The translations under genes and the position numbers were made by a program. A DNA stretch of 64,000 bases from Nitrosopumilaceae archaeon (GTDB taxonomy: Archaea > Thermoproteota > Nitrososphaeria > Nitrososphaerales > Nitrosopumilaceae). The stretch lies in the NCBI GenBank assembly GCA_965207375.1, contig CBDBMG010000002.1, positions 256,001 to 320,000 on the forward strand. The letters are read 5' to 3'. The notes beneath the pieces are model-generated. The model made no database searches, was not told where the DNA came from, and worked only from the letters and a program-made list of their open reading frames with translations. Position 1 is the stretch's first letter. Every line of letters begins with the position of its first letter. Below, piece by piece: positions 1-64,000 of the stretch.

Positions 1-1317
1 CAAAAACATGCCCTAAATACTGCACAGTTGACATTCCAATGTGACATTTCTCACCCCTCAAGGTTAGCCCAGCATCCAACAAACGTTTAAACACTATATC
101 AAGGTGTTCCCTATGAGTGTCTATATTCTTAGAATGGACTAAGATATCATCTAAGTAAATTGTCACAAATGAGAGACCCTGAAGAGTTTTATCCATCAGG
201 CGTTGGAATGAACTGGGGGCACCTGCCAATCCAAATGGCATTCTGTAAAACTCATAAAGCCCCATGCCAGGCCCTGGACAGAAAGCAGTCTTTTCCCTGT
301 CTGTAGGATTGACAGGTAGCTGCCAGTACCCACTATGAAGATCAAGTGTTGAGAAAACTGTTGATCCCGCAAGCTGGCCCTGCACTTCATCAGGGGGAGG
401 TAAGGGGTATGAGTCTTTGGTCGAACGTTTATTTAGCTCCCTGTAGTCTATACATATTCGTAACTGCCCTGACTTTTTGGGTACGAACACTGCCGGTGCC
501 ATCCATGGACTTTTACTGTGTCTAATAATGCCTTCATCTAACATTGTTTGAACTTGTTGACATACTTCAGCACGGTAATGAGCTGGGATGCGTCTAGGTG
601 GCACCTTCACTGGGTTACCTACTGTGGGAATGTAATGCAATGCATCCTCTGTATATCCAGGCTTGGTACAGAATAACCCATGATACTTCTCCATGACACA
701 GTAAAGGCCGGGATTAGTGCACGCAGGTAGCTCTGACTTCAGTGGGGCCTTGTAATTTGGGACAGCGCAATCATCAACAATGTCAACCTCAGGTTCTTGA
801 TTAACAGAAATGTTGCATGCTTGGAAAAACTTTTTCTGTGTTGCTTCATATATTGGGACAACTTGAGCTATGGCCATACTATTCTCTGTCAAAGAAGTTA
901 CCTTAGGGTGTCTTTTACTCACTGCCACTGGATTTTGTGTAAAGTCTAACATGAGCCCATTTCCTTGCAAAAAGTCAATTCCCAAAATCACAGGGGCCAC
1001 AAGGGTCTTAACTACAACAAATTCATGTAAAACATGTAACTCACCCAACTGTACTGAAGCCTTTACATGTTGTAGAATAGGTAGCTGATCTCCAGAAGCT
1101 GTCACCGATTGAATTGGTCTCCCTGCTGTCACTTGAACTATATTTTGAGCACCTCTCAGCACATCACACTGTACCAACGAGACTGACGACCCAGAATCCA
1201 GCATTAATTCTACTCCCACTCCTCCCAATGATCCTTTGATGATTGTTGCTGTGGATTTAACAACTGCTACTGTTATAATTGCATTGTCATTTTGCAGGTT
1301 CAGGTTCCTTGCAGGGC
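1..1317 (-). pseudogene. pol: Gypsy pol remnant: aspartic protease + reverse transcriptase
   Basis: Manual minus-strand translation gives VELMLDSGSSVSLV (~1175-1215), WMAPAVFVPKKSGQLRICIDYRELNKRSTKDSYPLP (~400-505) and FVTIYLDDILVHS (~132-170). Frame is broken. Confidence 0.9.
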
Positions 1318-2116
1318 TTACTGGTAGGGACACCTGTTGCCCTGTACAGGTGCCCCGTTGTCATTTCCCTGATGCCAACAGTCTTTTGAAAGATGTTCTA
1401 GTCTGCCACAATTGAAACATTTACGATTACGGCAGTCACGTTGCAGATGTCCCACTTGATTACAATGAAAACAACGTGGACGACCCCTGGATAGTCGCAC
1501 ACCTCTGGACTGGTTTGTTGACAAGACAGCTACTTGTTCGGAAAGTACAGCTACTTGTTCTCTCAAAAGTTTTACTTCATCTGACTTCTGTGTTAAGGCA
1601 TCTGGTTTCGTAAGAGCACCTACCGAGTCCGAGTCAATGGTCATTAACAATCTCGCGCGTGTTATCGCCGCATCCAACGTAGTTACTTCTCCTGATGCTC
1701 GTAACTGCTTTGCGATCAACTCGGGAATTCCCGCCAAAAACTGGTGGTACAAAAGTGGTTCCTTCGCTGCCTGCTCCAAATCCGGTAGCAAATGATTAAG
1801 CGAGGTCGTGTACGTACAACGATATAGCCTCGCCTGGTCGAAGCTTCCTGCAGTGAAAATCATCCAACGAAACAAAGTTCATAGGCATTATGGCTTTTTC
1901 CATCGCTTTCTTAGCTTCGACATAGTCTTCTTGCTGTGCATTTGTAAGTTCTAACCAAACCGCAAGGGCTTCTCCTTCAAGTAGCGTGGGTAGCTTCTTT
2001 GCTTTCGTTCCCGCCTCCCATCCATTAGCTTGCATGCAAATTTCAAACTGCTGGAACCATTCTTTCACATCTCCACTTGAAAACAGCTTGGGTAGACTAA
2101 TATGACGCTCAACCAT
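1318..2116 (-). pseudogene. gag: Gypsy gag, frameshifted near 1800
   Basis: ORFs 2116..1796 (W...FE....ANGW...LPTLLEGEAL) and 1875..1318 with two CX2CX4HX4C knuckles (CFHCNQVGHLQRDC, CFNCGRLEHLSKDC). Confidence 0.88.
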
Positions 2117-2128
2117 CCTCTGCTACCA
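2111..2128 (-). promoter_or_regulatory. Primer-binding site for initiator tRNA-Met
   Basis: Minus strand TGGTAGCAGAGGATGGTT is complementary to the 3' 18 nt of metazoan tRNA-iMet (AACCAUCCUCUGCUACCA); it lies 1 nt after an LTR-type CA end. Confidence 0.9.
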
Positions 2129-2278
2129 GTGTAGTCGCTGTTCAACTGAACAGGTGTTCACACAATATTATCTTTCAATTACAATGCACCAATCTAATTA
2201 GGATGCACTATATCAATTATTACAAAAACTACACAATGATCGTAATAATTATTGTTAGTTAGCACTACATACTGACAA

Positions 2279-2481
2279 TACCTTATAGCATAAAATTTTG
2301 ACAAGCTAAAAATTTGACGAATTGTCTGAAATTTGCTTTTGGCAAAAAATATTGACGAAAATGTTATTTCAAGTCCCAATTTGTTATTGTTGGTGAACAA
2401 TTGGCAAAATAATGACGAATGGATAAACAATCGCCAAATTCATCAATATTTTTTGCTGTCAAAATTTTATGCTAGATGGTA
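2279..2481. mobile_element. MITE with ~24-bp TIRs
   Basis: taccttatagcataaaattttgac ... gtcaaaattttatgctagatggta. Confidence 0.75.
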
Positions 2482-2644
2482 GTACTACAATACTGAGTAA
2501 TTACATTACATGTAAACTTTATTTTATACTCTACCTCTACCATACATAGGGAATCTGAGCAATTTTGGTTTTGGTAAATGCCAGAATAAACTTGATCTTG
2601 TACTGACATGCATCCAAATGATTTTCAGTCCTGTGTCTGTGTAT

Positions 2645-2714
2645 CTCTCTCTCTCTGTGTGTGTGTGTGCGTGCATGCGTGCGTGCGTGCGTGCGTGGGT
2701 GTGTGTGTATGTGT
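2645..2714. repeat. Compound microsatellite (TC)n(TG)n(GCGT)n
   Basis: Seen directly. Confidence 0.9.
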
Positions 2715-3025
2715 CAGAACCGTAGCTGTTTAATTGTTTAAATTTCGGCTCTGATGCCAGTTCTGGACAACGGTTGCATATAGATTTTCACATTCACGAT
2801 TAAATTATTTGTAACTAGCAAGTGTGCCTGCCCTATCGTGAAGGTGTAGCTGCATAGTTAAAGCATGACACTGAGGTACTCTTAGACTACAAATTATGGG
2901 ACTATATAATCCGCTACACATAATATCCATACCATCTGTAGTACATACTTTATACCTATAGTCTCCTGTACATCTACTCTTGTGTATAACTGACTTTGCA
3001 ACAAGTTGATGTTCTACCATCTACG

Positions 3026-3620
<595 letters not shown>

Positions 3621-3757
3621 ATCCCTCACATCCGATTTTATGAATTTACTGGACCGTAACTAAATTTCAAGGGCTGAATTGGAGAAGTTTGCAGGTTAAC
3701 ACGTGTAAGTTGAAATTGGATGTGTACAAGTGGACGGTTTTTGCAAAGCTGGTCACA

Positions 3758-4293
3758 TATGTGACCGTCTCTGCGAAAACCAGCCATGTTCGCACCTGGT
3801 AGTAATTAGAGAAACACTTGTTTAAAGATTTTAAGTTGAAATTACCAGCTTTTGCTAACAGAACTGGACTCAGTAATCTATTGAATAAAATATATTGTAC
3901 CTTTGAAGTTATTCCTTGCTTGATTTCAGGCCTTTTCAGACGATTTTTTCGAAGGTGTGCGTCAATTTTAGCCCAGTGTTACGAGGAGGTGGGCGGGTAG
4001 GAGGAAGGGTGGGTGGGGTGGGGAGGGAGGAGGAAAAACCTCCCCAGGTGAAGACACAAGGTGACTAGTTGCCCACAGATGGTCCTGACCATACATCCAG
4101 GCCGAAGGGACCTCATTCTGGTCAAGGGTAGAATTCCAGGCTGATAATGCCCAATTGGTGTGCTCCACAGATGCCAATGTGTCGGTCATGGTTTTACAAG
4201 GCCTCAAATCCTCCCCTCAGAAAAGCAGACCACTTGAGTCTGGCCATAGGTGACATGGTGTTTGGCTAGCTGTTGAGTAGAGACAGTCACATA
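3758..4293. mobile_element. TATGTGAC-ended MITE, internally deleted inverted relative of 50355-50975
   Basis: Long near-identity to the reverse complement of 50430-50975; ORF-track peptides 3968..4207 and 50504..50776 are near-identical. Confidence 0.85.
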
Positions 4294-4699
4294 TATGCTA
4301 AGCATGTGTGCAGCATGTACATGCCCATCTCCCACACTAGTACCAATGCTTTTACTCGCAATTTAAACAGTAAATAGTATTTACACACTTGTACTTAATC
4401 AGCAGCTTTACTCAACAGTCATGCAGTTAAAGTTTTACCCTCAGTCTATATTTAATTTTCTCCTGAACTTATTTTCTAGAAAAATCCCTGTGTCACATAT
4501 ACGTAAGTATTTTGCTAAACCTAAACTGCACATGTTAAATTGGGCTTATACAACTTTCTTAAAGGTAAACAAACAACAATTCAAGAGTGTGTAGCAGAGA
4601 TATGTCGCATATGTGGTGAAGAGAATAGTGATAACACATTAATGGTATTGAGGTAAGCACATGAACAATAATTATAACTGGTAACCATTATAGGACAAA

Positions 4700-4976
4700 A
4701 AGTATAAATTTAAAATGGGTCTTATGGCCGGCAAGCTGGCAGGCAGTCAGGCTAAATAAGGGAAGAGGTGAAAAATTTTAAAATCCTCTACTGATCGCAT
4801 TGTTGGGAATTTCAAGGTGTTTTACGAATGTATAGTGTTATTGTAGCTATCATTGCATTTTAGTAGTTTTTTTCAGGAAAAGTATATTGTGAGGCATATT
4901 GTGGAGGCACGAAAAAGTGGGACGCCATGTTTTTTCATGTCGATCCCTACTATTAAGCACTACCGTGCTTAATGAT
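4700..4976 (+). mobile_element. 3' part of non-autonomous Helentron-like element (ATCCCTA subterminal motif + hairpin); left end approximate
   Basis: atccctact-attaagcac-tacc-gtgcttaat-gat at 4943-4976; the same terminus occurs at 6380, 8073 (minus) and 19755. Confidence 0.6.
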
Positions 4977-5049
4977 ACACAAAATTGAGATTACAAATAG
5001 CAATATAAAACACATGAACATACCATATACAACACATATAAATACTATA

Positions 5050-5454
5050 AGAACAATAAAAAATTAAATGGTGAGTAGGGATCGAAGGGATCCACTAGTA
5101 CAGTGCTACAAAAAGTAAGGAAACAAGGAATAAGATTCTGGCATGAGTGAACACTGAAAATTCTGGCAACAATGAGTGAACACTGAAGATTCTGGCAACA
5201 ATGAGTGAACACTGAAGATTCTGGCAAGAGATAATTTATAAAAGTTTAATCCCTACTTTTGGCAAATGTACTATAATGACTAATACGAGCCAAAAGTAGG
5301 GATTAAACTTTTATAAATTATCTCTTGCCAGAAATTTCAGTGTTCACTCGTGCCAGAATCTTATTCCTTGTTTCCTTACCTTTTGTAGCACTGTACTAGT
5401 GGATCCCTTCGATCCCTACTCACCATTTAAATTTTAAATTTTTTATTGTTCTAG
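5050..5454. repeat. Fold-back (long inverted repeat), arms 5050-5263 and 5289-5452, 25-nt spacer
   Basis: Arms are reverse complements apart from 3 vs 1 copies of an internal ~30-bp unit; each arm contains TAGGGAT...ATCCCTA. Confidence 0.92.
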
Positions 5455-5949
5455 TTTGTTAGCTTTTTATAGGGCATTATAAAAATCATTCAGGTGCCTA
5501 TATAGCAGGTATACAGGCGCTTACATAATTATGGCTTCCTTACAGGCACTTGTTAACGACCTGCTTGTGTGGAAAAGCAGTTGTGCAAGCAAATTACGTC
5601 CGCAGCTGGCGCAACTCAGAACATCTGGCGCTCGATACTAAGACTGGTCTGCATTTCAGTTGTATTAGTTAAAGTTATATTTTTTGGAGTCGTATGGAGT
5701 ATAGTTGTTCAAATTATATAGTTGTCAAGTAATGCAGCAGTGGATGTGGTGTAAGTTGATGCTGTGCTTTTTTGTGTAATGGGATGGCAACCACGTGTGT
5801 TTATGCTCATGCGTAATACTTAAGTATTGTAGCCTAGAATGCTGTTAAGTCGTAACACAATATTCCCTCTGACAACATCGAGGACACATGCAACATTCCA
5901 TGCATGAAGCAATTTGTAACTATAAAATGGCAGGCATGCATTATTGTAC

Positions 5950-6413
5950 CTGTTTACACCTTGTATGGAATGTTGTGGTCACGCTGAAATTGTTTACACA
6001 TTCCAATCGATAGAGAAGAAAGTAAAGAAAGGAAGTATAAAAGAAGCACCATGTGCAGTAGATAAATCGTCTTCAGAACAACGGTTTGCGTAAATGCGAC
6101 GGGATAACCTTTGCTGTGCTGAATTTCTGGAGCCGTACACCTAGCGAAACCCGGTCTTATGGCAGGCTGGCTGGCTGGCCGGCAGACGAAATCTAGATGA
6201 TTTTCGAATTTTTTAAAATTCGTTATAGATCGAAATAATGGACATTTCGCTTTGTTAAACAAATGTAGAGCATTATTATAGTTGTGCCAGTGCGTTTAAG
6301 TTGGTTTTTTCGGCTAAAGCATATTGTAAGGTGGGTTTCTAGACGTGCAAAAATTCCGGATTCCATACATTCCTTATCAATCCCTACTATTAAGTACAAC
6401 CATACTTAATGAT
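5950..6413 (+). mobile_element. Non-autonomous Helentron-like element (3' part; left end approximate)
   Basis: ggtcttatggc(aggc)n motif shared with 4718-4750; ATCCCTA + hairpin end at 6380-6413. Confidence 0.55.
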
Positions 6414-6419
6414 AACTTG

Positions 6420-7280
6420 CACTTACAAGTAAAATTATAATCACCTACACAAAAGATGTTTATACACTGTTCCAGAAAAAGCATGTGATTTTGCAATGTC
6501 ATCAGAAAGTTTATTCCACCATATAGCAGCTGCATATCGAAAAGAATGCCGTGTCCTTGAAAAGATTGCTGTTTTCTTGACAATCTGCAGCAATAAATAT
6601 TAGCAAATTTTTCCTAAGATCTGGTGGAATAACTGTTGAGTACCAAAAACAATTGGTGGATCAATGGGCATACACTGATGAGAACTGTACTGTAGGGTAT
6701 GAACAAATATGACTTTTTAGCATTCGAACATTCTTTAATTTTCAATTTCGAATGTTCGAATGTTTAACACCCACACAGTAATTGGTTATATTGTACTATT
6801 TACTATTATATGGTAACAGTTTTATAGTTAAACACCAGATAAATGACAATAATGTAGTTCCAACCAACGTGTAATGATAACTTTTTCAATCATTTGTGGG
6901 ATTAATGGCAAATTTTACATCATAATTTATGCATAATTAAGATTAATGAATGTTTAGTAGCAAAAATTCTACTGACGAATATTACTAAAATAAATGAACA
7001 TTCAAATGTTACACAACATTATTTTGTTCATGCCCTACTGTACTGTCTGTATCGCACATAGGGAACAATACTCAATTTGATGCTCAATTTGAGACTCAAC
7101 TGGCAACCATCGAAGTCTTGCTCTATGTGAAGAGATATGATTGTATTTACTCAAACCAGCAGTAATACGGACATGCCAATTTAAAAGTCGTAACCGCTAA
7201 AAGGAGCTTTTTGCTAGCACTGGACCCCAAGCTAGTAGAGGATAATTAATATGGGATAAAACTAAAGAGTCAATCAACAT
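6420..7280 (-). pseudogene. 3' end of non-LTR (CR1/L2-like) RT, split by a MITE
   Basis: LIDSLVLSHINY...AWGP, then ...HISSHRARLRWLPV, typical post-RT LINE motifs; degraded. Confidence 0.55.
6693..7037. mobile_element. hAT-type MITE with 8-bp TSD
   Basis: TIRs tagggtatgaacaaa / tttgttcatgcccta; TSD ctgtactg at 6685-6692 and 7038-7045. Confidence 0.88.
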
Positions 7281-7309
7281 CTTAATAACTGATGATGATA
7301 TACAAAAGG

Positions 7310-7704
<395 letters not shown>

Positions 7705-8039
7705 GAATACTATGGAGTCATACTACTATACGTATGTTGGTTGTTGTTTTCAATGTGACATCAATGATTGGTAAGATGTGGTGTGGTGAAGTACATTCCA
7801 CAGGTCGAGTTGTATTTTTATGCTACCTTTTGTTGCATTTGATGTTATTCAATGATTCAGCTGTTACTGAGGTTTAGTCTTGGAATACAATTGTATAAAA
7901 TATTTTACGTTATGCGCATGTGATGATAATGTACTTAAAAAGTACTGAATTAAGGTAAGAATAATTATTTTTACTAGTTTATAAGATCAAATATTGTATT
8001 GTTTGTATTTTTATACTGTGTCTATGTACCTCATTGTGT

Positions 8040-8330
8040 ATCATTGAGTATGGTAGTGCTTAATAGTAGGGATTGCTCTGAAAATATGTGGCTTCCAAAA
8101 GTGTACTCTGAAAACAACCTTTTTTAAAATCAAAATGCGAAAGGTGACTGCAGCTGTATTGGTACAACATAACAATGCTACAACTTCACTCAAATTTGCT
8201 AAATACAGCCCATATGAAAATTTAAGCCTGTAGCTAACCTGTGGCTGAAGAAAGCACCACAACCCTAAGTGCCTGAAGTGTCGGTCTGTGACTGACTGAA
8301 GTATGACTGAGTATGGGCACCATAATATGC
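8040..8330 (-). mobile_element. Non-autonomous Helentron-like 3' end (minus strand)
   Basis: 8040-8073 is the reverse complement of the ATCCCTA + hairpin terminus; (GACT)n upstream. Confidence 0.55.
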
Positions 8331-8419
8331 TTAATCCATTTCATGCCTGAGCAAAAAGTGTGCCACTGAGCAAAATTCCCTGTTCAGCCTTGTAAAAGTG
8401 TAGTTGGTTTTTAATTTAA

Positions 8420-9620
8420 TTAACCTGCGTTACGTGCTGGAATAAGCCAACTAAGGAAAGTATATCGGCTTTCTTCTTTCCCAGCCAGGTGGGTAAGATG
8501 TCTTTGATTCACACCAGCTGACCTGCGGGGAGTCTGATCTCCTTGCTTGTAGTATCCAAAAGTATTCCAGGAAGGAAATTGTGGTGGATGGCCCTTCCAC
8601 TTTTCCCAACCTAGGTCATTACACAAGTGTGTTAGAATGTCCAGGTTCTGTTGACATGTTGGCATGCGTCGGAGCTTGGTGGGTCCACCGTGAGAAATTG
8701 TTAGGGTAGTGAGTCGCAAATGAGATTCCAATTTGTTGTACTACCATGTCAGTAGGTTTGCCCGGATGTTAAACAATCATGGTGCTGAGCGGAGGTCAAA
8801 GGCAGGCAGGCAGGTGTCAATGTATACCATATTCCTCCATTTTTTGGGTGAAGTCCTCACATACCGTTTGTAGGCTTCGCTTCTCCACCTGCCAAGCATC
8901 TGAATATGGACATCAGGGATGTTTGCTTGTATGGCAGATGTAGCAGCCCTAATGCGGAAGCTATGTTTGTTGTATAGTCTTTTATCTATGTGTAGTTCAG
9001 TAAGTAGTTTGTCAACTGCGGTACCTACTAAAGATATGTCTAGTGGGCATTCTGCCATCTTGAACTAGAAACAGGGGACCTGGACGGCTGTTGCATTGTG
9101 CTAAGTATGGCAGAATTCCTCTCACCGGGCAGATTTCTTCACCTGTTCTGCCCAGGTAGATACCCACCCCTTGGCGGAAAGGGTCAGCCTTGGACTGTTC
9201 GATCCAGATTCATAGTAGTTGAGAGGAATCTTTGTTGTCAATACTCATGTCTGAGATTGATGGATGAGTAGTGTGGTCATACTGGTTTTGGGCTGGCATG
9301 GTGAACTCGCTGACCCGAGCAACAGGCAGCCCAAATTAAGATATTATCGTATGATGGTGGCTCCTGCAGTAGTAGACGCTTCATATTCTCCATTATGGAA
9401 GGAGTTATAGGTAGTGCTCAGCGGTATTGATATAAGTTATAGGCTGTTCAGCCTTGTAAAAGTGTAGTTGGTTTTTAATTTAATTAACCTGCGTTACGTG
9501 CTGGAGTAAGCTTAGGAGTTATAGGTCTGCTGTTGTATACACAATTCAGGGCTGCTGTAGAGTGAATTATTAGCCTGTTAGGCAGGATGCCCCAGGCTTG
9601 CAGTTACACTGAACCAGATG
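8420..9620 (-). mobile_element. DIRS/Ngaro retroelement remnant: tyrosine recombinase fused to an RT fragment
   Basis: YR motifs HSFRI(R)AAT and IQMLGRWRSEAYKRY, plus SKADPFRQG upstream. Followed by RT-like YIDTCLP.FDLRSAP and CQQNLDIL..LCNDLG. Confidence 0.82.
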
Positions 9621-9667
9621 TGTGTTTTGAACTTACAAGCCTGCTACAGTAAAGTCGTAAACTGTCA

Positions 9668-10047
9668 TATGCCTGTTTATATCCTTGCATGCCTGTTTAT
9701 ATCCTGCTGTACTGTTGCATATCTGTTTATATCCTGCTGTACTGTTGCATGTCTGTTTATATCCTGCTGTACTGTTACATGCCTGTTTATATCCTGCTGT
9801 ACTGTTACATGCTTGTTTATATCCTGTTGTACTGTTACATGCTTGTTTATATTCTGCTGTACTGTTGCATGCCTGTTTATATCCTGCTGTACTGTTACAT
9901 GCTTGTTTATATCCTGCTGTACTGTTACATGCCTGTTTATATCCTGCTGTACTGTTACATGCTTGTTTATATCCTGCTGTACTGTTACATGCTTGTTTAT
10001 ATTCTGCTGTACTGTTGCATGCCTGTTTATATCCTGCTGTACTGTTA
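9668..10047. repeat. 30-bp minisatellite, ~12 copies (catgcctgtttatatcctgctgtactgtt(a/g)); one more unit at ~10291
   Basis: Seen directly. Confidence 0.97.
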
Positions 10048-10290
10048 TGTATTAGTTATATCCCAGTACGAGTGAGTAATCTTAGTTATTACCCGAGTCA
10101 GAGGCGAAGCCGAGGACGAGGGTAATGACTAAGATAACTCACGAGTGTACTGGGATATAACTAACTTGTATCCTGGTGAATGCATCGATCTTTTAGTAGT
10201 TTTCATTGGCAATTCTTATACGTACATTCGTTTGGAAACAACAACTGTAAAAGTAGCCTACAACATCGCTACAACTATCCGGGATACAAA
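10048..10290. mobile_element. Hairpin-type non-autonomous element (gaggcgaagccgag loop) inserted into the minisatellite
   Basis: Imperfect palindrome 10052-10164 followed by a segment bounded by ttgtatcc...ggatacaa; the minisatellite resumes after it. Confidence 0.7.
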
Positions 10291-11129
10291 TGCCTGTTTA
10301 TATCCTGCTGTATTGTCACATGGCTGTCATTTTCTTCTTCTGTATTGGCACAAGTCGAAGTTCTCATTATCTCATCAATTTTCAGTTGAATATCCTACGT
10401 ATACATAAATGCATGCATCTTAATTATCCTGTGTCATGCTTGTGACAGGATTACTAAATACATATAAATATGTATATATGCATCCATGCATCCATGTATA
10501 CCAGATGCCAGCTATAAGAGTCATGTAGTATGTGTGATACATATATATTATAGTGATACAGTAACTTTTTTCAGCTGGTCTGTGCTGGTAGCATTTATTA
10601 TTGGCTTGTCTAACCGGGCTTTTTTCTGTCACCATCAGATTCCATTCCTCTGCTTTGGCTTGAGTGAGTATACGGGTTTGTTTTATAACAACTAACATAG
10701 TATGGCAGTCACAGTGTGTTCTAATGATGGATACAAAGATTTCTTTCCTCTAACTGAACTTCGGCACAGTTCATCTTCTGTGCATAGCTTATACATCAAA
10801 TACCGCATAAGTTAAGTTGGCTGACGTTTTTACCTGGTCAGAGCTGCTGCCAATGATGTACCTTTTACCATAATCCCTATCCCTTTTACAAGTTCAACTT
10901 TTGGTATTATTTTCACCTTCCTACTGCATTGATTGATCTTCTACAAAGGCTATTGAGATTTCAAGAAGGTGTCAACATTCCATGCAAGGTCGCAACATTG
11001 TTTATAGTGAAATATTTAATTTTACTATAATATTTATCTGGTGCTTTGTGATGCTGTATGGTATTGAGGGAACTGTGGGACTTCAATGTATTGTGTCTTG
11101 ATGTATGTATATTATAGACAGTTAGTATA

Positions 11130-12079
11130 CTAGACAGATGCTAACAGCATCGTGGGGCGAGCCTGAACACAATTTGCAGACATTTCCGAGAAATTAATCA
11201 CATGCCCAGAGTATCCAATTAGAATAAGGTTGTTGTACTTACACAAAGTTCAGGTGGCAGTGGACCAGGATCCATATTATTTGCTGCAGTATCAGCACCA
11301 CAGCGACTACATACTCCAGCCTCATTGATTTTTATCGTAGGAAAACGTTCCAGGCAAACTACACACAATGCTGCTTCTAATTTAAAAAGCTTTCATGATG
11401 AAATTGTTTCAGTTTTTGTGTGATATGAGGAGAATCAACTGAACTATTTCTTAAGTGAACGACATTGTTGTCACAACTTTGCAAAGGTATCACTTCTGTA
11501 GAATCACCATGATTTTGTGACCACCTCTGTCTTCGCTGTTGGAGTACAGCATCTCGTTGTTGGCTTGTCATTGCGGAACACCTGGTTCTTTCATATATTC
11601 TCTTCGTCTAGCCAACCTGACCTCTCTTTCTTCAGCTGTTTCTCTTAACCTTCTTGCTCTATCTCTTTCTCGTCGCCTCCTTAATCTTTCTTCTCTGTCC
11701 ATCTAGTCCTTTATGGCCTCGTAAACTATCTTATTATGAAGCGTCAGTAAACTACTTTGGTAATTCTTCGTGTGATGAACGCACGTACCAGCCTTATATG
11801 GAGCGTCAGTAAACTACTTTGGTAATTTTTCGTGTGGTGAATGCTCGTACCAGCCTTATATGGAGCATCAGTAAACTACTCTGGTAATTGTTCGCGTGAT
11901 GAACACATATCCGGAAGCATTTGTAAGTTATCTAGTTTTTAAGCCAATTTCTTAACGTAAACTTTTGTGAACGCAAGACGCTCGTACCAAGCATCCGTAG
12001 TTTCACGTAGATTTTAGTGAACGTGATGCTCGTACCATTCTTCTCGCTAGTGTGGGGCTCGCTCAGACTCGCCCCAATA
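11130..12079 (-). mobile_element. Non-autonomous Helitron (Helitron2/Helentron-type ends), internal deletion derivative
   Basis: 5' tattggggcgagtctgagcgagcccc hairpin; 3' tcaggctcgcccc + gatgct-gtt-agcatc hairpin + CTAG. Coding remnant from ATG 11702 reads MDREERLRRRRERDRARRLRETAEEREVRLARR, then CVVCLERFP and MDPGPLPPEL. Contains ~62-bp x3 repeat at 11735-11905. Confidence 0.78.
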
Positions 12080-13684
12080 ATGAGTGTAGCATGATTTGAT
12101 AGGTCTTTCGTGACAATTTTAATTTTGTAAACCAGTCATGATTTTTCCTGGATTGGTTTGGACAGCAAATTCAAAATACTACAATGCCCTTCGTTTATTA
12201 TTTTTATCATGTATTATAATTTGTGACCAACCTGTGGCAGCTACACCAATGTTATTTTTTACTAATAGTGTTGAGACTACAGCCAAGTTGAATACTGGCT
12301 ATTAACAGAGATCTATGAGAGTTCCTATTCGGAATCTGTAACCTGTAGTAGTTCCCGTTCCAATGTTAGTTTGTGTTTAGACATAGGATAAGAGAGTTAT
12401 AAAGATACCTTGTTTTGCTTTGAAAACATTTGGTGTATAACTTTTATTTACTTACGAACTGTTGCAAAAGTTATGTTTTCAAGATATCGACAAGTAGTTT
12501 TACATCATGTCCCTCCAGCTACACCCTTGTACTGTGGTGAATACTTAAAATTTAAATATAATAAAACATTGAACCCTCAGGCTCTAAAAATGTACAAACG
12601 TATAGCATGCAAACAATTGTACAACCTTCCCTAGTATACAATTACCTACGTAATTTCTTTGCCTCTTATCATTTTTCTTTTAACATCGCATGAAGGGGCA
12701 CTTCCATTCACTAACATGTGGCTTGTAGCTCCGAACTGTAAAAGTTTCGTACTTAAAATACCGTAATTACGATAACTTCCTTAATACACATACTAACTTC
12801 CTTAATACGCATGTGTATTATTTCGTAAAATGTGTGTAGTTTTGTGGTCATTTCATTTGTAACTATGCAGCTTCTACGCTTTGTATTAACACTTCTTTGT
12901 ACTGTCAAATGATAGTGGCTCCACTGTGACTATGATTACAAAATAGTGACTTTTAATTGCAGTCTACCATATGTGTTAATGTAATTTGCATTACGTCTAT
13001 ACAGTACACTGATAAGTTTGAAAAAGGACATGGAATGAGTAATTGAATTGTCTAAATGGTGGTCATCTTCTGAGAGGGGCGGAGGTGAGGATTGTATGTT
13101 CAGTGTTGAATATAAATAATAAAAAATAATAAAAAATTAGGATATGTGGAAGAAAGTCTTTGCATAATGAGATTGGTAAAAAATATAAACCATCATATAA
13201 AAACTAAAAAATGGCAAATACAACTAGTTGAGTCAGAGGTTAGCAGGAGTGCAGTGGCTCTTGCCAACTGTGAAGTAAAAGGGTCGCTACAGTGATGAAT
13301 ATGAGGTCAAATTGAGATGGTATACTTGATAAGTTGTATATATAGTATATTCTTCATTAGGCGCTTGTTTGTCTATAGCTACACGGTATCAGTATCTTCG
13401 AGTTGCTTCTTATGCTGAGATTGTGTGCTACTGTTTACAGTATCTGGAGTCTCCACTGGCAACTCTTCCCATTCCCGCTCGGCATAAACTGCACTACAAT
13501 TTACTGTTAAATTCAGTTACAGTTTTATTGCTAGGCCTTTCTGGCCTGGTAATACTTTGTGGGTTTACTTCTTCAGATTCTCCACTGCTAGCTCCTCTCA
13601 GTCCATCTACACTATCATATTTTGGCTCGTATTCTGGCTAACTTTTTGATGATGAATATTCCTGTAGATGTTTAAACTTTTCAC

Positions 13685-16047
13685 TAGAGATGTACCGATC
13701 TAACACTTATGAGCCGATTCGATACCAATACGATTTAAGTAGCTAGTATTGCTATACCGATATTGCACCGATCCGATACCGATTCTGAATTTCTGATTTG
13801 AATACATGTCAATACAAAGAATTTATATTCAAATTACACATTCCACTGTACCTACTGTAATTATCTTTGCCACCCAGTTCGGTTGCTTCTGAATCTTTAT
13901 TCAGTGAAACAGGAGTGATTGACAGCAACCGCAGAAGGCGATTACTTGCTGACAAGATTGAGATGTTAACTTTCATCAAACGTAATGTGCTTTCTGTGAC
14001 GAGTGATAATTCCAAATGAACTTCCTGTAAGAGACCACAAACATACCTCCTGGCCACAGTTGCTAAAGCAGAATACTGTTGTTTGTGATTTTTCCAATAT
14101 TCTAAGGGTTCTATAAATTTATCATGTTTAGGGCCCTCCATTAGGGGTTCATCAAGATAATCAGAAATCATTTTAGAAATCTTTTCCACAGAAGTGTGAG
14201 GTATTACCGTAGGGGTTTTTCCTAGTTTCTTCATAGCATTTTTGCAGCTATCCCAAACACTAAAGCCCTTCTTTTTATTGCTACTAATACTGTTTTGATG
14301 TTCTGTGCTGCTATGTTGAGTGCTATCATCAATATCCATATGTTGAAACTCTGGTTGCTGCTCATTGTGTTCATCACTGGATTGTGTCACAATTTGAGTG
14401 GATTCTTGTGATCCTTGGTGAATAGCAGACTCACAAATAGTTAAGAGTGTCTGTGTAGCTGACTCAGTTATTGCTTTCTCAAAGAATGTAGCCTTAAATC
14501 GTGGATCAAGGAGGGTGGCTATTACAAAATAATCATCGTTGTAAACATATTCGAATCGTGACTTCAATGATTCAAGCATCTCTTCCTTGGTTGTTTTAAT
14601 CCCTGAATCACTCTCTTTTGGTGTGCTTAGTTCTATTTTCAAAGTTTCTAAAAAAGGTATTACTTGTGATATGCTGGCCTCCTTAGCACTTAATTCTTTA
14701 GTGACACGCTGAATAGGCTCTAATAGTTTCACAATTTTTTCTGCTTGCTGCCAGTCATTGGCACTTAGTCGTTCAGGCAGACCATAATCAGCATCATAAA
14801 GGCTTATCGCACGACGTTGCTCTACCAGACGTTCGAGCATATAGTAAGTTGAATCCCAACGAGTGGGCTCATCTTGCATAAGCTTGTGTTCAGCCAAACT
14901 CAATTGATGCTGAATGGAATGCAGGTGGCCTATTGCAAGACTTGAGTGTTTAAAATGACCCACTATCTTTCTGCACCGTGCCAGCATGTCTATAATACTC
15001 CTTTGTACCAAAATAGAATCTTTCACCACCAACTGCAGTGTGTGTATTGTACAGCCAACAGCTGCCAATCCACATTTCCTAATGCCTGCTACCATGTTTG
15101 CTGCATTATCACGAACTATAGTGTGTACTCTTGACTTGTCAATACTCCATCCATCTAGCAGCTTTGAAATCATTTCTGATATGGCATCTGCAGTATGGGA
15201 CCCTGGAAAATGACAAACCTGGAGCACCCGTTCTTCTCTGCAAAACTCTGAATTGATGTAATGTGCAGTCCAACTGATGAATGACTCACCACCATCACGG
15301 GACCAAATGTCAGTTGTGAAGCTAATAGAGAAGTTATCTTCAGAATGGAGATCTTCAAATAGCCTTTGCCTCAACTTGGTATACATATCAGGTATAATTC
15401 TTTCTGAGAAATACTTCCTTGATGGTACAACATATCGTGGACATACATGCGCCAATAGTCGAATGAACCCTGTGTCTACCACAATTGAAAACGGCTGTGA
15501 ATCAAGAGCAATCATCTCGGCGATTCGCTTAGTAACTTTAATATGCTCAGGATGATCGTAATTCCATGGTTCCTTTTGTTCTTTGAGCTCAACGAGTGTC
15601 AATTGGCGTGATTCACTTAGCCTTCTTCGTTTTATCACTTTGCCCTCTTCTGCCTTCTTTTCTGCTTCTTCGCGCTCTTTAACAAGAAGCTCATCAAACA
15701 ATTCATGGTGAAAGCGACGTAAATGATTTCTCAAATTAGTCGTGTTAAAATTTTTAACACTCAAACCTCCCCGACTAACACGTTCTTTACAATCATTGCA
15801 TATCGCAGTCTTCTCGTCTTCTTGATCAACAATAAAATAGTTCCATATCAGGCTTCTTTTCTTCAACGCAGCCATAGCACGGCTAATTTGTTGATGGTAA
15901 TTAGTTTTAAAATTTTTATCGACTATCGGTTTAATTAAAAATAGTTATCGGATCGGTGTGAGTGTCGTATCGGTAACTCCGATACAACTTGAAATACCTG
16001 AATCGGCTACCGATTCCGATTCGAATCGGTAAATTGTTACATCTCTA
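13685..16047 (-). mobile_element. Complete hAT DNA transposon (2363 bp)
   Basis: TIR TAGAGATGTA...TACATCTCTA; perfect 8-bp TSD cttttcac at 13677-13684 and 16048-16055; subterminal cgat/atcg repeats. Confidence 0.97.
13809..15875 (-). CDS. hAT (Ac/ZBED4-like) transposase, C-terminus scrambled by an internal inversion
   Basis: BED finger (IWNYF..AICNDC..TTNLRNHLRRFH), FTTDIWS, VRDNAANM, CTIH, TRWDSTYYMLERL, ATLLDPRFK, PLEYWK..LATVARRY. The expected continuation (PSSVASE) lies on the + strand at 13861-14019. Confidence 0.92.
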   Translation of the reverse strand: MAALKKRSLIWNYFIVDQEDEKTAICNDCKERVSRGGLSVKNFNTTNLRNHLRRFHHELFDELLVKEREEAEKKAEEGKVIKRRRLSESRQLTLVELKEQKEPWNYDHPEHIKVTKRIAEMIALDSQPFSIVVDTGFIRLLAHVCPRYVVPSRKYFSERIIPDMYTKLRQRLFEDLHSEDNFSISFTTDIWSRDGGESFISWTAHYINSEFCREERVLQVCHFPGSHTADAISEMISKLLDGWSIDKSRVHTIVRDNAANMVAGIRKCGLAAVGCTIHTLQLVVKDSILVQRSIIDMLARCRKIVGHFKHSSLAIGHLHSIQHQLSLAEHKLMQDEPTRWDSTYYMLERLVEQRRAISLYDADYGLPERLSANDWQQAEKIVKLLEPIQRVTKELSAKEASISQVIPFLETLKIELSTPKESDSGIKTTKEEMLESLKSRFEYVYNDDYFVIATLLDPRFKATFFEKAITESATQTLLTICESAIHQGSQESTQIVTQSSDEHNEQQPEFQHMDIDDSTQHSSTEHQNSISSNKKKGFSVWDSCKNAMKKLGKTPTVIPHTSVEKISKMISDYLDEPLMEGPKHDKFIEPLEYWKNHKQQYSALATVARRYVCGLLQEVHLELSLVTESTLRLMKVNISILSASNRLLRLLSITPVSLNKDSEATELGGKDNYSRYSGMCNLNINSLY

Positions 16048-17249
16048 CTTTTCACTCTCTTTTGTTGAACAGTAGCTGTATTTTCTCTATAACTGTCTAC
16101 TACTGCATAAACCAGCAGGCGGATATGACATGATCGTGACCATTTGTTGGTATGCACACATATATAGCTAGCAAACTGCTAGATTACCAGTAACCTAATT
16201 GGAAAGAAGAAACTTGTAAATCATACAACCAAGTCTATGCTGTATAGCATGGTGATATTTGCAGGATATTTGCAGGGGTGGGGGATGTTTGAAGAGGTAG
16301 AGGGTGTTGGCAAGGGTGCAAGCCTTTGGAAGCCACTGTAATATTGTACTTGAAAAGTGAAAGAAGTGTGGATGGAGGCTCCAGGGAAGGACCTACCTGT
16401 TGGATGCAGCCTCTTCAGAATCAGAATTTGCTTTTTTTTCAAAATTTTGTATAAAATTATGGTATAAATTAGTAACTTGTACTTAAAGGCAGTGCGATGT
16501 TGCTGAAGCCGTTTAACTTTTTGTGATTTCACAACCTGTGAATTAACAAAAATCACATAAGAATATGTAGTTATCCCAAAATAGCAATGGAGCAAGTTAG
16601 TGTTCCGCGCGTTGGTCGTCCACTGAAGTATCCAGGAGGCTGGGGCAGTGCTAACAAGAGCATTTATTTATCTGAAAGTGTTTATCAGGGGTGGCTAGTG
16701 GTCCTAGGCACGCCTGGTGTTGTTGATGGCTATTTAATAAGACTATAACGATACGGTTCTTGTAATTATAATGAAATGTACGTACTTGTTTTGGCATGGT
16801 TTTCTCCTACTCCCGCAACGACAATTACTGGTACAGGTTGTTAAGATACATTCACGGTAATACATACTTGATAGAGACTAATAGCGTTCATTACATATAA
16901 CCCACACAATAACCCAACCAGCTTTAAAAACTATGTCTATGCAACAAGTTGTCGCATGAACTAGAGAAATGTATGCTTTAATAGAGTTATATAGCACTTT
17001 TTATGATGATAAGTATATTATTAATCTGCTCTGCAGAACTTCTGGCTAAAACCATGCCAACGCTAAATCAAAACGATTACTAGCTTCAAAAGCTATGTTG
17101 GGGTTACCTATTGTTGAATACACTAAAGCTAAGCTGGTTTGCCAACATTATTACACATGCACAGGATATTGGCCCCCTGTTCACCCTAGGTGGCCTGATC
17201 AGGTTGGTGTTTTAATTGGAACCTACTCAGCCACATCCTATACTTGGCT

Positions 17250-17700
17250 GTCTTCTGGCCTGGCCTGGCCTGCTAACTACATCATAGCATGTTGACCAGC
17301 TCATTTCTGTAAGACTGTGCCTCCCACATCCTTGGCTAACTGAATCATTAAATACATGTGGGCCATCAGACCCTTAAACATGATCACTATTTGAACTCTC
17401 ACTAGCTGTCAGGCAGGCAGAAGGCCTGAAGCCATGTTGTGATGTCATTTATTTTCTTGCAGCTAAGACCCTCTTCCTGTGGCCTTACATTTGTAGATCG
17501 GCCATCCTGAGTGATCGTTAGGGTATCACCTCTGGACGGGGTGTCCAACTCCACAAACTTTCATTTTTGGATCTTCTCCAGAAGCTTTGAGAGATTGGTG
17601 CAGTTTGCTTCACTGAATTCCCACTGCAGGACCCACTAGTATCATCAGTCAGTGATGGCATTGTTATTGTCTCTGCTGTCAATGATGGGGCCACAAAAAG
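17250..17700 (-). pseudogene. Degraded DIRS/Ngaro gag paralog
   Basis: Fragments KKINDITTWLQAF and GLMAHMYLMIQLAKDVGG align by eye with DIQSWSQAY and GLLAHIFSVLQLAKDLGG of ORF 20810..21769. Confidence 0.65.
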
Positions 17701-17895
17701 AGAGATATCTGACCCTATAACTCAAAAATGATAGACCAAGTTGAAGACTACCTTATAGAAGAACTTAGAAAAGCCATGCATGTAACATTTTCTGTAGCTA
17801 CAAAATAAAAATTTGTGAGCCTGTTGCACTTCGCAAATTTAGGACTTTGCAAACAAAATCTACTGTATGGTTTCGCATTTGCAATGTATATATAT

Positions 17896-18176
17896 ACTAG
17901 TAAATATAAAAAATTGTTAATTTCAAAAAGGAGAATAGGGATCCTGAAAAAAACTACCTAAACAAGGTGAAGATAGTGAGAGTTTGTGATTTTATTATAT
18001 TTGAGATCCCTATTTTGACTGTTGAAATGATATATGTAGTTGACCATACTACTGTCAAAATAGGGATCTCAAATATAATAAAATCACAAACTCTCACTAT
18101 CTTTACCTTGTTTAGGTAGTTTTTTCAGGATCCCTATTCTCCTTTTTGAAATTAACAATTTTTTATATTTACTAGT
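17896..18176. repeat. Fold-back, ~124-bp near-perfect arms (17896-18019, 18054-18176), 34-nt spacer
   Basis: Direct reverse-complement comparison; ACTAG outer ends; TAGGGAT...ATCCCTA in each arm. Confidence 0.95.
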
Positions 18177-18644
18177 TTCTTTAGTTTTTTCATGTCCATT
18201 GCTGGACAGTGACACCTGCATATGAAATGTATGAACAACTATCTTTATAATTGACCTGTCACTATCAATAGACATAATTAAGAAACATATCTTATCAATT
18301 TTCTCTGGACTAAATTCACTGCTAACTTTACATCTGACCATCCCTGTTCATTTCACTTCGTACGCCCCTGTTATCGATGCTCCAAGATACCAGTTGTCAT
18401 GTGTTACCATCATTTATCAGACTTTTGAACAGCATGTATAGTCAGCCATCTAGTTTAATCCAGTAACTACCTAACTATTATTATAGCTTTATTATAGCTA
18501 AATAGCTAATTACTGAGATGATAGTAGAGCTTACTATCATCTCTCAGTATGAACACCCATCTTGTAATCATGCATACGCACACAGATACCAATAGCTAAC
18601 ACGTTTGTACTGTAAAACCAATAATTACAATTACAATTACTATT

Positions 18645-19050
18645 CACGTAACAAATCTTTCTGGCAGCCTCCTTTTTCTTTTCAGGGTTGCTCTCATAAG
18701 CCTCCCTAGTGGCCTCTTTAGCAACCCGCACGGCACGCCCACTTTTAAAACTGAAGTGCTCCATCTTGTTAGTAATGTACAGCTGGTTAAACGGCTTTTA
18801 CCACGTAATGAACAACAAATACCGCGTAACCTTGCTCCTCTTTGGCAGCAACTCATGACGCGCTTCGTTACTAAGGCCCCTCCCATCAATAGTATCGATA
18901 GCAAGTGCCTTATAAAGAAACTGAAAAACAGTAGGACTTGTTAAATTGGTTACTCAGGCTTCATTTCGGCTTTAATGGCCCGAGGGGCGGACACACACAG
19001 ACGCGCGCGCACATACCGGCTTCCAGGGCAAAAGCACGCGCGCTGGTTAA
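18645..19050. mobile_element. Helentron-derived fragment (N-terminal Y..NP repeat remnant on minus strand + terminus shared with 3470-3620)
   Basis: REAYESNPEKKKEAARK resembles the REAYKKNPSP repeats of ORF 55591..56055. Confidence 0.45.
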
Positions 19051-19399
19051 ATACAATAATTAACACACCACACAATAGCACTTACCTTAGAATGGATAAA
19101 TCCACTGTGTCATTGTCCACCTTAAACAGTTGTGAACAACACTCAGCTGACAACGTGGCGCTTTCTAATTAAAGCGCCTTATCTCGGAAAACTTTGTGTT
19201 ATATATGACGCGGAAAATAAAGGACTTAGTTATTTTCCTAGCGATGAAAATAAAGGGTTGAAATCAATAGCTGAAATACGTTGCTCAGTTATAAAATCAC
19301 TTATTACAGATAGTATGGCGTTAATAAGATTGGTCACATAATGTTGAGGTCGTTTCTGCACATGCACCACGGGCGTTCGTATGGCTTCTCGATCTTTAT

Positions 19400-19788
19400 G
19401 GAGGGAGTTTTGGCTCGTATCTTCCAAACCCTTTAGAAAACGAACTTTTTAAAATATCACAGACCTGAGTAGGGGCATTTTAAAGATACGCCAGCAGTTT
19501 TTATTTCTGATTTCGAATTTGTGTGGACTGTAGATGCGCTAAAGAAGAAGAAAGAAGAAGAAGAAGATGGAGAAATCGGGGTATTTTCAACAACATGAAA
19601 AATATAGATACCATATAGCTAGGCTTTTTATACTTCGGTAATAGTCTTAGGAGTATTGAAAGAGGATCTGGGCAGTTTTTTCAACAGCATAGGAAGCTTT
19701 AAAGATGGTTTTTGGCGTACGTTCTATTAGAGTGTTTACACAATTTTTCATTGGATCCCTATTATGAACCACTACCGTGGTTCATGAT
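19400..19788 (+). mobile_element. Non-autonomous Helentron-like 3' part with (GAA)n; left end approximate
   Basis: atccctatt-atgaaccac-tacc-gtggttcat-gat at 19755-19788. Confidence 0.55.
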
Positions 19789-20134
19789 ATTTGCATATAT
19801 GATTTCAACAAAAATTCTTGCTAATGGCTGCAAATGATCCAATCTCAATATCATAATTATACTCGGGATGTTTCACAGTTTCTTGAGGTGGCCGAATATC
19901 ATTTATTAAAACATCAAGTGCCACATCAGCATTCGGCAGGCAATGATCTCATTACAAGGAAGCAACCACATTGTATTCTGTCATCAACAGTATCTGTATA
20001 ATAGCTGATGGCCGACTGCTATTTCAAGCTCTGATCAATGTTAGACATTCTGGGCTGTTCATCAGTACTCATGAGCTCGACATATTCATCACCAGGTCAA
20101 GTACCACTGCGATCCAGCTGCTCTATGTTATCTG

Positions 20135-20516
20135 AACCTTCATCAGGTTTGTGCTTCTTAGGGATTGCCCCTAAGGGACTTAAGTGAATTTCTGGAGGAC
20201 TGACTACATACCTTTGCATCCTACCCAGCTGTACTTCCCGTTCAAGGTAGGTGGTGATCACGTTGGGGTTTTTAGTTGGCATATTCTTTGAGCTTGAGCG
20301 GAGTAAGTGTCTATGATTGAAGCCTATATAAAATCCTTCTGTTATTCCTTTCAATATATAAGTTGTGAAAAAGTGGTCGGTGTGACCAGAGAGTTCCTTG
20401 GTCCAGGCCTCTACCTTAAGTGGGGAGTGACAACCTGACAACTCCCCCTGCTTGCACTCTTCCTGAGCTGGCTTGCAGGACTCCAGAGCCATCAAGTGCG
20501 GAGAGTATATGTACAT
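20135..20516 (-). pseudogene. DIRS/Ngaro RT N-terminal fragment, truncated
   Basis: SPLKVEAW..L..H.D..F..YILKGI..GF.IG...HLSPLGAIPKKHKP, then unrelated sequence. Confidence 0.8.
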
Positions 20517-20809
20517 CCCATCCCTAACACAGCTGTTTAGATGACATTGGAGGTTAGTGTCTGTAGGGGAGCAGCGCGGAACACATGAGCATAGCTATGA
20601 TCACGCCCTAAATAGGCGGAGAGCTGATCCCCATGCATTCCTTGCTGTGTGCCTAAAAATAAATGCAAGAGTATGAGCCGTGTGTGCATATTTAACCATC
20701 CCTGAGGTTGCATGGCGATTATAGGAGCTGTGTTGAGTTATAACCATCAAGATGAGAATTATACACATATGATTATTAACAATTTCATGGTAAATGAGTA
20801 ATGAGATCA

Positions 20810-21769
20810 CTAATAGGAGTCTGAAATATCAGCCTTATCAACGCTAGGACCGTCGCGGCCAGGACATTGCCTTGACCGCGACGGACAGTTGGGGGCCCTA
20901 TGAGTTCCCCCGCAGAAGTAGCAGCTGTGGGAGAATCTACATCCTGACTTCCTGCATGCTTTCTCAAAATTCCATGCTCGGCATCCGCGGAGTCCTGAGA
21001 CAGAGCTTGTTCCACCTTTTGGGCCTGACTCCAGCAGCTGGGAGAAGGGAGCTACTCTTTGCTGGGATGCCATGCACTGGCAAAATATCGGTAAGTTCAG
21101 TTCTCCCCAGCTCCTTAAGTTTTTTGCTGCTGCCCACTCCCTGAAGGACTTGTCGTAGTGAAGCCATTGGCTGCCACCCAGGTCTTTCGCCAGCTGCAGT
21201 ACACTGAATATGTGGGCTAGTAAGCCGGCTGATTCTGGCTTGGTGGTGGAGTCGGCTGAAATTAAAGCAGCTGCATACATGGAATATGCCTGCGACCATG
21301 ATTGAATATCCAAGGCTATCTTTCTTTTCTTTGTGGGGTTGGTGGATGGAGATACCACCAGCGCCTGGCCATTGAACACAACTGTGGATGAACTGTCGTC
21401 GGGAGTATCATTTGCCAGCAGCGTGGCAAGGTCTATATACTCCCATCTCCTGATCCAACACTTTCGATAGGATAGGGGGGTGCCATCTGCGACTAGCACC
21501 GAAGAGGTGCTTGGCTGGTTTTGACCTTGCTCTGCTCCTGTAGATAGCTCGGCTAGCTGCTGAACTTGAAAGGCTGGTAGAGTTGGGGTTGTCCTCACCA
21601 ACGACACCTCTGCTGGCAGGCAAGCTAAGGCTGGGAGAACAGCTCCTATAGAAGGACGAGACAACATGAGGTTCTGTTGTCGCCAACCGGCCCTTGGGTT
21701 TTGTCCCATATTGAGGCTGCCCGCTAGGGCTGTCTGGTAACAGTTTCCCTTGGTTTGTACCTGGACCAT
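20810..21769 (-). CDS. DIRS/Ngaro gag-like ORF1
   Basis: EYIDLATLL, W..YDKSFR.WAA and C-terminal CRAWN...C....CRFSHSCYFCGGTHRAPNC fingers; lies directly upstream of the RT fragment. Confidence 0.82.
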   Translation of the reverse strand: MVQVQTKGNCYQTALAGSLNMGQNPRAGWRQQNLMLSRPSIGAVLPALACLPAEVSLVRTTPTLPAFQVQQLAELSTGAEQGQNQPSTSSVLVADGTPLSYRKCWIRRWEYIDLATLLANDTPDDSSSTVVFNGQALVVSPSTNPTKKRKIALDIQSWSQAYSMYAAALISADSTTKPESAGLLAHIFSVLQLAKDLGGSQWLHYDKSFREWAAAKNLRSWGELNLPIFCQCMASQQRVAPFSQLLESGPKGGTSSVSGLRGCRAWNFEKACRKSGCRFSHSCYFCGGTHRAPNCPSRSRQCPGRDGPSVDKADISDSY

Positions 21770-23699
21770 TAGCTACTATAACAATCTCTCATCTATGGCT
21801 CTGGTAAATGGTATGACCTTGCATGAAGCCTTGTTTACTTCCAGTGTGGTGGACTGCCCCCAGTCAAGCCAGGTGAGCTTGCACAGAGCCCATGGTGATT
21901 TTCCAACTGTTTATTCACACCTAGCCCTGCCGGGAGCACTTGCTGCCTAGGACCCATGGCTTAGATGACTTGCCGCCTAGGACCATGGCCCTGAGGGTCT
22001 GCTTCCTGCCACAGGTCTGTGGCCAGGTGTATTTGCCGCCAAGAATAACTGTATTAAGATCTGCATTTTCACTGGCATCTGGAGCTAGCGCCAGTATTAA
22101 CATCAGGCTATCACTGGATCTTTGAGTGCACATGAAAATTTATTTTAAATATTGCCATCTAAAATCCAGGTATTACATGCATATGTACAAAAAACCAAAG
22201 CTTTTGTATCATCATTAGGTAGAGTGCCAGGTATTACATGCATATGTATGAAAAACCGAAGCTTTTGTATAGGATTTTACCAATCAATAGTCATAAACAG
22301 TGTAAATCCAGTGTCCTCTGTAAGGCCTCACGACTTGGCCACGATCCATTTCTTAAGTATTCAACACACAGTAGCTGAAGAAAGTTGATGTCGAAAGGCC
22401 AAAATCTTGATTAGGAGGATTTAATTGCAGTTTCATTAAGGTTAATATAATAATAAATGATTCAAAATATAATATAAATGATTCAAAAGGGCTAAGCTTA
22501 CTGTTTACAGAAAAAGATAGCACTTATATATCTGGGTAGCATTCCACTTCCATTGTCTCGGACAAGAATTGCTATAAACAAACAACAATAACAAAGAAAT
22601 AAAATCAAACAAACTCAAACAGTGCTAATAGTAAGGAATTCCTGAGTAAAAGATAAAATACTTTTTGTCTACCTGTAGCTGTTCTCTAGTAGGATAGCCA
22701 CTACTAACTTCTTCCCGTTTGCATTGATTACTATAAAGACCTGGTTAAGCATTCGCAAAATTAAAGTCGTGATAGTCAAAAACTTGGGATTTGTGAAATT
22801 TACATCTCTCAAATTTTGTACATAGTTACATGGTAAATAGCACATGCATGACTGTTCATTAACAACTTTTTTGTTGGAAAAGTGTTGCAAGCATCAAAGC
22901 TTGATGAAGCTTTAACATTGCATGATCAAGTACCATTGTTGTGGGATCCTCTCCAAATGCCAAACAAGCTATTGTTGCAATAGCATAAATCCCACACACA
23001 TTTTGTATGTATTTAAATATTACAATATATTGTTATGTTCTGGAATCTGTAACAGGATAATTTAATAAGTAATGCATTTACAAAGCGCATTTCTAACCTG
23101 TTGCTGCCACCAGCTGCCAGAGGTGGTGGTGGTGGAGGTGGTGGTCCTACCCTTCTTGCGAGGCCGCTGCCAGGGCCTCTCTCTATTTTTCCTTTTTCTC
23201 CTATGCCTCCTTGGAGCCAGCGGCATTGCTGGATGAGGAGAGAGAGGAGTAGGAGGAGCTCGTGAAGGCGTTGGCCCCTCCTCCTCCTTGTCCATAGATT
23301 ATCGCAGTGTTTCTTCGCTTGACATTCTATAAAATAATAAGGTTATAAACACGGCAAGCATACATGAGCCATGCAACTCACCAAAGGTAAGGTTCAACAA
23401 AAACCTGCTAAATGAGTATTGTCATGGATATTTTATTTTGATATGTTATCTAGCTAATAAACTCCTGTAAAGGTGGTAGTACAAAAGAGCCAATAAAATA
23501 ATATTAGGTGTAGTTCCAATTTGGTGCAAAACAGCTATCACACAAGGGTAATGCATATACAGTGACTTCATTCATATACACACTCGCACAGAGACAAGTG
23601 ATATTCAACTTTGTTACCTTTGATACTGCAACTGTAAAACATCTCAGCCTACTCATCCATTTTACTGGCCCCTTTGATGTTTATTAGGTGATACTTGCA

Positions 23700-23820
23700 A
23701 TATAGAATTGAGCAATATCTAAAAGAATCACCTCTTACACCATTTCAGCATGCTAACTCTTACTTCTGTTTTGTACAGCTGACAAAATTAGCAAGACAAT
23801 ACCTTGCACCTCCCCCACAT
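23700..23820 (+). pseudogene. hAT dimerization-domain scrap
   Basis: IEQYLKE.P...LTKLARQYLAPPP. Confidence 0.45.
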
Positions 23821-24817
23821 TGGTTAGTATGTTATCGTGATAAACTCCCGATTCATTGCAACTACGTTTCCAAGCAACTCGTACCACTTCTTTTTTATCA
23901 AGTGCTGTTTTCCTCCTAGGGATTTAATTAATTCGTGTTTTCTGTGTTTTTATTTGGTTTGTGGGATTTTGTTATTAGTTGGTAGGTTTTCCATTTTTCC
24001 CATATTTTTGGTTGTATTTTCCAAACACTACTGTTGAATTACCAACGTTAGCTACATACATGCAGCCATGTTGCACCACAGTGCATGATACAGTAGTTTC
24101 AGAATTACTTGGATCTCCAGCAGAAGTTTTTCCCATGAAATGTCATTTAAATTATAGTGATATGGCCATTTACGTAAATAAGTTGTTCATGCAGTGTATA
24201 TCAGTATATGTGACTGGATTTAAGAAAACTGACCGTATTGTCCTTTTTTGTGTTTCAAGAAATCTGAATTTCAAGAAATCTGAATTTGAAATATTCAAGA
24301 CACTGCAGTTGACTGAAGCTTGATTGTAGCCACACCAGATTTGCATCATACGAACACCAGTCTTATACCTAGCATTGCATGATCAAAAGTTTTTGAAAAC
24401 TTTCTGTAATATCACGATTGTTGTGTATAAGATGTTGGTTGGGTGGGAGAATGGTGGTGGAAAGACGGGTGGGTCCAGGGAAGTTGAGACCCAGGCAGCC
24501 AAGGTGTTTGTTCAGTAACTAACACAAACAGCTACAATGGGCCCAGACCATGACAAGGGGAGAAGTGGACGTTGACCAGCCCCCATGTTGATTGGTGCCA
24601 CTAAGTGCCAATATGTAATGAGGATACCACAAAACTATATAACAGTAATTGTTACATAGCTAAAATCATTATAGTTGTGTTTGTTTGCGTACCAATGCCT
24701 GCACTTTTTCATGAAGAAGCTTTACCGTGAAGAGATTTCCTAGATCTGGAGTGGGATAAAATCTTCACAAATTTTTAGTAATAGACACCACAATCTCACC
24801 TAAACAGCTAATAGCTG

Positions 24818-25057
24818 CATTGTCACAGTTTATTTCATCAAATAAACAGCATTACTCCCTAAGATTAGTACATAGCAACATCATCACAGTTGATTTGATC
24901 AAATAATCAAGCATTGCTCCCTAAGATTACCACATAACAACATTGTCACAGTTGATTTCATCAAATAAACAAGCATTACTCGCCAAGATTAGCAAGTAGC
25001 AACATTGTCACAGTTGATTTCATCGAATAAACAAGCATTACTCTCCAAGATTAGCAC
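24818..25057. repeat. ~61-bp tandem repeat, 4 copies
   Basis: cattgtcacagttgatttcatcaaataaacaagcattactc..aagattag units. Confidence 0.92.
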
Positions 25058-26103
25058 ACTACCACCATATTTTGGTCTATCCCGTTGAGCAACAGCATCA
25101 TATCCTCACTATCCAATTGAGTCTAAGTGAGACAAAAAATGATGACGATACAGAGCACAGGCTCTGCTCAATTCTCCACATGCCTGACAAAGTGAGCATA
25201 CATTGCAATACAAAATATATTGAAGCACTCTCTTTGTTCTCCAGGTCATTTGGGAGAATATTCTCCAAAATTCTAATGGAAGAGAAGAAAAAGGCTAAAG
25301 AATCATTTAAAGACACATGTCCATTAATTTTCTTTTGAATGAATATATTTTGGGCCACGTGAACGAAATAACAGGTGTACAAGTCTTCGTTTCACATTAG
25401 TTTTGCATGTGTATACACTATTATAATAACCAACCATTCTCCTCTAACAAAATTTATTATCAATGTCTTTCCTAAATACTTTATACCACATCAGTATTTC
25501 TTTCTCAGTTTGCAGCTCTTGCTTCATTACATATTAAAAATGTTTTGTTATAAAATTGAAGATAAAATCAATAACAAGGCCAGCACTGTTTGCTGCATTT
25601 AGGGCAGCTCCAGTAGGGAGTTTATCTACCTAACTTTTTGTTAGCTACACGGACAAAAGTTTCATCCTTGCTATGACAGTAAATTATCATCTTGAACATA
25701 GAAAGTGATTCTATTGTAACCACAGTTACTAGTGCAGAAAATGGGTGTTCCTACTAGAGAATTCATGTAGCAGCTTCCAATGCTTGTAAGGATTCCCCAT
25801 CCTTTAAAATTACTCAAGAGTGCAAATTACTTGTACCAAATACTCAATGAAATTTTAAGCTAGGATTTTTACTGTAAAATATCTTTCACACAACTGTAAA
25901 GTTGCACTTGAGAAGTACGTACCATATGTACTGTAGATTTTGTTATAAGCAATCTAATGTATTTGTAATACCAAATCATTGTTTGATGAACATCAATACT
26001 ACACTATTTATTCAAGTGAATATTAACTGTCAGTTACAGTGAACAGTGAGGAATAATAATACCACTATTTGCTATATCTATACAAAGCTATATACATTTG
26101 ACA

Positions 26104-26343
26104 TATGTGACCAAATTTGCAGAACGGGTCTTATACATGCATTCAATTTTGCAAATTAGATGAGTCATAACTTTCTTTGTGATTATGCTATTACATTAAA
26201 ATTTTTATCCACATTAGTTTATTGACAGGAAAGTCCTCTCACAAAATTTCAAAGCTGTACCTCAACTACAAGCTGAGTTACACCTCCTTGAAGTTGGAAA
26301 ATCGGATGCATGTATAAGACCCCTTTTCGCAAATCCAGTCATA
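26104..26343. mobile_element. TATGTGAC-ended MITE
   Basis: Imperfect ~40-bp TIRs: tatgtgaccaaatttgc..gggtcttatacatgcat / atgcatgtataagaccc..gcaaatccagtcatata. Confidence 0.75.
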
Positions 26344-26346
26344 TAT

Positions 26347-27178
26347 GTAATAGTTATAACACAGGCAAGAGTGCTTTGCCTGATATATACGCACGATGCC
26401 CGGGGGGGTGCAGCGCCCGAGGGCGAGTGCGTATATATCAGGCAAAGCACGAGTGCCTGTGTTATAACTAATATATTCCACTTCCGGCACTCTCAAAATC
26501 TGCTCAAACTTGATGTTAGATGCTCAGCCGCTTTATATAGTAACAGATACTGGTTGTGATTGTGGGACAATGTTTTAACGTTTCTATGACGTTTTAAGGT
26601 ATTAATTTCGATTATGGGAATTATACAACACTTCATATTACAATGTATAACGGCTGTCACTAGCTAAAAATATCGTCAAAAGAATACAAAAATGATGGTA
26701 AGAAACTATTCTATATATAATTAAGAAATTTGGCGATGCTTAGTATATCGTGTATACATATAGCGCTCTTTATATAGAACACAAAGAACTAACCTCAAAT
26801 ACTCTTCTTTTGACCTCTAATATTCTCTTAACAATCAATAGAACAATAATAAAACAATATTCAAGACCAATATTAAGCTTTACTAAACCAATGAAATAGA
26901 CAAACATAAAATTTGAAATCCACAATCGAAACCAATTTGTGTTACTATATAAAGAATGGCACTTTCATGTCTTATATCAAAGTATTTTAAGGAAGTTGTG
27001 AAATTTTTTAACGAGATTAAGTGTGCGATATTTTTTATATCGCACACGTAAGTGTGCGTTATTTTTTATATCGCACACTTAAGTGTGCGTTATTTTTTAT
27101 ATCGCACACTTAGGTGTGCGATATGAGATTTATACACTGGCTTTTCCCTTTTATCTGAGGTGTCAAAGTGGTATATAT
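26347..27178. mobile_element. Hairpin-type non-autonomous element with internal palindromic tandem repeat
   Basis: 120-bp palindrome 26351-26470 with GC-rich loop; second IR ccactt..g.cac / gtg.c.aagtgg; ~31-bp aagtgtgcg..tatcgcacac repeats at 27019-27123. Confidence 0.7.
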
Positions 27179-27331
27179 ATATACATACAGTACAGTTATG
27201 AACTGAATAAGTAATTAATTTATAACAAAAAAATTGATATAAATTTCTATTAAAATTTTCTACTGTATATACATACCGTAAATAGTTTTGATTATTAATA
27301 TTTTATTGACTATTAATATTTTATTGTCAAT

Positions 27332-27841
27332 TAGGGGTGGAACAAAGCCTTTAAACCTTCGAATGTTAAACAAACTTCAAAGGGTAAAACTCCTTTGAAG
27401 CTTCATAACATGCTACACACTAATATTATGTACAAATAATATTGGTTTTCTTGATTGCAGCAGCCTGTACTTCTTGATGCTCGTGTGCCACGCCTACTTT
27501 TAAATCAAAAAATTGGCTTTTTGGTGAAGTACAAGCTTTAAAACACCTTATTTAGCGATAGTTAATGCATAGAAAACATCATTTATCCTTTAGTTAGCAT
27601 TTAGTTATGCATGATAGCTGTACGAACATGTCCATATTTGTGATCGATTGATCGCATAATTTTGTACTGCTGTTACAAGTTAACCAAATAGTATAAACTT
27701 ATAAAATAAGATTAGAAAGTTGAAATGCTTTAGCATGATATGGATAAATACAAAATCCATTTTGTACCAAAGCTTCGAACCTTTGGTTTATTTTATTAAC
27801 GAAGGTTCAAAGGGTAAATTTTAACCTTTGTTTCAGCTGTA
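27332..27841. mobile_element. hAT-type MITE
   Basis: taggggtggaacaaag / ctttgtttcagctgta; near-TSD ttgtcaat / ttgacaat. Confidence 0.6.
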
Positions 27842-28799
27842 TTGACAATATATCACTCAACCCATGCTCATTTCTTAATGCATTCATTTACTGAAATTTG
27901 TACCGCACGTGCAGCACATTGCAATATCATGTACCAAGTAATTTTTGCTTTGCATAGTTTAATGATTGTGGTCCCAGTATGTGAACTGTTATAATCACAT
28001 GCATAGCTGATTTTAACAGTTGATGACTGGCTTGCTACAATTATCACTGGGCAACATTTTTGAGGATTCAATTTTTTGTGGATTTTTAGTGATCTTCATT
28101 GATTCTCCGCTTTAATACCATAGTCTAGTACCTTGCATGAAATATTTTGAAAGTCTATAAACCTTAAAATTTAGTCTCCTCAAAAATGTCTACCTACAGT
28201 ACTACTGATCTAAGAAGTATACATTACTAGCTACCATTTATAGCTAGCTACTGAGTGCAAGTATAAAACTATGTGTATAACCGTGCTGTTGTATTACTCA
28301 TCAAGCACATTCGATATTTTGTGTTCTAAATTGGATTTTTATTAACAGTAGTTGAAAATGTTAACATTGTATCAACATTACATATCACCTTCATCAATGC
28401 ATCAATTAGCTTTTTTGCACTTACATAAGTACTAAAATCGGTGAAACATAAGCTTGCATTTTATAACCTTATATTTTTGAGTTTTGATGACATTTTCTGT
28501 GTTCTTCTGGCTACAGAAGCTGAGACAATGAATTAATAAAAGTTGAATAAAAACTAAACTATATTGTGTTATGGAATTTTATACAGTAATCTCTGAGTAT
28601 TGTAGCATCCCTATTAAATAGAGTGTTTGTTTGTTTGTTTGTAAACATGATTTGGTGGTACAAGTGCGATTGAAAAAGATGTGACTGGATTTGCAAAATC
28701 CAATCCATTTTATTGCTTGATATTGTGGCCACACTCAAGTATTATCCAGACACACCGACAATAATGGCCCATTACCTTTCTATGTTATAAACAGGCTTT

Positions 28800-29470
28800 T
28801 CATTACATCTGGATACCTTTTGATTAAACTGCCAGTTTAAATCAGACACTGTTGGTATACTGATTGAGGAATTTTGTAGAGTATCCTTTTTGAGAAGGTT
28901 ATGCTTGCACTTTAAATTGAAAACATAAAGCGACTCAGCTCACGAGTTGTTACATAAGTATCATTTCATCACTCCAACAGCCACACATTTACTGATTCCT
29001 GGGGCATGGTATGAGGTAGTATGCCAAACGGTTTGTTGGTTTAACGTGTGTTTTTATTAATTTAAAATTGTGTCCCTTAAACATATTGAAAAGTAGTTTT
29101 GTCAGAATTTTATTCAAATGTAAATTTGATTAGGCTTAAGAATAATAATTGTGAAAATATTTGGAAGGAATAATAGGTGAATTTTTGGCTCAAGCTTAAA
29201 TTTGTTTGATGGGTGGTATCTATTAAGGGAAGTTGAGTACAGTAGTTGAATGTAGCCAGAGGATGAAAATTTCCCTATTTAGCATTTGTAGTAAGTTAGT
29301 TTGAGAGGGGTGGAGTTAAGGATAATTTACTTGACAAATGCCGGGGCTAGTTTTGTATCCATAGCGGTCCCTTGTTATTGTACATAGCTTTTGTCGTTAA
29401 ATTCAAATGTATTGCTTTTAAGATAATCTCGAGAAGGGTAATTAATGTTTTTGTATCGAGCTGGTCAGGA
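28800..29470 (-). pseudogene. Penelope-like RT remnant
   Basis: Manual translation ILKSNTFEFNDKSYVQ*QGTAMDTKLAPAF matches the PLE GTAMG..AP motif; LLKKGYS downstream. Confidence 0.55.
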
Positions 29471-31599
29471 TTGTTGGGGGAAGAGCCACCAGCTGCTTTT
29501 AAGCCATGCTTTGGATCATTGTCATGTTGCAGACCTGTGGAAAACCTCTCTCTAATAAATGGAAGTAAGCCTACTTCTAATACAGTTCCAGGTGTTGAAC
29601 ATTGATAATTCCAGTGAATATTATGACATTGATTGCTCCTTTGGTTGATATGCCCTCCCTAAATATGAACTTTTACAGGATGTTTTGCTTCCTGTTTGAG
29701 ATGTATTGGTTGTAAGTGTTTCCTAAAACACAGGTGGCTATGGTTCTCTAGTTGCACTGTACACCTTTTGTGAAAATGACATATTAAAATTTCTCATTCG
29801 CTCTTAATTGTCTTGCACCACAATAATCTCTTTTGTTCAGCTGAAAGAGTATACATAAACATCATGATTGTGTGATAGTGTGGAGCAAAAGAATTATATG
29901 TTGTTGATTTTTATCAATGACATAGGCAGCAGAATTTAAGATTCAAATTCAATTTTTGCAATAGAAAATCACTAAGTGGCCCCATAACTTTCTCCGCCAC
30001 TGATCATTGATATGCTACGTTTGTATACATTCTACAAGCGTAGCATAATTATTAGCATTCATTAATTATTTCCTGGTGATGCTACATTTATTTATAACAG
30101 TTAGAACTCTTAATATTTCATACGATTACGTAATCTAATTTATGTACTAGTTTACAGTACACTACAGGTAGCATACTCTCTGTACCCCGAGAATATACAA
30201 TCTGACAATAGTGTAGCCTTGTGCACACCCATCCAATTTGTTTCCGGATGCGTTTAATTGTTGGAATAGATACTTGAAGATCAGGCCACTTCTCTGTTGA
30301 AAAGACAGGGGCTGTTGAGCAGTGAGCTCATCGTTTTCTGTTAGTGCATCGTTAAACATCTGTAACATTGCTTCTGTTAACTTTCTAACCCTTGCTCTTT
30401 GAGGAAGATCTCGTTTCTCAATATTTCCTGATGAGATTAATAATAGTAATGTTCTCTTCATTGATGTGCTTCATAATATCAGAAACAGATTTAACAGAGT
30501 AACCTAAACCCTCTACAACCAGTATCCTTTTTCTTGTAGAGATGTCCAAACAAGTCAAAGCAGGAATAACATGGACACATGAAACTTATCTGCTGGTATG
30601 AATTGCACTTGCTGTACAAGCAATCATTACGAGCACTCACTAAGTGAACTAATTGTCCTGAGCGTTTTGAATTTATTTGAACAAAACTGTACATTTACAT
30701 GTGTGTTGGATTGACATAACTTGCATGTTCCACACCTGTGAGCGTCAAGTTAGATTTGAGCTGTACCATAGTGATATCTTAGTAATACAGATTGTTTAAT
30801 TGTTCTTTGGAACAGATTTTCTGCCATTGAATAGTGATTTAAATACAGAATTAACATGATGTGTATGTAAAATTTTAACATCACTTTTCTTAAGTGGATT
30901 AATAATAAAACACAGTGATAATCATGTGCAATCAAGCAAACAAAAATACTACTCTAATTAGTGCAACACAAATAATTCATTTGAGCATGTTATCAACTGT
31001 TATCCACCCCAGTGTGTATGAACAAACTGAATAAATGACCCCTAGTAGCTATGTATCAGAACTCCACATGTGTGATGACTTAGGACTGTCTCCAATTTTA
31101 CAACAGCTTAGTATTAAAAATATTTGAGAGTCCATGTCAGGGGTTTTTCGCAACTGGTTCCACTTTTCTCTTTATCCTTGTGGTCGATGTGAGGTTCTTC
31201 ATAATTGCAATTGCTAAAATATATGTATTGATTCTATCAATTATCAAAATGAATATTGTAGTATCTTACTAGTCAGAATTAGAGTTTCATCTTTGAAAGG
31301 GTCAAATTTTCCTTCAGTGAAAAGTTGTTTCAGCTCTCCCTTGCTTCCTATGCCATAAAATTATCGGTGGTATTATAAATGATACAGTTATGAAATTATG
31401 AAGAGCGTTCAGGAACACTTGTAGTTGGCTCATACCTTTGTATACGATATCTCCTTCATAGTATTCACGGTTAAATGTCACCATCCTTAACATCCTTTAG
31501 CTCTGACTCTCTTAATATGCTTACGGAATAAAGTTCTACATGGAAGCTTCACTCGGCCAGCTGAAGTTCTATTTGACATGGCATGAATTTTCCAATTGG

Positions 31600-33749
31600 G
31601 TGGTGGCACTTCCAGGACTCATCCAGAAGTAAAGATGTTGTGAAGGTTTTCACTGCACTCTTTGAGAATTTTATGATACTCACATCGTTCTGACCTTGGA
31701 ACTGACCTTGGACTTGATAATAATATTTGTGTGTGGTCTTCAGAGAAAATTTTCTGTTGCTGTATCGTAGAAAGAAAGTTGATGATTTAAGTTCAGGCTT
31801 GGTACATAGATCTACTAGAGAAACCTTCTCACCACGAGCAGTGCATTTGATTTCCAGTAGCCCACAAGGATTAGCAGGGTCACTGCAGTCTAAAACCAAG
31901 CCGTCTGGTGAAGCTGCCAACCAATTGTCCTATTGTAAAGTCAGTGCAATATAAACATCCCATGCATAATATTTCTTACCAAGCAGTCTATATGCAGTCC
32001 AGTCTTGCTCACAAAAACTGTTCTGTTGTATTCATCACGTTACTTGGCAATGTATGCTTCACAAGCAACAGGTTCGTTGTCATGACCATACTGCATTGCA
32101 GGTGTTACACACCATTTACCATACAGAAGCCTAGTAACCAGAGGTGTGACAGATGTTGATTTCCTTCTCTTAGCAATATCACCAAAAGAGGAAGCAGTTA
32201 GACGTTTACGACGGAGCATCATCCATTCACCTGATTCATCATCAGCTTGTTCAGCAGTCATCTCACTGATTTCCTCAATCTGTTTGGTAGTCTTCCGTAT
32301 TCTCTCAAGGTGTTCCAGACACAACTGGAATAATTCAATTTGAGGAATATCTGTTTCTGCTGGTAAACTGCCATAAGAGGAATCTGGTGAGTTGACTACT
32401 GAAGAGTCATAACGTGCTTCAAGCCTCTGTTTTTGTATTTCAGACAAACTACCCTTGCTGAGTCACGATCATGCTTCCACTTCCTTCTGATAGTGAACTG
32501 ATTAGATAGTTCTAAGTTGTCACTGAGACCCATGGATCGAAGTACAGTGGTGGTCCAACCAGACCCATGTTGTATTCGCAATGCACCAGCCATGCACCTG
32601 TGTTGGAAGGATCCTGATTGGATCTGATTAAAGTACTTCCCTCCGTCCATCTTGCACCTGTGCAAAAGTTTAACATTAAGTTTATTTGCTAAATGTATGT
32701 AAGTTATCTGATGGACATAAAATTCTCTGTTATATTTGTTGTCTTACGTATTCTGAATTAGCTACCGAGCTTTTGAAACCAACCGGTCTACAGCAGACTC
32801 GACGTCATGAAGGAAAGAAGGAGGCAGTTTAGATAGAAGTGATGAACCTAAACACAGATTTAGTATGCATAATTTTATTAATTTTGCATTACTTGTGTCT
32901 GCTGTGTGCTTGCAAAACGATGATCTACACTGTTGATGGTCACCAAAGCAATGTCGTATACCATTTCGCAAGTCATGATGAAGTGCAGCAACATCTCCAG
33001 TAGTACTGAGCATCTTAGTTACGTAGCGAGCACCATGAGTAATTAACTCTCTTCATCCTGATTGCATAAAGTCCATACCGTCCTTGATATTTTGGATGAT
33101 TCTTACATAGTACTTCAAGGCGGTTCTGGTAACATTTAATGGCATGGTTGACACACTCAACTTTTTGCACAAAGCGACCATACGAAAGTACTCCAGTTAC
33201 CACTGCATGGTATACAGAGCTGTCACCATCCCCGATGAACCACAGATATCTAACTCTATGGATCTGTTCTGATACTGGAAGCCTTCACAAATGATGTCTG
33301 CTTCCATGGCACATGAACTACCCCTCCAGTTCCGATGACACTAATGGGATGGAGGAGGTGAGTTTTTCTGTTCACTTATGGCACAAACGGAGCAATACTT
33401 GTTTCTCACTCCTATGAACAATAACTTCTTGGTGGCAGCTCCAAATATTACTCCAACATCAGATTTGGCGTTATATGAGTGTTTGTGAGATCTTTTACTC
33501 CAACTACTGTCCACCACAACAGTAATTGCAGGCACTCCTTCATGATATTGACTGTTTGCTATTGCTAAGTCTCTCTCCTCCTTGCCAGCAATTAGTAAGT
33601 TCTCACTCACAAGTTCTCAAACACAGCTCCTAGGTGACGTTCTAACTGAATAAAAGTAGCTTTGGTGACTGATGGGATTTGCATGCAAGCAAATAGATCT
33701 TCTAAATGTTCAGCTCCTTCATCAGTAGCAACCTACTGATGAAGCATAT
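31600..33749 (-). pseudogene. Mutator-like/Kolobok-type DDE transposase fused to YqaJ (lambda-exonuclease-like PD-(D/E)XK) nuclease; broken
   Basis: VVVDSSWSKRSHKHSYNA, GVRNKYCSVC, NWRGSS.AMEADII.EGF, FIGDGDSS, KVECVNH; then RLTASSFG, AMQYG..NE, AASPDGLV..LLEIKC, YYYQVQGQ. Confidence 0.88.
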
Positions 33750-33983
33750 CAGCATGTCTATAATACTCCTTTGTACCAAAATAGAATCTTTCACCACCAA
33801 CTGCAGTGTGTGTATTGTACAGCCAACAGCTGCCAATCCACATTTCCTAATGCCTGCTACCATGTTTGCTGCATTATCACGAACTATAGTGTGTACTCTT
33901 GACTTGTCAATACTCCATCCATCTAGCAGCTTTGAAATCATTTCTGATATGGCATCTGCAGTATGGGACCCTGGAAAATGACA
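33750..33983. repeat. 234-bp copy of the hAT transposase interior (14982-15215)
   Basis: Identical by eye, same orientation. Confidence 0.95.
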
Positions 33984-33995
33984 TTATACATGATA

Positions 33996-35621
33996 TTTAT
34001 ACAATTATATGTGTACATTCATGTGTATTGTATATCAGAGTTCATAATTATTACAGAGGAGTGTCCTACTCTGTAATAGCCTGTAGCTACAAACTTTTGC
34101 CGTATAGCTAGCCATTTGTCAAAACCATTTTGAGTTGGAAAATTTTAACAATTAGAGTGCAAAATGGGTATTTGCTGAAAACTTTTCACAGTTGCGTGCT
34201 TGTAGACACTTGCTTTACCACTGTTAATAATCTATGATAAGGCCAATCCACAAGGTCATGTGTAAGAAGATGTGTTGGCACTTCTCGCACGGAAGACAGC
34301 CAGGTCCTTACTGATAACATTAGCAATTCCATTTACTGCAATGTATATCACACAACTAATGCCTTTCGAGTAGCTAGGTGTTACTTTTGGAGAGGGAGAA
34401 TGCTTCATGCTCACTCCTTACCAGCTTTCAACACTGCCGTTACATCCTCATTAGCTAATTCAATAGCTCTATGATCAACATATTCACTCAATCAACCATT
34501 TGAATGAGGAAGAGGAGGTAGTTTTCAATAGCCTTCTTTTTCTTTGTATTTTGACCAGCCTTCTTTTTCTTTGTATTTTGAACAGCCTTCTTTTTCTTTG
34601 TATTTTGAACAGCCTTAGTCACTGCAGTCCTGCTGGGAGTCTAGGCATAAGTTAAAACATTTTCTCCAACTGATACATATTTTAAATAACAAATACAAAA
34701 GGATCTTTGGAATGCCATGTGGTATACTGGTACGAAATATTAGGGTTTACTTGTAAATAATCTACAGAAAAACATTTATAATTCTTGTTGCAACGTACAT
34801 ATAATCTTATATTATAACTAGCTAGTTACTTTGTTTATACAATTATATGTGCACATTCATGTGTATTGTATATCAGAGTTCATAATTATTACAGAGGAGT
34901 GTCCTACTCTGTAATAGCCTGTAGCTACAAACTTTTGCCGTATGGCTAGCCATTTGTCAAAACCATTTTAAGTTGGAAAATTTTAACAATTAGAGTGCAA
35001 AATGGGTATTTGCTGAAAACTTTTCACAGTTGCGTGCTTGTAGACACTTGCTTTACCACTGTTAATAATCTATGATAAGGCCAATCCACAAGGTTATGTG
35101 TAAGAACATGTGTTGGCACTTCTCGCACGGAAGACAGCCAGGTCCTTACTGATAACATTAGCAATTCCATTTACTGCAATGTATATCACACAACTAATGC
35201 CTTTCGAGTAGCTAGGTGTTACTTTTGGAGAGGGAGAATGCTTCATGCTCACTCCTTACCAGCTTTCAACACTGCCGTTACATCCTCATTAGCTAATTCA
35301 ATAGCTCTATGATCAACATATTCACTCAATCAACCATTTGAATGAGGAAGAGGAGGTAGTTTTCAATAGCCTTCTTTTTCTTTGTATTTTGACCAGCCTT
35401 CTTTTTCTTTGTATTTTGAACAGCCTTCTTTTTCTTTGTATTTTGAACAGCCTTAGTCACTGCAGTCCTGCTGGGAGTCTAGGCATAAGTTAAAACATTT
35501 TCTCCAACTGATACATATTTTAAATAACAAATACAAAAGGATCTTTGGAATGCCATGTGGTATACTGGTACGAAATATTAGGGTTTACTTGTAAATAATC
35601 TACAGAAAAACATTTATAATT
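33996..35621. repeat. Recent tandem duplication: 33996-34783 and 34834-35621 (period 838 bp), each with a 27-bp x3 repeat
   Basis: Only a handful of substitutions between the copies. Confidence 0.97.
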
Positions 35622-37312
35622 GAGTGAAAAATCATGAAACCCAATGATGCATTTCAAAGTTATTGTATACACAACAGCAATAGTCATGTACCTTTGAAGG
35701 GCTAATTGATCATGTGACAATCTAAAATATTGCTATTTGTTTATTTCATAAAATGGAGCTCTTGACAGAAAGGTATTGAAATATCCCAAGATTTTGATGT
35801 TTTTGCCTGAAGATTCGTCACTAAAGTAAATTGATAACTGCACTGGCAAAACATTATCAGAGTCGCGTACTGCAGCTGAAACTGGTCATCAGACTCGTAT
35901 TTTGCTGCAAAAGAAATGAAGTCTGCAATACATTTCTAGCTATATGGCAATATATCGATACACTGATCAAGTATCGTATCGTGATACTGTGCTCCATAAA
36001 TATTGAAATATCAAAATGTCTTATAGTACTGAGTGGTGCACGTCTTATGTTGTTAATATAATATTTTGTGTATTTAAAGTTGAAGGTAAACATTCTATAT
36101 ATATTTGTCAGAAAAGTAACAGATTACTTATATTAGGTGTAATTGTATACTAATAACCAGATAGCTGATGTAAATTCAACTTGTGGGTTACTTATAGCCT
36201 TGCTTTAATTGATTTTTGAAAGATTTAAGGTATAAATAATGGCATATCATTACCCTTGTTGCAATTAAGAGTATCGTGATACAGTATCATATCGAACAGC
36301 TTAACTGTGGTGATACATGATACCAAGAGTCCATAATAGAGAGGAGAGTATCTAACTTCTATATACACTATCAAAAATGAGCCCGTTAAGTAGACTACTT
36401 TTATCTCGTTTATCAAAGAAAAGTGTTTATAGCGCCGTCTGTCACGCGCAGGCCCCAAGTCATTTGCGCTTCACGTAGATTACGGCGCGCGTCTTTGTCA
36501 TGGTAGCAAAAGTTATTCTATAGCGGTGAAACGGTCGGCACAGTTTCACTGCTCGTTTCGATGACAGGCTCGACGGGTTGTGTGGATGGCGAGTTATTAC
36601 CCACAGCGATTTCCGGATTTAGAATATCGTCGCCAAATTCGACGACAGGGCTGAGCCGAGTCCAATTCATTATCGCCACAGCGAGCTTGGTAACGCTCGC
36701 TCCTATGCACAAATATTTTCTGTATGCACGTGTTCAATGTGCCATAAACTCACAATGCGGCTACGGAGCGGCTTGTTCCAAAGGTGACGATTATCTTTGT
36801 TAATGTTGTCATTGGTGACTAGCTACATACACAAGCTAATCTTAGCCCCCCCGTCCACAGATGGAGGTGTGGTTTGGTAGGGTGTACACAGTCCCAGGAT
36901 TCCCACAGCATCAACCTCTATTTGTTAGGAATCCCTAATTGATGCCTTTTTTCTTGTTAGGTACCCATATTTCTTGTACGCTTGGGGGATAAAATATTTT
37001 GGGGTGTTTTAAATTCCTAATTTGTTCTTAAAATACCACGAAAATATTAAAGGCCACAGAAAGGCTAGCCAATTCGGCAAGCCTTTCCCCCCAAGCATTA
37101 TAAAGCCCATACTGTACTAGTGAACTATTAAAGACTAACAATAACTGGTTCAGAAATTGATTAGTAATGTGTGATTCACAGTTGTGCAGTGCCAATATAA
37201 TGTACAAAGTTGCAGATGGTGTGGAATAGGGGTAGTTAGTTAATTACATATATGGTACATATTGGTAGCTAGAGTGAGTATGCATAGAGTAATGATTTGG
37301 TATGTACGTAGC

Positions 37313-38111
37313 TACGGTACAGCTCAATTTAAACTTGAAGCACACGTGCGGGTGACACACGTGTATTTCGTAGCTCGTCTCGAGTATTTTTCAAATTTGT
37401 GCGTGTCTGTAGACAACTGCACAAGAATTTCGCGAGCCATACACGCACGTATGACGTCGCCTAACATGCTCGTGTACGTACGTGCATGGACGCACGTTAC
37501 AATCCACGCACATTCACTAAGGAATTTCGATCGCCACCAGTAACTCTGTTCAGTGTGCAAGCGCACGAGACGACAATCCTAACGTGCACGTTCGTCAAAC
37601 TTACGTGCACGGTTTAAAGATGGTCCGTTCATGATGGATTGCGTGCAATGACTTTGTTCTCTTGTGGATGTTCCATTTCTTCTGTTCGTAAAAGGCTCAT
37701 AGACTGAGGGACAACAACTTCAACTGACACATGTTACTGCGCCATTAATTAGAATCACCGATCCACGTGATGCGGACAGATGTAGGAGGGCGTGCGAAGT
37801 GTCCTTATTGATGCAGTTTAAGTTTCAGCCAGTTACAAAGTACGTACGTCCATATGGTACAGCTTTATATTGTTTTATTGTTATCCCTAGTCGAGTAACA
37901 GGTTCATTCACGTTACGAGCTAAATGCACGCCGAGATACACGCGTCTCGAGTGCAATACTCGTAACGAGTGTTGTTACTCTCCACGGGCGGTTTATACGT
38001 CATTAATCTCCAGTGCGCTCGCGAGCACGTAGCGAATATTTCTATTCTCGTGCAGTGCGCGTGAAGTTGCACACGCGTGTGTTCTTAAAGTTTAAATCGA
38101 GCTGTACCGTA
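37313..38111. mobile_element. CpG-rich MITE with TACGGTACAGCTC TIRs, abutting the YR remnant
   Basis: tacggtacagctcaatttaaactt / aagtttaaatcgagctgtaccgta (1 mismatch); related ends at ~30770 and ~37853. Confidence 0.8.
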
Positions 38112-39070
38112 GGTCTTGAGTTGCGATGCAAGTGTACTTGAGAACTTCACTAGTTCAGAGGGAGCCATACGAATATAGCTTTGGTAGGTGTCACTGCGCC
38201 AGCGGCCAAGTGTCTTAATGTTGCTGTCTGAGTTGTCTACCTGCTTTGCGGAGGTGGCCGCCCCTATTCGAAAACTTTGGGTATTGAAGGAATGTACAGG
38301 TAAACCTATGTCCGTGAGAATGGCTGTCAATACTGAACTGAAATAGGGTCTTGTATCAGCTTTATTGTGATCTGTAAGGAATAAGGGTCCTGGCTGTGCC
38401 CCCCTTACTGCCAAGTATGCCAGGATGGCGCTCACAGGGCAGACCACACGGTCAGTTCATCCCAATGAAAGCTTTACACCTTTTCTAAATGGGTCAGTTT
38501 TTGATTGTTTGATGTGGATCTGTATCATACGTGGGTTATTTTACAGTCTACAGCCACATCAGCATAGGATAAGTGGACATTGGGGTCATATTCAGTTTCC
38601 TTGGGGACAGTGAATTCGCTGCATCTTAAAAAACCAAAAAATGCGGTGCATCATATTGCCCACATTAAAATATTGTTGTAATCGTGAGGACACTTCAATA
38701 GGTGTTCCTTGATCTGTTGCATTATCTGAATTGTAATAGGCAGGCGTACCCTGGCAGGTAGTCTGGAGGATTGATCTCTCTTTATTCCATGGAGTACTTA
38801 TTCCAATCGCGGAGTAAGTTGATTAGCAAAGTGATGATGCTGTCCTGACATTATGTGGAGGTTGCGAATGGCAGAGATGTAAACTTTTATAGTAGAATGC
38901 ATAATGTTGTGCTTGGCTAAATATGATGCAAATGAGAGCAGGGTGAATTCTGTTGATGGGAGTGCAGTAAGGTAATGTTGAGAGCAGAAGTGGATGTATC
39001 TCTGTTGACCAACATGGTAGAGTTTCTAAGTGGAGGGAGCTAGGCCTCTTTGATAATAGAAATAAATAGT
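38112..39070 (-). pseudogene. DIRS/Ngaro tyrosine recombinase remnant
   Basis: GLAPST, TIKVYISAIRNLH, RLPIT, AFFGFLRCSEFT, SKTDPFRKG, CPVSAILAYL..RG..PGPLF, SFRIGAATSA, LGRWRSD.Y..YIR. Confidence 0.88.
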
Positions 39071-39469
39071 TGCCTGAAGGTAGGTGATATTAAAGATGTG
39101 GATCTATAATTGTGAAGATCACACCTACCTAGCTCTACGCCCGCAGAGATAACATTACCATTCTGTGCCTACAAAGGCAACACATAGCACAAGATTCTGC
39201 GTTTGCAAAAAATACATGAAAGTCGCACGCAATTTTACACTTGCGGAAAGCAGATATAGCACACAATTTCATGCTTTTTGGAAACTCCATTACCATACAT
39301 ACTATACATATAACATTACAAACTAACGGCTACTTATGTATGCAGATAGTCTTTTTTTGTGCACATAAGCCTGCACTTGCAAGAACCACAAATACATAAC
39401 TCCACACCCGTCACGCACATACGTAGCTCTGCACCTGCAGAGATCACATTACATTTTTTTATGCTTATA

Positions 39470-40731
39470 GAAACAATACAAAGCACACACAATTCCACGC
39501 TGGCAGTGACCACATAAAGCAAACAATTCCGTGTTTGCGGAGGCCACATAAAGCACACAATTCCGCGCTTGCGGAGCACATTACGATTCCAAGCTCGTGG
39601 AGACAGTACAAAGCACGCTATTCAGCGCTTGCGGAGACCACACAAAACACACAATTCTGCACTTTCGGAGCACATTACAATTCCACGCTTGTGGTGACAA
39701 TACAAAGCACACTATTCCGCGCTTGCGGAGACCAAATAAAACACACAATTCTGTGCTTGCGGAGCCCATTACAATTCCACGCTCGTGGAGACAGTACAAA
39801 GCATCCTACTCTGTGCTTGCGGAGACCGCATAAAACACACAATTCTACACTTTCGGAGCACATTACAATTCCACGCTTGTGGTGACAATACAAAGCACAC
39901 TATTCCGCGCTTGCGGAGACCAAATAAAACACACAATTCTGCACTTGCGGAGCCCATTACAATTCCACGCTTGTGGAGACAGTACACTCTGTGCTTGCGG
40001 AGACCGCATAAAACACAGCACATTACAATTCCACGCTTGTGGTGACAATACAAAGCACACTATTCCGCGCTTGCGGAGACCAAATAAAACACACAATTCT
40101 GCGCTTGCGGAGCCCATTACAATTCCACGCTCGTGGAGACAGTACAAAGCATCCTACTCTGTGCTTGCGGAGACCGCATAAAACACACAATTCTGCACTT
40201 TCGGAGCACATTACAATTCCACGCTTGTGGTGACAATACAAAGCACACTATTCCGCGCTTGCGGAGACCAAATAAAACATACAATTCTGCGCTTGCAGAG
40301 CCCATTACAATTCCACGCTCGTGGAGACAGTACAAAGCATCCTACTCTGCGCTTGCAGAAACCACATAAAATGCACAATTCCGTGCTTGCAGAGCACATC
40401 ACAATTCCACGCTCGTGGAGACAGTACAAAGCATACAATTCCGCGCTTGCGGAGCACATTACAATTCCACGCTCGTGGAGACAGTACAAAGCACACAATT
40501 CCGCGCTTGCGGAGCACATTACAATTCCACGCTCGTGGAGACATTACAAAGCACACTATTCCATGCTTGCGGAGACCACATAAAACACACAATTCCGTGC
40601 TTGCGGAGCACATTACAATTCCACGCTTGTGGAGATAGTACAAAGCACACAATTCCGCGCTTGCGGAGCACATTACAATTCCACGCTCGTGGAGACAGTA
40701 CAAAGCACACAATTCCGCGCTTGCGGAGCAC
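39470..40731. repeat. Satellite array of 26-34-bp hairpin monomers with 60-, 94- and 188-bp higher-order periods
   Basis: Core acaattccgcgcttgcggag / acaattccacgctcgtggag; ORF-track ends recur every 94 nt. Confidence 0.95.
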
Positions 40732-41411
40732 CTTTTTACACCAGAAGAAAACAAAGCCCTTTCAACATTCGAGTCAATAAAACTGACGTTTTTATGTACA
40801 TCCACAATGACCACATCGATAAACATTGTGTTACCAAGAAGGCAATTTTTAAAGATAACATCTGAACAAAATATACTGTGATGAAACACAGAATTACTGA
40901 GATTACAATTAATAAATGATACTGCTTCTTTAAACTCAATGCCAACAAATGATAATCTGGCCATGTTTTTGTTTTCAAACACAATTTCTTCTATTGAACA
41001 ATACGAATAATATGAATTATTAATTCTCTTATTAAAATGATACATAAGATTGTCCTGAGTTATGACATCAATTTCACGTAGCAAAACTTTGACAAGACCA
41101 TCAAGTTGGTAAAATTTTGCTTCACAAAGGAGGTCCGATACTACATCAGCAGACAACCTGGAAAATGATTCAACCACTTCTTCTCCATTCCTCAAATAAT
41201 TAAGAATGCATCTAAAGTGAGTCCCATCTCGGTCAATGAAATAGCTTCCATCCTTACACTGCATTGCTTTCAAATCATGCCCACCACTAAACATCACTCC
41301 AAAATATGACTCAGGAAAGCTAGTTAGCGTAGATATAGATGTCAAGTAATGTATTCCTCCTACATTTAAGTCAATCATTGGCTCATCATTTCTAGCGTTA
41401 CCTGCATGTAC
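40305..41411 (-). CDS. BTB/POZ (KCTD-type T1) + pentapeptide-repeat exon (KCTD9/FIP2-like architecture); last ~140 codons are satellite
   Basis: IDLNVGG..Y.TS.STL...PESYF..MFSG..DGSYFIDRDG.HFR.ILNYLR, then F...F..C.L...F pentapeptides; splice acceptor ttacag near 41412. Confidence 0.85.
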   Translation of the reverse strand, partial: VHAGNARNDEPMIDLNVGGIHYLTSISTLTSFPESYFGVMFSGGHDLKAMQCKDGSYFIDRDGTHFRCILNYLRNGEEVVESFSRLSADVVSDLLCEAKFYQLDGLVKVLLREIDVITQDNLMYHFNKRINNSYYSYCSIEEIVFENKNMARLSFVGIEFKEAVSFINCNLSNSVFHHSIFCSDVIFKNCLLGNTMFIDVVIVDVHKNVSFIDSNVERALFSSGVKRCSASAELCALYCLHERGIVMCSASAELCALYYLHKRGIVMCSASTELCVLCGLRKHGIVCFVMSPRAWNCNVLRKRGIVCFVLSPRAWNCNVLRKRGIVCFVLSPRAWNCDVLCKHGIVHFMWFLQAQSRMLCTVSTSVEL

Positions 41412-44400
41412 CTGTAAGTAAAATGTATGTATTCGATGTGATTGAAGTGACTTTTATTGTGTCGGTGATCAATGCCTGATACTACAATAATGAAGAAACC
41501 TATAATGACTGATTGACTAGGCCATTTTTACTTGTTTATCAAAAACAAAGCTCTGGGTATAGTTATGTTACAAAACTATTTTTGGTTGTGGAACTTATGT
41601 GTGACATATAACAAGTGCACCATGCTAAATAATATAATATAAAATGCTAATAATCATGGCTAGTTATTCTAATCAACATTTGAAGCTTTGCATATATAGA
41701 AGCACATAGAAGCCGTAATTGTGGGTTTAAGTTTCTGAAATTTGACCCATACAAAATGATTACAATGCAAGAAATGAAATCTAGCTACTCACATGCACTA
41801 AGTATTTGAGTGGCCTGTTAGCTACAGATGAATATTCATACAGCTATAGATCTATACACCAGAGATCTCCATCACACAACATTTTTCATTTTTCAAAGGC
41901 ACAACAGGCCATGTTGGTCATCACATTAATGGTCTTTTTATTCCTAGAGTTTTTATATACAAATTATGGAAAACAAAGTTTCTTCTATAGAGGGGCTGTC
42001 CTGGTGAAATAGTTTGCCCTGGGCTGTAACTGAAGTTACCACCTTATCATCATTTAGAAATTTATGTTTTAGTTTGTTTTTTGGTATGTGTGTATTTGTT
42101 GTGTTGCATTGTTGTATATTATAGCTACGTACGTTGTATGTACAGAGCTCCACTGAAAATCAGTAGCCATTTATTTATTGAGTGAATGAACTCCCTGTTT
42201 AAATTATTACAATTACAAATACAATCAAACAAGACATGCAGTAGCTCAGTAGCTACCACACTAGCTAGCTAGCTAACTAATTATTCATAAATTTACATGG
42301 CCTATGCATGCAAGTAAAGATTTTGCATGGGATTAATAGTGGTAGTAGCTATAGCTACCATCCACTTAGCAAAGGCTAGCTATATATGGTAATGTAACAC
42401 AACAATGTGTGAAAATGTATTAAAAGTGAAGCCAATTGACTGCCTAGCTTACTATAACAGGATAGGCATTATAAGTGGAGAGGCATGTAAGCTAGCTAGC
42501 TTTTGCTTGATCATGATCATATGCATGAAATATACTTCATGATCATTGAGCATCCCATATATACTACGTACATAGTGGTAAAATAATATATTATTATACA
42601 GTAAGTTTACCTGGTCAGCTTAAGCTACATACTCATGATCAAAGGTGTATAGTATTAAGCTTGGTATGTACACATGTTCCTCCCTGTTATACTTTAGGCC
42701 AAGTGCCTCTTTATTTTGCCTGCTATGATGTATATATTATACTGTATGAGGTAGTCAGTAATATGCATGGTGCATGGTTTTTTAATACATTTGGATCTAG
42801 ATCTGTAGGCCTGTCAACTAACGTGCACATATCAGACAAGCTGTCACAAGCATAGTCAGCTGCTACAGAAATATACAGTGCATGGCATGCATGTAGTTGT
42901 CATGTACAGGATTATTCATAGGCATGCATATTGCATGATATGCCAGCACACTCTATTGTGAATTGTCCATAGGAATTAGAATATGTCTCGCTAAGTACAT
43001 TACTTTTGCCCCCACACTTTTAAATAGCTTCCAGTTATCTAAGCTTTGCTTGTTCTTGTAGTGAAGGGATAAAGCTAGGACTTATAATATGGATGAAATG
43101 GATGCTTCCCAGCACTACAATCAATCAACAATACATATATTTAGCGACATAAATATAGTGCAGCTCAGTTGAATACTCACTGTAAAAATTATAACACACA
43201 TAAATATCCACACAAATACTAAAGACTATGTAAAATGATTTGTATTTTAAAATAGTTGTGAGAAGTTCTACAACATCTGCTCATGACTTGTACACGCGTT
43301 CCTATGGCAAATAAATTAATTGCAATATTCACAACACACAGTGATATATCCATACCGTCACTATAATTATACATATGTCCTCTTCTTTGATCAGTCATAC
43401 CTTTGGCAAATCCGATATGTTTGGTAGCTACTCTAGTATACACTGCTATGGTAAAAATATAATACACACAGTGATAATAATTACATCCTTACTGCTATTA
43501 TCGCCGGTGACCATTTCCTATCACCTCCTGATTAATTGCGCATATGTTCCTGTGGCAAATAATAATTGACAATGACATATTCAACAAAAATTATTCTCTT
43601 GCAATTATTCGCACATGAATACAAACAGATCACGGTGGTTATAATTATGTAAAATAAGCATATAGTGTACCTGCTGATCCTGTGGTACCAGTAGGTCCGT
43701 GCAGCTGTAATAAACTTCAACTGTATGCATCTAGTAAATGTACAAAAATAACATCTTCTTTACATGCCTTTATTTGAATGTGCACACAAGCATGTATGTA
43801 TGCCTGCATCATGTAACAAAATTATAACCTTGCCACAAAATACAAACAATCCTCAAGGCCATATACTGTGTAACCATGGTGATGTATGCGGCGGTTACTG
43901 TGTCACCATGGTGATTTATGTGTTTGCAGAGTAACTATGTCACCTTGGCGATGTGTGTGTTTGCTCAGTAACAGGCTATATATGTACTGTGTAACCATGG
44001 TGTATAGATGGAGTTAAGGCAATACGTATCTGTCTAGCTGGATCCCATCAGCAGAACTATATATGTGATGAACATGTATAGCAACTAGGGATTACTTTAG
44101 CTTGGTTGGCATGACAATAGTGTTATCATGACAACAATATTAACATGTTGCATCCTAAAATGCATGCTCCTATGGGGTATTGTATGCATGGCAATTACTC
44201 GTAAAATATAACCCCAGTCAGTCAATATTTCCCCATCTGCACTCCAGTGGAACCTGTGTAATAAGGACAACTTGGGACCAACAAAGGGTGTTCTGATCTT
44301 TCAAGTTAGCTAATGTACTTCAACCACTAGTTTTAATTGGTACCTCAACTAATGTGTCGGTATACTGCGGTATCGGTCTTGTGTACATTTACCATATAGT

Positions 44401-44952
44401 GTAAAAATTGACAGGAGAAAATAAAAAAATTAATCATTAAAAATTTTCTGTCTCATATGTACGTATATAATTATTATGGATATTGTACGACTGGATGATC
44501 CAAATTCCAATCCATCCAACATTTACTCATCAAAATTTACCATGCTCAAAATGGCTATCAAAATTGTCGTGTGATAAAGTCGAAGATGAGACATGTGACT
44601 GTCCGAGTGCAAACCAGCTTAATTCACACATCCGACTTTGCCAAGTTAATGGTCTCTTTAGAGTGTCACACAAAGCTCAAATTTTCAGCATTCACAAGAT
44701 TATGTTAATTCTATATACAAACCCTGTAAATATAGACACTGTGTGACTTCCACAAACATTAAATTGTGAAACTTGGAAGTGTGAACTCGCTCAGACAATC
44801 ACATACGAGAAAATTAGAGGACAAAATATTATGTAGTACAAGTCCGTCTATACCAATATTACAAGTTGAACATTGAAGGTTCGATCGACTACAGTACATT
44901 TGTTTATGCACTAGTACGTACAAGAGACAAATGTAAACAACCTGTCACTCCC

Positions 44953-45295
44953 ATGCATGTATGTATGTATGTATGTATGTGTGTGTGTGTGTATGTATGC
45001 ATGCATGTATGTATGTATATATGTACGTATGTATGTATGTATGTATATATGTATGCATGTATGTACGTATGTATGTATGTATGTATGTATGTATGTATGT
45101 ACGTATGTGAGTGTGTGTGTGCATACATGCATGCATGCATGTATGTATGTATGTATGTATGTATGTATGTATGTATATATATATATGAATGTATGTATGT
45201 ATGTATGTATGTATGTATGTATGCATGTATGTATGTATGTATGTAGCTATGTATGCATATATACATGTGCTTATGTGTGTGCATGTATGTATGTA
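44953..45295. repeat. (ATGT)n microsatellite
   Basis: Seen directly. Confidence 0.97.
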
Positions 45296-45708
45296 GACTG
45301 TGTGTATTACATGTATTTATGTAATTATACAGTGATCTTTTGCTTCTTTGAACATAAAATACTCTATTAATACATTCAAACACTCTATTAAAGCATACAC
45401 TTACTATTGAAGCTACTCAAGTTGGTAGTGCTATCACAAACATTTTGTAACAATGAAAATTCTACATGTCCAGCCACACATGCATGTAATCCTCAAGTGT
45501 GTTCTATACTTGTACGCTGACAATATGTTGCATTATGAACCTAGCTTCATGTAGCAGCACTTTTTGTTGTACATTACAGCTTTTCTAAATACAATTTTAT
45601 ACAACTGCACAGATGGCTATCAAATAGTTGCTAGCTATATGATTATTGTGAATCTCTTTGTGTATGTGTGTCCATGCATGTGTGTACCTTGAGCTAGCAG
45701 CTATATAT

Positions 45709-45848
<140 letters not shown>

Positions 45849-46241
45849 CATGAGATGCCACAAGATATTATCACCACCTCACATCCAGTAGTCTATAAAA
45901 CAAACCATTGATGGTGGGGAGTTAATGATGGAAATGTAGTGGTACCAGCATGTTCTTGGACACCGTCCAATGATGTAAATGAGTTTTGGCAGACCCATAA
46001 TACAATGTATGGCAACGTGATCACATTACAGTGTTGATGATGTACATCATTACGTACGTACATGGTTTCCATAGTAGATGTCCATAGTTTCATACCAGCA
46101 GCTCAAGAACTTAATCAAAACTGCGGTATTTAAATTACCAGAATGTTTGGAAAAATTAATTACTTACGGTTTCAGCCCCTTTCTGCTGCCTATGGTACAA
46201 AAATATGGTCGATGTGTAGTTATGTAGTCACAATAATAATG

Positions 46242-46535
46242 CATGTGTATAGTAACGGTCACAACAATACATGTGCATAGTAACGGTCACAGTAATACAT
46301 GGGCATAGTAACGGTCACAACAATACATGTGCATAGTAACGGTCACAGTAATACATGTGCATAGTAACAGTCACAGTAATACATGTGCTTAGTAACGGTC
46401 ACAACAATACATGTGCATACTAACGGTCACAACAATACATGTGCATACTAACGGTCAAAGTAATACATGTGCATAGTAACAGTCACAACAATACATGTGC
46501 ATAGTAACGGTCATAACAATACATGTGCATAGTAA
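46242..46535. repeat. 28-bp minisatellite, ~10 copies (aatacatgtgcatagtaacggtcaca..)
   Basis: Seen directly. Confidence 0.96.
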
Positions 46536-47237
46536 GGACACAGGTAGCATGAATACAACATAGACTATAATACTTTGTCATACGTAGTAGTGGATACGTG
46601 TAAAGTCCATGACCGTGTGGATAATAATACTATCAATTTACACTTTCACCGTGCATAATTTTATAATAATTTCAGCGGTCTCATAGTTGCAATAAATAGT
46701 AACAATAAATTGCAATCATTTTCCACCTGCACTGTTAGATGTTAACCTGGCCAAAGATTTTTGATCAGCCATCCCTGGCTCACTGGATCATTTTTACATT
46801 ACTGCTATAAGAGTACTCTGACGGATCATCCACGTTGATAACTAGAGTCACCAAATGGTGATCAGTGATGAACGTCACATATGTAACTGTGACTACTTGA
46901 ACTGTATAAATTATACTAAACATACTGTATATACGTATGTATATATAGTGCAACTTTTATGGGGAAACATAGACAGATTTGATGCTATGCTAGCAATCCA
47001 CTCCCCTTCAATAATTTCCGGTGGTACAGCTAACGCAGTGCTGTCAGCCTATCAAATTTCTCAACAAAGTGCATCCATCAATATTTCACCTCTAATTATT
47101 GTGCCATATGATATGCAAAAGACTTTACTTTGTTAGAGGAGCAGCAGAGACATACTCAGGTATTGTATCACACCATCTCTGTTGATGAGTCACATGATGT
47201 ACCAATGGATTGCATGGTCCACATATGTAATTATAGG

Positions 47238-47550
47238 TAGGGATGCCACGGTATGAAGTTTTATGTCATATGTCATGGAGAATTATGTCACGACATGTCA
47301 TAATTACATCATTTCACAACACTTTTTATGCATATAATTTAAATATTTTTGCTTCAGTCTGCAAAAATATTGACATTATCATAAATCATATTAAAAATTT
47401 TAACGACATTAACAACAACATTGCTCTCATTTTTTCTCCTGCTGGCCTTTTATAACATCATAATGAGTACTTTTAAGGGTCACAACATATCATATCGTAG
47501 AATTCTGTCACGACATGTCGTACATATGTCACAACTATCGCGGCATCCCA
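47238..47550. mobile_element. hAT-type MITE
   Basis: tagggatgccacggta / tatcgcggcatccca; TSD unclear. Confidence 0.55.
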
Positions 47551-49000
47551 AGATTGAGGTTTAACCCAATGACAGTCTATTGCATGGCGATGGTCACATG
47601 AAAATCAAGTGGTGACCTTGTCATCATTACCCTGCTCGGTGATAGCATTGGTGGACACACTAATAATGTGTACCATATAACGGGTAACTTTCGAATGACT
47701 TAATTTACAAAAATTACGGGCTGTTTTCAAAATTAACTTTGTAACGTGAAGCTTAATACGTAGTTAATTCTTGCTAAACAAAAATGCTTGGCAAGAGTTA
47801 TGTTCTTAATCATTTAAAAATGATCAGTTATACGGTATTGTACGTATTCATTAAGGACTCAATTATTATACTATACATATGAAAAAAATTGAATCTACTC
47901 TTAGTAGTAGTTATTTGATATTATGGTCACCACGGTTGTTGTTTTTTCTGTTTTCAGAAAGTCGTTGTGTAAGTTGCAATTTGTAGTAGTGGTAGCAGTG
48001 GCAGTTACAGTAGCAGCAGCAGCGGTGGCGGCGGCGGCAGCAGTAATTGAGATTTTACATCATTCTGTAAGGCAAAAAGGTGACAATCCAATAGTCAACA
48101 AATAACTTTTATACAGCACATATCACACAAGGCAGCTACAAATGCATTCAATTAGTTTATTACTTTGTAAAAAACCAAATACATGGCATCACACAATTGT
48201 GCATGGATTTACACAAAAACTACATATTAAACATTAAACATGACTATAATGCTACTATGGTAATGATTGGTTTTGAAAAAGCCGACCACCACTCCATACC
48301 CATGCCATTTAACTAACACTTCATGGGTGTACTGATGCCCAATCTGCTTTCCTTGAGACTTCTTTCTGTGGCCTGTCAGACGTCCATGATGGTCTTTGAA
48401 TGGCTCTGCTGACGCTTTCAAAGAATCCAGCTGACTTGCTCTGCATGGAATTCGGGATTATCAAATCCCGTGAGATGTACATATTTCATAAATTGGCCTC
48501 TGCAACAACCCCACCGATAGAGGGTTTAAAGATACAATAGCGACAACTGAGGAGTGACGTGTATAGTGGAGAGCACCACAGCAGCCCCCCCGTTGGGATT
48601 GTAGTTACTTAGTACATTAACAGCAGCTTAATACTGCATCTTCTCCGTGTATTATGCACAACAACAGAATGAAAACAAAAATGCTCTTTAATTAGAGTAA
48701 ATACAAAATATCTAGTCAACAAACCTTTAAAAAACTTCCCCCGTTATTCAAGAGTGCTACCATTAGTGATTTCATCTAGAAACAAGTGTATTTTATAATA
48801 AACGTGGCTCAATATCGATACCGTGCGTTATAAAGAATCAATACACGCAAAAATATTGTTCTATAAAAGTATCCTTACCTTTGTGAGAAGATTAGCACCG
48901 GCAACCCAATACTTGGAATGCAGTAAGTCACAAGTATATATATTTATAAAATTAGGCAATTGGAATTCACGAATTCCAAATTCTCATTGTCCTGAAGTCC

Positions 49001-49060
49001 AAACAGTAAAGTAAATAGGCGCGCGCGAAGCGCCTATTTACTTTACTGTTTATATACTAG
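49001..49060. other. Perfect 22-bp-stem hairpin followed by CTAG (Helitron-type terminus)
   Basis: aaacagtaaagtaaataggcgc-gcgcgaa-gcgcctatttactttactgttt-atatactag. Confidence 0.7.
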
Positions 49061-49757
49061 GATTTAGAGTGGCGGGAAAATACACGGATCGTAGAATCCC
49101 CTTTACAACCTTATCAACTAGCTATCTTGAGATCATACATTGATCCTTTACATGACTGTACAGATTTTGGAGTAGGTCCGCTGTATCTCGCCACTTGAGA
49201 AGTTATTGTAGCACACTCATCAACATCAGATAGTAACTGACAAACTAGCTACCCTCTTAAACACCCATGAATATTTTTTGACAAAACTGATTGTGCATTG
49301 TATATGTTATTTATAGTGCCATTATAGCTATGATCTGCATGTTCGCAGTACATTTATATGATATACGTATAAGTATGCGTATTGTTAAAAGTGAATATGT
49401 AGGGGGCTTTGTATCAATTGTATATACGTATGTTACCATATAGTATGTGTTACTGTGCCCATTATTATAATATTGTGTTTCTACTGCTATGAATCCACAG
49501 TATTGTGTTGTTTTGTGTCTGTAGACTTATATTGAGCCGGATCTGACACAGATTTAATAATATTTTAGTATATAAGCTTCCTGAATAGAGAGAAAACTCA
49601 AGTTGTGGTCCATGAACTCAGGCAAGAAAAGTAACTAGCAGCAGAGTTGGTTTCTGATCACTATTGGAATATAATAGCTAGATAGCTAGCTATACCTATA
49701 GCTATATACATACCCACACACTGTTAAACTATAATGATGTCATGATGTAACTATCGT

Positions 49758-49975
49758 GTCAGCTATCTGTCACAATGCAAAAACCATTGTGTCCAGGGCC
49801 CACCACCGAGGAGGTTGCTGACTACGGCCCCCGCCGCCACCATCCCCTCCTCCACCACTATCATCATATCATCGTCGTCATCATCACCATCATCGTCGTC
49901 GTCGTCATCATCGTCGTCGTCGTCGTCATCATCATCGTCGTCGTCATCATCATCATCATCGTCATCATCAAACCT
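49758..49975 (-). repeat. Left copy of inverted paralogous segment: (GAT/GAC)n + Gly-rich + QQPPRWWALDTM
   Basis: 49758-49858 matches the reverse complement of 63494-63596 with scattered differences. Confidence 0.85.
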
Positions 49976-50354
49976 ACACTACATAGCTAAAATGGAGAAG
50001 AAAACAACCAAAAAACATGGTTATATAATTCCTCTACTTATCCCATAATGTGTCTGCATCAATGCTGACAGCAGACTCCATCCTACATGTAAAGAAGTAA
50101 ATTCTATTTTATCACCATTATAACCTCAAGGGCAGAAGACATAGGGGGGAGCAGAGCCCCTCCACTTTGACAGGAGGGGGGCTAAGCCCCAAAGAAATTA
50201 ATGTTTTAAAATAATGATTTTATAATTACTGATCTACTCTAACAGAACATTCTCATTCTAATAGAGCAATCAGTGGAGCTGTCTTTAAATTTGACAAACC
50301 CAGGCAATTATAAGAGTAAAAATTAGCATATCATTGTGAACATTTTGTTCCACA

Positions 50355-50975
50355 TATGTGACTGTATCTGCAAAAACCAGCCTAGTTCGCACTAAAATTT
50401 AAATTCATTTTTTTGGCCCAGCGCATAGCTATACTCAATAGCTACCCAAACACCATGTCTCCTATGGCCAGACTCAAGTGGTCTGCTTTTCTAAGGGGAG
50501 GTTTTGCAGCCTTGTAAGGCCATGACCGACACATTGGCACCTGTGGAGCGCACCAATTGGGCATTATCGGCCTGGAATTCTACCCTTGACCGGAATGATG
50601 TCCCTTCGGCCTGGTTGTATGGTCAGGACCATCTGTGGGCAACTGGTCACCTCGTGTCTTCACCTGGGGGTTTTTGCCACCTCCCTTCCCCACCCGCCCC
50701 TCCCTCTCCTCCCACCCGCCCACCCCCTTGTAACACTGGGCTAAAATTGATGCACACCTTTGAAAAAATCGTCTGAAAAGGCCTAAAATCAAGCAAGGAA
50801 CAACTTCAAAGGTAAACTGTATTTTATTCAATAGATTACTAAGTCCAGTTCTGTTAAACAAAAGCAGCCTAGTACGAGCAAAAGCTGGTAATTTTTAATT
50901 AAAATCTTTAAACAAGTGTTTCTCTAATTACTACCAGGTGCGAACTAGGCCGGTTTTTGCAGAGACGGTCACATA
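50355..50975. mobile_element. Full-length TATGTGAC-ended MITE (~38-bp TIRs), nested in an older element (50128-51015)
   Basis: tatgtgactgtatctgcaaaaaccagcctagttcgcac / gtgcgaactaggccggtttttgcagagacggtcacata. Confidence 0.88.
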
Positions 50976-51699
50976 TACAAACATTTTACTATTACCCCCT
51001 GTATCTGCACCCTGGTAGCTACCCTACTTCTGTTCAACAATTTCTTACTAGTAGTTAGAGTAGCAGTCAAGGGAGTTGAATTTTGTAGTTCGTATTGTAG
51101 CTAGTGACTGTGTAAGTAGTCATTTATGATTGTCAAAACCTACAAATATCACAAAATAGGTTAAGAGGCCTTACATAACTACGTAGTAGTACTGATAACA
51201 TGTACCATTGCTTACATTTCCTGTGCCCATCACTCTAAATATCCACTTAGTTAAATCATTCTTCCACTTGAGTGTAAATCATTTAAATTGTGAATCTGGA
51301 ACAATTACCACGGCTCCATACATATAAACAATGACATATTAAACACAATTACCTCAACAACATACACTTATTATACAAACACTCTAATAAAACAATCACG
51401 GTGTACGTATACAGCAAAACATTCGACAGGGATCACAGTTAGAATAGAAAATAAACATTCATGGGAAACTTTCGTGGTAGCAGCTCCTTATAACGACGAG
51501 TACATAATCTAGTAAATTTTGTTTGACATAAAACATTCGTGGTCGAGTAAAAAATTGCAGCAAACTGCAAAGGTTTTCCCTCCCAAATGTTTTACCATAT
51601 ACGCTGTAAATAGCATTGGAAAATGTTTAAGTAATCTCCAAAAATGACAAAGAGAATTGTATACCCGAGTAGCTGCTGCATGTTTTTGATATTTAATCA

Positions 51700-52280
51700 G
51701 TAGGTTGTGGCTATTGACACCGGATTTCGGTAGCAGCAAGTGCCATCACAAGACTATTGACAACCGATCAGGATCATGTGACTGAATTTTTAGTGGCATT
51801 TATAAATTATCTCAATGAAGATGCAAGCAACAGTATCTACGTATGATGGGTCACGCAGCTGAAATCTACAAAGCAAGCACTATCATACAAGGTCGTTGAC
51901 ACCGAACAGATCATAATACTTGTTCATGTCTTAGCACCCACATAGAGCGAGCTATATAAGCTTAGCTTTAGTATGTACATCTATTACCACATAGCTACAC
52001 CACACTCTCGCTATAAATAATATTCACTCAGTCCTGATCATGAATTACTTCATAGGTCGTTAACTCCCTTGGTCTCCAATGATGCAAGACTTACAAAAAC
52101 ACTGTAGTATACCTGCACATAGCTTCTTTCCCTTCTGTATGTGCCTTCCAAATGTCTATGCTTGTGCCTTCATTCAGATATGAATGCCATTAAAAATATT
52201 CAATAGTCACGTGTTCTTGGTCAGTGTCAATAGTATTGTGATGGCCACCGAAATTTGGTGTTAATATCCATGACCTAATC
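51700..52280. mobile_element. Old MITE-like element with ~75-bp degenerate inverted ends
   Basis: attgacaccggatttcggt..gccatcacaagactattgaca vs tgtcaatagtattgtgatggccaccgaaatttggtgttaat. Confidence 0.6.
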
Positions 52281-52321
52281 AATATGCATATGGCTACCTT
52301 AAGACAGAATTCTTTACCATC

Positions 52322-53465
52322 AATCATAGGTGTAGTTGCCAGTGGTCTATGAGATTTTGCTCACTCCTCCTTCTCTTGATTGGATAATTCATTGGCTACC
52401 TTATACCAAAATTCTTCATCTTGTTTACAGTTGTCAAAGGTATTAATCTATCAAAAAGACAAAAATCAACTTGGTTTTCAAAAGCATTTCTTACTTTGGG
52501 TGTGATTGCTAGTGATCTGTGGGAGTTTGATTTCTCTTCCTTCTCCTTCTCCAAACACGATAAATATTTGGCTACCTCATCCCAAAATTCTTCATCTTCT
52601 TTACAGTTGTCAAAGTCATTAACCTATCAAATAATTATGATGAAATATATGTATGTATGTAGCTAGCTACCATTAGTTTTCAAAAATAAAATTACTTTGG
52701 GTGTGGTTGCCAGTGGATCGTGGCAGTTAGCCTGCTCCTGCTCCTCCTCTTCATGGTGGGACATTTCTTTTACATCATTGTGCCAGAATTCTTCATTCTC
52801 TTTGCAATTGTCATTCTATTGGAAATGACAACTATAGTATTGATCTTGCATGTGCTCAAACATTTGTAATATCTGCTTCTTACTACTTTGTAACAAATGC
52901 AAGATGAGAAACATACCTGTTCCTCCTGTTCTAGATGGGACAATTGCATTGCAGCAGTATCCCAGAATTCTTTATCTTTCTTGAAGTCATCATCAAATAA
53001 ATTATGGATGCTCATCTATTGAAAAATGTAGTATATAGCTACATCACAACTATATAGCCATGCAGTTGTTGTTATTGCTACTACAGCGATAATGATGCAA
53101 TTTGTAAGCAAGGGTTATTTATAGGATCACAGATACCTGAAGTTCTAAAGGTTCATCTTCCAGTCTCTCTGTTTCTTTACCATGTTTAAAAAGTTCCAAT
53201 ATTTGGTATCCTTCTCTCTTCCGCACCAGCCCCTCCTGCAGGACACACCATACATGCATGGCATGAAGTAGCAGACAAACGTAATATCCCAAAAAGCACT
53301 TGTAGCTAGCTAGCTGGCTACAATAAAATATTGTCATTATCATTACCTTAAACTGCAATGTGTTCTTCACTGAAATGATTGGCTGTTGATCTGCAGGTGT
53401 CAATGACAGTATGTAAAGCCACATTCACTTTTCTCATCTCTGCCCGCACCACTATTTTCATAGCC
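52322..53465 (-). pseudogene. Spliced gene of unknown function with four tandemly duplicated acidic exons, divergent from the Helitron ORF
   Basis: Exons bounded by AG/GT at ~53236-53137, 53015-52917, 52816-52696, 52623-52495 and from 52447. Repeated motif D..K.D(E/K)EFW.....LS..E.EE; some lesions. Confidence 0.6.
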
Positions 53466-53499
53466 AGAGGACAGTAGGATGAGCAGAAATTAATAAATT

Positions 53500-54100
53500 T
53501 ATGTGAAACTGAAATAATTCAGTTTAACAGCCGCGGCGGCGCACTATCGATATGATAAAGCTTAAGTAAATGTACCTGTTACTGGTGATTTGTCATTCCA
53601 CGTTACTTCACATCCATTGTCGTCACTTTGTTCAGAGCTAACAAATCGTGAGGTGACCTTTCCTTTAGTCAGTGTTGAAACATATTTCATACGTCGCGTC
53701 ATACGTACATTTGAGCGACACAATTAATTAACTTTTTATTTGCTTTGATTCTCCTGTTCTTGTCTTCCTTTTCCTGAATTTCCTCCACTTCGGCATTGTA
53801 GATCGAGCAACCCCTCGGAGCAACCAAAAACCTAATGGCAACGGATATCTGTCACAGTTTGAAACCAGAGCTCCGAGTTTGTTTCATGACATGCCTGGAC
53901 ACATTGTATTTGTATATCCGGATATATCCGTAATATTGTGCTATAAAATGTCAAAGTTAAACTTTATCATGCAATTCTGTTCAATGAAAACCTATGCTCG
54001 ATGTGTGTTTGCGTTTCTTAAGTTTTCTGAAGGGAAATCTTTGCTGTTAATAAGCGTTATTCTCGCCCGGTTGTTCTGCAACTTCTTCCGCGAGTAAGTT
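53500..54100. promoter_or_regulatory. CpG-retaining region, putative bidirectional promoter / first exons
   Basis: Locally high CpG between divergent transcription units; + strand donors gagtaag (~54093), caggtaat (~54338), taggtatg (~54464). Confidence 0.4.
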
Positions 54101-54525
54101 TAGTTTTAAATTTGTTTACTTGCAATTTATTTTTACTTTACAGGGATAAACTTAGTAAAGTTGCTGCTGACGAGTAGCCTTAATTTATTTACTCTATCTA
54201 CTGGCAACAAAGGCAATACTAGTACTGCGTTTGTTGGTAAGAATATTGCTGATTATTGTATACATGCGTGTACCTGTATTTGACCTTTTATTAAGGAAAC
54301 TCATCATCGTTTGTACCGTCTTACTGAAGACTAATCAGGTAATACTTCTTTTGCATTATTGTAATTATTATACCAGCCTGATATATATACATATTTTATA
54401 TATACCATTGTTCCCTTTAGATTCAACTTGTCATCAATTAACGGTTGCTTTACTGAACAGATTAGGTATGTACTTTTTTGTTTGTAATGTGAATGTATGA
54501 TGTGTATTGTGTGACTAGTCTAGCC

Positions 54526-54878
54526 TAGGCCTCAGTCAAATATGCTCAAAAATTTGCCCAAAATGCTTTTGGGAATTTCCCAAAAATTTCCCCTATTATG
54601 CTTAGACTTCTTCCTATTATGCTCGATTATGCTAACAGTAATTATAGCTGTGAGATATGTATATACACATAATTTATATAATTAGCTCTATTAACTAAGT
54701 ATACAGCTTTCAGTTAGTTCCTTAACTACACTGCTGTCACAAGGCGTGCCATCTTGAAACAGTTTACTAAAAATTACGATTTATTCCAGGATACTACCCC
54801 AAAATGCCAGCATTATGCTAGCATAGCAGGTCAGCCTATTATGCTTTAAATTATGCCGGCATATTTGACTGAGGCCTA
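54526..54878. mobile_element. hAT-type MITE with 8-bp TSD, upstream of the Helitron ORF
   Basis: 20-bp TIR taggcctcagtcaaatatgc; TSD gtctagcc at 54518-54525 and 54879-54886. Confidence 0.92.
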
Positions 54879-55266
54879 GTCTAGCCCATGGCTGTGGGTT
54901 TGTAATATTAGTATAAAGTATATAAATGTGGTTGTCTCTGTTAGCTTGCTGCATGTATACTATACTATAAGAAATAAATCGTGTTTTGTGAGTCCATGCG
55001 TAATTTGTTTTTAAGTATGATACCTGCAAGGTTGTGCGTGTCAGATAGTTAATTATTGCGTGTAACATGCGAGGCTTATGTTTATTACACGCATGTTGCA
55101 TTTAGCTTGTGGGTAGTTTATACCATAGGTTTACTTACGAAGTAATCTTTTTTGTTCATGTACCACATCAAATATACATAGCTATTTGTTATATTTTATG
55201 TGTATACATGTACTTGTTTACATTTTTACTGATACATTGACAACATTTATAGCTTTACAATACAAA

Positions 55267-58200
55267 ATGATCTCAAAACAACGTAAGCGTCGTTACTATC
55301 GCAAAAAAATCTACCAGATGAAACAAACTGAAGAATCTCAAGACAGTAACATGATCAATGATGATCAAAATACTAACAAAGTTGATACTCAAGATTGTAA
55401 CATGAGCAGTGATGACCAAGATAATGACAAAGTCAATGATGCTCAAGATAATAATGAAAAACGTCGTTAGAACAACAGGAAAGATGAAACTAATTTAAAA
55501 CGACGCCAATCTTATCTTGTAAACCCTGCTGGTATTCGCCATAGGGTCAAAGAATCATACCATAAAAATCCTACTCCAAAAAGACAAAGAATGAAACAAG
55601 CATACACCAGCAATCCATCTCCTATTCGTCACAGAGTTAGGGAAGCATACAAGAAGAATCCGTCTCCTGTACGTAGGAGGGTAAAGCATGCCTATAGCCA
55701 ACATGCAAAACCTGTTAAGAAACGAGTTAGGGACTCTTATCAGTCTAACCCTTCACCAATACGAAAACGTGCTCGTCTTTCATATGCTGCAAATCCTTCA
55801 CCCATCAAGAAGAGAGTGTTAAGAAGGTATCGTGATCATCCCTCTCCATTTAAGGAGCGTTCAAAACAAGTTTACCATTCCAACGTAACTGCTAGTAGAT
55901 CTCTACGACGTAAGCGATATTCTGAAGATCCTTTCCCTGCTTTGAAAAGGTCTCAACTATATTACAGACAACATCAAAATGAAGTGCTAAAGAGATCTAT
56001 GCATCGCAGACATGCAACTTCAGCTGCACTTGCTATTTGGAATAAATATGACTGAATTTTCCATAGAAAATTTGGTCAATATGGTACATACAAAGAATAT
56101 GTTGAAAAGGTCCTTAGAAAGCTTGGATTGCGAAACAAAGCTACCAATAAGCTGAAAGCTCAACTGTTAGTACGGTCATGTCTGCAACAGCTCAGCCTTT
56201 ACAAGCATAGATTTATGACATCTTTTGACAGGTTACAGAACATGGTTAAAGCTTCAGTCAGTAAAGCTACTGAAGTGGCTACTACAGATCTGGAGGTGTT
56301 AGACATATTCTGTGGTGGGAGTCTGCATACAAGCAACACAGAGTTGTATAATTGTGGACCATGTTACAACCCTGAAGCTTTTAGAGAAGACGGAATATTG
56401 GATTTGGAGAAATTTCCAAGTACCGAAATTAACTATGTTGGAGACAAATGCGTTGCAACTTGGGAATGCTGTTTAGATCCACCTCTTTGTAAGCTTGATA
56501 CTGCAGTAATATTAACCAAGTTACGCTCAATATATTCAAGCATTATCGATTGTTCTGCCAATGCCACTCGCAAATATATGAAACATATGGATGACTGTTC
56601 AAGTAGCAAATTAAGGGACAAATCTTTACAGGGTCATCCACTCGAGTGTTATTTATCTTCACCTCCATGTGCCTCAGAGTTGCTGTACCTATGCATTTTA
56701 GCACCACATTTCCCTGCTATCCGCCGTATTGTTATGACTATATATGAAGTGCGGAGGTATGACCGTAGAATAACTGAAATAGAATATGCTTTGCGGTATG
56801 GTCACTTGGATAAAATATTAGAAATTGTAAAGGAAGCCTGGACTATTCGAATGAGACTATATGATGTTTCAGCTGAGGTTTTAAATGAAAAGAGCATCTA
56901 TGAAACTTACAATAAAGCTTTCTCAAAGTTTAATAAAAGGTGTGAAGATGTAGCCAAATATCCTTGCATTTCATGTGATAAGCTATGCTTTCTGAGAGAA
57001 TGTTCACGTGTAGGTCATTTAAAGGTAGTTCCATCCAACAGACACTGGAAGGATCTTTTGGAATTCAATGAAACTAGGCCTGATTTCGACGACACTCTTC
57101 TGAATGATCATATATGTGACTATTGCATTGAATATTTTAGATCAGATAGACTGCCACCGCGATGTATTTTAAATGGATTGGATTTTGGTGGTACTGTCCC
57201 AGAAGAAATTAAACTTTTAAATACTTACGAGAGGGTACTTATACAGAGAGCAAAGTGTTTTCAAACTGTTACCAGGATGGGTACGGTTGCCAAGAGACAT
57301 TTACCATCTACTCACAGGATTCGGAAGATCCGTGGTACTACATTCCATCTGCCATTGCCTTTGCAAGAAACATTGAAGAGATTGCCAGAACCACATCAAC
57401 CTCTGGCAGATACTAGTGAATTATATATTCTACTGCGTAGCATCCCAACTAAGGCAAATGTAATATGGCAAGATTTGGTTGATGTTCACAAGGTATACCG
57501 TGCTTTGCAAAAGCTGAAAGAAATTAACCATCTCTATTTTGCAATTGTAATGCCGGGACAACCTCATGAACTTCAGTTGGAAATGCAAATTGAAGAATTT
57601 TCTGCTACATCTGAGGATGCTATGATCCAACAAATTGCTGAACATGAAGAGGCTGCTTTGTATGAGCAATACACCATTAATGCACTTCATGCACCCAGAC
57701 AAAATGAGAAAGCCACTGCTCTTTATCAATTGCTTAAGGTTAATGAAGCTCCTCTTGACAGCCGCACCAAGTATTTGGATATGCTTTGTTTTCCAGATTT
57801 GTATCCACATGGCATAGGAGGCCAGACAAGTCACAGAGAAGTACCACTAAACCCGGCTGAGTATGTCAAATGTATTCTGATGTCCCGTGATTCACGATTT
57901 CGATTGAATCAACAGTTCATTTTTTATTTGTTACACCAAGCCACCTTGCGACAGATAGCTAGCGGGATATATCATAAGCTTAAAGTAACCCGTCCTAAAG
58001 AAAAGCTCACTGCTGCACGGTGTCTGCAGTTACTGTCCAGGGATGAATTGGAGGGAAACCTTACAACAATATTTTCACGACTACGTAACACTGAACAGTA
58101 TTGGATCTGCCCTCGCAATGATTTAAATTGCATGATGTTTCATTACAGACCTGCTACTTGGTTCATCACTCTGAGCCCGGGTGAATGGCTTTGGGAAGAC

Positions 58201-59700
58201 CTTGGTGCCTACTTGCGTGAGCTAAATCCTGAAATGAGTGATTCGACTATCAGTGAATTAGTGGTTGCATATCCAGTTTCCACATCTAGGTTTATCGACA
58301 ACAAATTTAAAGCTGTACTGGAGTTTCTTTTGTTCCACAAAGTTCCTGTTGAGAAACGTCCCTTGGGTAATGTTATTCACTACTGTGTTAGACGTGAATA
58401 CCAGGGAAGGGGACTTCAACATTTTCATCTACAATTGTGGATAGAAGGTGCTCCACTCATAGGTGAAAGAACAACAGACGAGGACGAGATATGTACATTC
58501 ATTGCAAAATATGCTACTTGTCAAATCCCTGACCCAACATTGTGTCCTACACTCTATGAACGTGTCATGAGGTTTCAGCAACACAAGTGTAATGATTATT
58601 GTTTACGAAGTAAAAAAATAAAAACTGGCTTCAAGAAAGCATGTCGATTTGGCTTTCCAAGACCTCAGCGTGAAAAAATGCATCTCCGCAGTGTTGTGGA
58701 AGCTGTGGCAGGTAGGAAGTGTTTAAAGGCTAATTCCCGTCTGTATGATCTTCCTCGCAAAAGTAATGCAATAAGAATAAATGATTACAACCCTGCCATT
58801 TTGCTTGCCTGGGAAGGTAACATGGACATCCAGTACATTGGAGAGAATTCAGCTATTCTGAACTGGTATTGCACCAAGTACACAACCAAAGCAGAAAAAA
58901 GTCACTGTATACAGGTGTTTGATGACATTACCTCCACCAAATCACTAGCCAGTAGATTATGGAATGTTGCACTTAGGAGCCTTTCTCACAGAGAATGTGG
59001 AGCACTTGAAGCTGCTGACACACTCTTAGGAATCTCTCTGTTCAGCACTGATAAAAATACTACCATTCGATGGGTTGATGTTAACATGGTGCGCAGTAGA
59101 AAATTGAAAGATAGAGCAACAATTGAAGCTCTAGATGATGAATCCTCAGACATTTTCTTTCCTTCGTGGGTTGACAGCTATTATCCTAACAGGGCTGAAG
59201 AACTTGTAGGCATGCATCTGTATGATTTCTTGGCTTGGCAAGTCTGGGAGCGAAAAGAGCCAAGTAAAAACACTATGTACTATCCATTCATGGGTGGTTT
59301 CTTGAAAAAGAGGGACCGCCCATATCTGCTTAATCACTACAAATACAGTGTCAGTGAAGAACCAGAGAAATACTACTACTCATTATTGCTTCTTTTCAAA
59401 CCATGGAGGGACTGTGAAAGTCTATTGGGTGGTTGTGAAACGTATGCTGAAGCATTTCATTCCTTCACAGCTGAATCTACAGATGCTGTAAATTACCACA
59501 ATCACTTACAGCAATACCAAGGCAAAGACAAGACCATTAGGATGGAAATAGACAAGTGTCGTACTCAGATGGAGATTGAAGAACAAAATTCCAACAAAGA
59601 GGCACATGAAAATGATCCATTACTGCATGGGGTTTCAGAGGCTAAGGAAGCTATGGCAGATTTTGAAGCTGCTTTGATAGATCATGACGACACATGTTAA
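55267..59700 (+). pseudogene. Helitron/Helentron Rep (HUH endonuclease) with N-terminal 15-aa Y..NPSP repeats; two in-frame stops (55468, 56053)
   Basis: ORFs 55186, 55591 and 56128 share one frame. Motifs: CFPDLYPHG, PATWFITLS (1), EYQGRGLQHFH (HUH), CRFGFP, YNPAILLAWEGNMDIQ, YCTKYTTK (catalytic Tyr pair). Confidence 0.93.
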
Positions 59701-61290
59701 TGCAATGATAGAAAATTTAAATGAAGATCAGTTGAGGGTATTTGACACAGTTAGAAACAGTGTGCACACCCAGTGCCTGACATCACAAGCTGACAATGCA
59801 GAGCCATTGCGAATGTTCATCAGTGGATGTGGTGGTACTGGCAAGAGTTATCTAATTAAGACAATCAAAGCATGGGTTTGCTCAGCAACTGACAAACATG
59901 TTGCAGTCACTACTCCAACAGGAATTGCTGCATTCAACATAAACGGCCTAACCATTCATCGGTTATTGCAGTTACCTGTGGAGCATGGCAAAACTCCACA
60001 GTATCGTCCACTATCAGATAACAGCCTCAAAATTGTTAGGCAACGCCTGCATAATTTGATATTGCTCATAATAGATGAGATCTCAATGGTTAGTCATGTT
60101 ACTTTGCTATATATACATCTCCGATTGACTGAGATATTTCAAACAGAAGAAATGGAAAATGGTTGGTTCGGTTGCAAAAATATACTGGTGTTTGGTGATT
60201 TGTTACAGTTACCACCTGTATTTGAAAGTCCAGTGTACATTCCACTGACATCTACCATTGTTAACAAACACACTAGTTCTGTAGGAGGTGCTGATATCTG
60301 GAGCCGATTGTTCAGCTATGATGAACTTACTATCAACATGAAACAGAAGGAACACGGTGAATTTATTGAACTACTTGGTAGGGTTCGGTTAGGTGCACTT
60401 TCAGCGAGTGATATCAAAATATTGTCAAATTGTAAGATACCGCTTAGGAGTGACACAGTGAACGGACGCATGAAGGAAATCGTGTCCAAGCTTGCAGAGC
60501 TACCAGAGGACACAGTATGTCTATTGCCAACTAGACATATGTGTGAACAGATCAATGCAGAGGTGCTGAAGGGTCTTACTGGTAAACAGTATAGTATTGT
60601 TGCAGAAGACAGTGTAGACTGTTCAGCAACCCTTTTGCAGAAAGTTAAACAAAAACTAGCAAAATATTCAGAAGACTCCACTCACACTGCCGGTCTAGAG
60701 AATATGATTACTATAAAAGTAGGCTGTAAAGTTATGCTACGACGCAACATAGATGTCACTTTGGGATTGGTTAATGGAGCAATTGGAACGATTCGCAATG
60801 TTCAACGGTGCATTGATCATGCAAACAAGATGGATACTGTAACCATCATGTTCAGTAACAATCAAGAGCATCACTTGAAAAGGGTCACTACTAAGTTTGA
60901 GGTGTTTGACAAGGTATATGTCATTCGCTCTCAGTTTCCTATAACCACTGCATATGCCATAACAATACACAAGAGCCAAGGGCTCATACTCAACCATGTT
61001 TTAACAGACATCGGCAACACTATCTTCACCTGTGGTCAAGCTTATGTAGCTCTTTCAAGAGTTAAAAGTATTGAAGGCCTGCACCTAATCAACTTTGATC
61101 CTAGATCTATCAAGGCATTGGATTCAGCAATTTTAGAGTATAATCAGCTTAGAAAAGATTTCAGGTCTAACATGCAACCATTTGTTCTCCCTAAACGACG
61201 TCCCAAAGCAATTGATGATAGACAGTGGTGCACAATCAGGTCTGCATCTGCAGTACAACAACCTGTCAACCAACCAGCTCAAGATGTTAC
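59684..61290 (+). CDS. Helitron Pif1-family SF1 helicase domain
   Basis: LNEDQ, GCGGTGKS, PTGIAA, IIDEISMV, FGDLLQLPPV, VMLRRN..GLVNG, QFP...AYAITIHKSQG, GQAYVALSRV. Confidence 0.95.
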
Positions 61291-61294
61291 CTTC

Positions 61295-62085
61295 AAGGGC
61301 AAGGGATTTGTCAACTCTGATGGCGTCTCTAGTTACGCTAATTCAGTTATGCAATGCCTATTGTTGTCTCCTGCTGTATGTCAGGCTATGCAGCAGAGCA
61401 CCAGTACAGCTATCAAGGACATGTGTGATGCATATACATCAACGGCTGAGTGTAATTTGGATTGTCTACAGCTCCGGCAAGAACTAGGAGCGCCTTTTGA
61501 TAGACCACATACTCAAAGTCCTGTTGCATTTTTACAAGCACTAGTACACCATTCATCACACTTAAGCTCCGCACTTTAGCATACTGTGAGATTGCACATT
61601 CAGTGTACCCACTGTAACATTGCTAGTTTTACTGAAAACCAACAGCACATCATTCCACTATCCATTCCGACATCAGTGAAAAGCTTGAAATTGACCAAAC
61701 TAATGCAAATGTACATGGATTGGACTCAGTCAGCAGATAAGTTCTGTGATGTTTGCGAGCATCCAGTGAAAGTGCGTACAGAAATTGTAAATGCCAAACA
61801 TGTACTGATATTGCAGATGGATGTGTGGAGTAGCATTGATGATAATGCTATCAAGCGAAAGACAAACATCATATCCTTACCAGATAGTTCAATTACAATA
61901 GGTAGTAGTACATACAAACTCATGTCAGCTGTTAGCCTTTTGCCCAGCACTAGACCAAGCTGTCATTACTTCACCATACTGTCAACTAAAGGAAGAAAGT
62001 GGCTACATTTTCAGGATCTGGCTGCCTCTACTGCCCCTTGGCCTCGTGGAGGAAAAGATGTGCTAATACTATTTTATCACCTTAA
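61295..62085 (+). pseudogene. USP (peptidase C19)-like domain 1, degenerate; in frame with helicase, TAG at 61577
   Basis: GFVNSDGVSSYANSVMQCL (Ser at the Cys position), CTHC/CDVC zinc-ribbon pairs, Y.L.S...CHY...W..F.D...LILFY. Confidence 0.78.
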
Positions 62086-62399
62086 AAATACTGTTGCATC
62101 CATGAAAACAACAGCAGCTAAGGACAGTAGCAGAAGAGAAGCTGGGCATTGCACTACAACATCACCACAAACCATTTTTGCTAAATCGCACAGAATGAAG
62201 ACAACCACATCCGTATCAACCGAAGCTGCCACAACTACACCAACAACTATGACATACACAACAGCAAATTTCACAACTACAACTGGACCTACTACAGTAT
62301 CTCCAACAGCAACCCCAACAGTGGGTACAGCAACAACTACAACCAACACTGCAGCTGAGTGTGGCACAACATCAGGAGGCACCAGTTTGACTTTTAACA

Positions 62400-63220
62400 A
62401 GTGTAAGGGGTTTACCAACAATGATGGTGTTTTGTGTTATGCAAACTCAATATTACAATGCTTATTGCAGCACAGGTCTGTCAGAAATGCATGTGTAATT
62501 AGTAGATATTCTGTGCTTCGTGATTTGACTCATAACTATGTTGATCCTACAAAGGTCGACCTTCTTACCAGCAGATCTGTTCGTAAACTGCTTCGAGCAC
62601 CCTTTTCTGTTAATAGACAACAAGATGCAGCTGAATTTTTAGAAGCATTAGCCATGTTCTGTACACCTTTAAAAAACTGCTTACAGTATACCATTACAAC
62701 ATACCTACGATGTTCCAACTGCACATACACAAGCAGTAGACATGAAGCTAACACTATCTTGCCATTAGTGATACCAGCTGACTCAACCACAGTGAGATTA
62801 CACGATTTATTGGCAAAATTAAGCGATTGGGAAACCATGCTGGGCTCACACTGCAATACATGCAATGCCGATGGAGCTGTTTTTCAGACACGTCAAGAAC
62901 TGGTTGGAGCTAGTGAACTTATTGTTGTACAGCTTAAGTTGTACGTGATTGGAGTAGATGGAATACCACACAAACTAAGAGTTTCTATAGACGATTTCAC
63001 CAGCAGTACTATAACTGTGCAAGGGCAGTGCTACAAAGTGCACAACATTGTTAGCCATCATGGCCCTAGTGCACTCTCAGGTCATTACACCTCCTATCAC
63101 AAGCAGAATAGAGGATGGACATTGGTCAATGATTATCATTTAACAAGGGCATTAGAACCAGAAACCAACAGTGATGTTTATATTTTATTCTATGCCAAAC
63201 AACCTCCAGGTCATCGCTGA
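62400..63220 (+). CDS. USP (peptidase C19) domain 2 with intact catalytic boxes
   Basis: Cys box GFTNNDGVLCYANSILQCL, QQDAAEFL, CSNC/CNTC, His box HHGPSALSGHYTSY, W.LVND, YILFY. Confidence 0.9.
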
Positions 63221-63349
63221 TTGCTTTTAGATGTTCATGTTCTTCATGCATGTTAAACTGGGTGAAGAAGATGATAGAATTCACTCACTGATCAGTACCA
63301 CATTGTAGCTGCATGTATTGTCTTGATTATCTTGTATGTTTTTTTTATA

Positions 63350-63596
63350 TAGGTAAATGATGATAACAACAACAACGGTGTTTATGAAATCAAAGTGTTT
63401 GTAAAGTTGATGATGATGATGATGATATGAAGAAGATGATGATGATTATGTTGATGATGATAAGGATGATGACGACGATGATGATGATTTTACGTGGTGG
63501 TGGAGGGGATGGTGGTGGTGGGGCCCGAAATCAGCAACCTCCACGGTGGTGGGCCCTGGACACAATGCTCGTTTAGCATTGTGACTAATAGCTGAC
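63350..63596 (+). repeat. Right copy of inverted paralogous segment: (GAT)n + Gly-rich + QQPPRWWALDTM
   Basis: Reverse complement of 49758-49975. Confidence 0.85.
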
Positions 63597-64000
63597 TTAC
63601 CATACGTAAATGACCACCCTCCTGAATGTGTCATAGAACCACAACAGTCAATATCCAATACCCCACTGAAGAAAATATTTTAATGGCAGGCATCTTCAGA
63701 GAAAGTTCAAGAAACTACACTTAATAATACTGTAACAATTCTTAGTTTTATATGAATTTATTAAAGTACAGCTATACATATATATAGTTAAAGAATTAAA
63801 CCATATTAAAGGTTACACTAACATATGTGCAAGGAAGGTATGTATGCATAGCTACATAGTCTGCCACTCCAAACTCTCTTGCTAGGTAGCTAGCGAGCTA
63901 CTTGTTTTGTATTGCTGTGTTTAACCATCTTTGCAGAGAAATTCTTGTATGTTGTCATAACTATATGCACAGCAACTGATTACTGGGTGTAATTGTATGT

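Follow-up and report, generated by a model that had tools for sequence, protein, structure and literature searches.

The window analyzed here, a DNA stretch of 64,000 nt, contains at positions 13685 to 16047 a hAT transposon of 2363 bp, whose transposase gene lies on the minus strand and is interrupted near its 3' end by a segment that reads on the plus strand. No other full copy was found in the 4.3-Mb assembly. Its features, with the evidence for each, are the following:

13677..13684, no strand: left 8-bp target-site duplication (TSD) CTTTTCAC, identical to 16048-16055
13685..16047, minus strand: whole hAT element (terminal inverted repeats (TIRs) and TSD, Pfam domains)
13685..13694, plus strand: TIR at the 3' end of the gene, TAGAGATGTA (10/10 nt against the reverse complement of 16038-16047)
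13695..13860, minus strand: unflipped stretch made up of the 3' UTR and subterminal region, in which CCGAT/ATCGG motifs recur (direct repeats D5 and D10)
13812..14042, minus strand: read-through tail of 77 codons without homology, made up of the antisense of the flipped piece and then 3' UTR
13861..14042, plus strand: inverted 182-bp segment (frames, Pfam, alignment with protein P0002, joints in normal-orientation contigs)
13891..13893, plus strand: GAA codon of the third catalytic residue, equivalent of Hermes E572 (alignment via P0002)
14043..14165, minus strand: first half of the C-terminal hAT domain (PF05699 profile positions 3-44)
14043..15875, minus strand: transposase codons 1-611, with no stop and no frameshift (Met at 15875; 71% identical to P0002)
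15108..15110, minus strand: second catalytic Asp, D256, equivalent of Hermes D248 (alignment; invariant column in alignment A1)
15309..15311, minus strand: first catalytic Asp, D189, equivalent of Hermes D180 (alignment; invariant column in A1)
15708..15854, minus strand: DNA-binding BED zinc finger (PF02892, E 4.2e-10)
16038..16047, minus strand: TIR at the 5' end of the gene (TIR match; loose ends 'behind' 16047 in four X1 contigs)
16048..16055, no strand: right 8-bp target-site duplication CTTTTCAC (8/8 nt against the left copy)

Both the TIRs and the target-site duplication are thus intact, as the initial annotation had reported. The duplicated CTTTTCAC target fits the nTnnnnAn preference. 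The subterminal region at 13695..13860 is paired with that at the other end of the element by inverted repeats I1 and I17, and the TAGAGATGTA TIRs at both ends fit the hAT consensus [T/C]A[A/G]NG quoted in a passage of PMC6027215. The transposase consists of the BED finger (residues 31-79 of the stop-to-stop frame, or 8-56 counted from the Met), an RNase-H-like hAT core, and a C-terminal hAT domain that is encoded in two halves on opposite strands. A further match to PF14372 (E 2.9e-4, 21.4 bits) is below the 27-bit cut-off of that family. Relatives of the protein carry precomputed PF27041, PF27039, and PF05699 domains, and their names point to a 'ZBED4-like' transposon. The element therefore presents the features of hAT membership, namely an 8-bp TSD, short TIRs of the consensus (starting with TAGAG), and a three-domain transposase with BED finger, RNase-H-like domain, and C-terminal domain, all of which it shares with Hermes, Ac, hobo, and the animal 'ZBED4-like' elements. 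The sole solved relative found by sequence is Hermes (E 8.5e-22 with P0002 as query).

The minus-strand frame is open over 13809..15944, and its transposase part ends with ...LATVARRY, of which the Tyr codon occupies 14043-14045. The rest of the protein is found on the plus strand, where the frame 13861..14019 encodes LSLPPSSVASESLFSETGVIDSNRRRRLLADKIEMLTFIKRNVLSVTSDNSK and then stops. The inverted segment holds the last 52 codons of the gene (13861-14016), the stop codon (14017-14019), and 23 nt of 3' UTR (14020-14042). Positions 42-83 of the 84-position profile PF05699 (Dimer_Tnp_hAT) match the plus-strand peptide (E 1.6e-6) and, judged by the profile coordinates, the matches on the two strands are two halves of one domain. 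The same picture was obtained with P0002 (640 aa), residues 1-594 of which align with the minus-strand part (439/615 identical, 71%) and which from residue 595 onward aligns with the plus-strand peptide (38/44 identical). By this alignment no codon is lost or gained at the coding junction, and the two parts are colinear with P0002 at residues 594/595. Frames, split domain, and colinearity together confirm the 182-bp inversion that the initial annotation had proposed to divide the transposase, including its coordinates and content. Beyond the junction, minus-strand translation continues to a stop at 13809-13811, giving a product of 688 aa. The antisense strand is indeed open this far, as had been pointed out, but so are 63 of 551 60-codon windows of the same gene in the same phase (approximately 11%), and we rejected the open frame as meaningful. 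A tiny GT...AG 'intron' at the junction was likewise rejected, by eye, since it measures 18 nt and is merely the reverse complement of a piece of the 3' UTR.

Equivalents of the Hermes residues D180, D248, R318/W319, and E572 are all encoded in the element. The R and W (R339/W340) are on the minus-strand ORF together with both Asp, whereas the E572-equivalent codon and the rest of the last 52 codons are on the opposite strand and hence absent from the encoded protein. The assignment of the Glu rests on the motif ...VASES..., because ...vaSEs... of P0002 aligns with ...aaSEr... of Hermes, numbered from chain residue 539. In a passage of PMC6027215, E572 is named as an essential residue of Hermes, alongside D180 and D248; the flipped piece thus holds the third residue of the DDE triad, as had been suspected. 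Under the criterion quoted there for an active autonomous copy, the D, D, E triad and the R/W lie in one polypeptide; here the Glu is on the plus strand, and the copy falls into the class 'truncated'. Because the BED finger, the two Asp, and the R/W stay on the minus strand, the encoded protein is predicted to retain its DNA-binding part and to lack the catalytic triad, in agreement with the initial annotation. The inverted copy could encode only a 688-aa protein that would keep the BED finger and both Asp. From this protein the Glu and one half of the C-terminal domain would be missing, and its end would consist of 77 unrelated residues; for these reasons it should be catalytically dead.

We then compared the window with contigs of the sequencing runs X1, X2, and X4 and of the RNA run X16, the one run used from among X9-X20, whose word shares are small (0.16-0.18 in X9-X11, which may be transcriptomes). 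X4 comes from another study and was assembled with a different program. One of its contigs (record 24, 2123 nt) matches 13000-14174 (1175 nt) in all but 1 letter and extends from the left flank through the TIR across both derived junctions, and two further contigs match the remainder of the element and its right flank without any difference; the depth of X4 at the locus is only about 3, and X4 may be no independent individual. In addition, 85-93% of the words sampled from 13600-14300 are present in 8 runs from three studies. Normal copies of the family, which the initial annotation had presupposed, were found in the same runs: the normal-orientation joint from 13861 to 14043 is present, with no ambiguous letters, in 3 contigs of X1 (summed depth 41) and 1 contig of X2 (depth 188.6). 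The same normal joint, at 13862, was seen in record 9 of the RNA library X16, which represents a relative approximately 90% alike. Contigs of both X1 and X2 begin exactly at 14043 (records 4 and 17), as expected of a graph branch between two forms, and among the contigs listed for these runs none bridges the window's own junctions. From this branch and from word shares of 0.91-0.93 we infer that the inverted form is also present in X1 and X2.

Contig depths, although rough, suggest that the normal copies add to the depth of the locus and do not share it: in X2 the flank has a depth of 218, 14043-14461 one of 460, and the normal joint 188.6, and the corresponding values in X1 are 59, 95.7, and 41. 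The normal joints would thus come from other copies. These diverge from the window just before 13685 (X1) or 13683 (X2), and loose ends at both element termini reveal further insertion sites of the family. The normal-orientation contigs establish exactness for the coding junction 13861|14043 only. At the non-coding junction a single listed contig (X1, depth 6) gives 13855 to 14044, against the expected 13860 to 14042, and a few bases may have changed there. The initial annotation had stated that the segment can be re-inverted with no base lost; this holds for the coding junction and is putative for 13860|14042. The 36 X16 contigs that map to the element (0 of them at least 99% alike, 1 at 95-99%, 9 at 90-95%, and 26 below 90%) are those of a relative and are uninformative on transcription of the inverted copy, and none of the X16 contigs lies over the element flanks.

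As an orientation control, and not for junction analysis at the nucleotide level, we collected 53 loci with alignment A1, all at most 52% identical. The tail was detectable in 39 of these 53 distant relatives, in 22 of them directly adjacent to the rest of the gene. It was on the same strand in 39/39, and a flipped tail was found in none. Single-protein searches gave 27 pattern matches in metagenome contigs and 13 in genome contigs, with 0 confirmed relatives in either set. Elsewhere in the same assembly we found one 234-bp fragment of the ORF, located within the window 20 kb off and in direct orientation, and hAT relatives of 25-31% identity on contigs C3 and C4.

Altogether, these results very probably reflect a private, balanced 182-bp microinversion that disabled one young copy of an autonomous hAT transposon, a mutation and not a regulated switch. 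The simple decay event in one copy, which the initial annotation had kept as a lesser option, is thus the favored reading. An autonomous hAT transposon that had recently inserted into a eukaryotic, probably sponge, host contig would have undergone a single balanced inversion of 182 bp, with one breakpoint between Tyr611 and the Leu that follows it and the other 23 nt past the stop codon, and this would have moved the last 52 codons, including the one for the catalytic Glu, to the opposite strand. The most likely mechanism would be mis-repair of two nearby breaks, or a template switch during replication or repair, with little or no homology. No inverted match of at least 6 nt pairs the two edges, and directly at the edges there is no exact inverted homology (0 nt). 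The GTA microhomology that had been reported to flank the segment exists as a GTA/TAC pair (13857-13859 and 14044-14046), but it lies 1 nt off each edge and is compatible with chance. With the microinversions described between human and chimpanzee in PMC8755829 this inversion appears to share the replacement by the reverse complement and the single balanced event, and it has an exact edge at the coding junction. The definite cases of that catalog, however, measure 17-33 nt, and inverted repeats of 3-75 nt flank every one of them, almost always with the inner repeat edges within -5 to +4 nt of the inversion edges, whereas the present one measures 182 nt and has only the 3-nt GTA/TAC pair near its edges.

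Three other origins of the arrangement have to be weighed against this microinversion. Because normal-orientation copies of this repeat occur in the same data, an assembler could have been misled, and the true orientation at the locus might then be normal; such an artefact is very unlikely because the X4 contig, built independently from its own reads, reproduces both derived junctions together with the TIR and the left flank, and it is also opposed by the word content of the eight runs and by the position of the X1 and X2 graph branch exactly at 14043. We assign an equally small probability to a composite of two opposite partial copies, produced by nested insertion or by recombination between copies and balanced by coincidence. 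The offset of a few bases in the one listed normal-form contig at the non-coding junction would agree with such a composite, and the detached 234-bp ORF piece indicates that fragments of the element do get moved. Nevertheless, the flipped piece contains exactly the missing codons and the stop, starting from the very next codon, nothing within the element is duplicated or absent, the normal-form contig rejoins at most 5 nt from the expected place, and the element is delimited by just one TSD pair and one TIR pair. The initial annotation had considered conceivable a reversible, programmed inversion that toggles the transposase between active and inactive at this locus. Site-specific invertible switches of the Hin/Gin/Fim type likewise present a short segment in two orientations and an intact gene in one of them, and here both junction orientations occur in the same runs, X1 and X2, and the coding junction is exact and in frame. 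Yet we regard a switch as extremely unlikely. In contrast to the Hin/Gin/Fim systems, the segment lacks flanking inverted repeats: its edges are without exact inverted homology, the best nearby inverted match is a 7-mer (13859-13865 / 14005-14011) that is off the second edge, and no boundary pair is among the 25 longest of 58 inverted pairs. Moreover, a recombinase domain was found in 0 of the 12 window ORFs scanned, the setting is eukaryotic, and the flipped state was seen in none of the 39 relatives whose tail could be detected. Different copies appear to carry the two orientations, since the depth sums fit extra normal copies elsewhere, with loose ends at the element termini, although this argument is weak given how rough the depths are.

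The microinversion could also have left a functional product. Truncated transposases are known as inhibitors, as exemplified by the P-element KP repressor and Ac deletion derivatives, and the inverted copy might act as a trans-dominant inhibitor, as a source of a 182-nt antisense RNA, or as both, and damp its own family. The intact BED finger, both Asp, the 611-codon frame, and the open read-through frame are in line with such a role, as is the coexistence in the same runs of normal copies as possible targets. There are also precedents for the silencing of a family by rearranged transposon copies, namely Mu killer (PMC3440606) and Ac/Ds composite insertions (bioRxiv 10.1101/2020.01.07.897926), and in both a portion of a rearranged transposase gene is antisense while active copies exist elsewhere. 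However, these precedents are inverted duplications whose transcripts fold into a long hairpin RNA in cis, while our copy is inverted and not duplicated. Because the 182-nt antisense stretch is unduplicated in the element, it cannot give a cis hairpin; within the element no inverted repeat is longer than the 26-nt subterminal pair, and the fragment found elsewhere in the assembly has the direct orientation. Loss of half of the C-terminal hAT domain may in turn abolish association with intact transposase, the antisense phase would be open by chance as often as calculated above, and the RNA-library contigs, 35 of 36 less than 95% alike, include a sole junction-crossing one, which has the normal orientation. 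Among the eight publications listed for dominant-negative truncated hAT transposases, none was directly relevant. We consider a functional role of either kind, or of both, quite unlikely. There is a slimmer chance still that the flipped copy has reached fixation in the host population, is expressed, and tames its own hAT family by both antisense RNA and Glu-less protein. In that event, the 182-nt antisense would pair in trans with the mRNAs of normal copies and seed small RNAs, and the Glu-less, BED-containing protein would occupy the transposon ends. If true, an early-branching animal would possess a minimal counterpart of Mu killer that works without duplication. Only with a copy that is expressed and inhibitory would the inversion matter, because animals have seldom yielded natural triggers of transposon silencing.

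The window itself is eukaryotic host DNA, probably from a sponge, in an assembly filed as a prokaryote genome. About half of this assembly is eukaryotic host DNA, and it is filed as a high-quality prokaryote with a completeness of 99.95 and a contamination of 0.06. Marker-based checks are blind to this host DNA, and 'bacterial' protein and genome databases will gain animal transposon genes in this way.

The private microinversion remains the reading that we favor, and it adds little to the known facts on hAT elements or microinversions. Because its TIRs, subterminal repeats, and TSD are intact, the inverted copy would in effect be a non-autonomous element that normal copies could mobilize in trans. 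It would represent a young DNA transposon copy that was disabled by one small structural mutation and is still equipped for mobilization in trans.

We analyzed a hAT transposon with terminal inverted repeats and a target-site duplication, the transposase gene of which is divided between the 2 strands. The element and the parts of its gene are located as follows:

13685–16047, transposase on the minus strand: hAT transposon, 2363 bp
13677–13684 and 16048–16055: target-site duplication, 8 bp, both copies identical (CTTTTCAC)
Both ends of 13685–16047: terminal inverted repeats, first 10 nt matching (TAGAGATGTA)
15875 (Met) to 14043–14045 (Tyr), minus strand: transposase body, 611 codons, no stop or frameshift
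15309–15311, minus strand: first catalytic Asp codon (D189)
15108–15110, minus strand: second catalytic Asp codon (D256)
13861–14019, plus strand: displaced tail, 52 residues and a stop
13891–13893, plus strand: catalytic Glu codon

The duplication and the repeats are intact, as the initial annotation had stated, and CCGAT/ATCGG motifs recur in the subterminal regions (repeat comparison). By Pfam matching, PF02892 (BED zinc finger, E 4.2e-10) is found in the 611-codon body, PF14372 (hAT RNase-H-like) matches it weakly (E 2.9e-4, under its cut-off), and the body ends with positions 3–44 of the 84 of the C-terminal hAT domain PF05699. The displaced tail matches positions 42–83 of PF05699 (E 1.6e-6) on the plus strand, so that one domain is divided across the strands at a single point.

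A protein search scored 8000 candidates and gave 610 matches at E <= 0.001, of which the best 120 were examined. Among these 120, the closest matches were unnamed proteins of ENA and JGI assemblies, and the named ones (32–44% identity) were "zinc finger BED domain-containing protein 4-like" from various animals, including the sponge Amphimedon. Identity to the hAT transposase was 82% for protein P0001, 71% with full cover for P0002, and 96% across 52% of the query for P0006, which is clearly a frameshifted copy. Residues 1–594 of P0002 align with the minus-strand body and residue 595 onward with the plus-strand peptide (38/44 identical). Body and peptide follow a normal transposase with exact colinearity, and this together with the split domain halves excludes chance. 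The full-length Hermes transposase (8edg_A) aligns with P0002 (E 8.5e-22); counted along the alignment, the D of ..sDiw.., the D of ..vrDnaan.., and the E of ..vaSEs.. fall on Hermes D180, D248, and E572, which are named with R318 and W319 as essential residues in PMC6027215. The 182-bp inversion (13861–14042) proposed in the initial annotation is thereby borne out, as is its claim that the flipped segment carries the catalytic Glu, the E572 equivalent. As an orientation control, an alignment-based scan of metagenome contigs gave 53 related loci, every one at most 52% identical. The tail was matched in 39 of the 53; it shares the strand of the body in every case (39/39), never lying on the opposite one (0/39), and it begins at the base right after the residue-611 match in 22 of these 39; the remaining 14 had no tail detectable at E <= 1e-3. 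One of the 53, a distant hAT relative (L040:3001–4623), has residues 5–366 on one strand and 395–465 on the opposite strand, and provides a second case of internal rearrangement in a hAT copy.

The inversion had also been described as clean and flanked by GTA microhomology, and each description holds in part. The coding junction is exact and cannot slide, because a 1-base shift creates a stop codon at the relatives' conserved Tyr (read directly from the sequence). The non-coding junction is known only from a single contig among those listed (public run X1, depth 6), in which 13855 is joined to 14044, no more than 5 nt away from the expected 13860/14042; a small indel may be present. The GTA/TAC pair exists (13857–13859/14044–14046) but lies one base off each edge and does not abut. 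Exact inverted homology at the 2 edges amounts to 0 nt, and the sole inverted exact match of at least 6 nt near them, a 7-mer (13859–13865 and 14005–14011), does not pair the two boundaries.

We compared contigs from 4 public runs with 13000–16700. Run X4 comes from a different study than X1 and X2; another assembler produced its contigs, working from the reads of X4 itself. A 2123-nt X4 contig covers 13000–14174 with 1 differing letter and includes the flank, the terminal repeat, and both derived junctions, and 2 more (14147–15026 and 15008–16700) show 0 differences; X4 depth at the locus is only approximately 3, and X4 may not be an independent individual. On this evidence it is unlikely that the window's form arose as an assembly artefact, a possibility that the initial annotation had allowed for and that we consider very improbable. 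Contigs of X1 and X2 start exactly at 14043 (records 4 and 17). The normal joint, 13861–14043 on opposite strands with 0 ambiguous letters, was found in 3 X1 contigs (summed depth 41) and 1 X2 contig (188.6), and a 505-nt contig of the RNA library X16, which derives from a relative approximately 90% alike, has this normal joint as well, running 13862–14041 minus and then 14043–14192 plus. The comparison with other copies envisaged in the initial annotation therefore shows that normal family copies are present in the same material. Depth was 218 in the unique flank and 460 after 14043 (14043–14461) in X2, and 59 and 95.7 (14043–14284) in X1. These rough depths fit different copies, the normal form seeming to add to the locus depth and not to share it. 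Other insertion sites of the family in X1 and X2 would be represented by the loose ends, which lie immediately ahead of 13685 in X1 or of 13683 in X2, and behind 16047. Some family copies, seen in 1 contig each of X1 and X2, carry a joint 14266->14486, with 219 nt deleted and 10 other letters instead; the part affected is the transposase's variable acidic linker.

The assembly (4 contigs, 4.30 Mb), of which the window is C3:256001–320000, carries a prokaryote genome label, with completeness 99.95 and contamination 0.06. Cover by long ORFs (at least 150 codons) is 0.78 in C1, 0.11 in C2, 0.19 in C3, and 0.15 in C4; among the 4 contigs, bacterial coding density is limited to C1 (2.16 Mb), which also holds the single bacterial 16S gene. 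C2–C4 (2.14 Mb) have a long-ORF cover of 11–19% and animal-type transposons, and about half of the assembly is eukaryotic host DNA. Eukaryotic transposons and genes of the window, in which no tRNA genes were found, and features at or close to the hAT fragment are:

2–1878, minus strand: LTR retrotransposon part (zinc-knuckle gag, aspartyl protease, reverse transcriptase), extending past the window start
33341–33616, minus strand: Mutator-like transposase remnant (PF20700, E 1e-19), close beside the hAT fragment
33717–33744: perfect palindrome, 12-bp arms, 4-nt spacer, ending 5 nt ahead of the hAT fragment (by eye)
33750–33983, direct orientation, 20 kb downstream: hAT ORF fragment, 234 bp, 100% identical to 14982–15215
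33996–34783 and 34834–35621: near-tandem duplication, 788 bp, 99.4% identical, immediately downstream of the hAT fragment
40305–41453, minus strand: 382-aa frame, BTB/POZ (BTB_2) domain and pentapeptide repeats, KCTD-like, probably a host gene or exon
56056–63220, plus strand: Helitron-like unit, 3 abutting or overlapping open frames

Sponge-metagenome-labelled runs contain a tenth of the sampled words, and one of them, X16, has contigs of the element's relative; therefore the host is probably a sponge. The 234-bp fragment encodes transposase residues 221–298, D256 included, between unrelated flanks; it is real, because its flanks recur as loose ends in X1 and X2, and could have originated as filler DNA or through a capture. 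Of the Helitron-like frames, the first (1214 aa) encodes Helitron_like_N and DUF6570, the second (632 aa) a PIF1 helicase, and the third (546 aa) a ubiquitin C-terminal hydrolase domain that may have been captured from the host; only one stop lies between the second and the third.

Most likely, one balanced microinversion struck a young, probably once autonomous hAT copy, probably by mis-joining of two breaks or by a low-homology template switch. Definite microinversions in PMC8755829 measure 17–33 nt and all have flanking inverted repeats of 3–75 nt; they are thus much shorter and repeat-flanked, and the hAT case is no clean fit. A composite of two hAT copies is, in our judgment, a very weak contender, and an invertible switch at the locus is scarcely credible. 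The read-through product would have 688 residues, 611 genuine followed by 77 unrelated, with the stop at 13809–13811, in agreement with the antisense strand having been annotated as open to 13809. This open frame is unremarkable: among 551 stretches of 60 codons in the gene's same antisense phase, 63 are open. The product would keep the BED finger, D189, D256, and the R/W pair, and would lack the Glu and everything aligning to Hermes 562–601 (counted on the alignment), so it should be catalytically dead. With its intact ends, the inverted copy would be effectively non-autonomous, and normal copies could move it.

That the inverted copy acts as an inhibitor or antisense source is improbable. 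Precedents exist in Mu killer (PMC3440606) and the Ac/Ds composite insertions (bioRxiv 10.1101/2020.01.07.897926), which are inverted duplications giving hairpin RNA in cis; in contrast, the hAT copy is inverted without any duplicated piece. Moreover, half of the C-terminal domain is lost. Unless expression and inhibition are demonstrated, the interest of the inverted copy is low: the confirmed inversion is a disabling mutation, real but of an ordinary kind, that affects a single member of a known superfamily of transposons.

What the first reader, a model, noticed from the sequence alone, without database searches (positions are those of the whole stretch)
55267..63220. Helentron-type rolling-circle transposon polyprotein ending in two tandem USP deubiquitinase domains
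Seen: repairing three stops (each one C>T change from a sense codon) and one frame change at ~59690 gives a ~2650-aa intronless protein: basic Y..NPSP repeats, HUH Rep, Pif1 helicase, USP1, Thr-rich linker, USP2. USP2 keeps the Cys box, QQDA.EF, His box and ND. USP1 has Ser at the catalytic Cys (AGT, one base from TGT) and a degenerate His box. Known: Helentrons usually append an AP endonuclease here, and some Helitrons carry OTU-type proteases. I do not know of a described tandem C19/USP cassette replacing the endonuclease. Inference: the element encodes its own deubiquitinase, possibly a ubiquitin-binding pseudo-enzyme plus an active enzyme, to protect the covalent Rep-DNA adduct from ubiquitin-dependent removal or to counter chromatin silencing.
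Basis: partly seen in the sequence, partly recalled or inferred. Interest (0 to 1): 0.88.

Follow-up and report, generated by a model that had tools for sequence, protein, structure and literature searches.

The report
Rolling-circle transposon with two deubiquitinase domains
This is a broken copy of a jumping gene of an animal host, probably a sponge, whose single giant protein joins its DNA-cutting and unwinding parts to two ubiquitin-removing domains, the first apparently inactive; the general type is already in print, but this in-frame tandem layout is not.

Summary
Window 55267-63220 (+) is one intronless reading frame broken by three stops and one 2-base frameshift. It encodes a 15-residue basic NPSP repeat, DUF6570, HUH Rep, Pif1 helicase, USP1, a Thr-rich linker and USP2. 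It is collinear end to end with an intact 2795-aa Dysidea avara protein.

All four lesions are private to this copy: contigs of public runs read sense codons and two extra bases there.

This is not a one-off capture. The same Rep-Pif1-USP-USP layout occurs in D. avara and in the whitefly Bemisia tabaci, and 21 further representative proteins have Pif1 followed directly by a USP.

Ser at the USP1 nucleophile position is the family state (16 of 16 sponge-lineage proteins), not decay. It recurs in three tandem pairs that the trees do not unite.

The novelty claim is overstated. The HELIANO paper (PMC11417382) already lists the UCH domain as typical of the Helentron/Helitron2 clade. Erven et al. 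(PMC9741609) showed active OTU/VTD-class deubiquitinases in Helentrons.

Not described in the papers I searched: the in-frame tandem Ser-USP plus Cys-USP, and its presence in sponges and insects. No endonuclease is present.

The contig is eukaryotic DNA mis-binned with a bacterial genome. The scan did not find this on other DNA.

The parts
55267..63220 (+). Decayed single ORF of an autonomous Helitron-like element (HLE2 clade). It would be about 2650 aa if read through.
   Evidence: Collinear with the intact D. avara protein P0163: its residues 174-1609 match window 55504-59688 (frame 1, 56.7% identity) and 1613-2794 match 59696-63199 (frame 2, 53.7%). The start Met at 55267 (MISKQRKRR) resembles the D. 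avara and Bemisia N-termini.
55468..55470 (+). In-frame stop TAG, private to this copy
   Evidence: Contigs of runs X1 and X6 read G at 55469; X2 does not.
55498..55995 (+). Basic tandem repeat of 15 residues (Y..NPSP..KRR)
   Evidence: NP[ST]P at residues 101, 116, 131, 161, 176. Matches the longer repeat array of D. avara P0163. No Pfam family.
56053..56055 (+). In-frame stop TGA, private to this copy
   Evidence: Other contigs read C at 56053: X1, X6, and 672 of 955 depth in X2.
57145..57540 (+). DUF6570, a Cys-rich domain that marks the HLE2 clade
   Evidence: Pfam PF20209, 2e-14. HELIANO calls it HLE2-specific. 68.4% identical to D. avara.
57862..58431 (+). Rep HUH endonuclease (Helitron_like_N). 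HUH lies at 58420-58428; the two-tyrosine motif YxxxY lies just beyond, at 58867-58881.
   Evidence: Pfam PF14214, 1.8e-17. Motif coordinates. 67.9% identical to D. avara.
59689..59695 (+). Frameshift: this copy lacks two bases here
   Evidence: The frames meet at 59688/59696. The C2 copy has 2 extra bases at 59693. All four runs show 2 bases put in behind 59693.
59696..61201 (+). Pif1-family SF1B helicase (Walker A 59825-59848, DE 60074-60079)
   Evidence: Pfam PIF1 2.1e-26 and Pif1_2B 3.9e-07. 67.9% identical to D. avara. Motifs.
61286..62101 (+). USP1: a complete USP-fold domain with Ser (AGT 61331-61333) at the nucleophile position. His 61964-66 and Asp 62015-17 are kept. The QQD motif is replaced. 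Interrupted by the TAG at 61577-61579.
   Evidence: UCH 2e-05, 24.8 bits. 30% identical to USP2. Ser in 16 of 16 sponge-lineage proteins with the motif. The P0002 homologue folds with pLDDT mostly above 90. 43.5% identical to D. avara. Other contigs read C at 61577.
62102..62389 (+). Thr-rich linker, predicted disordered
   Evidence: 19.3% identity to D. avara with 17 gaps. pLDDT below 50 in the P0002 model, residues 318-400.
62390..63220 (+). USP2: USP domain with the full Cys (62435-37) / His (63083-85) / Asp (63131-33) triad, QQD, two CxxC pairs, then the stop codon
   Evidence: UCH 3.2e-20. Triad Cys in 20 of 20 sponge-lineage proteins with the motif. 52.6% identical to D. avara. Foldseek: USP46, USP12, USP35, USP21, USP2, USP7, USP30, TM up to 0.76.

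Best explanation
SHOWN. The stretch is a dead copy of an autonomous rolling-circle transposon of the HLE2 (Helentron/Helitron2) clade. It has three private stops and one private 2-base deletion. The transposase is one intronless polyprotein with these parts, in order:
- a basic NPSP repeat
- the DUF6570 zinc-finger-like region
- a Y2 HUH Rep nuclease
- a Pif1 helicase
- a USP domain with Ser in place of the catalytic Cys
- a disordered Thr-rich linker
- a USP domain with an intact Cys/His/Asp triad

It has no AP endonuclease. It lies in eukaryotic DNA, probably of a sponge, that was binned with a 2.2-Mb bacterial chromosome. The family has intact, nearly identical multi-copy members in Dysidea avara. 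The same layout occurs in a whitefly.

INFERRED. USP2 is an active deubiquitinase that travels with the transposase. It removes ubiquitin either from the transposase itself or from proteins at the replicating donor or target site. The transposase is a likely target because it becomes a covalent 5'-phosphotyrosyl protein-DNA adduct. This keeps the transposition complex from ubiquitin-dependent degradation or extraction. It is the same need that OTU and VTD domains are thought to serve in other HLE2 lineages.

USP1 is most likely a non-hydrolysing ubiquitin-binding module, a reader or substrate trap, that feeds or positions USP2.
For: Architecture and motifs.

Full-length collinearity with the intact 2795-aa D. 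avara XP_065913923.1.

Lesions private to this copy.

Family, not capture:
- The D. avara paralogues of 2548-2795 aa are 97-98% alike.
- Bemisia CAH0382899.1 has DUF6570 + Helitron_like_N + PIF1 + two UCH domains.
- 21 representative proteins have Pif1 directly upstream of a USP, and 18 of the 21 carry C/H/D.

The transposon-borne USPs form one group against 7 host-like USPs (SH-aLRT 99).

Constraint: USP1 is 43.5% and USP2 52.6% identical between sponge lineages, against 19.3% for the linker. USP2 has Cys in 20 of 20 and USP1 has Ser in 16 of 16.

Both domains fold as complete USP cores.

No endonuclease.

Eukaryotic contig:
- ORFs of at least 150 aa cover 10-19% of C2-C4 against 78% of C1.
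- A hAT/BED transposase and a BTB gene lie in the window.

Precedent for a deubiquitinase need: PMC9741609 (passages read) and PMC11417382 (sections 22 and 23).
Against: - No activity, binding or expression data exist. No RNA run was listed.
- Between the two copies in this genome, dN/dS for USP2 is 0.94. That rests on only 13 changes and says nothing either way.
- USP domains evolve faster than Rep and Pif1 (44-53% against 68% identity), so they are less constrained.
- Trichogramma has Pif1 with only a Ser/Tyr USP. An inactive USP alone can therefore persist, or that copy is decaying.
- The element's ends and target site could not be defined, so mobility of this family is inferred from copy pattern only.
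- The host is inferred from the nearest named homologue only.
Confidence: 0.72

Rival explanations
1. One-off gene capture: a Helitron picked up, or landed beside, a host tandem USP gene. On this view the fusion is an accident of this locus.
For: Helitron-like elements are known for capturing host gene fragments (PMC11417382 section 22).
Against: - The same in-frame order is seen in intact D. avara proteins, in Bemisia tabaci and in ENA contig proteins 74-95% identical.
- 21 further proteins join Pif1 to a USP.
- The USP rows with Pif1 context group apart from host-like USPs.
Confidence: 0.02
2. A domesticated host gene family, a helicase-USP protein of the animal, rather than a mobile element.
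For: - RefSeq annotates the D. avara relatives as ordinary proteins.
- Element termini and target-site features were not found here.
- Trichogramma keeps Pif1 with an inactive USP only.
Against: - D. avara has several 97-98% identical paralogues on different large contigs.
- This genome has one full but broken copy and one 5'-truncated copy.
- HUH, YxxxY and Walker motifs are kept.
- DUF6570 + Helitron_like_N + PIF1 is the HLE2 transposase signature.
Confidence: 0.06
3. USP1 is not a dead domain. It is either a Ser-nucleophile hydrolase (a Ser/His/Asp triad on a papain-like fold), or the USPs serve mainly to process the polyprotein in cis, as viral papain-like proteases do.
For: - Ser, His and Asp are all kept in USP1 in 7 of the 8 tandem USP1 rows, and D. 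avara separately has Glu for His (table).
- Ser, rather than any other residue, recurs in three tandem pairs.
Against: - D. avara USP1 has Glu, P0096 has Phe, and Trichogramma has Tyr at the His column.
- The QQD motif is lost in USP1 of the window lineage.
- No ubiquitin-like fold or conserved GG site lies at the domain borders in the alignment.
- From general knowledge (recalled), Cys-to-Ser USP mutants are used as inactive ubiquitin traps. Entries such as USP35 C450S and USP2 C276S bound to ubiquitin appear.
Confidence: 0.12
4. The element is truly in a bacterial genome, through horizontal transfer into the bacterium whose assembly holds the window.
For: The assembly is filed as a prokaryote genome, with 99.95% completeness and 0.06% contamination.
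Against: - C1 (2.16 Mb) is 78% covered by long ORFs; C2-C4 are only 10-19% covered.
- C2-C4 are full of interspersed repeats with tens of copies.
- The window carries hAT/BED and BTB genes.
- Marker-gene contamination scores do not see eukaryotic DNA (general knowledge).
Confidence: 0.01

Closest known systems
UCH-bearing Helitron-like elements of the HLE2 clade (subgroups c and d of HELIANO; Li et al., NAR 2024, PMC11417382)
   Same: DUF6570 + Helitron_like_N + PIF1 with a Pfam UCH (USP-class) domain and no Exo_endo_phos domain. The paper says UCH is almost exclusive to HLE2 and enriched in subgroups c and d (sections 22 and 23 read).
   Different: - The paper reports only a Pfam tally. It names four domains as sharing the RepHel ORF, and UCH is not among them. 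It says the other domains lie in different ORFs.
- It says subgroups c and d came mostly from lungfish and axolotl.
- Here the USPs are in frame with RepHel, are tandem, the first has Ser for Cys, and the hosts are a probable sponge, D. avara and insects.
- I could not place this element in their subgroups. Their supplements and figures were not available to me and may show more.
Helentron-encoded VTD and OTU deubiquitinases (Erven et al., Nat Commun 2022, PMC9741609)
   Same: A rolling-circle transposase ORF carries one or two deubiquitinase domains, some active and some inactive. The authors propose that Helitrons benefit from deubiquitination that different DUB classes can supply (passages read).
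   Different: - Those are VTD (herpes tegument-like) and OTU folds, sit in endonuclease-bearing Helentrons, and were shown active on K48/K63/K11 chains.
- Here the fold is USP, the endonuclease is absent, and there is no biochemistry.
- USP-class domains in Helitrons are not mentioned in the passages I read.
Canonical Helentrons (Rep-Hel plus a C-terminal AP endonuclease)
   Same: HLE2-type RepHel core with an N-terminal zinc-finger-like region.
   Different: No AP endonuclease appears in the ORF, and the 2.2 kb downstream holds no ORF of 100 aa or more. The C-terminal position is taken by the USP pair.
Cellular USP catalytic cores (USP46/USP12, USP35, USP21, USP2, USP7, USP30)
   Same: Same fold (Foldseek probability 1.00, TM for the target up to 0.76). 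Same Cys box, QQD and His box in USP2.
   Different: Only 16-22% identity in the structural alignments. The core is minimal, about 270 aa, with the signature CYAN in place of the host-like CY[LM]N. It forms its own group against 7 host-like rows.
Pseudo-enzyme and enzyme pairs among deubiquitinases, and pseudo-USPs (recalled, not tested: Rpn8-Rpn11, CSN6-CSN5, Abraxas-type partners of BRCC36, USP39, PAN2)
   Same: An inactive paralogue sits beside an active one. This would be the working model for USP1 and USP2.
   Different: Those pairs are mostly JAMM-class and are separate polypeptides. An interaction between USP1 and USP2 was not shown here.

Membership tests
Helitron-like elements, HLE2 clade (Helentron/Helitron2) | Rep HUH nuclease with two catalytic tyrosines (Helitron_like_N) | tested here: met
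   PF14214 at 1.8e-17. HFH at 58420-28 and YCTKY at 58867-81, aligned with the D. avara and Bemisia motifs.
Helitron-like elements, HLE2 clade (Helentron/Helitron2) | Pif1-family helicase fused downstream of Rep | tested here: met
   PIF1 2.1e-26 and Pif1_2B 3.9e-07. Walker A and DE motifs located.
Helitron-like elements, HLE2 clade (Helentron/Helitron2) | DUF6570 upstream of Rep, which HELIANO proposes as the HLE2 marker | tested here: met
   PF20209 at 2e-14. Marker statement read in PMC11417382 section 23.
Helitron-like elements, HLE2 clade (Helentron/Helitron2) | Characteristic termini, a 3' hairpin and insertion between T and T | tested here: inconclusive
   This genome holds only one full copy and one 5'-truncated copy. 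Their likeness ends at the window-equivalent position 65387, after a 360-nt hairpin that also has partial copies elsewhere. The 5' end was not found.
Helentron in the strict sense | AP-type endonuclease (Exo_endo_phos) downstream of the helicase | tested here: not met
   No such Pfam hit at E <= 0.01 in any of the four ORF pieces. No ORF of 100 aa or more in the 2.2 kb after the stop.
Peptidase C19 / USP deubiquitinases (USP2 domain) | USP fold with a Cys box, QQD, and a His box with Asp/Asn | tested here: met
   UCH 3.2e-20. C/H/D columns filled, with coordinates. Fold matches.
Peptidase C19 / USP deubiquitinases (USP2 domain) | Hydrolysis of ubiquitin conjugates | not testable with these tools
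   Needs an enzyme assay.
Peptidase C19 / USP deubiquitinases (USP1 domain) | Catalytic Cys nucleophile | tested here: not met
   Ser (AGT 61331-33). Ser in 16 of 16 sponge-lineage proteins, and in Bemisia and P0096. The fold is USP, so it is a USP-fold domain but not a canonical Cys protease.

The most novel reading that the evidence does not exclude
Rolling-circle transposons of the HLE2 clade have evolved the same two-part ubiquitin module more than once: a Pif1-proximal USP whose Cys is replaced specifically by Ser, followed by an active Cys USP. This would have happened by separate tandem duplications in a sponge lineage, a whitefly lineage and a third lineage (P0096). It would point to selection for a ubiquitin reader plus eraser fused to a transposase that must survive as a covalent protein-DNA adduct.
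Probability: 0.3. Interest if true: 0.65.

Novelty: new variant of a known kind. Interest (0 to 1): 0.5.

Why it matters
Three unrelated deubiquitinase folds (OTU, VTD, USP) are now seen fused to or carried by one clade of rolling-circle transposons. This strengthens the idea that escaping ubiquitin-dependent removal is a general need of these elements.

The intact D. avara and Bemisia proteins give natural, testable material. They can show what a transposase-borne deubiquitinase acts on, and whether a Ser-for-Cys USP works as a ubiquitin-binding partner.

Tried and rejected
I therefore could not fetch DNA of the D. avara, Bemisia or ENA copies, and there is no multi-lineage dN/dS and no termini from other copies.
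- The search for related loci found nothing in genome contigs (0 of 27 candidate stretches). It found one distant locus in metagenome contigs (L007, 24% identity), which I did not use further.
- The second homologous-protein search, with alignment A2, gave only three known sponge-lineage relatives, three plant host USPs and one unnamed Logan protein. It added no new taxa.
- dN/dS between the two copies of this genome: 0.44 overall, USP1 0.18, USP2 0.94. It rests on 27.5 synonymous and 41.5 non-synonymous changes in all, too few to say anything per domain.
- Differences among D. avara paralogues are too few to compare domains.
- No RNA holder was listed for the stretch, so there is no statement on expression.
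- Complex prediction of USP1 against USP2 gave no answer.
- The protein atlas gave only leads: 'USP47-like' chordate clusters and giant-virus USPs.
- Rfam found nothing in the window.
- The inverted repeat 49785-49858 / 63494-63567 was considered as element termini. I could not test this, and it may be host sequence.
- The 353-bp repeat at 54526-54878 was considered as a shared 5' end. It looks like an independent small repeat with its own ends repeated elsewhere.
- The AU test group was named after I had seen the tree, which weakens its p-value. Gene conversion between USP1 and USP2 could mimic separate duplications. However, the pairs are only 25-32% identical.

Full report
WHAT IS THERE

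The + strand of window 55129-63220 carries five long open frames. Three are in frame 1 (55129-55470, 55471-56055, 56056-59700) and two are in frame 2 (59681-61579, 61580-63220). They are separated by TAG 55468-70, TGA 56053-55 and TAG 61577-79, and by a frame change near 59690.

Pfam finds the following:
- DUF6570 (2e-14) and Helitron_like_N (1.8e-17) in the 56056 frame
- PIF1 (2.1e-26) and Pif1_2B in the 59681 frame
- UCH (3.2e-20) at the end of the last frame

The first USP domain is split by the TAG. Read with X at the stop, it passes the UCH cut-off narrowly (24.8 against 23.9 bits). It is a clear paralogue of the second USP (30% identity, E 2e-35).

The catalytic motifs are in place: HUH, YxxxY, Walker A and DE in RepHel, and Cys (TGT), QQD, His and Asp in USP2. 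USP1 has AGT (Ser) at the nucleophile codon but keeps His and Asp.

WHERE IT LIES

The assembly holding the window has four contigs. C1 (2.16 Mb) is 78% covered by ORFs of 150 aa or more. C2, C3 and C4 are covered only 10-19%, and the window is C3:256001-320000. C2-C4 are dense with interspersed repeats. The window also holds a hAT/BED transposase and a BTB_2 gene.

The contig is therefore eukaryotic DNA binned with a bacterial genome. The nearest named relatives of the element are in the sponge Dysidea avara, so a sponge host is likely but not shown.

A FAMILY, NOT A CAPTURE

A search with USP2 returned proteins 74-95% identical from ENA contigs, and D. avara proteins 52-53% identical. One of the D. 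avara proteins carries PIF1 and UCH together.

The D. avara cluster contains intact proteins of 2548-2795 aa. They have the NPSP repeat, DUF6570, Helitron_like_N, PIF1 and both USPs. For P0163 itself Pfam did not list UCH, although its C-terminus is nearly identical to that of P0161 and P0169, where UCH scores 1e-22 to 1e-23.

The window is collinear with the 2795-aa protein in two blocks, which meet at the frameshift. The D. avara paralogues are 97-98% alike over all domains, as expected of a recently amplified element.

An exhaustive profile-free search gave 1427 proteins at E <= 1e-3. Among the 150 best:
- A 2998-aa Bemisia tabaci protein has DUF6570, Helitron_like_N, PIF1 and two UCH stretches.
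- By my own USP and Pif1 profiles, 21 proteins have a Pif1 tail directly followed by one near-complete USP. Of these, 18 have Cys/His/Asp, two have Ser/Tyr and one has Arg.
- Named hosts of further relatives are the wasps Trichogramma kaykai and Eretmocerus hayati. In Eretmocerus the USP lies N-terminal to DUF6570.

THIS COPY IS DEAD, ITS RELATIVES ARE NOT

Contigs of four public runs were laid on the stretch. They read a sense codon at each of the three stops:
- G at 55469 in two runs
- C at 56053 in three runs
- C at 61577 in all four runs

They also carry two extra bases behind 59693 in all four runs. The second copy in this genome (C2, about 96% identical, 5'-truncated at 59404) also has the two bases.

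STATE OF THE TWO USP DOMAINS

In sponge-lineage proteins of 400 aa or more, the USP1 motif has Ser in 16 of 16 cases and the USP2 motif has Cys in 20 of 20. The pattern I used allowed only C, S, A, G or T at that place. Bemisia and the unnamed P0096 show the same Ser-then-Cys order. D. avara USP1 has Glu at the His column.

Identity between the window and D. avara is as follows:

| Part | Identity |
|---|---|
| DUF6570, Rep, Pif1 | 68% |
| USP2 | 52.6% |
| USP1 | 43.5% |
| Linker | 19.3% |

Both USPs are therefore constrained, USP1 less than USP2.

An AlphaFold2 model of the ENA protein P0002 (USP1-linker-USP2, 42-row alignment) gives two confident USP cores and a disordered linker. Its best PDB matches are USP46, USP12, USP35, USP21, USP2, USP7 and USP30. 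By sequence, the nearest solved structures are USP21 and USP2.

ONE DUPLICATION OR SEVERAL?

In a 44-row IQ-TREE analysis:
- The transposon-type USPs separate from 7 host-like rows (SH-aLRT 99).
- Sponge USP1 (support 100) and sponge USP2 (support 99) form separate clades.
- Bemisia USP1 and USP2 are each other's sisters (88), as are those of P0096 (99).

Forcing the six tandem USP1 rows into one clade costs 38.6 log-likelihood units (p-AU 0.012). I named that group after seeing the tree.

A Pif1 tree places the sponge clade with single-USP elements (93), away from Bemisia.

This fits separate duplications with repeated Cys-to-Ser change. Loss of USP1 in many lineages, or gene conversion, is not excluded.

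WHAT IS KNOWN

I made six full-text searches.
- Only the HELIANO paper and its preprint name UCH in Helitron-like elements. They say UCH is 'stably included', almost exclusive to HLE2 and enriched in subgroups c and d, which came mostly from lungfish and axolotl. They do not list UCH among the domains sharing the RepHel ORF (sections 22 and 23 read; preprint passages).
- Erven et al. found VTD and OTU deubiquitinases in Helentrons, showed the VTDs active, and suggested that Helitrons need deubiquitination (passages read).

I found no text on an in-frame tandem USP pair, on the Ser state, or on sponges. Supplements were closed.

MECHANISM

Shown: the domain order, the motifs, the conservation and the family spread.

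Inferred:
- USP2 is an active deubiquitinase working for the transposase.
- USP1 is a ubiquitin-binding, non-cleaving partner.
- The benefit is protection of the transposase or its covalent DNA adduct from ubiquitin-dependent removal.

No tool here tests the inferred steps.

BOUNDARIES

The two copies stay alike up to the window-equivalent position 65387. They end after a 360-nt near-perfect hairpin (dG -216 kcal/mol, z -38), which has partial relatives elsewhere. No ORF of 100 aa or more lies after the stop. The 5' end is unknown.

VERDICT

This is a known kind of element (HLE2 with a USP-class domain) in a variant not described in the papers I could read. Interest is moderate.

Noticed in passing
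whole assembly G000 (contigs C2, C3, C4; the window is C3:256001-320000): About 2.1 Mb of eukaryotic DNA, probably from an animal host, sits in an assembly scored 99.95% complete and 0.06% contaminated. Long-ORF cover is 10-19% on C2-C4 against 78% on the 2.16-Mb bacterial contig C1.
   Followed up: partly
beyond the window: G000:C3:321026-321386 (L008:2026-2386): A 360-nt near-perfect palindrome (97% self-complementary, DNA fold -216 kcal/mol, z -38) lies where the two element copies stop being alike. Partial relatives lie at C3:594030, C3:329726, C4:542198 and C4:598337. It is either a terminal hairpin or a separate fold-back repeat.
   Followed up: partly
window 50354-50977, and G000:C3:321381-321970: Two abundant short repeats, of about 625 bp and about 590 bp (the latter partly palindromic). 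Each has tens of copies at 70-95% identity across C2-C4. They are probably non-autonomous transposons.
   Followed up: no
window 54526-54878: A 353-bp repeat lies about 390 bp upstream of the transposase start. There is a 95% copy at C4:792410-792777, and its two ends are repeated separately elsewhere, like a small inverted-repeat element.
   Followed up: partly
window 49785-49968 and 63427-63567: An inverted repeat brackets the ORF region. It has a 74-nt arm (91% complementary) plus a GAT/ATC microsatellite, 13.6 kb apart, and is found nowhere else in G000 except in the C2 copy. It could be element structure or duplicated host exons. Earlier notes of this scan raised the same point.
   Followed up: partly
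window 55267-63220: Against contigs of four public runs, the window copy has A where the others have G at 23-34 places, but G where the others have A at only 9-17 places. T-for-C (12-16) and C-for-T (10-18) are balanced. This is a G-to-A excess on the + strand of this copy (table 1). Sequence context was not examined.
   Followed up: no
window 13812-15944 (-) and 40308-41453 (-): A 711-aa open frame has BED zinc finger and hAT dimerisation and RNase-H-like domains, so it is a hAT transposase. A 382-aa frame has BTB_2 plus pentapeptide repeats.
   Followed up: no
proteins P0077, P0213, P0048, P0214 (Eretmocerus hayati) and P0053, P0210 (Trichogramma kaykai): In the parasitoid wasp Eretmocerus the USP lies N-terminal to DUF6570. 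In Trichogramma, Pif1 is followed by a single USP with Ser and Tyr at the Cys and His places. Eretmocerus parasitises whiteflies (recalled), but its USPs do not group with those of Bemisia.
   Followed up: partly
proteins P0010, P0146, P0087, P0100: Gene models of up to 3205 aa are made of up to ten near-identical host-type USP domains (signature CYLN). They are probably tandem USP gene arrays merged by annotation.
   Followed up: no
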